From NCBI RefSeq assembly GCF_000018105.1, contig NC_009925.1, positions 6,060,001 through 6,092,000 of the forward strand: a stretch of DNA of 32,000 bases, written 5' to 3'. Position 1 is the first letter of the stretch, and every line of letters starts with the position of its first letter. Of this stretch, positions 1-32,000 are shown in pieces. Below the pieces are notes generated by a model, which was not told where the DNA came from, searched no databases, and worked only from the letters and a program-made list of their open reading frames with translations. Source of the DNA: Acaryochloris marina MBIC11017. GTDB lineage: Bacteria > Cyanobacteriota > Cyanobacteriia > Thermosynechococcales > Thermosynechococcaceae. Position numbers and translations under genes: made by a program.

Positions 1-46
1 AAGGTCCTTTTATAAATACCAATATCAATCTGCATTAAAAGTTGGG

Positions 47-80
47 TCACATCCCTTTGATCATCAACTGATAGTTTGAT
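47..80 (-). other. Displaced original 3' end of the LysR gene (last 7 codons plus TGA stop), cut off by the IS4 insertion
   Basis: The reverse complement of 80..47 reads (a)tca aac tat cag ttg atg atc aaa ggg atg tga. Joined to 2791 and onward, it continues the LysR frame as ...SVQLSNYQLMIKGM-stop. The stop codon is at 49..47. Confidence 0.75.
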
Positions 81-104
81 CTGACTTTTCACGGTAACTC
101 CTGG
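71..104. repeat. IS4 left end: 10-bp target-site duplication ATAGTTTGAT (71-80) plus left terminal inverted repeat (81-104)
   Basis: ATAGTTTGAT is repeated exactly at 2791-2800. CTGACTTTTCACGGTAACTCCTGG (81-104) matches the reverse complement of 2765-2790: the first 17 nt are identical, then there is a 2-nt indel. The CTGACT tip resembles the Tn5 end sequence. Confidence 0.85.
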
Positions 105-170
105 AGTTATTTTCCCATAGAGGTTCTAGAAAATCTTTCTCCATACAACTACGATGGCTAAACCCCGAGT

Positions 171-365
171 ATGGAGATGATTAGGATGCAGACATGGTGG
201 AAGAAAAACTTTGCTGAGTGTCAATTCAGTGATCAGCGCTTGACCCATCGAGCCTTAAAGATTGGTCAAGCAATTTGCGAAGGCTTCGGCCAAGCCCTGT
301 CGAGTATTTTCAAGACTGCAACAGAGCTCAAACGCTCTTATGAATTTTCGCCAATGGGAAAACTA
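171..365 (+). pseudogene. IS4-family transposase, N-terminal fragment (interrupted by IS630 and out of frame with the rest)
   Basis: MQTWWKKNFAECQFSDQRLTHRALKIGQAI...ELKRSYEF resembles the Tn5 Tnp N-terminal DNA-binding region. The ATG frame stops matching the family at 346-349. The sequence FANGKT, which continues the family pattern, is in the adjacent frame. Confidence 0.8.
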
Positions 366-467
366 GTGCTTCGCCACAGTGATTATGACAGGATAGTTTG
401 GGGATAGAGTCGGCTGAGTTTAGTTCGTGCATCATCCACCGTAAACAACCAATTAACCGTTGCCTTA

Positions 468-1501
468 TCATGGTTCCGCCTTTTTTCCCCATGCAGTGAC
501 CTCGTACCGGAGTTGTTCAATATCAGGAATCCGCCGATTTAAGCATTGCCTCGAAAGGGCAGAGAACTCAAACTCAATCATATTGAGCCAACTGCCATGT
601 TTTGGGGTGTAGTGAAACTGAATACGCTTGAGAATCCGCAAGGCTTCATCTGGATTGAAGGTTTTGTAAAGTGCTGCGGGAGAATGGGTATTGAGATTGT
701 CCAAAACAACATGTAGCTTGTCAGCCTGGGGAAACAGACCATCCACTAGATATTGCATGCAAAGTGCAAAATCTTCGCTTTTGCGATGCTCAGTCACCTT
801 CAAATGTCGCCAACTTTTGAGCGGTTGAAAAAAGCCAAATATATTACAAGTGCCCTTCCGCTCATATTCATGGTCGTAGCGTTGAGGACGACCGGGCTTC
901 GGTGGACGGGGCACCCGGGTTTCGCCAATCAGTTGGCAAGGCCGTTCATCAAAACAAACAACAGGCTCATCAGGATCGTAGGGTTGGGCATACCAATCTA
1001 GAACGTTCTCCATCCGCCAAACAAAGTCTGCGCCTACAGTAGAAAAACACCACTGCTCTTTTAGCCAAGGCTTAAGCTGTTTTTTTCGAGCGTACGTCGC
1101 ACAGTTTCATCCGATAGGCTTTCGACGACTTTAAGTTCAACCAGCCGTTCTGCCAATAGCTGCATGGTCCACCGGCAACAACCGGTTGGTGGGTCGCTAC
1201 AAGCTGTCGCAATTAGCAAGGCCTCTGCTTTGCTATCGAGCTTCTTTTGCCCTCCTGGTCTGGGACGCTCATTGAGGGCAAATTCCACACCACCTTCAAC
1301 AAATTTCTGGCGAGTACGATGCACGGTAGAGATGCCTGCATTGAGCATTTGAGTAATGGTATCGTCTTTGTGTCCCTCATCTGCCAACATCAAAATCTGG
1401 GCTCGTTTCATTTTTCGCGCTGACAGGGTTCTACGTCGGGTGAGTTGTATCAGCTCACTGCGTTCTTCAGGCGTTAGCGTCACAATATATTTGTCAGGCA
1501 T
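468..1501 (-). CDS. IS630-family transposase OrfAB, two frames joined by a -1 frameshift (orfA 1061..1501; orfB frame 468..1079)
   Basis: orfA has an HTH N-terminus (MPDKYIVTLTPEERSEL...). The -1 frame after the A7 run reads KKQLKPWLKEQWCFSTVGADFVWRMENVLDWY, the hallmark LKPWxKxxWCIP linker of IS630 transposases. orfB carries DDE-type motifs (VCFDE, VLDNLNTH, SWLNMIE). Confidence 0.85.
1079..1085 (-). promoter_or_regulatory. Candidate -1 programmed ribosomal frameshift heptamer A_AAA_AAC in the IS630 transposase
   Basis: The minus strand reads ctc gaa aaa aac agc in the orfA frame (codon 139 is gaa). X_XXY_YYZ is A_AAA_AAC. Slipping by -1 continues as cag ctt aag cct tgg, in frame with orfB. 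Confidence 0.6.
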
Positions 1502-1567
1502 GATTAGTTGGCTAAAAACAGCTAGATTGTTGCTAGCTTACCTATCCAATTCAGTGTGGTCGAGCAC

Positions 1568-2852
1568 TAGCTTTGCTCTTGTGATTACGCCTCATTGTCG
1601 TGCAACCGCCCGAGCCATTGCTGAGGAAGAGATTACCTTGTGCGTGGGTGATACGAGCTTTTTAGATTACGGAGGCATCAAGAAGAAGCGTCAAGGCTAT
1701 GGTCCTCAAGGCAATGGGGGAAATGGCTTATTGCTCCACAGTGCCTTAGCTGTTGACCCGGCGCAGGGTCAGCCGTTGGGGTTGCTATGGCAAAAGGTAT
1801 GGAATCGTCAGCATCGACCCCAGCCTCCGAAAAAGGAAACCCCGCGACAAAAGAAGAAGCGTCAGGCAAAGGCGCGAAAAGCTTCTCGGAATCGACCGTT
1901 TGAGCAAAAGGAATCCTATCGTTGGGTGGAGGCCATGCAAGCCGTAGAGAAAATAGTGAGTCCGTCAACCCGCACCATCCATGTGTTCGACCGAGAAGGA
2001 GACATCGCCGAAGTGTTCGAGCAGCTCAACCATCTTCGCAACACAGGGGTTGTGGTCAGAGCCTCACATAATCGTCGACTTGAGCAAGACCCTAATCGGC
2101 TGTGGGAAAAGCTGGAAGCCCAAAGGGTTCAATTGGAGTATGAAATTGACTTACCCAAAACGAAAGACCGGAGTGCACATACAGCCAAGCTAGTGGTGCG
2201 CTGTTGTCTTGTCCAACTGCAGCGACCCACCCGTCTAGCTGATAGTCACCCCCTCCAAGTCTATGCCGTTTATGCCACAGAAGTAGATCCCCCAGAGGAT
2301 GAAGACCCTGTCTCATGGATGTTGCTCACGAGTGAAGCGGTCACCACGGTGGAGATGGCCCAGACCATTTTGCGCTGGTACACATACCGATGGAGAGTGG
2401 AGGAATATCACAAAATTCTCAAATCAGGGACTCAGGCGGAGCGGTATCGTTTGGCGGCTGAGGGGATGAAAACCTTATTGGGATTCCTATGTGTCACTGC
2501 TGTAGAGCTATTGCGTCTGACCTACTTAGAACGCACATCTCCGCAACGTCCTGCTCAAGATGTCGTCACACCTTTGCAACTCAAGGTTCTTATTTCTAAG
2601 ACACCGAAAGTTCCCAAACCCCTCACTGTTTCTTGGGCAGTGAAGGCGGTTGCACGACTCGGAGGATACTTGGAGCATCGTCGCAATACACCGATTGGGA
2701 TTCAAGTCCTTTGGAAAGGATGGGCTAAGTTAAATCTCCTGATGGAGGGCTGGCAGTTAGCAACCCAGGAGACTTACCGTGAAAAGTCAGATAGTTTGAT
2801 AACTGAACTGATGCTCGTATCGTTTCTAATAACGTCTTGGCTTCAGGGCTAA
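1568..2852 (+). pseudogene. IS4-family transposase, C-terminal part; the ORF runs through the right IR into flanking DNA
   Basis: (T)SFALVITPHCRATARAIAEEEITLCVGDTSFLDYG...YRWRVEEYHKILKSG...WAVKAVARLGGYLEHRRNTPIGIQVLWKGW aligns by eye to the catalytic and C-terminal regions of Tn5 Tnp. The first in-frame stop is at 2850-2852, which is 60 nt beyond the IS end at 2790. Confidence 0.8.
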
Positions 2853-3714
2853 GGGAATATTTCGGGTTAGTAGCAATGACAACTTCATGCACAAGAGGAG
2901 TTCCAGGGATAGTTTTAACGACTAGATCTTTACCTTGAAGGTTGGAGGCAACCTGAGAACCGGGTAAAATAGCAATTCCAAAGTTGGCTAGTAAGATTAA
3001 TCGTAAGGATTGGGCACCACTAAATTCAACAACTGTCTTGATACTGCGCTTGTGAATTCGAAATAACTCTTCTACAACAGAACGTATTCCGTAATTAGAG
3101 CCTTGCCGAGGCAAAACAATAGGGTACTGGCAAATATCGTCCCATGTAAGATTAGCGACTTGAGCCAATGCATGTGCAGAAGAGCATACTAGACTAAGAG
3201 GCTCTTTATACAAAACTTCAGTATGAAGCGTTTCGATGGGTAAAGGAGAAGACATCCAAGCTAAATCAATAGTCTGATTTTGCAAGCCATGAATAAGTTC
3301 ATCCAGTGGATACTCAAAGATTTGCAGGTTGATATTAGGATTGAAATCATGGAAGTTTTTCAATACAACCGACAAACAGTGTTCAGCATTAACACTAGTT
3401 AATCCTAAACTTACTTTATTTACAGAGGTTTGAGCTGCCTTAAGAGCTGCAAATACGCCTGTTTCAACATTTTGCAAACCCGACTGGCAATACTCAATAA
3501 AAGCCTCACCCGCTTTACTTAAATAAACTTTATTTGAACCACGATTAAGTAACTTAACCCCAACAATACGCTCAAGCCTCTGTATTTGTTGGCTTACAGT
3601 GGGTTGAGATAAATTCAAGGCTAAGGCGGCCTCAGTAAAACTGCCTCTCTCAGCAACTTCAATGAAAGAAATGAGGGCCGACATCTCTATATTACTAAGA
3701 CAATACTTATCCAT
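2725..3714 (-). CDS. LysR-family transcriptional regulator with an IS-derived replacement C-terminus
   Basis: It has a LysR wHTH (ALISFIEVAERGSFTEAALALNLSQPTVSQQIQRLE) and a LysR substrate-binding domain. Codons downstream of ...SVQLSNY are encoded by the IS4 right end (2790..2725). The ORF-track start at 3717 is TTG and the first ATG is at 3714. Confidence 0.85.
   Translation of the reverse strand: MDKYCLSNIEMSALISFIEVAERGSFTEAALALNLSQPTVSQQIQRLERIVGVKLLNRGSNKVYLSKAGEAFIEYCQSGLQNVETGVFAALKAAQTSVNKVSLGLTSVNAEHCLSVVLKNFHDFNPNINLQIFEYPLDELIHGLQNQTIDLAWMSSPLPIETLHTEVLYKEPLSLVCSSAHALAQVANLTWDDICQYPIVLPRQGSNYGIRSVVEELFRIHKRSIKTVVEFSGAQSLRLILLANFGIAILPGSQVASNLQGKDLVVKTIPGTPLVHEVVIATNPKYSLSPEAKTLLETIRASVQLSNYLTFHGKSPGLLTASPPSGDLT
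2765..2800. repeat. IS4 right terminal inverted repeat (2765-2790) plus target-site duplication ATAGTTTGAT (2791-2800)
   Basis: The reverse complement of 2765-2790 is CTGACTTTTCACGGTAAGTCTCCTGG, which matches 81-104. The direct repeat is identical to 71-80. Confidence 0.85.
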
Positions 3715-3907
3715 CAAAAAGGCTGCAAGTCAAAGTTTAAACAACTAAAAGCATAGAAAAGAGCTATTGAATTACATATTATGAACTTTTAGTATTTGAT
3801 GTTCTCATCAACCAGAATCAAAATCTTTTCAACTTTATTGTGTTAATAAAATGCTACGGCTAATCAATAAAAACACTTACTTCAAACAGGCATCTATCTT
3901 AAGATTT

Positions 3908-4621
3908 TTATACTGCCAAATAGCGATGCAATAAGGAATCTGCGAGTTTGTCAGTTTTACCTTTTTCCACAATAGCCCCCTTCTCCATGATGAAGAATTG
4001 CTGAGCAAGTTTACGAGCAAATTCAATTTTTTGCTCAACAACAATGATGGTAATGCCTTTCTCAATATTGATACGTCTCAAAGTATCTTCAATTTCTTGG
4101 ACAATAGAGGGCTGAATTCCTTCTGTTGGCTCATCCAGCAGTATAATTTTAGGGTTACACATTAGACCGCGTGCTATGGCAAGCTGCTGTTGTTGACCTC
4201 CACTTAATAGGCCCCCTTGACGTTGCAAATGCTCTTTAAGCATTGGGAAAAAATCATAAATCTCGGCTGGAATACGCTTTGCCTTCTTCCCGCTCGCACT
4301 AAAGCCCATCTTCAAATTGTCTAATACGGTCAAGTAGGGAATAATTTCTCGACCTTGTGGAATATAGGCAATTCCTTTTCTGGCCCGCTTATAGGTTGGA
4401 GCCTTCGTAATATCGGCATCATTGAAGTAAATGTTGCCACTCGTTAAGGCATTCAAACCGATAATACTGCGCAAAAGAGTTGTTTTACCTACGCCATTTC
4501 GTCCCAATAGGCAGGCTATTTCTCCCTCCGCAACAGACATATCAACATCAAATAAGACTGGAGTTTGGCCATAGCCAGCCGTTACATTGACTAAATCCAA
4601 TAATGGCCTAGTGACAGCCAT
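3908..4621 (-). CDS. ABC transporter ATP-binding protein, LivF/UrtE-like (urea/short-chain amide or branched-chain amino-acid type)
   Basis: It carries Walker A (GRNGVGKTT), the signature LSGGQQQQL and Walker B (IILLDEP). The likely start is ATG 4621 (MAVTRPLLDLVNV), 10 nt after the upstream stop. The longer ORF to 4675 overlaps the preceding gene. Confidence 0.9.
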   Translation of the reverse strand: MAVTRPLLDLVNVTAGYGQTPVLFDVDMSVAEGEIACLLGRNGVGKTTLLRSIIGLNALTSGNIYFNDADITKAPTYKRARKGIAYIPQGREIIPYLTVLDNLKMGFSASGKKAKRIPAEIYDFFPMLKEHLQRQGGLLSGGQQQQLAIARGLMCNPKIILLDEPTEGIQPSIVQEIEDTLRRINIEKGITIIVVEQKIEFARKLAQQFFIMEKGAIVEKGKTDKLADSLLHRYLAV

Positions 4622-4631
4622 ATCATCTTCT

Positions 4632-5387
4632 TTACGCAGCAGTGTTGATGGTTTCACGGCCGAGATAAACCTCAATAACTTTAGGATTAGCTTGAATACT
4701 TTCGATAGAGCCTTCTGCCAAGACCTGGCCTTGGTGAAGCACTACGATTCTTTTTGCTATTTGTTTCACAAATTCCATATCATGCTCAATCACCACAACT
4801 GCATGAGATTTGGAAATGCTTTTAATAATTTCTCCTGTCATGTAGGTTTCGTCTCCTGTCATCCCAGCTGTAGGTTCATCAAGTAAGACAATGGACGGAT
4901 CCTGCGCCAAAACCATTGCAATTTCAACCCACTGCTTTTGGCCATGGGATAGAGAGGACACCTGCTCAAATGCTTTATCGACTAAGCCCGTTCTCTCTAG
5001 AGCATCGTGAATTTTGCTTTTTTTGGTTTGAGTTAATTTGGCTGTGATGGAAGCCAGAATCCCATGGGTTCCCTTAAGAGCTAAGAGAATATTGTCAAAT
5101 ACGGTTAATTCGTTATAAACATTAGGGTTTTGAAACTTCCGGCCAATACCCATCCGAGCGACTTCATGGGGCAGCTTATTGGTAATCTCCTTACCTTGAT
5201 ACCGAATATGCCCCGACGATACAGGAGACTTACTCACAATGGCATCTAGTAGTGTACTTTTCCCTGCACCATTGGGACCAATAATCGTCACAATTTCACG
5301 ATCAAATACATTCAGGTTCACACCACTTAAGGCTTTAAATCCTGAAAAAGTGACATTTAAATCTTCAACGGATAAAACGGCATCCAT
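4632..5387 (-). CDS. ABC transporter ATP-binding protein, LivG/UrtD-like
   Basis: It carries Walker A (GPNGAGKST), the signature LSHGQKQWV and Walker B (IVLLDEP). ATG 5387 is preceded by GGAG. The ORF-track start at 5396 is TTG. Confidence 0.9.
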   Translation of the reverse strand: MDAVLSVEDLNVTFSGFKALSGVNLNVFDREIVTIIGPNGAGKSTLLDAIVSKSPVSSGHIRYQGKEITNKLPHEVARMGIGRKFQNPNVYNELTVFDNILLALKGTHGILASITAKLTQTKKSKIHDALERTGLVDKAFEQVSSLSHGQKQWVEIAMVLAQDPSIVLLDEPTAGMTGDETYMTGEIIKSISKSHAVVVIEHDMEFVKQIAKRIVVLHQGQVLAEGSIESIQANPKVIEVYLGRETINTAA

Positions 5388-5414
5388 ATACTCCAACCCT
5401 CAATCCAATACTAT

Positions 5415-6521
5415 TTATTTTTTCGTCAATACTGATATGGGCAATGGCTTCGGCTTTGATAAATTTGCCATTGAAGCTTGCTTAGGTAACAGACTCATCA
5501 ATCCATTCGGTAGGAATAGAACAACAACTAATAACAAAATCCCAACAACAAGTTGCCAATCCTGAGTCACTTTTTCAGCGTAGTTCTGCACTTGTCCCAA
5601 TAAAATCGCGGCAACTAATGGCCCCACTATGGATCCTCGACCGCCGATAGCCACCCAAATAACCACTTGAGTACCAAAAGCAACCGCTAAGTACACCGGA
5701 GAAATGAAGCGATTGAGGGGGACAAATAGCCCCCCAGCTACACCTGCGATCGCAGCTGAAAGGGTCCAGATAAAAATCTTAAATTGCGCTACATCATATC
5801 CCAAAAAAGATATCCGTTTTTCATTCTCATTAATCGAACGTAAAATCAGGCCAAAATTAGATTGCGTAAGGAACCAACTTAAAGCAATTACAAAGGCCGC
5901 ATAGGCCAAAATCAAAAAATATAGTCCTATCGGTTTAACTTGAACCCCAAAAAACCTCAAGCTACTGACATCGGTAATCCCATTTGTGCCACCAGTATAG
6001 GCCTGTTGACTAATGAAAAAAGTGGTTAAGGCAGATGAGATCGCTAAAGTAATGATAGTGATATAGACCCCACTCACTTTAGAACGAAAGATGAAATAGC
6101 CAATGATATAAGCAAATAATGCTGGAACAGCGAAAGTTGCGACTAGGGCCACAGGAAAATGCTTCAAAGGAGCAATAAACCAAGGCAGTTTCTCTAATCC
6201 ATTCCAGACCATAAAGTCAGGCAATTCTCCTCCGTAGGTATTTGAAGCAGCCGAGAGATTCAGCTTGAGATAATAGGCAGAAGCATAGCCTCCCAACGTA
6301 AAAAAGACCCCATGGGCAAAACTTAGAATACCTGTAAATCCCCAAACTAAGTCCAGGGAAACTCCTAATGTGCCAAACAACAATAGTTTAGACATCAAAG
6401 ATAACTGAAAGCTATTTAAAGTGAAGGGCAATATAGTAAAAATCAATAGTGAAATACCACTCACCACAACCAACTTCTTAGGAAAAGTTGATTGTTTATA
6501 TCCCATAACAATATTCGTCAT
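5415..6521 (-). CDS. ABC transporter permease, LivM/UrtC-like
   Basis: It is a polytopic membrane protein with the LivM-type motif GGxGSxxGPxxAA (GGRGSIVGPLVAA). GGAGG lies upstream of ATG 6521. Confidence 0.9.
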   Translation of the reverse strand: MTNIVMGYKQSTFPKKLVVVSGISLLIFTILPFTLNSFQLSLMSKLLLFGTLGVSLDLVWGFTGILSFAHGVFFTLGGYASAYYLKLNLSAASNTYGGELPDFMVWNGLEKLPWFIAPLKHFPVALVATFAVPALFAYIIGYFIFRSKVSGVYITIITLAISSALTTFFISQQAYTGGTNGITDVSSLRFFGVQVKPIGLYFLILAYAAFVIALSWFLTQSNFGLILRSINENEKRISFLGYDVAQFKIFIWTLSAAIAGVAGGLFVPLNRFISPVYLAVAFGTQVVIWVAIGGRGSIVGPLVAAILLGQVQNYAEKVTQDWQLVVGILLLVVVLFLPNGLMSLLPKQASMANLSKPKPLPISVLTKK

Positions 6522-6569
6522 TTAAAACCTCCAAAAGATCATCAACTAGCACGGAATAAATTCTGGAAA

Positions 6570-7547
6570 TCATGCCCGTTTCTGAACTGTAAATAGACCT
6601 TCCGGACGATAACGAATTAACACGATGACAGCTCCCAACACGATGACTCTAGCAAGGGGGTCATTAAGAAGAAAAGCGATGATGGCGTTAGCCTCACCAA
6701 TTAATAGAGAACCCGCTAAAATCCCAATTAACTTGTCAACGCCCCCAGTGACCACCACCATCCAAGCATCCACCAAGTAATCTTGGCCCATCGGAGGGGC
6801 TACAGACTTTAAAGCCGAAATAACGGCACCCGCTACTCCTGCCAAACCACAGCCATAAGCAAAAGTGCCCATGTCAACTAGTTTGGTGTTTACACCAAGG
6901 CACATGGCCATATCTCGATTTTGGGTCACTGCTCTAATCTGCCTACCCCAGGAAGTGCCATAAAATAGATACAAGGTGAGTCCTAATAATGCCAGTGCAA
7001 CTCCAACAATAAATAGACGATAGTAGGAAATCGCGACCACTGCGGCACCGTTTTCATCTGAAACCAAGGGTATATTTCCAGACAAATAAGCGGGAGCTTT
7101 CACATACTTCAATTGAGCTGTAAAAATCAGCTTTACAACGCCCTGCATCACAATACTCAATCCCCAGGTCGCTAATAGCGTTTCTAGGGGATTACCATAC
7201 AATCTACGAATAATAGTAATTTCTACAACTGCACCAATTAGAGCAGTAATCAAGAAAGCTAAAGGAATCGTCAGGAGTAGGTCTAATTGAAAGGCATCTT
7301 GAAACACAAAGGTGACATATGCCCCTAACATAATGAACTCACCATGAGCCAAATTTATAATGCGCATCACTCCAAAAGTAATCGCTAAGCCCAACCCTGT
7401 TAACAGCAAAATTCCCACAATACCGATCCCATTGAGGGCCTGATTAAGAAGGGTATAAACATCAAAACTTTCAGGAGATGCTGCTTCTTCCTGAGCCAAC
7501 AAGAAGTAGGGGGTCGAAAATACTGAAGAGAATGAGATATCCAACAT
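6570..7547 (-). CDS. ABC transporter permease, LivH/UrtB-like
   Basis: It is a polytopic membrane protein with the LivH-type motif INLAHGEFIMLGAY. Confidence 0.9.
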   Translation of the reverse strand: MLDISFSSVFSTPYFLLAQEEAASPESFDVYTLLNQALNGIGIVGILLLTGLGLAITFGVMRIINLAHGEFIMLGAYVTFVFQDAFQLDLLLTIPLAFLITALIGAVVEITIIRRLYGNPLETLLATWGLSIVMQGVVKLIFTAQLKYVKAPAYLSGNIPLVSDENGAAVVAISYYRLFIVGVALALLGLTLYLFYGTSWGRQIRAVTQNRDMAMCLGVNTKLVDMGTFAYGCGLAGVAGAVISALKSVAPPMGQDYLVDAWMVVVTGGVDKLIGILAGSLLIGEANAIIAFLLNDPLARVIVLGAVIVLIRYRPEGLFTVQKRA

Positions 7548-7648
7548 AGGCTTAATTCCTAAGACCTAATAAAGCTAAAGACTATGGGTGAAACAGAAAA
7601 ACAGCACCCTGTTCAACATTTCTAAATTGAGAATCTAGTTCTTGATAG

Positions 7649-9004
7649 TTAGGAGAGATACTTAGGTTCTAAATCTTTACCTGTCTCAACCGTTGGGTCT
7701 ACCCGAGTGTCAGGAGTAGGATGAACACAAGTTCTACCTTTGTATAGAGTTTGGCTCCAAGCAATCGGTTTCACTGCTGCATCTGTCGAAAAGACAATTT
7801 CTGCTTGGCCATCCTCTTTCCACTTGCCAATTCTGGAATAAAGGTAGGTGTGGTAGTTCTCAGGATCTATTTTGACCTTTCCTTGAGGTGCATTAAACTC
7901 TTGCCCTCTTGTTGCCTCCCGGATGGTCCCAGTATTGAGTTCTCCACCTTCATCCAGAATCTTCTTCATCGCCTGAGCCATAAAGAAAGTCTGCAAATAA
8001 GCAGCTTCCATCACACCGTTCGTAACCCGGTTTCCTCCAAACATCTCTTTGAACTGCTCCACAAAGAGCTTGTTTTCTGGCGTGTCTACGGTCTGAAAAT
8101 AGTTAAAACTCGTATAGTGACCGGATGAATATTCAGGTCCCATGGCCTGAATTTCTTCTTCGGTAGTGGGATAAGCCATAATCGGCATCTTATCTGCAGT
8201 AATTCCCGCATCCTTAAATTGCCGATAAAATGCGGGAATACTATCCCCAACCAGATTACTTAAGACAAAATCAGGTTTTGCTGCTTTGATTTTGTTGATA
8301 ATCGTAATAAATTCTGTTGTACCCAGGGCTGCGTATTCATCCCCTACCACTTTTCCACCAATTTTTTCTAATTCTGCCTTGGCAATTCGGTTACTCTCTT
8401 TAGGGTAGATATAGTCAGAACCAATAAAGAATCCTTTGGGGCCAAAGTTTTTGTGACAATAGGGAATAGAGTCCGTAATCTGTTGGTTTGGAGCCGCCCC
8501 GGTATAAAAGACATTAGAACTACATTCATTGCCCTCGTAATAGACCGGATAGTAGAGAATGGCGTCCTTGTCTTCAAAAACAGGTAAGACAGATTTTCGA
8601 CTAGCTGATGTGTAACATCCCAATACACATACGACCTTATCTTCATCGATCAGGCGCTTGGACATTTGATTATACAAATCCCAGTTGGAGTCTGGATTGA
8701 CGACAACCTTTTGGATTTTACGGCCAGCAATACCCTCACCATTCCCTTCCCAGGGTCCAGTTCCAGAATTAATTTGCTCAATGGCCAAGAACGTCGCATC
8801 TTGGAGTGATTTTTCTACAATGGCAATGGTGCCCGTCGTAGAATACATCACACCAACCTTGATTGGATTCTCACCTAAATCAACACTCTGGGTAGAAGAA
8901 CCGCTTGAACATGCTGCGACAATACCAGAGCCTACTGCTAACGAACTATACTGAATAAATTTTCGACGACTGATGCCTTCAGAGGATGATTGGGGCTTTG
9001 TCAT
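7649..9004 (-). CDS. Periplasmic substrate-binding lipoprotein, UrtA/FmdD/AmiC-like (urea/short-chain amide), with a Tat signal
   Basis: It has the twin-arginine motif SRRKFIQ followed by the lipobox VAAC. The mature part resembles UrtA (KVGVMYSTTGTIAIVEKSLQDA...GCYTSASRKSVLPVFE...YYPVYYEG...FYTGAAPNQQ). The likely start is ATG 9004. The 31-aa extension to 9097 looks spurious. Confidence 0.85.
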   Translation of the reverse strand: MTKPQSSSEGISRRKFIQYSSLAVGSGIVAACSSGSSTQSVDLGENPIKVGVMYSTTGTIAIVEKSLQDATFLAIEQINSGTGPWEGNGEGIAGRKIQKVVVNPDSNWDLYNQMSKRLIDEDKVVCVLGCYTSASRKSVLPVFEDKDAILYYPVYYEGNECSSNVFYTGAAPNQQITDSIPYCHKNFGPKGFFIGSDYIYPKESNRIAKAELEKIGGKVVGDEYAALGTTEFITIINKIKAAKPDFVLSNLVGDSIPAFYRQFKDAGITADKMPIMAYPTTEEEIQAMGPEYSSGHYTSFNYFQTVDTPENKLFVEQFKEMFGGNRVTNGVMEAAYLQTFFMAQAMKKILDEGGELNTGTIREATRGQEFNAPQGKVKIDPENYHTYLYSRIGKWKEDGQAEIVFSTDAAVKPIAWSQTLYKGRTCVHPTPDTRVDPTVETGKDLEPKYLS

Positions 9005-9259
9005 AGTTTTAGCTAACCAAAACAGGTGCAAATACAACATAATTAAGAGAAAACACTTAAGTCTAAGGAAGAACAAGAGCCATTTAATATTCAACAAAAA
9101 AGCTAGTGCTCTTTTAATGGCTGTTCTTCAAAAGTATTTCACTCGAAATTATTTTATTTGAGGTGCATAGGTTACTCGCTCAGCTAGCAAGTAAAGACCT
9201 AAGTACCGATAGGAAGAAATATCATTAGTAAAAGATTACTGTAGTTTTAAATTGATTTT

Positions 9260-9273
9260 GTAATCCTATATAC
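9260..9273. promoter_or_regulatory. Canonical NtcA-type box GTA-N8-TAC in the divergent transporter/amiE control region
   Basis: The sequence is GTAATCCTATATAC. On the minus strand a TAN3T -10 candidate (TAATCT, 9238..9233) follows after 21 nt. On the plus strand TAAAAT (9293-9298) follows after 19 nt. Confidence 0.45.
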
Positions 9274-9657
9274 AAGGCAGCTGCTATTACAATAAAATTG
9301 ACTTTATACATAAAAAATAGGTTTGTATGTCATGAAATCTCTACTTTATTAAACTAAGCAGAAAATAATGCATGGGCTTTTTAAGTGAGATATCTGAGAA
9401 AAGGACGAATCTGATTACTTGAATATCAGCATTATTGGGTTTAACAATATGCCTATTGATTAACTCAATAATTCTTCTGCTATTTTATCGTTGCATATGA
9501 ATTAGTATTGTCACCAATGAAATAAGTGTATTAATTACGGGAATAAGCCTTTTCAAAAACATTCTATGTAATGTATAAAGGAATACATTTATTTAGAGAT
9601 GTTTGTTTGACTTATGGTCTATTTCTCTTGTGAAACCCATTAAAATAGGAGAGTCAG

Positions 9658-10749
9658 ATGGCATTTCATGGTGATATTTCTTCAAGTTATGATTCTGTTG
9701 GCGTTGCTGTCGTTAACTACAAAATGCCGAGGCTACATACTCAAGATGAAGTATTAGCTAATTGCAATAATATTGCTGAAGTCATAGATGGAATGAAGCA
9801 GGGCCTGCCTGGTTTAGACCTTGTGATTTTCCCTGAGTATTCAACTCATGGCATTATGTATGATTCCCAAGAGATGATGGATACAGCTTCCAGCATTCCA
9901 GGCCCTGAAACGGATATTTTTTCTGAAGCTTGTATACGGAATAAAGTTTGGGGTGTGTTTTCCCTCACGGGGGAGCGCCATGAACAACACCCAGATAAAG
10001 TCCCCTATAACACCCTTATTCTGATAAATGATCAGGGGGATATCGTCCAAAAGTATCGCAAAATTATGCCTTGGACTCCCATTGAAGGATGGTATCCAGG
10101 AAACTGTACGTATGTTACCGAAGGTCCCAAGGGTTTAAAAATTAGTCTGATTATTTGTGATGATGGCAATTATCCTGAAATTTGGCGTGATTGTGTTATG
10201 AAGGGCGCTGAATTAGTCATTCGCTGCCAAGGATATATGTATCCCGCCAAAGAACAGCAAATCATTGTTTCGAAGGCGATGGCATGGATGAACAATACTT
10301 ACGTGGCGGTTGCAAATGCTGCGGGCTTTGATGGCGTGTATAGCTACTTTGGTCATTCTGCAATCGTTGGGTTTGATGGTCGAACCTTAGGTGAATGTGG
10401 TGAAGAAGAAAATGGTATTCAATACGCTGCGCTATCCAAATTTTCGATTCGCGATTTTCGTAAACACGCCCAATCTCAAAACCACCTCTTCAAATTGTTG
10501 CATCGGGGATATACCGGCATCATTAATTCAGGGGAGGGAGATCAAGGCATGATGGAATGCCCCTATGACTTCTATAGGGAATGGGTTTTAGATCCTGAAT
10601 CAACGAAGAAAAAGGTAGAAGCGTTAACACGACCAACGGTGGGAACCCATGAATGTCCCATTGATGGCATCCCCAATCCAGCTACCAAAATCCCTGAAGT
10701 GAGAGTGAAAGAATCAGAGCCGATTCCGGTAAGACAAATCATTCCCTAA
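9658..10749 (+). CDS. amiE: Aliphatic amidase (acylamide amidohydrolase, nitrilase superfamily)
   Basis: It is near-collinear by eye with Pseudomonas aeruginosa AmiE ([23 protein letters not shown]...). The Glu-Lys-Cys triad contexts are present ([23 protein letters not shown]). AGGAG lies 7 nt upstream of the ATG. Confidence 0.95.
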
Positions 10750-11064
10750 GAATAGATGGTTGGGAAATCTCAGAATTGAGACCTCAAGGATCTATTCAAA
10801 ACGTTGGGTTCGTACTTTTTGTATTAACTCAATCACGATAATTTCATGATATTAATATTTTAAAAAAATGATCAAATTATACAGTTAGAATCTTAAGTTT
10901 CGTTTGTGAATTACTTAATAATAGATTGAAATGTAAATAGTATCATAGCAAACAAAACTAATATTTATTCGTTGTATAGTTTTAGTTAGATTCACTCCAG
11001 CCTATGTTCTACGTAGGCCTTTTCTTTGCTTTTTTTAAATTTTATTCTATATAAGCATTCAAGA

Positions 11065-11142
11065 TAGAAATCATTTCTATATATGTTTTAAGACAATTAA
11101 GCCTTAAAGCTTTAGATTTATATAGTCAATAGAATCATTCTA
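11065..11142. repeat. Two related perfect palindromes: TAGAAATCATTTCTA (11065-11079) and TAGAATCATTCTA (11130-11142)
   Basis: These were read directly. Both have TAGAA(A)T arms around a central C. They lie 65 bp apart and about 300-370 bp upstream of fmdA, in a very AT-rich spacer. Confidence 0.3.
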
Positions 11143-11438
11143 AATAAGCCTAGGGAATCTTGCGTAAGGTCAATATTTTATGGATATTTAGGGAATTAAT
11201 TTAATCCATCTAAATCAATATTTACTGTGGCCATAAATCAACAAAAATAATTTTATTTAGAGAAATACAAATATTTTTATTAATCTTTATTCAAAAGTAT
11301 CTAAATTATCTTTCAATTAAATTTTCCTGCTTTAACCTAACAATCATATTCATCCAGGAATTAATATTCTTGAGACTAATTCATAGATAAATAAATATTG
11401 ATAAGTTTCATTCTTACTACTATTAGGACTGCATCACT

Positions 11439-12653
11439 ATGCCCGAAACTCTCTTCAAAATAGATCTGACGAAGCCGATGCATGAACAAGATGTGCCAGG
11501 CCATAATCGATGGCACCCTGATATTCCAGCTGTCGTCTCTGTTAATCCAGGAGATATCTTCAGAATCGAATGTAAAGACTGGACAGATGGACAAATTGGC
11601 AATAATGATGATCCCAGTGATATCCGAGATGTTGAGCTACAAGTTGTTCATGTACTCAGTGGTCCGATTCATGTAAATGGTGCAGAACCAGGGGATATCC
11701 TAGTTGTGGACTTGCTTGATATTGGTGCTTTACCCGGAGATGAATGGGGGTTTACAGGCATATTCGATCGTAATAATGGAGGAGGATTCCTGACGGATCA
11801 CTTTCCTGAGGCAGCAAAAGCCTGTTGGGATTTAGAAGGTATCTATACTGAAACTCGTCATATCCCTGGGGTAAAATTTGCGGGCATTACCCATCCTGGA
11901 CTTATTGGATGTGCTCCATCCCAAGAACTATTAAATACCTGGAACCAGAGGGAACAAGCATTAGTTGACAAAGGGGACAGTGGTTGGGGGCCACCTTGGA
12001 AACCCCCAATCCCTCCCTATGCAGCACTTCCCAATCCAAATTATGCCGTCCTTGGGAAATTGGGGAGCTATGTCAATAAGGGACCAGAGTTTGACCGTGT
12101 TGCAGCAGAAGCCGCGCGTACGGTCCCTCCCCGAGAACATGGTGGTAACTGCGACATCAAAAACTTATCAAAAGGATCCCGCATCTATTTCCCGGTTTAT
12201 GTTGAAGGAGCTAAATTATCCATGGGGGATATTCATTTCTCTCAAGGGGATGGAGAGATCTCTTTCTGTGGGGCCATTGAGATGTCTGGCTATATTGACT
12301 TACACGTCGACATCATTAAGGGGGGGATGGAAAAGTATTCGATGATCAACCCCATCTTCAAACCTGGTCCCGTTGAACCTCATTATTCTGAGTATCTAAT
12401 CTTTGAAGGAATTTCTGTGGATGAATTTAGCGGAGAGCAATATTATCTTGATGCTCATGTGGCTTATCGAAGAGCCTGTTTGAATGCGATTAACTACTTG
12501 AAAAACTTTGGATTTACGGGAGAACAAGCATACTTGTTACTGAGTTGCGCCCCTGTTGAAGGGCGGGTTAGCGGTATTGTGGATGTTCCCAATGCTTGTT
12601 GTACCCTCGCTTTACCCACTGCCATTTTTGATCAAGATATTGTTCCCTCTTAA
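11439..12653 (+). CDS. fmdA: Formamidase/acetamidase (FmdA_AmdA family)
   Basis: The N-terminus and core resemble Methylophilus FmdA (HNRWHPD, GDxFRIEC.DWTDGQIGNNDD, VH.LSGPI.V.GAEPGD, GGGFLTDHFPEA). Confidence 0.93.
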   Translation: MPETLFKIDLTKPMHEQDVPGHNRWHPDIPAVVSVNPGDIFRIECKDWTDGQIGNNDDPSDIRDVELQVVHVLSGPIHVNGAEPGDILVVDLLDIGALPGDEWGFTGIFDRNNGGGFLTDHFPEAAKACWDLEGIYTETRHIPGVKFAGITHPGLIGCAPSQELLNTWNQREQALVDKGDSGWGPPWKPPIPPYAALPNPNYAVLGKLGSYVNKGPEFDRVAAEAARTVPPREHGGNCDIKNLSKGSRIYFPVYVEGAKLSMGDIHFSQGDGEISFCGAIEMSGYIDLHVDIIKGGMEKYSMINPIFKPGPVEPHYSEYLIFEGISVDEFSGEQYYLDAHVAYRRACLNAINYLKNFGFTGEQAYLLLSCAPVEGRVSGIVDVPNACCTLALPTAIFDQDIVPS

Positions 12654-12700
12654 TTCAATCTAATTGGTCATCCATTGTTGATGTGTTCTTCTCCTCAATG

Positions 12701-12732
12701 ATTGAGTGCTGAGTCAGTTTTCAGTGCTCAAT
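12701..12732 (+). terminator. RNA hairpin between fmdA and fmdB (12-bp stem including 2 G-U pairs, 8-nt loop) followed by a T-rich tract
   Basis: ATTGAGTGCTGA (12701-12712) pairs with TCAGTGCTCAAT (12721-12732). CTTCTCTCGTTTCTTATTT follows. Confidence 0.35.
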
Positions 12733-12781
12733 CTTCTCTCGTTTCTTATTTATTCAATAGTTTTGGAGAGTAAATTTTTAT

Positions 12782-13060
12782 ATGCCTTTGTACGATTATC
12801 GGTGTAATGAATGTGGAGATTTTGAAAAATGGCTCCAGATTTCTGATTTAGATTCACCTGTCTATTGTTCAGATTGTGATCAAGTTGCCAATCGGCTCAT
12901 TTCTGCTCCAAACATTAGTCTTAATTCAGGTCGTTTTCCCAAAAAGTATGGTACTCCTGAATTGGTGACTCGCAAAAAAAGATCTGTATCTCCCCCTCGC
13001 TTACAAGAGGCCAAAGCTGGACGTCCCTGGATGGTCAGTCATTCCCCCGCTCGGTATTAA
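12782..13060 (+). CDS. fmdB: FmdB-family zinc-ribbon putative regulatory protein
   Basis: The N-terminus MPLYDYRCNECGDFE...YCSDCD is the CxxC...CxxC FmdB-type zinc ribbon. The gene sits immediately downstream of fmdA, as in the Methylophilus fmd locus. Confidence 0.8.
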   Translation: MPLYDYRCNECGDFEKWLQISDLDSPVYCSDCDQVANRLISAPNISLNSGRFPKKYGTPELVTRKKRSVSPPRLQEAKAGRPWMVSHSPARY

Positions 13061-13107
13061 CACCGCTCTTCCTTCATACTATTCGACAGGAATAGATAGG
13101 ATTGGGG

Positions 13108-14718
13108 ATGCTAGAAAGTACAATTTGGGTTCTGCTAGTCGGGTTTGGGGCTGGACAATTAGCCAAACGCCTAGGAGCACCAGGCCTAATTGGCATGATT
13201 CTAGTCGGTATTCTCCTGGGGCCTGAAGGTCTGAATCGCATTAGCACTGATATGCTGGCCAATGCGTCCGAGTTGCGTCAGTTCGCCGTTATGGTGATTT
13301 TAATGCGGGCAGGGCTGGGACTCGACCGGGACAAGCTCCAGCAACAAGGAAGCGTGGCGTTGCGATTGGGGTTTCTTCCTGCGATGTGTGAAGCGATCGC
13401 AATCACCGTAACCGCGATGGTGCTCTTTCAATTTAACTGGGCTACAGGACTACTTTTAGGATGCATCATTAGTGCTGAATCTCCTGCAGTTATCGTTCCG
13501 GCAATGCTGCGGCTGAAAAATCTAGGGTGGGGCGTAGGTAAGGGTATCGCTGATGCCATCTTGACAGGGAGCGCTTTATCAGATGTCTTTATCCTCCTGG
13601 TCTTTAGCTTGTTGATCAATTTCCTGGCTCAGGAGCAAAGCAATGGGCTGGCCCTGCTTCCCCTACAAGTTGTAATGCAAATTGGTGTCGGTGCATTATT
13701 TGGCTATGGCTTTGCCCGATTATTTACCCTTCTCTTGACCCAATTATTGTGGTTGGAAACTCAGGTGCAAGAAGTGCTTGTCGCGGCCTGTCTTGCCCTC
13801 TTGCTGGTGGTTGGCAACCGTTTCTTACCCATTTATTCTGGCTACCTGGCAGTGATGGCCTTTGGTTTTTTTATAATTGAGTTTTCTCCTCCCCTGGCAC
13901 GACGCATGCGTATCGGGTTTAATACCTTGTGGGTCGGTGCTGAAATCGTCTTGTTTGTTCTTATGGGAGCTAGCATCCAGCTTCAAGTTTTGAGCAAAAC
14001 TTTTTGGCCAGCACTACTAATATTGGTAATTGGTATTGTGTTTGGCCGAACGCTGGGGTGGGCCTTATCCACCTACCGTAGCAATTGGAACTGGAAAGAG
14101 CGATTGTTTCTCCTACCGGGCAATTCAGCCAAAGCGACCGTTCAGGCAGCCATCGGTGCTGTACCCCTCAGTCTCAATCTAGACGGAGGCGACATTATTC
14201 TTGCGGTTGCCGCTCTATCCATCCTGATCACGGCTCCTTTTGGTGCTTGGGCTATTCCTGCCTTTGCACCTAGATTACTGACTCAAGATCCCATTGATCC
14301 CACTAAAGTAACGGTCAATCGTAAGACTATCCTGTTAGCCGCAGTGGATACTTCAGAATTAGCGGTTCTCGTGTTAACGAAAACAGCTGAAATCGCTCGC
14401 CGTTGTCAAGCTGAAGTGATCGTCGTCCATGCCCTCCAAGGTGAGCCCACCGCATCGACCCAGACTTTAGAAACCCAAATCAGTCGATTGTTATTAGATG
14501 TGCCCCACCAATTTGTAATGATCGCCGGAACGGTATCAGATGTACTTCTCAAGTCTGCACAGCAATATCAAGCAGATGAAATCATCATGGGCAAACGGGG
14601 GCATCGACCTTGGCAACAAGTCTTTATCGGTTCTGTCTCTAGAGCTGTATTAGCAACCAGCACTATTCCAGTGATGTTGGTCGAACCCGATCGTTCTACC
14701 TCTAAACCTATTTGCTAG
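13108..14718 (+). CDS. Cation:proton antiporter (Na+/H+ exchanger family) fused to a C-terminal universal stress protein (USP) domain
   Basis: The roughly 400-aa polytopic N-terminal part has the exchanger-type start LGAPGLIGMILVGILLGPEGL. The C-terminal part is USP-like (ILLAAVDTSE...VIVVHAL...ADEIIMGKRGH...IGSVSRAVLATSTIPVMLV). The ATG is at 13108 and the ORF-track start at 13102 is TTG. Confidence 0.85.
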   Translation: MLESTIWVLLVGFGAGQLAKRLGAPGLIGMILVGILLGPEGLNRISTDMLANASELRQFAVMVILMRAGLGLDRDKLQQQGSVALRLGFLPAMCEAIAITVTAMVLFQFNWATGLLLGCIISAESPAVIVPAMLRLKNLGWGVGKGIADAILTGSALSDVFILLVFSLLINFLAQEQSNGLALLPLQVVMQIGVGALFGYGFARLFTLLLTQLLWLETQVQEVLVAACLALLLVVGNRFLPIYSGYLAVMAFGFFIIEFSPPLARRMRIGFNTLWVGAEIVLFVLMGASIQLQVLSKTFWPALLILVIGIVFGRTLGWALSTYRSNWNWKERLFLLPGNSAKATVQAAIGAVPLSLNLDGGDIILAVAALSILITAPFGAWAIPAFAPRLLTQDPIDPTKVTVNRKTILLAAVDTSELAVLVLTKTAEIARRCQAEVIVVHALQGEPTASTQTLETQISRLLLDVPHQFVMIAGTVSDVLLKSAQQYQADEIIMGKRGHRPWQQVFIGSVSRAVLATSTIPVMLVEPDRSTSKPIC

Positions 14719-15509
14719 CCAAAGAATTTTATTCAGCATGAAAACAATTTGACTAGATAGGTATACGGATAATCTGATTTTGAATTGTCCTTTAGGTTTT
14801 CGCTCAAGATAGATACTCTTTCTGGACGTAAATAAGCTAGCTATGAATTTACTTTATTAGTAATTTATTTATTGTAGGCGATGCTCTTGTTCTAGTGAAT
14901 CTGCTATTAAATTAAATAATTGATATATTAGATTATTTTATAGTTAAATTTACCTAGATATAGTAGTTAAGTTTTGGGTTTAGTAAAGCTAAAGAAGCTA
15001 CTAAAAAATTGGGGAATATGATTTCTATGACATTCTGTTAAAGAAAATTGTTTTTTATAGGTTCTGTTATAACCTCCTGCTGGCATGAAATACGGATATA
15101 CCTGATTTTAGATTGCTAGCTTATAGAAGTAAGGTCTAGATTGAGTTTAATTTTTGATAAAAGGCAAGAAATTCCATTAAGATTACCTTGATTTTAGTAA
15201 AAATAAACTCATAGTGAGTATAGTTAAATAAATTATAAGTCAACATCCTCTTATCTCATTCAGCAGCCTTCTTGTCTGCTCAGAGCAATGTTGGTAGCTG
15301 AGCTTCAACAGTTAATTAATATTCTATTTCTCCATGGTGCTTCTGTCCCTCGCCCAATAGATCGAATACATTTTCTTCTTGTCTAAAATTAAGTTCTTTT
15401 TTTCTGATGTTTTTAATCAGTCTGGGGAATGCTAGGGACAGTGCATCACAACCATGGGTGATGGACTCTTACGATTTACCTTGACGCCCCCTTCAGGAAG
15501 AAGCTGACT

Positions 15510-18500
15510 ATGGGATCGCGCTGGCCTGTAACTTGGCAACCCGTATCAACCAGCATCATTAACCCCCAGCCACTAACCGTGACTGTCGATACGCCTGTGA
15601 TGTCGGTCTTGAAGCAGATGAGCCAGCTTTATGGGGCAGCCTGTGCATTTCCCGTAGACCCAAAGGAATCCTTGCTTCAAGCGAGCTGTGCCATCGTAAC
15701 CCATTCATCAGGACGGCTGGCGGGGGTTTTTACTGAACGAGATCTAGTTCAATTGATGGTGGAGGGACATGATCTTGCCCATGCCAACATTGGGGATGTC
15801 CTTCGTGACTTGCCAGTCACAATTTCTCCAGAACAGTGCCGAGATATTTCTGTCCCTCTTTTTTTAATGAGGAGGGCGAAGGTACAGCATTTACCTGTGG
15901 TGACTCCCCAGCAAAAAGTGCTGGGAATCGTTACTTTGGGCACCCTTTGTCAGGCAATTGAAGCAACCAACTTTTTGCAACTATGGTCTGTGCCGGCCGT
16001 GATGTCTACTGAAGTGGTTTGTGCAGCCCCCTCCATGTCGATCTTAGAAGTTGCCTGTCAAATGCATGCTCACCATACGAGTTGTGCAGTGGTTACTTGT
16101 CAGAAACAGCAAATGACACAACTCATTGGCATCATCACTGAACGAGATATTTTACAGCTACAAACCTTAGGGATACCAATGACCACCACCTTCGTTGAGC
16201 AGGTGATGAGTAGCCCGCTATTTTCAGTCAATCCTAAGGATAGTTTGTGGTCGGTGTATCAACAAATGCATCACCATCACATTCGCCGGATGGTGGTGGT
16301 TGATTCAAATCAAATTTTGGGGATTGTCAATCAAGATGATCTGCTCCATTTATTTGATCCATTGGCGACGAACGCTTTAACAGAAGCTCTGCAAGGGCAG
16401 GTTAAGCAGTTAAGACTAGAAAAAGTTGACTTGTTGCAGGGTCAAAGTTACGGCATAGAGACCCAACAGTCGCTAGAAGATATTAACCATGCCAACGATC
16501 AAGTCCAACTCTTAAAACAACAGAATCAGCGACTTCAACAGGAACTTAAGCATAAGGAGCAAGCGGAAGCAGAATTAAGCCAACAAATTAAGCAGGAACG
16601 ACTCCTCCGACTCATCACCCAAGAGATCCATAGCACCACAGATCTCAAGGAACTCCAGTCTATTGTTGTCCATCAAGTCCGTCAGGCTGTTGGTGCTGAT
16701 CGAGCCTTGCTGTTTCGCTTGATGCCAGGGGGTGGCGGCATCATTCTCGAGGAATCTGTTCTCCCGAACTATCCTGCAATGGAAGAGTTAGACGGGGAAG
16801 ATCAAGATTTTCCACCTGAATATTATGAATTTTATCTCCACAGACAACCTCGAATCGTTTTGGATGTGGACCAAGATGACTGGAGTCAATGTCTAAAGCA
16901 ATTCTGGCTGCCAGCTCAAGTCAAATCTAAAATTGTGGCCCCTATTGTACAGTCCCAAGATCATGGCCACAGCCGATTGTGGGGGCTGTTGGTTGTTCAT
17001 GCCTGTGAATACCATCGGGTGTGGCAGCCAGATGAAGCATTATTTCTGCAGCAAGTGGCCAATCAATTTGCGGTTGCAGTTCAACAAGCTGATTTAGCCA
17101 TACAGTTGCAGCAAGAGTTAGTAGAACGTCAACAAAGCGATCGGGCTTTAGCTCAAGAGTTACAGCGATCACAATTGTTGGGAAAAATCGCTCAGAAGGT
17201 TCACGAAAGTCTGGATAGCCTGCATGTTTTTGAAACGGCAGTGGTAGAAATTCGTCGTGCTCTCAAAGCGAGTCGATGCAACATTTATATCTATAGTGCT
17301 ACGGATGAACCTCATTTTTCTTTGATGTTTCATGACTATGAAGCGGATTATCCTGATCGTGGCCCAGAGATTGTCCGCTTGGCCGACCATGAGTATGCAC
17401 GACGACTGGTAAGCCAATCAGAAGCCATTGTCAGCCCCCAGGTTCAATCTGATCCATTATTGGCCAACGGTTTACCAATGGTTAACGCACTGTCCATTCA
17501 ATCCATGGTTAGTATTCGTACGTCTTATCAAGGTGATGTGAATGGTGCGATTACGATTAGCCAATGCGATCGCATCCGGGATTGGACCCTTGAGGAAGTA
17601 GACTTACTCGCTGCAGTCGCCACAGAAGTTGGCATTGCCCTAGCTCATGCCAACTTGCTGGCCCAAGAACTCCAACAGCGAGCACAACTCTCCCAAAAGA
17701 ACCAACAGCTGCAAACTGAAATCGAAGAGAAGAAACAAACACAGACCCTTCTCAAACTTGTGATGGATTCTATTCCCCAGGCAATCTTTTGGAAGGACAA
17801 GGCCTCCCGCTATTTAGGGTGTAATCAAGCTTTTGCCCAAGAAGCAGGTTTTAACACTGCAGAAGATATTATTGGCAAAACGGATCAAGAAATGCCTTGG
17901 TCATCGGAAGAAGCTGAATGGCATCGTCTCTCTGATCTAGAGGTCATGAACTCCAAGCAACCTCAATTCCATGTGCTTGAAACTCACCTGCGGGCCGACG
18001 GGACCAAAACTTGGTTGGATACCAATAAAGTCCCCCTTCATAACCTTAAAGGGCAAGTCGTGGGTCTTTTGGGAACCTCAGAAGACATCACAGAGCGAAT
18101 TCAGATCGAAACCGAGCTGCAACAGCAGCTCCAACGAGAACAGGTCTTATCCGAGATTACCAACCAAATTCGTCGAAGCCTCGATCTTGATGTCCTTTTG
18201 AAATCTGCTGTAGATCAGCTTCGTGATCTATTCCAAGTGAGCCGATGTTCATTTTTTACCTACTCGGACCAGCCAAATTCACAACTCATTCTCTCCGCCC
18301 AAGCCTATGCACACCCCGAATGGGAAGCCGCTCTTTCTGATCCTCTTCCCACCTCAGATCATCCTCGTTTCATAAAGTTACTTGCGAATGATCGAGTACA
18401 TGCTGTGTCTGATATTTGGCAAGAGCCTAGCCTTTCAACAACAGAGAAAGAACTGTTATCAACTTCCCTTAGAATTGGAGCTTATCTCAGCGTTAGAACG

Positions 18501-20804
18501 GCTTTTAAACATCATCCGAATGGCATTATTTTCCTCGACCAATGCGAGCGCCGACGGAATTGGACCAAAGATGAAATCTCTCTATTGGGAGCAGTTGCGG
18601 CTCAGCTGGGGATTGCCGTTGCCCATGCTGATTTATTAGCGGATGAACAGAAGCAGCGTCAGAATTTGAATCTTCAGAATCATCGTCTTCAAGAAGAGAT
18701 CGTTAATCGAAATCAGGCGGAAAAGGCTTTAGCCAAGCAACTCGAAAAAGCTGAACTATTAGAGCAAATTGTTCGGCAAATTCGGCAAAGTCTAGAACCC
18801 CAGTTAATTTTTCGCACTGCTGTGACCCAGGTACGGAAATTACTGGCTGTAGATCGCGTCTGCATCTATCGGTTTATAGAGGATGCTGGCTACTCTCAAG
18901 GCATGATGGTTGCGGAAGAAGTACTCCCAGAGTTTCCGTCTGCCCTCACAGCACAAGTTCGAGACCAATGCTTTGGTGATGAATATGCAACTCAGTATCA
19001 GAACGGTCGCTTTCAAGCTGTTGCTGATATCTATGATGCCGGTCTCAGTGAGTGCCATATCGAGATTTTGGACCTGTTCCATATTCGTGCCAACTTGGTT
19101 TTGCCTCTCCTTCAGGGAGATAATTTGTGGGGATTACTCTGTATTCATCAATGTTCAGGGCCACGGTCTTGGCAGCCTGATGAAATAGAATTTGTGCAAA
19201 AGATTGCGAATCAGCTTGGTATTGCCCTCTATCAAGCGGAACTCTTGCTGAAAGAGCAACACCAACGTCATGTTTTATCCGTTCGAAGTCAAGAATTAAC
19301 CTTCAATAATCAACAGTTAGCGAAGGCTAAACAGGAAGCCGAAACAGCTCAAAGGAAAGCAGAACAGGCTAATCGAGCCAAGAGTATTTTTCTAGCAAAT
19401 ATGAGCCATGAACTGAGGACACCATTAAATGCCATCCTTGGTTTTAGCCAGTTGATTAGTCGCGACCCCAGCACCCCAAACTATCAGCTAGAGCAGCTCG
19501 AAATTATTAATCGCAGTGGTGAACATCTGCTGGCCTTAATCAACGATGTTCTCACCATGTCCAAAATTGAGGCAGGACGGTCTTCTCTACGTTCCCAAAT
19601 TGTAGATCTACCGTTGCTTCTAGATACCGTGGAAAATATGCTTGGCCTTAAAGCAGAGAAAAAAGGTCTAAAACTGATATTTGATCGTGGACTTACCCCC
19701 CCTCACTACATTCGGACCGATCCAGGCAAACTCCGTCAGGTATTAATGAATTTATTGAGTAATGCCATTAAATTTACGACCAGTGGTCATGTCCAGTTAT
19801 GCCTAGAGTCTAATACCTTAGATACCCCAGAGGGGGCTGGAGTTCCTCCATTATTAGACGTCCGGTTTACGGTTTCAGATACCGGGTCCGGCATTGCCCC
19901 AGAAGAACTTAAGTTGTTATTTGAACCGTTTGCTCAGACAGAAACCGGGCGTCAATCCCAAGAAGGGACGGGTTTAGGCTTAGCCATTAGTCGGCAGTTT
20001 GTACAGATCATGGGGGGTAATCTTACTGCCCACAGTATCCATAATCAGGGAACTACGTTAACGTTTAATATCGTGGTTGAAACTGTCCTGCAGAAAAAGC
20101 AACTTGGTTCCCATCGTCAGGTCATGCAACTCTTACCGGGACAACCTCACTATCGAATTTTAGTGGTAGAAGACAATGTCGATAGTCGTGAGCTGTTGGT
20201 AACCTTACTGGTAACCGTAGGTTTTACCGTGAAGGCTGCCGAGAATGGTGAAGTAGCCATTGCACTGTGCCAATCATGGCAACCCCATTTAGTTTGGATG
20301 GATTTGCGGTTACCTGTTTTAGATGGTCTGAGCGCTACTCGTTTGATCAAGCAGCTGGAGACACCCCCAGTAGTCATTGCCTTAACTGCTAATGCCTTTG
20401 ATGAAGATCGTGACTTGGCACTACAAGCAGGGTGTGATGACTTTGTCCATAAACCCTATCGAGAAGCCAGTATTTTCGAGAAAATGGCCCTTCATTTAGA
20501 AGTGCAGTATCAGTATCAAGAGAAGGAACTGCTCAAATCAACGATTCCTACCCTCAATGTGGAGCAGCTCGCTCAAATGCCTCACCCTTGGCTAGTTCAA
20601 TTACATCAAGCGACCAACAACCTCGACCAACACATGGTTGAACTTCTCCTGGATGAGCTTGATGAGACCAATCAACCCTTACAAGAAGCCCTTAGGCATC
20701 TAGTGCATGAGTTTCGTTATGACGAAATATTAGCGGTGACTCATCCTCTCCTTTCCCCGCCCCTCCAAGAATCTACTGAACCCCCTCAAGAATCTACTGA
20801 ATAA
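15510..20804 (+). CDS. Multidomain hybrid sensor histidine kinase (about 4 CBS - coiled coil - GAF - GAF - PAS - GAF - GAF - HisKA - HATPase - REC - conserved tail)
   Basis: Approximate domain positions:
- CBS-like repeats at about aa 20-280.
- GAF domains starting near aa 365, 556, 879 and 1083, each ending in a (H/S/D)xC..R.W..(D/E)E motif.
- PAS near aa 747 (DSIPQAIFWKD...GTSEDITERIQ).
- H-box MSHELRTPLN (His about 1300).
- N/G boxes (NLLSNAIKFT, DTGSGI, GTGLGLAIS).
- REC with DLRLP (Asp about 1598). Confidence 0.92.
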   Translation: MGSRWPVTWQPVSTSIINPQPLTVTVDTPVMSVLKQMSQLYGAACAFPVDPKESLLQASCAIVTHSSGRLAGVFTERDLVQLMVEGHDLAHANIGDVLRDLPVTISPEQCRDISVPLFLMRRAKVQHLPVVTPQQKVLGIVTLGTLCQAIEATNFLQLWSVPAVMSTEVVCAAPSMSILEVACQMHAHHTSCAVVTCQKQQMTQLIGIITERDILQLQTLGIPMTTTFVEQVMSSPLFSVNPKDSLWSVYQQMHHHHIRRMVVVDSNQILGIVNQDDLLHLFDPLATNALTEALQGQVKQLRLEKVDLLQGQSYGIETQQSLEDINHANDQVQLLKQQNQRLQQELKHKEQAEAELSQQIKQERLLRLITQEIHSTTDLKELQSIVVHQVRQAVGADRALLFRLMPGGGGIILEESVLPNYPAMEELDGEDQDFPPEYYEFYLHRQPRIVLDVDQDDWSQCLKQFWLPAQVKSKIVAPIVQSQDHGHSRLWGLLVVHACEYHRVWQPDEALFLQQVANQFAVAVQQADLAIQLQQELVERQQSDRALAQELQRSQLLGKIAQKVHESLDSLHVFETAVVEIRRALKASRCNIYIYSATDEPHFSLMFHDYEADYPDRGPEIVRLADHEYARRLVSQSEAIVSPQVQSDPLLANGLPMVNALSIQSMVSIRTSYQGDVNGAITISQCDRIRDWTLEEVDLLAAVATEVGIALAHANLLAQELQQRAQLSQKNQQLQTEIEEKKQTQTLLKLVMDSIPQAIFWKDKASRYLGCNQAFAQEAGFNTAEDIIGKTDQEMPWSSEEAEWHRLSDLEVMNSKQPQFHVLETHLRADGTKTWLDTNKVPLHNLKGQVVGLLGTSEDITERIQIETELQQQLQREQVLSEITNQIRRSLDLDVLLKSAVDQLRDLFQVSRCSFFTYSDQPNSQLILSAQAYAHPEWEAALSDPLPTSDHPRFIKLLANDRVHAVSDIWQEPSLSTTEKELLSTSLRIGAYLSVRTAFKHHPNGIIFLDQCERRRNWTKDEISLLGAVAAQLGIAVAHADLLADEQKQRQNLNLQNHRLQEEIVNRNQAEKALAKQLEKAELLEQIVRQIRQSLEPQLIFRTAVTQVRKLLAVDRVCIYRFIEDAGYSQGMMVAEEVLPEFPSALTAQVRDQCFGDEYATQYQNGRFQAVADIYDAGLSECHIEILDLFHIRANLVLPLLQGDNLWGLLCIHQCSGPRSWQPDEIEFVQKIANQLGIALYQAELLLKEQHQRHVLSVRSQELTFNNQQLAKAKQEAETAQRKAEQANRAKSIFLANMSHELRTPLNAILGFSQLISRDPSTPNYQLEQLEIINRSGEHLLALINDVLTMSKIEAGRSSLRSQIVDLPLLLDTVENMLGLKAEKKGLKLIFDRGLTPPHYIRTDPGKLRQVLMNLLSNAIKFTTSGHVQLCLESNTLDTPEGAGVPPLLDVRFTVSDTGSGIAPEELKLLFEPFAQTETGRQSQEGTGLGLAISRQFVQIMGGNLTAHSIHNQGTTLTFNIVVETVLQKKQLGSHRQVMQLLPGQPHYRILVVEDNVDSRELLVTLLVTVGFTVKAAENGEVAIALCQSWQPHLVWMDLRLPVLDGLSATRLIKQLETPPVVIALTANAFDEDRDLALQAGCDDFVHKPYREASIFEKMALHLEVQYQYQEKELLKSTIPTLNVEQLAQMPHPWLVQLHQATNNLDQHMVELLLDELDETNQPLQEALRHLVHEFRYDEILAVTHPLLSPPLQESTEPPQESTE

Positions 20805-20980
20805 GCCCTCTGAATTAAATGGGTAAGCTAATCAACAGGTACCGGAAGTCTCCTGAGAAGTGATCACCTAATGCTCACAGGCAATCCGTTCTCTCAATCT
20901 ATTCAGTTTGCTCTGGCAAGTAACGGCATATGGGTGTCTTGCTATCTGTGCTGAATAAATGCCCCATCTGTTCTTGATAC

Positions 20981-21489
20981 ATGGCCAGATACAGTACCAC
21001 TCAAACATTACAATCCCTAGTTGTGATCGGTGTTGTCGCAGGCTTCTCTTTTGTGCCCATTTACTACGGGGGCTGTACCTTCAGAAAGGACATCAGTCAG
21101 AAAGCTGGACATCCACAACAGCTCTCGTTGAACAATCGGAAACAATTCGGACACCGAGTGGAGATACTAAAACTCATCTCAACTACAAATTTAAATATCG
21201 ATATTGGGTCAATGGAAAGTCTTATACGTCCCATCGCAACTCTTATAAAGCAGGAGGTGGAGATGTGGCTGAGATTGTAAACCGATTAAAAAAGGGAGAT
21301 TCTGTGCAGGTCTATTACAATCCCAATACCCCATCAGAAGTTGTGGTGGAACGAGGCTATTCCTTACTGCAGATAGTGTGGATCGCAGCAGGCTTAGGAG
21401 GGCTGGGTTTTTGTGGCCTGGGGTTAGTTGGATTATGGATGGATCCTTTAGATAGAAACCCTCATCGCCATGCTTCCGATATGGAATAG
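20981..21489 (+). pseudogene. DUF3592-like membrane protein gene with an apparent frameshift at a G5 run (21068-21072)
   Basis: The frame from ATG 20981 encodes the expected N-terminal TM helix (LQSLVVIGVVAGFSFVPIYYGG). The DUF3592 core (SWTSTTALVEQSE...YKFKYRYWVNGKSY...VQVYYNPNTPSEVVVE) and the C-terminal TM helix are in the frame of ORF 20959..21489. One extra G in the run would join them. Confidence 0.7.
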
Positions 21490-21519
21490 CACTATATCTA
21501 TTTTATGAATATAGTGCTA
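21487..21519. promoter_or_regulatory. 11-bp perfect inverted repeat TAGCACTATAT-N11-ATATAGTGCTA upstream of padR: candidate PadR operator and/or terminator of the DUF3592 gene
   Basis: This was read directly. The left arm starts at the TAG stop of the upstream gene. TTTTT follows the right arm. TGAATATAGT is also directly repeated at 21506-21515 and 21524-21533. Confidence 0.35.
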
Positions 21520-21556
21520 TTTTTGAATATAGTAACCCAGACTACTTAGGTCCAAT

Positions 21557-21886
21557 ATGTCAGAACTCAACTTACGTTTGACACCTAATCAGGAGGTCAT
21601 CTTAGCGGCCTTACGATTACATAGACGTTATGGTCTTGAGATTCTAGCTGCTATTGAAAATAGTGGGGGAAAGCAGATTGGTTTTAATTCCCTCTATCCC
21701 AATTTGAAGAAATTAGAGCATAAAGGACTCGTCCAGTCGGAATGGGGAGATGAGCCTCCAGAAGAGCATAGTGGGGCAAGACGGAAGTATTACCGGATTA
21801 CTGATGTAGGCATTAGAGCATTAGATCTTAAACAAGAACTATTAGCTGGGGTATCAGCCTGGATACCTGAAACAGAAGGGGCATGA
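21557..21886 (+). CDS. PadR-family transcriptional regulator
   Basis: It has a PadR winged-helix signature (RYGLEIL..IE...G......NSLYPNLKKLEHKGLVQSEW......RKYYRITDVG). Confidence 0.85.
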   Translation: MSELNLRLTPNQEVILAALRLHRRYGLEILAAIENSGGKQIGFNSLYPNLKKLEHKGLVQSEWGDEPPEEHSGARRKYYRITDVGIRALDLKQELLAGVSAWIPETEGA

Positions 21887-21887
21887 T

Positions 21888-22826
21888 ATGAATGAGAAGG
21901 ACTTAGAGCTTGCAGGTAAAACAGGACGGTTTGCTCGTCAGTTTCCTCAAGTATGGCAAGAGTATCAGGACTGGTTGAGAGCCATTGTCTCTTCTCGGGA
22001 GCAACTGCAACAACGCTATGCCAAGGGACTTGCCAGTCTGATATTCAGATGGCGATTGCTGTATTTTGGCATCTACATTGTAGCTATGGCTGGATGTAAG
22101 ACCGTGATTCAAAGCCGAAACCAGCTATCGACTCGGCAAGGTGATAGGGATAAGGCTCTTGCCTTGGGCCAGACCGAGAACGTAACCCAATCTCTACAAA
22201 TTAATCGTACCTATTTTATTCTGCAAAGGATAGCGACGCTTTTAGCCGTGGCGGAATTAACCCTATGTGGTCTAGCAGCGCTTACGGGCGTCATGCTGGC
22301 GTTCTACTATCAACCGACAGCGATTGGTGCTCATGCATCGTTGTATGCGATCGCATATCACATCACCAACGGCAATCTTATCCTCAGCTTACATAATATT
22401 GCTGGGAATGGCCTCATAGTTCTGGCTTTAGTCCAAATTGTCGTTATGTTTTTGGGGCGACAGTTTATGAGATCTTGGTTAACGGCTTGGATTAGCGGTA
22501 TTTGCCTAGCCCTAGCAACAATAGGTCTTAGCTGGACCGCCATTATTCTCAATTGGGACCAGATCGGGTTCTGGCGATTTAAGATTGAGCTCAACATTAT
22601 TGGATCCTTGCCTGCAGGCTCATTTCTCCGGGAGGTCCTAGCCGGTGGGAGCGCTATCAATACCCTGACGCTGCAGCATATGTATACATTGCACAGCTAC
22701 GTACTTGCGATCGCAGCCCTGCTTCTGTCTATTATTCATCTCGCAGCCCATATCTTCCAAGAAAAATCATGGGCTCAAATTGCTCCTGGGAGCTGGTGTT
22801 CTTCAGAAGATACCAGCACAGTTTAG
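21888..22826 (+). CDS. Membrane protein with an N-terminal extension (1 TM) fused to a cytochrome b6 (PetB)-like four-helix core
   Basis: The ATG lies 1 nt after the padR stop (TGAtATG). The region TGVMLAFYYQPT...SLHNIAGNGLIVLALVQIVVMFLGRQF...WTAIILNWDQIGFWRFKI...TLQHMYTLHSYVLAIAALLLSIIHL aligns without gaps, by eye, to PetB (TFYYRPT...[27 protein letters not shown]...YSLPWDQIGYWAVKI...[24 protein letters not shown]). Confidence 0.7.
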   Translation: MNEKDLELAGKTGRFARQFPQVWQEYQDWLRAIVSSREQLQQRYAKGLASLIFRWRLLYFGIYIVAMAGCKTVIQSRNQLSTRQGDRDKALALGQTENVTQSLQINRTYFILQRIATLLAVAELTLCGLAALTGVMLAFYYQPTAIGAHASLYAIAYHITNGNLILSLHNIAGNGLIVLALVQIVVMFLGRQFMRSWLTAWISGICLALATIGLSWTAIILNWDQIGFWRFKIELNIIGSLPAGSFLREVLAGGSAINTLTLQHMYTLHSYVLAIAALLLSIIHLAAHIFQEKSWAQIAPGSWCSSEDTSTV

Positions 22827-22867
22827 TTGTTTAGAAACTCAATAGTCTACGCCCAAAAGGGATCCAA

Positions 22868-23434
22868 TTAATCAAGCCAATGCACTCCGTTGTCAGACGT
22901 GGGAGGGGACTCATTGGCCTGATTAGCCTCTGAAGCCGAAGGCATTTCTTCATTGGGGTCAAACTGAATAAACGGATTGACACTCACATCCGTGAGACTA
23001 TCCGGATCAATAATCATGTAGGGGGGTTCCCCAATATGTTCTGGATAAAACTGCTCAACGAAAAAATCCAAGGTGGCTTGTCGAATATAGCCATTCAGAA
23101 CGGCAAGGGCTCCAAACCGTAACCCTGTCTTTTTCTGGGCTGCCAAGATAGCATCGACCATGTTTCGATCAATCAGTCCAGCCCGACGAAAATAGCTACC
23201 AATGGGAACTGGCTCTGCTTGAGTATCTGGGTAGGGCCACTGATCACCAAAAAAGTCAGCCGTTTGTTGTTGAACCCACCCATGGAGTGTCAGAATCTCA
23301 CCCAAGCGCATCATTTCATACAGCCGCTGCTCATAAAGGGCAGTCTCTAGTTGATGGGGCGTAATCAGATCTGACGCGCACAAACGCTCACCAATTTTGT
23401 GAGAGTTTTGGATTAGGGTGGGGCCAATCGTCAT
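22868..23434 (-). CDS. Stand-alone protein with two MshEN/GspE-N (T2SSE_N)-like domains
   Basis: There are four 24-aa segments of the RLGxxLLxxGLLxxxxLxxxLxxQ type: KIGERLCASDLITPHQLETALYEQ, RLGEILTLHGWVQQQTADFF, PIGSYFRRAGLIDRNMVDAILAAQ and RFGALAVLNGYIRQATLDFFVEQ. No ATPase domain is present. Confidence 0.6.
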   Translation of the reverse strand: MTIGPTLIQNSHKIGERLCASDLITPHQLETALYEQRLYEMMRLGEILTLHGWVQQQTADFFGDQWPYPDTQAEPVPIGSYFRRAGLIDRNMVDAILAAQKKTGLRFGALAVLNGYIRQATLDFFVEQFYPEHIGEPPYMIIDPDSLTDVSVNPFIQFDPNEEMPSASEANQANESPPTSDNGVHWLD

Positions 23435-23793
23435 GGCTTAGCCTACAGAATACTCTTACCCAAAGTAACAAATTTCATTCTCATAAGTGAATATTGTTAC
23501 GGAATGCAGGACAACAAAGGGGGATTGGAGATTTGCCAGGAAAGTACCCCATACACTGACACCTTTATCGTTTCTCAGTTAGAGCTTAAAGCCAGATGCT
23601 AGCAAAAACAAACAGCATGGCCCATAGCGAATTCACTGATTCTTAATCAAACAACTCTCGATGGTAGTGGGTTAAATATCCAAGAGAAGCAACAATCCAA
23701 TCCATCTTTATCATTCACAAGAACACCATCTTAGAGAGAAATTCTACACGCATTGGCAGCAAATATCCTCACTATCATTGCGAACACAATAAA

Positions 23794-23840
23794 TCCCCCT
23801 CATTTTCGAAACCCAACAGGAGTAATGAGAATGAGGGGGA
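23794..23840 (-). terminator. Hairpin downstream of the acidic lipoprotein gene (CCCCCTCAT / ATGAGGGGG stem)
   Basis: TCCCCCTCATT (23794-23804) pairs with AATGAGGGGGA (23830-23840) around a 25-nt loop. On the minus strand the stem is followed by TTTATT. Confidence 0.4.
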
Positions 23841-23899
23841 AGTTCCAGTATTGTCAATTAGGAACAAAACCTTATTAAAACCATGAAGACAGAGGACGC

Positions 23900-24145
23900 T
23901 TATCCCTCTCCACCTTCTCCACCTTCTCCACCATCATCAGAGGAACCATCTTCTCCACCTTCTCCACCATCATCGGTGGAACCATCTTCTCCGCCTTCGC
24001 CACCATCATCTGCAGGGCTTTCCACAGCTGGGCTGGGGCTTTCTTGTTCACCACCTTCACCATTTGTTGTGCCACCATCACAGGCAAAAAGGGTAGCCGA
24101 TAAACCTAAGGCAAGAAATAACTCAACTGATTTGGAACGTTTCAT
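23900..24145 (-). CDS. Small hyper-acidic Gly/Glu/Asp-repeat lipoprotein
   Basis: MKRSKSVELFLALGLSATLFAC is a signal peptide with a lipobox. The mature 59 aa consist of G/E/D/S with DDGGEGGEDGS(T/S) repeats. The ATG is at 24145 and the ORF-track start at 24154 is GTG. Confidence 0.6.
   Translation of the reverse strand: MKRSKSVELFLALGLSATLFACDGGTTNGEGGEQESPSPAVESPADDGGEGGEDGSTDDGGEGGEDGSSDDGGEGGEGGEG
23915..24010. repeat. Three copies of a 36-bp-period tandem repeat (core TTCTCCACCTTCTCCACCATCATC) inside the lipoprotein gene
   Basis: The cores are at 23915-23938, 23951-23974 and 23987-24010. The third copy has 2 substitutions. Confidence 0.9.
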
Positions 24146-24380
24146 TGTAGTCACTTAAATTTTCAACAGAGCTGGAATCATCCTACCGTTTATTCACATC
24201 AACTCTCATTAAAAAGAAAAATGATTGCTCAAAACTTCAGGTTTTTTTCAGATTGACTTTAAGCATTCGAGGGATGAAACAGTTGATATATAAGTCTTTC
24301 AGCAGGGTTTCATACATGATGTCGACCTAAAGGTTTCCGATTAGACCCTCAATATAGACCTTGGAAGATCCAATTTTATA

Positions 24381-24399
24381 GATAATTTCTCAATTAGAT
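24381..24399. promoter_or_regulatory. Fur-type box candidate A (GATAATTTCTCAATTAGAT)
   Basis: It shares A(A/T)TTCTCAAT(A/T)A with the site at 24592-24608 and starts with the GATAAT hexamer. Confidence 0.35.
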
Positions 24400-24431
24400 T
24401 CCATTGATATTGCTTTGATCAGCTTACTCAA

Positions 24432-24468
24432 AGCTTATCACTATCTACAAATTGGATAGTGATAAGCT
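24432..24468. promoter_or_regulatory. Perfect 14-bp inverted repeat AGCTTATCACTATC-N9-GATAGTGATAAGCT abutting a TATAAT hexamer (24472-24477)
   Basis: This was read directly. The right arm consists of GATAGT and GATAAG hexamers (Fur-hexamer-like). It lies between the divergent lipoprotein and isiA genes. Confidence 0.5.
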
Positions 24469-24591
24469 CCCTATAATGAAAGACTTATTAGTTCTTTCAT
24501 CGTCAATCCAGAGAAAAATTTTTAAAAAGAGCCCTAAGCTTATTGCCATTATTGGCAATGCCTGCTTAAATAGCGAAAGAGTCTTATTGAC

Positions 24592-24608
24592 TTAAATTCT
24601 CAATAAAA
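24592..24608. promoter_or_regulatory. Fur-type box candidate B (TTAAATTCTCAATAAAA), overlapping a TTGACT -35-like hexamer (24587-24592)
   Basis: This is the second copy of the TTCTCAAT core, about 240 bp upstream of the isiA ATG. It matches, from memory, the A/T-rich FurA iron-box consensus used for Anabaena (...AAATTCTCAATAAAT). Confidence 0.35.
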
Positions 24609-24846
24609 TATCTAAGCCAACCATTCTTGGTTTCAAACCTACCCTAGGACTGGTTAGCAAGAAGACGTTGTACCAAAACGCTAGCTAAAAAAACATCCGT
24701 CGGAAACGGCATTCCTTTTGTTAGCACAGCCCTCACATCTATGTCAGAGGTTGGTTCCTTCAACCTCTGGCCTTTACTTAAAATCTTTCGCAATGCTCAT
24801 AACAGAGCGATAAATATGGACATTCAAAAAGGAAGGAGACTTTCCT

Positions 24847-25968
24847 ATGCAAAACTACGGTAACCCTGAAGTTACCTATGGCTGGTGGGCAGGTAATTCC
24901 CGCGTAGCGAACTCTTCAGGATTATTTATTTCCGCCCATGCGGGCCATGCTGGCTTGATATCAGTTTGGGCTGGTGGTTTTACGTTATTTGAACTGGGTC
25001 GGTATTCCACTGAATCTCCCATGTGGGATCAGGGACTTGTGCTCCTCCCTCACCTGGCTGCTGAAGGCATTGGTTTTGGGTCTGGTGGAATTTTGAATGA
25101 TCCGCAACAACTAGTTGCAGTGGGTATGGTCCACATTATCGCTGGGGCCGTTCTGGGCGCTGGCGCGTTGTTCCACATCCTGAAAGCGCCGCTTGATCTC
25201 AGTGATGCTTCGGGTGCAGCTCGTACCTATCATTTCGAGTGGGATGATACAGCTCAATTGGGGCGGATATTAGGGCATCATCTTCTCATTCTGGGCCTAT
25301 ATGCGCTCTTATTTGTGGGTTGGGCCATGTTTTGGGGAGGACTCTACGATCCTGACTTACAAGAGGTTCGTCTAGTCACGGATCCAACTCTCAGTCCCTC
25401 AGTTATTTTTGGTTATCAAACCCATTTCGACAGTGTAGATAATTTGGAAGATATTGTTGGGGGCCATATTTTTATTGCTGCTCTAGATATTGTCGGTGGG
25501 ATTTTTCACTTGCTTGTTCCCATGCTTCCTTGGGCTAAGAAGCGCGTCCCTGTTAATGGAGAAGCGATATTGTCCTATTCTCTGGGAGCAGTGGCTTTCT
25601 TCGGTTTTCTCTCTGCCTATTGGTGTTCGGTTAATACCTATGTGTGGCCAGAAGAATTTTACGGACCGGCCTTGCAAATCAAGTTTGGCTTTACACCCTA
25701 CTTTGCAGATACGGTAGACCTTCCTTACGGTATCCATTCCGCCCGTTGTTGGCTATCTAATGCTACCTATATCTTGGCATTCTATTTCCTCCAAGGTCAT
25801 CTTTGGCATGCCCTGAGAGGTCTTGGTTTTGACTTTAGATCCGTCGATAAGTTCCTTAATTCATTGACTTACGATGAACAGGTAACATCTGCCAAACCCA
25901 AGCAATCGAAGAATGCTATGGCACCTGTTCCGGCAACTACTCCACCTGCGCAGACGGCCGAAAATTAA
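24847..25968 (+). CDS. isiA: Iron-stress-induced chlorophyll-binding protein (CP43-like IsiA/Pcb family)
   Basis: The N-terminus [53 protein letters not shown] is typical of IsiA/Pcb. There are six TM segments and flavodoxin lies downstream. GGAGA is upstream of the ATG. Confidence 0.95.
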
Positions 25969-26018
25969 ATCTGCATAGGTTTTTAACCCTATTCAACTCA
26001 GTTGAATAAGAGCGCCAC

Positions 26019-26064
26019 GGTAAGAGCGTGAACAACCTGGGCGCTTCACGCTCTTGCCATTTTT
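26019..26064 (+). terminator. Intrinsic terminator/attenuator between isiA and isiB
   Basis: A 14-bp stem (26019-26032 paired with 26045-26058, one G-U pair) encloses a 12-nt loop and is followed by ATTTTT. Confidence 0.6.
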
Positions 26065-26110
26065 ATCGTAACGAAACTTAGTTCTTTTGTAGTAATCCTT
26101 TGGAGTAGAT

Positions 26111-26623
26111 ATGACACAAATCGGAATGTTCTTTGGCACAACCACTGGAAAAACAGCGGAAGCAGCTGAAAAAATTCAAGAAGCCTTTGGTGGGGAAGAT
26201 GTTGTTACTCTGATCGAAATCCCAGATGCTGAAAACGATGACTTTTCCAGTTACAACTTCTTGTTGATTGGTTGTCCGACTTGGGATATCGGTGAACTGC
26301 AAAGTGATTGGGACGCATTTTTTCCTAATCTAGACAGCATTGATTTTTCCGGCAAGAAAGTGGCGTATTTTGGTACCGGTGATCAAGTGGGCTATGCCGA
26401 TAACTATATGGATGCCATCGGCATGATTGAGGCAAAAATCTCTGAAAAGGGTGGCCAAACCGTTGGCTATTGGTCAACGGATGGGTATGAATTTGATGGT
26501 TCTAAGGCAGACAGAGGCGGAAAATTTTGTGGTTTGGCACTGGATGAAGATAACCAGTCTGAACTCTCTGATGAACGCATTGAAGCTTGGGTTGCCCAAG
26601 TTAAAACAGAATTCGGAATATAG
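26111..26623 (+). CDS. isiB: Long-chain flavodoxin
   Basis: It has the FMN-binding start IGMFFGTTTGKTAEAAEKI, plus PTWDIGELQSDW and the long-chain insert. GGAG is upstream of the ATG. Confidence 0.95.
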   Translation: MTQIGMFFGTTTGKTAEAAEKIQEAFGGEDVVTLIEIPDAENDDFSSYNFLLIGCPTWDIGELQSDWDAFFPNLDSIDFSGKKVAYFGTGDQVGYADNYMDAIGMIEAKISEKGGQTVGYWSTDGYEFDGSKADRGGKFCGLALDEDNQSELSDERIEAWVAQVKTEFGI

Positions 26624-26709
26624 GGTTCCAAAAGCCGGGTCAGGGCTTATTCCTGGCCCTTCATCTCCCCTTTTTAGAGTTCTTCTTTACTCCATTTGCG
26701 ACGAAATAA

Positions 26710-27456
26710 ATGACTCACTCCATTGATGCTGTCTGGACAACGACTAGTCCCTATCTCAAACGTTTTGACCAACCCCTACTGGATCGCTTGAGCAAACACA
26801 AAACGATTGCTCAGTGGCAGTACCAACAAACTGCGGATGAACCCAGCTCCCTGAGTACAGCGGTGGGTCTCCTGCATGAATATATCCAAAATTTTGACCA
26901 TCCTATTCATTTAATGGGGCATGGCACAGGTGGGTTAGTGAGCCTAATGTATGCACGTCAATGCCCACAGAATGTTCGGTCCCTCACAATACTGGGGGTT
27001 GGCGCATCAGCCACCCTAGACTGGATGGCCCACTATTATTTTCATCTCCAATTTATGCCTAGCAACCGTCGTCAGATTCTAACTCAGCTGATTCCCGATC
27101 TATTTGGTGAACAAAATTCAACCGTCACTTGCTACCTCAGTCGGCTATTGGAAAAGGAAATGATGGTTTCTCCTTCACCTCATTCCCTATTTCAACGCTA
27201 CAGTTTGCCCCCTAGCGGTGTATCAATGCCCCTATTTGTTTGTGGCAGTAAAAATGATCCTGTAGTCGATAGCCAGGCTTTGAAGGAATGGCAGCGTTGG
27301 ATGAAAGGATGCGATCGCATATGGCAATGCAAGAGCGGTTACCACTTTTTCCACTGTTTTCATCCGCAGCCCATCGCAGAACAAATTCTGGACTTTTGGC
27401 AAATCAAATCAGAGCCTCCTATTCCATCTGAAACTTGGGATGTTTGCTCCGTTTAA
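26710..27456 (+). CDS. Alpha/beta-hydrolase-fold protein (isiC-like position) lacking the nucleophile Ser
   Basis: The nucleophile elbow reads HLMGHGTGGL where GHSxGG is expected. Asp-like (GSKNDPVVD) and His-like (SGYHFFH) contexts are retained. It follows isiB directly on the same strand. Confidence 0.8.
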   Translation: MTHSIDAVWTTTSPYLKRFDQPLLDRLSKHKTIAQWQYQQTADEPSSLSTAVGLLHEYIQNFDHPIHLMGHGTGGLVSLMYARQCPQNVRSLTILGVGASATLDWMAHYYFHLQFMPSNRRQILTQLIPDLFGEQNSTVTCYLSRLLEKEMMVSPSPHSLFQRYSLPPSGVSMPLFVCGSKNDPVVDSQALKEWQRWMKGCDRIWQCKSGYHFFHCFHPQPIAEQILDFWQIKSEPPIPSETWDVCSV

Positions 27457-28075
27457 TTCAGCATCAGTTTTTTACTTTGGTTGTCTGATGGTTTCTTCAC
27501 TATCTACCGCTCCTTTTTCTTCGTTTATGCACTCTCAGTCTAGTGGTTTGCAATCGTCCTTCTTCTCAGATCGAGCCTTTTTACCCTCTGAATCGCAAGA
27601 ATTATGGCAAATTAAGCGAGGGCTTGTGAGAACCTATACCTGGGATTCCAATGGCAATATCACCACCTTGGGAATTTGGGGAACCGGAGATATCGTTGGG
27701 CAATCGCTGTCAAACGTTACACCTTATATGATCCAGACCTTAGGAACCGTTGAAGCAACGTCCCAAGTCTCTAATCAATGGAATAATCCTGAAGCTATTC
27801 TCAGTCATGCCCAGCAACTCACCATTCTGCTTAAAATCATTAGTATTAAACGAGCAGACGATCGGTTATTAAGCTTGCTTCAATGGTTGGCCCAACGTTT
27901 TGGCTATATAACTCCCACAGGAACATGCACAACCTTGCCCATCACTCATCAAGAGCTAGCAGAAACCGCTAATGTCACGAGAGTTACAGCCACTCGACTG
28001 ATAGGTGATTTGGAGCAACAGGGCGTTCTATCATGGTCTCGCCGACGTCAGTTTGTACTGTTGAAGCCATCCTAA
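27440..28075 (+). CDS. Crp/Fnr-family transcriptional regulator
   Basis: It has a cNMP-binding-type beta-barrel segment (RGLVRTYTWDSNGNITTLGIWGTGDIVG) and a C-terminal HTH (ITHQELAETANVTRVTATRLIGDLEQQGVL). ATG 27440 overlaps the upstream gene by 17 nt. An alternative ATG is at 27488. Confidence 0.8.
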   Translation: MFAPFNSASVFYFGCLMVSSLSTAPFSSFMHSQSSGLQSSFFSDRAFLPSESQELWQIKRGLVRTYTWDSNGNITTLGIWGTGDIVGQSLSNVTPYMIQTLGTVEATSQVSNQWNNPEAILSHAQQLTILLKIISIKRADDRLLSLLQWLAQRFGYITPTGTCTTLPITHQELAETANVTRVTATRLIGDLEQQGVLSWSRRRQFVLLKPS

Positions 28076-28081
28076 CTACCA

Positions 28082-28113
28082 TGGCAAGGCTTTTAATTTA
28101 GGTTTGCTTGCCA
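28082..28113. terminator. Weak hairpin between the convergent crp-like and prxQ genes
   Basis: TGGCAAG (28082-28088) pairs with CTTGCCA (28107-28113) around an 18-nt AT-rich loop. Confidence 0.25.
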
Positions 28114-28126
28114 GCAACGATTTTAA

Positions 28127-28681
28127 TCAAGCATCTTTTGTCAGAGATTGGACTATCTTGAGGGACTCATCAATATGGCCCTGGAAGTTCAACTGCGAAT
28201 TAAAAATATGACGAACAACGCCGTCAGTATCAATCACATAGGTCACTCGGCCAGGTAATAATCCTAATGTAGAGGGAACCCCAAAGGCCTTACGGGCTTG
28301 ATTGGCTCCATCGCTCAATAAGGTAAAGGGGAGTTGGTACTTATTGGCAAACTGTTGATGGGAATTTGGGGTGTCGTTACTGACGCCAATCACCTCTGCC
28401 CCCGCTTCTTGAAAAACGGTATAACTATCCCGAAAACCGCAGGCCTCTTTCGTACAGCCAGGGGTATCATCTTTGGGATAAAAATAGAGGACAACAATCT
28501 TTTCCCCTAAGAAGTTTTTAAGGCTAACGGTTTCTCCTGTCGGGGTTTGGAGAGTTACATCGGGAACTGAGTTACCAACTTTGATTGCCATTGATTTGGT
28601 TTGAATGTGAGACTTTTGCTCTTCTCCCAATGCTATCAGAGAAATCTCATCCCAATTATAGAGACCTAGAGGGTGCACCAT
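28127..28681 (-). CDS. Peroxiredoxin, Bcp/PrxQ type (AhpC/TSA family)
   Basis: It has the active-site context YFYPKDDTPGCTKEAC. An alternative start at 28591 (MAIKVGNSVPD) would remove a 30-aa non-conserved extension. Confidence 0.9.
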   Translation of the reverse strand: MVHPLGLYNWDEISLIALGEEQKSHIQTKSMAIKVGNSVPDVTLQTPTGETVSLKNFLGEKIVVLYFYPKDDTPGCTKEACGFRDSYTVFQEAGAEVIGVSNDTPNSHQQFANKYQLPFTLLSDGANQARKAFGVPSTLGLLPGRVTYVIDTDGVVRHIFNSQLNFQGHIDESLKIVQSLTKDA

Positions 28682-28779
28682 AGTGGTTCTCCGTTCTACA
28701 CAATCGGCATGGTTCCTGTCTTACCCGATCTGATTTTTTAGATGAGTCATACCCTGCAGGTTTAGCTCCATCCCATTTT

Positions 28780-30243
28780 CTATCCCAGCTTTCCTAGGGT
28801 AGTGGAGGATGGATATTCGCGCCGATGAAGAATTTCATTAAAGTTATCCCACTGTAGTTGAGACCATTGGTTACAGTTCATCTTTCCAGATTGAACTCCA
28901 GATTGGACTTGTTCTATCAAAGGCCTACGAATGTTCTCATATTGATGAAATGCATTGGCGATCGCAGTCCTATCATCCAACCCGTTGTCCTGAATCAGCT
29001 GAACAATATAAGTGCTAACCACAGCTGCATCTTCCAGCCCTTGATTAGCCCCTTGGGCCATAAACGGAGGCATTCCATGGGCTGCATCACCAACGAGAAC
29101 TGCCCGTCCATGACACCAAATCGACTGCACATCCTTTAGGCTTGCGATTGGATGGATAAAGTAGGGGCGATAAAACACTTTTTCAGGGGCTGACAACTCT
29201 ACAATTTCAGAGAAAATGGGCAGAAAACCAGCATCTCTTAAAATTTTCAGTCCTAAATCGAGAACTTCTGCAGGCGAACTCTGTTGCAATACATCCAAAT
29301 GAATTGGACTGGTAATGGCATAGCCTATTGCTGTATCAGAAATACGGATCAAACTCACACGGGTCTGTTCTGATTCTGGAGTATCTAATTGAGCTGAATC
29401 ATTCTTAAGGGTAACGACCTTTGCTCCTTGCAAATATCGAGTCTCTAAAGTGTCGAGTATGGAATCTGGTAAATTGTCACACTTAAAGCAACTTATCGTG
29501 GCGAAACCAGAATATTGTGGTTTTGCCCATTCTTCTAACCCTTTATTTCTATAAAGCACTTGGCGTATCGTTGAGTTGATTCCATCAGCAACCACAACTA
29601 ACTTGGCATAAAAGCGTCTACTGATGGATGCTTGATTAGTTTCAGGCGTAGTAGAAGGCTCCGAGCCAGAACGCAACATTTCCCAATGGGCAAAAGGATT
29701 TATGGACTCCGCCGCATTCGAGGTCGAATCTACTCGCACCCAGTCAGGACTATCCTCAATGTGAACACAACGATGATTGGCTAGGACCTTTTCGGGGGGG
29801 AGTAGATTTCTCAATTCAGTTTGTAAATTAAACCAGGGTAAGGAGACCCGTCCTTCTCCATAGCGGTCAAACCAACTTTGAAAATCCAAGGGAAACGAGC
29901 GTAAAATGTCTCCCTGCAGATTTCTTTTGCACCACCGTTGTGTTGCAGGGGCTGGCTGAGATTGAGAGACCGAAGAACTAGAAGGTTTACTCACGCCAAG
30001 CCGGGATGCTTTTATTTGCTCATAAGCATTTGGGTCAATATATTTGATAGCTCGTAAGCCATTAGGGAGTAAATCAACAACTTGCCCCACCCTGCGGAAT
30101 TCACGCGTCTGATCGATGACCAGAATATTCGTGATGCCTCGTTTTAGAAGTGCGATCGCAGTTGCTAAGCCAACTGGGCCAGCCCCTACAATCAAAACAT
30201 CATAAATATGCTGTGGGGCAGTGAAATCTGGTCCATCACTCAT
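28780..30243 (-). CDS. FAD-dependent monooxygenase (aromatic-ring hydroxylase-like)
   Basis: It has the GxGxxG motif (YDVLIVGAGPVGLATA) and GD...H..P..GQG.N (LVGDAAHGMPPFMAQGANQGLEDA). The ATG is at 30243 and the ORF-track start at 30252 is TTG. Confidence 0.85.
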   Translation of the reverse strand: MSDGPDFTAPQHIYDVLIVGAGPVGLATAIALLKRGITNILVIDQTREFRRVGQVVDLLPNGLRAIKYIDPNAYEQIKASRLGVSKPSSSSVSQSQPAPATQRWCKRNLQGDILRSFPLDFQSWFDRYGEGRVSLPWFNLQTELRNLLPPEKVLANHRCVHIEDSPDWVRVDSTSNAAESINPFAHWEMLRSGSEPSTTPETNQASISRRFYAKLVVVADGINSTIRQVLYRNKGLEEWAKPQYSGFATISCFKCDNLPDSILDTLETRYLQGAKVVTLKNDSAQLDTPESEQTRVSLIRISDTAIGYAITSPIHLDVLQQSSPAEVLDLGLKILRDAGFLPIFSEIVELSAPEKVFYRPYFIHPIASLKDVQSIWCHGRAVLVGDAAHGMPPFMAQGANQGLEDAAVVSTYIVQLIQDNGLDDRTAIANAFHQYENIRRPLIEQVQSGVQSGKMNCNQWSQLQWDNFNEILHRREYPSSTTLGKLG

Positions 30244-30437
30244 AGCACTCAAGCAGATATGATTTGCAAGTTTAGAATTCAGTTGCTTATAGCTTATGGG
30301 TAACAGGTACCGGCAGCAATAAGCGAAACTTGCATTGATCGAGGGGATGGGACAGTTATTCAGTGAATACTCAAAGGCAGTACTTTTTAATGAATTCCAA
30401 TTAGCTAGCCATACTTTTCCATAGAATCTTTACACCT

Positions 30438-30455
30438 GAAAACGGGGCAGCCCCT
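30438..30455 (-). terminator. Short GC hairpin plus U-tract downstream of the methyltransferase gene
   Basis: The minus strand reads GGGGCTGCCCC followed by GTTTTC. The stem is only 4-5 bp. Confidence 0.3.
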
Positions 30456-30506
30456 CCTTGATTTAGAACTGGTCATAATGCTAGCTGTACTCTAAAGATT
30501 AGAGCA

Positions 30507-31640
30507 CTAGGGCATTATCCTTCTTAACTTAGTTGTTAGCTTCTTAGGGGAAGCGAGAGCTGACATTTTATAGATAATTTGACCCCGACATAATCCCAAC
30601 TTGAAGAGCTTTTCAGTTCTCAACAAGTAGTTCAGCATTCTAGAAGGTCGAGACGAGGACTCTTGATGAACTGTGGTATTTTCCTGTGTACTGTTTGGAG
30701 AAATCTGAATCCAAATCTCTGGAGAACTTGACCAGGGTGAAGAAGATTTTGATGAGCTACCAAGTTCCAGTTTATTAACCGCAAAGTCGACCTGGCTTGC
30801 AATCCGATGCAATCCGTCAATAGAAAAGTTGTACTTATGGGCGATGTGTAAGTACATCAATAAATTACCCAGAGCAGGTAGATGCCCAAACTGATCAATG
30901 CGGCTAATATCAGGCACAATCAAGACAATCTTCCCATTAGGGGTGAGATACTGACGAGCCTCTTGCAGAAAATTAAGTGGCTGATCAAGATGTTCAAAAA
31001 CGTGATGCAGATAGATTAAGTCAAACTTCGCTTTTCTTTGCTCTTCTGGCAGGGAATTTAGGTCGCCATAGTAAAGATGTTTAACTCCATAATGGCGACC
31101 CGCTTGCAAGGCTGCTACATCGTAATCACAGCCAATGGCGTCATATCCCCGTTCCTGCATGAATTTAACACTACCTCCTCCTCCACAACCAACCTCACAC
31201 AGTCGGCTTTTTGGTGTTAAGGAGTCACCAGCGAATTGAAGGAGTTTCTCAGAATAACTGCTTTGGCTCGCAATATAATCTCCATAATCAGCTGAGTCAT
31301 CAACATCCATGGCATACATTTTTCGATAGATGTTGGTATAAAAATCAGCTAGGCTAGCTTCATCTAAATACGGATCAAATCTTACCGTTCCGCATCGATT
31401 ACATAAGACTGATTTTAGCGGAATGCCATATCTATCAATCTCAGAAACGAGAATATCTTCTGATGATTCTGCTCCGCAAGGACAGGCCGAATGCTGAAGA
31501 TTATATGACTTGTTGGTAATATTTAATTTTATTTTTTCTATGTAATTTTTCTGGGTTTCAGAAACAGAAGGCTGATAAGGATTATCAGAATTAAACTCAA
31601 ATCTAGGAGAAATGATTTTCCGTTCTGGTGCTAAAATCAT
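30507..31640 (-). CDS. Class I SAM-dependent methyltransferase with an N-terminal 4-Cys zinc ribbon and a Ser-rich C-terminal tail
   Basis: It has CPCG...CNRCG, SAM motif I (EVGCGGGGS) and the post-I/II motifs (DAIGCDYD, FDLIYLHHVFEHL). The ATG is at 31640 and the ORF-track start at 31646 is TTG. Confidence 0.8.
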   Translation of the reverse strand: MILAPERKIISPRFEFNSDNPYQPSVSETQKNYIEKIKLNITNKSYNLQHSACPCGAESSEDILVSEIDRYGIPLKSVLCNRCGTVRFDPYLDEASLADFYTNIYRKMYAMDVDDSADYGDYIASQSSYSEKLLQFAGDSLTPKSRLCEVGCGGGGSVKFMQERGYDAIGCDYDVAALQAGRHYGVKHLYYGDLNSLPEEQRKAKFDLIYLHHVFEHLDQPLNFLQEARQYLTPNGKIVLIVPDISRIDQFGHLPALGNLLMYLHIAHKYNFSIDGLHRIASQVDFAVNKLELGSSSKSSSPWSSSPEIWIQISPNSTQENTTVHQESSSRPSRMLNYLLRTEKLFKLGLCRGQIIYKMSALASPKKLTTKLRRIMP

Positions 31641-31900
31641 AGTCAAAAACTTGTCGGTAAATTAAAGGTTCAAGTTTTATACTAAGTACCGGAAAGTTAT
31701 AAAGAAGTGGCTTAGATCACAAATTAAAATCCAATTTTTGAGATAAAAATAGTCTGACTTATTTAGATGAATTCAATGTAAAAATTAGAGCTATTTGCTA
31801 CCTAGCCCCAGTTCAGGTTAAGCCCATTTTTGAGATTCTTCTACGCAAGAATGCAGGTTTCAGCTTATCCCGAACTCAGGTTACCTAGGTATTTCTTTTG

Positions 31901-32000
31901 CTACAACTTCTTTGATAATCGGTTGACAATATGTTTAGCCCGAAATAAAGCGCCAGCCTGGTTTAAATGGTATTCACTATCAAAGAAATAATTTACCTGT
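31901..32000 (-). CDS. 3' end (32 codons plus stop) of an unidentified gene that continues beyond the window
   Basis: An open frame on the minus strand reads QVNYFFDSEYHLNQAGALFRAKHIVNRLSKKL-stop, with the stop at 31903..31901. The D..H.N..G pattern is reminiscent of SGNH/GDSL-type C-termini, but the fragment is too short to call. Confidence 0.3.
   Translation of the reverse strand, partial: QVNYFFDSEYHLNQAGALFRAKHIVNRLSKKL

Follow-up and report, generated by a model that had tools for sequence, protein, structure and literature searches.

In Acaryochloris marina MBIC11017, a small PadR-family regulator and a 312-aa membrane protein with a cytochrome b6-type core are encoded by a gene pair that recurs in many cyanobacterial genera. 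On balance we think it probable, though by no means assured, that the two form an autoregulated cyanobacterial PadR/membrane-partner signalling unit, in which an N-terminal domain of the partner (here termed the EYQDWL domain) would contact PadR while the b6-derived bundle senses. The pair lies in a 32,000-nt stretch of contig NC_009925.1, referred to below as the window, and its features are as follows.

21485–21533, plus strand: operator/promoter element upstream of padR, comprising inverted arms, a dyad core, a probable −10 and a third half-site
21493–21513, plus strand: dyad core TATATCTATTTTATGAATATA, conserved across the family
21515–21523, plus strand: probable extended −10, TGcTATTTT
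21525–21533, plus strand: third half-site GAATATAGT, a direct repeat of the half-site
21557–21886, plus strand: padR; its product, 109 aa long, is a winged-helix regulator of the PadR family and has the small size typical of subfamily 2
21875–21890, plus strand: translational-coupling junction, with a purine-rich, Shine-Dalgarno-like GAAGGGG in the last padR codons and then TGA-t-ATG
21888–22103, plus strand: EYQDWL domain, aa 1–72 of the 312-aa protein, the proposed PadR-partner module
22104–22229, plus strand: variable basic linker, aa 73–114, poorly conserved and of low pLDDT
22230–22763, plus strand: cytochrome b6-type four-helix core, aa 115–292, placed by Pfam match, structure search and ligand alignment
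22392–22394, 22434–22436, 22692–22694 and 22737–22739, plus strand: heme-ligand codons for His169, Gln183, His269 and His284, respectively
22764–22826, plus strand: variable C-terminal tail and stop codon of the 312-aa protein

A conserved and closely coupled gene pair

Profile searches, suggested in an earlier note on this DNA, matched both of the families that it had named. The padR product carries a PadR domain above the curated Pfam cutoff (PF03551, residues 15–89, 60.7 bits against 27, E=1.4e-16), and residues 125–286 of the 312-aa protein match Cytochrome_B (PF00033, 77.6 bits against a cutoff of 27.2, E=1.4e-21). The closest solved relatives of the regulator are LmrR-type proteins of PadR subfamily 2 (PadR-s2; E about 1e-8 to 2e-9). 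Members of this class have about 110 aa and a single C-terminal helix (PMC3506622); by its size and its relatives the padR product fits the class, from which its C-terminal helix is predicted.

The partner gene starts 1 nt after the padR stop codon, as had been claimed: the two open reading frames, 21557–21886 (109 aa) and 21888–22826 (312 aa), meet at TGAtATG. By direct count, a stop-N-ATG arrangement following a GGGG or GGAG run is found at 27 of 31 junctions, and the 1-nt junction rises to 29 of 31 if an upstream ATG is used at loci L005 and L006. Such coupling suggests stoichiometric co-production of PadR and its partner. The proposed survey of co-occurrence found padR directly upstream in 30 of the 31 genomes that carry this long form of the partner, which belong to many genera, and one of the conserved pairs is split only by a group II intron. 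Across cyanobacterial genera the PadR orthologues share 68–93% identity and the partners 54–96%; greater conservation of PadR is expected if it must preserve contacts to DNA as well as to a protein.

The core is also encoded in a short form, known from 33 loci, which is without the N-terminal extension. No neighbour of the short form is conserved in more than eight of the 33 loci, and padR is nearby in none, so that extension and padR go together in 30/31 long-form loci against 0/33 short-form loci (Fisher p = 2e-17). A neighbour-joining tree groups the long forms in a single clade that arises from among the short forms, which points to one fusion event, arriving together with padR.

Other neighbours were rejected as members of the unit, since they are not conserved across loci. 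The DUF3592 gene that the earlier note had tentatively included is present (20959–21489, E=1.8e-14) but adjoins the pair in no other locus. On the 3′ side the next gene is convergent (22868–23434, minus strand), which sets the end of the operon at 22826. The note's view that this is not a second b6f operon stands: no PetD, Rieske or cytochrome f domain is encoded in the 9.6–31.6 kb part of the window, and none of the three is a conserved neighbour among the 31 related loci. A search for plasmid origin gave no PLSDB match.

The operator and what it implies

The inverted repeat reported upstream of padR is real, with 13-nt arms at 21485–21497 and 21509–21521 that are 100% complementary. Its suggested membership of the unit is upheld by its conservation: in 28 of 30 related loci an element of ~39 bp precedes the start codon of padR by 58–99 nt. 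The window contains one copy of the dyad core, where 0.01 would be expected. An extended −10 is probable from the conserved TGnTAtwTT; a generic promoter scan made no call at this position.

A position weight matrix found no ~39-bp element away from padR in the 842 kb of loci scanned. In a metagenome scan the exact dyad gave 95 matches, nearly all of them chance occurrences in AT-rich non-cyanobacterial contigs. The extended motif gave six, all of which correspond to the padR-upstream element: four have a padR open reading frame just 3′, and the other two are so close to the end of a contig that any padR would be cut off. No operator copy indicative of further regulon members was found in the window, the 842 kb of loci or the metagenome scan, except before the operon itself.

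Since the operator copies found all lie at the operon's own promoter, a plain repressor/effector operon fits this part of the evidence equally well. PadR itself would then sense a small molecule (a phenolic, quinone, heme or drug) and de-repress the operon; the cytochrome-b-like protein would be the effector, for instance as a membrane electron sink or in heme handling, and its N-terminal domain would serve assembly or localisation. Many PadR regulators act in this manner, including LmrR of Lactococcus lactis, a PadR-s2 protein (PMC3506622). LmrR (PDB 3F8B) is the closest solved relative of the window PadR (E about 1e-8); it belongs to the same size class and has the single C-terminal helix that is predicted for the window PadR. 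The short form, moreover, shows that the cytochrome-b-like core functions on its own without PadR. Against this, LmrR senses drugs directly via its Trp96 pore, whereas the aligned residue here is Leu96. What LmrR controls is an ABC exporter rather than a coupled membrane partner. The tracking of padR by the extension and the 1-nt coupling also argue against a simple effector, as do the small proteins described in the next section, and we regard this explanation as rather doubtful.

The EYQDWL domain

The N-terminal domain matched no Pfam or NCBIfam family. AF2 run on the full-length protein predicts three helices there (3–16, 20–43 and 46 onward) at a pLDDT of about 90, and the AF2 model of the domain in isolation is mediocre (pLDDT 65). 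Its invariant residues are W23, Q27, W29, L30, W55, R56, L57, Y59, F60 and Y63. With an N-terminal profile, about 30 small cyanobacterial membrane proteins with 2–4 transmembrane (TM) helices were found to end in the same domain. All five of those looked up are encoded 1–54 nt directly 3′ of a padR, whose product is, by eye, roughly half identical to the window PadR, and TATATC..GATATA dyads similar to the window's lie upstream of these five padR genes. The profile matches of ~180 aa, among which ‘Rosetta stone’ fusions to PadR had been expected, are 2-TM proteins with EYQDWL at the C-terminus.

These tiny padR-adjacent 2-TM proteins (five of five) are without a plausible effector moiety, an observation that is hard to accommodate in a plain effector operon. 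The note's proposal that a membrane protein controls PadR thereby receives strong, if indirect, support, in that the extension is a separate padR-associated domain found in several architectures. As a separate observation, most complete 2-TM partners carry a Glu in the first turns of their first TM helix, and a Glu near the TM start accompanies the invariant arginine of the WRL motif of EYQDWL in the long form and the 2-TM partners alike.

An extra TM helix had been claimed for the N-terminal region. This is doubtful: the hydrophobic core is 14 residues long, has a Kyte-Doolittle maximum of 1.46 and is flanked by basic residues on both sides. The same hydrophobic helix closes the small EYQDWL proteins, with only a short basic tail after it, and in the long form it is followed by the linker, which has a mean of 7.6 Lys plus Arg and a net charge of +5 (84 homologues) and is probably cytoplasmic. 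On these grounds the helix is probably not a membrane-spanning one but the third in a domain that lies in the cytoplasm or dips into the membrane. Were helix 51–70 to span the membrane, it would separate the N-terminal domain from the basic linker, with one on each side.

Relation to known PadR systems

The arrangement closely resembles the HAAS-PadR-like wHTH dyads, which couple a standalone padR to a partner gene and have been proposed as a form of signalling alternative to two-component systems (Ravi et al., mSystems 2024, PMC11237479). The HAAS partner is a small all-helical cytosolic domain which is fused to varied multi-TM or intracellular sensors and relays the state of the sensor to PadR (PMC11237479). 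Here, too, a standalone padR is coupled directly to its partner gene, in 30 of 31 loci.

A closer kinship may be considered, in which the N-terminal domain is itself a HAAS domain diverged beyond sequence detection and fused to a new TM module. Both systems have padR followed by a partner in which a cytosolic module of three helices is attached to TM sensor modules, and the sole piece aligned by hhalign pairs FPxxW-QEYQDWL with LPEE..-QDYEDHF in a genuine PF22564 protein, but the hhalign probability against that protein is 0.8%. No match to PF22564, DUF1700, DUF1129 or DUF1048 was obtained at E≤10 with 38 N-terminal sequences and nine small partners, and neither a Pfam scan of the window's own fragment at E≤10 nor a PDB profile search gave anything significant for HAAS homology. 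Foldseek with the AF2 N-terminal model returned no match. When compared with the GxP-kinked three-helix HAAS fold, EYQDWL has three predicted helices and varied TM fusions but no conserved GxP, with modest model confidence for the isolated domain. It is also C-terminal to the TM helices in the small proteins, whereas HAAS is typically N-terminal (PMC11237479). Common descent from HAAS is therefore improbable in our estimation.

Apart from the absence of detectable HAAS homology and the variable position of EYQDWL, which precedes the TM module in some proteins and follows it in others, the unit differs from HAAS-PadR dyads in its cyanobacterial lineage and in its sensor module, a cytochrome b6-type protein predicted to bind heme; cytochrome and heme are both unmentioned in the HAAS-PadR paper (PMC11237479). 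A second precedent is bcPadR1 (BC4206)/BC4207 of Bacillus cereus, a PadR-s2 repressor and a membrane protein that form an autoregulated bicistronic unit, in which the inducer is without effect on DNA binding in vitro, suggesting indirect sensing (PMC3506622). Both systems pair a small PadR-s2 gene with a membrane protein gene; BC4207, by its description, is set apart as an uncharacterised membrane protein that confers bacteriocin tolerance and not a cytochrome-b homologue. The note had put its system forward as a candidate undescribed module. This holds for the pairing of PadR with a cytochrome b, of which no description was found, but not for the type of system, to which the HAAS-PadR dyads already belong. 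Searches for PadR/cytochrome b pairs, cytochrome b6-like proteins, cyanobacterial petB paralogues and cyanobacterial PadR yielded nothing relevant in the searchable literature.

A cytochrome b6-type core with an altered n-side

When the 312-aa protein was searched against solved structures, cytochrome b6 chains were the best matches (E=5.8e-24 to 6e-21), and bc1 cytochrome b was weaker (about 1e-10). The protein resembles cytochrome b6 (PetB) in its PF00033 four-helix core, in its FYYxP and WDQxGxW motifs and in the positive-inside pattern of the core loops, and it keeps three of the four histidines that serve as heme ligands; it differs in a 110-aa N-terminal addition and in having no partner genes for subunit IV, Rieske protein or cytochrome f. 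Most details of the earlier reading of the core are reproduced by the alignments. His169, His269 and His284 pair with His86, His187 and His202 of b6, the 15-residue helix-D spacing is of the b6 type, and the reported WDQIG(F/Y)W motif appears as NWDQIGFW opposite PWDQVGYW. The core does align with PetB, though not without gaps as had been claimed, there being one or two single-residue indels.

Gln183 occupies the position of b6 His100, also as claimed, and none of the 31 long forms (the window and 30 loci) departs from H169, Q183, H269 and H284. As judged from the alignments, the missing fourth ligand is an invariant Gln rather than sequencing noise. The short forms have the H/Q/H/H pattern in 31 of 33 cases and Gln at the His100 position in 32 of 33. 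These ‘Gln-type’ b6-like orphans (L032–L064) have the H86/Q100/H187/H202, R147 and E151 signature in common with the long form, and about 56% core identity to it; they differ in having no EYQDWL, padR or conserved neighbour and in lacking E123, C127 and G128, long-form-specific residues that sit on one face of helix A.

Heme binding by the partner is predicted from ligand conservation. On that basis the p-side bis-His heme (His169/His269) is most likely still held by the bundle. Residues of the n-side site of b6, Arg207 and the Cys35 to which heme cn is covalently attached by a thioether, are lost in the protein family. With the helix-A register set by G51=G134 and G37=A120, Cys35 lies opposite Leu118; the computed alignments place Cys35 in a gap and pair Leu118 with Phe33, and there is no conserved Cys in either register. 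Several heme-packing glycines of b6 are replaced by Ala or Ser (G37A, G132S, G135A). In the Qp region an invariant Arg stands where b6 has Ala147 (bc1 Gly143) and an invariant Glu where it has Val151; an intact quinol (Qp) site is not supported. These two substitutions, the absence of subunit IV and the loss of Cys35 and Arg207 make the quinone sensing proposed in the earlier note doubtful. An AF2 model of the core (84 sequences) was poor, with pLDDT 50–73 and pTM 0.36; Foldseek against b6 gave TM-scores of only 0.36–0.48, and the model is too poor for any structural conclusion.

Assignment to PetB proper is contradicted by the replacement of His100 by Gln, the absence of Cys35 and of a PetD neighbour, and a score of 89.6 bits with the NCBIfam cytochrome b6 model PRK03735, below its 325-bit cutoff. 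ExtP, a b-type cytochrome of selenite/tellurite reduction (NCBIfam NF040969), scored 96.2 bits, below the equivalog cutoff of 290. The protein might still be an alternative PetB that serves a second or specialised quinol oxidoreductase of the b6f type, with the remaining subunits encoded at other loci, as the b6-type helix-D spacing and conserved WDQxGxW would allow; some homologues are named ‘cytochrome bc complex cytochrome b subunit’ by NCBI annotators. To the ligand replacement and the sub-cutoff score must be added the loss of Cys35 (heme cn) and Arg207, the Arg and Glu in the Qp region, an identity to b6 of only about 28%, and the absence of PetD, Rieske and cytochrome f both nearby and as conserved neighbours. 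We consider such a role highly improbable.

Proposed mechanism

In the signalling unit that we favour, PadR would be a small dimeric winged-helix repressor with two kinds of target, the conserved dyad and the third half-site, which overlap the probable extended −10 promoter of its own operon. The partner would be anchored in the membrane by its cytochrome b6-derived four-helix bundle, with an n-side heme site altered by the retention of His284, the invariant Gln183 in place of the second ligand and the loss of the heme cn cysteine. The EYQDWL domain (~70 aa) is proposed to contact PadR physically, and either to hold it at the membrane or to release it according to the state of the bundle, which may be redox state, a ligand or heme occupancy. 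Whichever direction control takes, and whatever targets may lie beyond the operon, membrane state would thereby be turned into promoter occupancy. The same logic has been proposed for HAAS-PadR dyads, and it resembles that of anti-sigma/sigma pairs.

A more specific version, which we advance only tentatively, sees the partner as a b6 paralogue turned heme sensor. Besides a p-side bis-His heme it would contain an n-side heme that is five-coordinate, bound through His284 and faced by Gln183 on the distal side. This n-side heme would sense either redox state or a diatomic gas, and EYQDWL, as a PadR-binding domain found across cyanobacteria, would switch PadR directly.

Significance

The relay of membrane redox or heme state to transcription in cyanobacteria is still only partly understood, and its known routes use histidine kinases or thiol switches. 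The unit proposed here would be a compact alternative in which a dedicated partner domain links a b6-type heme protein to a repressor. If the heme-sensor version is true, the photosynthetic or respiratory membrane would have a new way to signal to transcription, one that is based on heme and needs no kinase. The EYQDWL domain, unnamed in databases, marks a set of cyanobacterial PadR/membrane-partner dyads. The ‘Gln-type’ b6-like orphan cytochromes are likewise unnamed in databases, and their n-side exchange of His for Gln bears on cytochrome b evolution and cofactor chemistry. With its conserved operator and 1:1 coupled genes, the system is easy to test and may serve as a membrane-state-responsive switch.

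The padR gene and its cytochrome b6-like partner

The unit comprises two forward-strand ORFs that lie 1 nt apart, with the junction TGAtATG, as the earlier note had read them:

21557-21886, + strand: padR, a 109-aa ORF
21888-22826, + strand: cytochrome b6-like partner, a 312-aa ORF

The HMM searches which that note had proposed place the 109-aa ORF in the small size class of the PadR family (PF03551, 60.7 bits, E=1.4e-16), with LmrR-type PadR proteins as its nearest solved relatives (E about 1e-8). Residues 125-286 of the partner form a cytochrome b/b6 domain (PF00033, E=1.4e-21); solved cytochrome b6 chains match the partner at E=5.8e-24 to 6e-21, while bc1 cytochrome b matches far more weakly, at about 1e-10. 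HMMER and MAFFT alignments gave the following residue equivalences:

His169: b6 His86, heme bp ligand in b6
His269: b6 His187, heme bp ligand in b6
His284: b6 His202, heme bn ligand in b6
Gln183: b6 His100, heme bn ligand in b6, replaced in the partner

Helix D has the 15-residue b6-type spacing and the WDQxGxW motif is also kept. The ligand assignments, spacing and motif are thus as first proposed; the alignment to the PetB core also holds, although it is not gapless, containing one or two single-residue indels.

Long and short forms of the b6-like family

A search of 5.8 billion proteins returned 931 hits for the partner, of which the best 120 are full-length (about 290-330 aa), 54-96% identical, and derived from Acaryochloris, Leptolyngbya, Symploca, Pleurocapsa, Hyella, Lusitaniella and many metagenomes. 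A survey limited to a single genome for each species yielded 64 cyanobacterial loci. The N-terminal extension is present in 31 of these (the long form), while the other 33 (the short form, L032-L064) encode proteins of about 205-250 aa that start near long-form residue 100. His86, His187 and His202 are kept, with Gln in place of His100, in all 31 long sequences (the window and 30 loci) and in 31/33 short forms. Relative to b6, both forms carry an invariant Arg at Ala147, an invariant Glu at Val151, a hydrophobic residue at Arg207, and the changes G37 to Ala, G132 to Ser and G135 to Ala; the cysteine at the heme-cn position is missing from both. Identity to true b6 is only about 28%. By these alignments, the His100 to Gln change is a fixed trait of a distinct cyanobacterial b6-like clade and not a local oddity. 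A true PetB was rejected as an identity for the partner on the His100, heme-cn Cys, Arg207, Ala147 and Val151 changes, and ExtP was also ruled out.

In a neighbour-joining tree of the core, the long forms are a single clade nested among the short forms, which points to a single gain of the extension. Both forms occur together in Mastigocoleus testarum (short, L049/L050; long, L029). The protein of Symploca sp. SIO1C2 (L021, 5962-7026) has an in-frame insertion of 35 aa, TALRAVTRYIKIDDEKIYQILITYSGVPHCSGKRC, that separates the conserved LQH from MYTLH immediately ahead of helix D.

Conservation of the pair

A PadR ORF is found immediately upstream in 29/31 long-form loci (ORF search; phmmer E=1e-47 to 1e-64 against the window PadR). 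In a 30th, from Mastigocoleus (L029), the partner gene begins directly after padR, but a group II intron separates its first 37 codons from the rest. Thus the survey suggested by the earlier note finds padR directly upstream of the long form in 30/31 loci, whereas it accompanies the short form in 0/33 (Fisher p = 2e-17). The L029 intron (2018-5399, Mastigocoleus testarum BC008; RT/maturase ORFs 2752-4483) interrupts the cytochrome b-like gene after about codon 37, within the N-terminal domain described below, with padR still directly upstream. Leptolyngbya sp. PCC 7375 (L013) is the only one of the 31 long-form loci without padR; there, ..GGGGGTATGAcATG is retained just before the start codon (within 5600-6001) and resembles a remnant padR 3' end, which suggests that padR was deleted recently.

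The stop-N-ATG junction, preceded by a GGGG/GGAG run, is seen in 27/31 loci, or 29/31 if the upstream ATG of L005 and L006 is used. PadR is the sole conserved neighbour of the long form, and the 33 short-form loci have no conserved gene neighbour. The window's DUF3592 gene, large sensor kinase and downstream genes are not conserved beside the pair in other loci, so the proposal that the DUF3592 gene belongs to the unit falls.

Surroundings in the window

Other features near the pair are:

9658-12653, + strand: carbon-nitrogen hydrolase and formamidase/acetamidase genes in tandem (the latter PF03069, E=5e-188)
15510-20804, + strand: hybrid sensor kinase, 1764 aa (CBS pairs, PAS, four GAF, HisKA/HATPase, receiver)
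22868-23434, - strand: convergent gene for a 188-aa protein with two MshE-type cyclic-di-GMP-binding motifs (NCBIfam NF053729, E=3.7e-19)
23875-24158, both strands: low-complexity repeat region
24847-25968, + strand: CP43-like chlorophyll protein (PF00421, E=2.6e-51)
25240-25417, - strand: IsrR antisense RNA within the CP43-like gene (Rfam RF01419, 95.4 bits)
26111-26623, + strand: flavodoxin gene after the CP43-like gene
27440-28075, + strand: Crp-family regulator
28127-28681, - strand: peroxiredoxin (AhpC/TSA), adjoining the Crp-family gene

The CP43-like gene, IsrR and flavodoxin form an isiAB-type iron-stress locus 2 kb from the pair, and with the Crp-family and peroxiredoxin genes they make its surroundings rich in iron and oxidative-stress genes; the isiAB-type locus is not conserved beside the pair in other genomes. 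A gap of 150 nt separates the sensor kinase gene from the DUF3592 gene that follows, and the hydrolase/formamidase tandem is unrelated to the pair. In the repeat region, a minus-strand ORF (23900-24154) has a lipoprotein-like start (..LGLSATLFAC) followed by GGEGGED repeats, and a plus-strand ORF encodes PSPPS repeats.

The EYQDWL domain

Partner residues 1-72, here named the EYQDWL domain, are predicted to form three helices and are conserved to the same degree as the heme ligands, with W23, Q27, W29, L30, W55, R56, L57, Y59, F60 and Y63 invariant. The domain is not represented by any Pfam or NCBIfam model. When its profile was run against 1.84 billion representative proteins, it recovered, besides the long form, about 30 small proteins of cyanobacteria (80-270 aa), in which the domain comes at the C-terminal end, after two to four TM helices, with the pattern xLAxxI, PxEW, EYQDWL[HR]DI, PxW[KQ]V, I[TF][YF]WRL, then a hydrophobic stretch of about 12 residues and a basic tail. 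For all five small proteins examined, the coding gene directly follows a padR, at a distance of 1-54 nt; these padR genes are, by eye, about half identical to the window's and have related TATATC..GATATA dyads upstream. The main argument that the domain is the PadR-contacting element, as we infer, is its exclusive occurrence beside padR across at least three architectures. On a metagenomic contig (L083, 3947-4000), the 54-nt gap between padR and a 2-TM EYQDWL partner is filled by about five tandem copies of the heptamer GTTAGTT.

Topology, cofactors and signal

The extra TM helix of the earlier note is doubtful: its hydrophobic core spans 14 residues and peaks at 1.46 on the Kyte-Doolittle scale, and the helix lies between RWR and a linker of net charge +5; in the small proteins only a basic tail follows the equivalent helix. 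The cytochrome b core loops show the b6 positive-inside pattern. The simplest arrangement consistent with these features would have the EYQDWL domain and linker both in the cytoplasm, with helix 3 dipping into the membrane leaflet on that side and the core in the same orientation as b6. E123, C127 and G128, present in the long form and not in short forms, line up along a single face of helix A, within the n-side leaflet, and in most complete 2-TM partners the opening turns of TM helix 1 include a Glu. It is an attractive guess that contact between Arg56 (of WRL) and a Glu couples the domain to the TM module.

Conservation of both heme bp ligands and of b6 Gly51 (partner G134) favours the presence of at least one b heme. 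Because neither His284 nor Gln183 varies, the n-side site is probably functional but altered; it might carry heme in five-coordinate form or lack heme altogether. The quinone sensing first envisaged is unsupported: the Qp site is unlikely to bind quinol in the classical way, since subunit IV is absent and an Arg occupies the b6 Ala147 (bc1 Gly143) position. Heme-based sensing of membrane state may serve as a working idea.

A conserved operator and probable promoter element

The inverted repeat upstream of padR has two perfect 13-nt arms (21485-21497 and 21509-21521), with the right half-site directly repeated 18 nt downstream. Aligned padR upstream regions gave the 39-bp consensus TATATCyATTTwTTrGATATAGTGyTATwTTTGrATAwA, located 58-99 nt before the padR ATG in 28/30 loci, with degenerate copies in two more; the repeat, earlier suspected of belonging to the unit, is accordingly read as its operator. 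The dyad core has a single match in the 32-kb window, where 0.01 would be expected. We read TGnTAtwTT, which is conserved in the stretch from the dyad to the third half-site, as a likely extended -10, although it was not picked up by a generic -35/-10 scan; PadR bound to the dyad and half-site would occlude this promoter.

A weight matrix of the 39-bp sites found no further site in 842 kb of loci, a result that is partly circular, as the matrix was made from the recovered sites. Since no operators beyond those of the operon itself turned up, a plain repressor/effector operon stays viable as the main rival to a signalling unit, if less probable.

Relation to known PadR systems

The closest described type is the HAAS-PadR dyad, in which padR accompanies a partner with a helical HAAS domain fused to varied TM sensors (PMC11237479). 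The PadR/b6-like unit appears to match it on every architectural count but differs in the defining sequence test, the EYQDWL domain giving no PF22564 or DUF1700 match and 0.8% with hhalign; the HAAS-PadR paper makes no mention of cytochromes or heme. The autoregulated PadR-s2/membrane-protein operon bcPadR1/BC4207 of B. cereus, with indirect sensing (PMC3506622), is a precedent for the proposed layout and indirect sensing. In the literature searchable here, in which not all journals are covered, no description was found of a PadR/cytochrome b pair, in keeping with the earlier note, or of the b6-like clade.

The unit is real and conserved and, as far as searched, undescribed. It is best filed with the PadR/membrane-partner signalling type, presumably with physical PadR contact and bound heme, to which it would add a new partner domain and a putative heme module derived from cytochrome b6.
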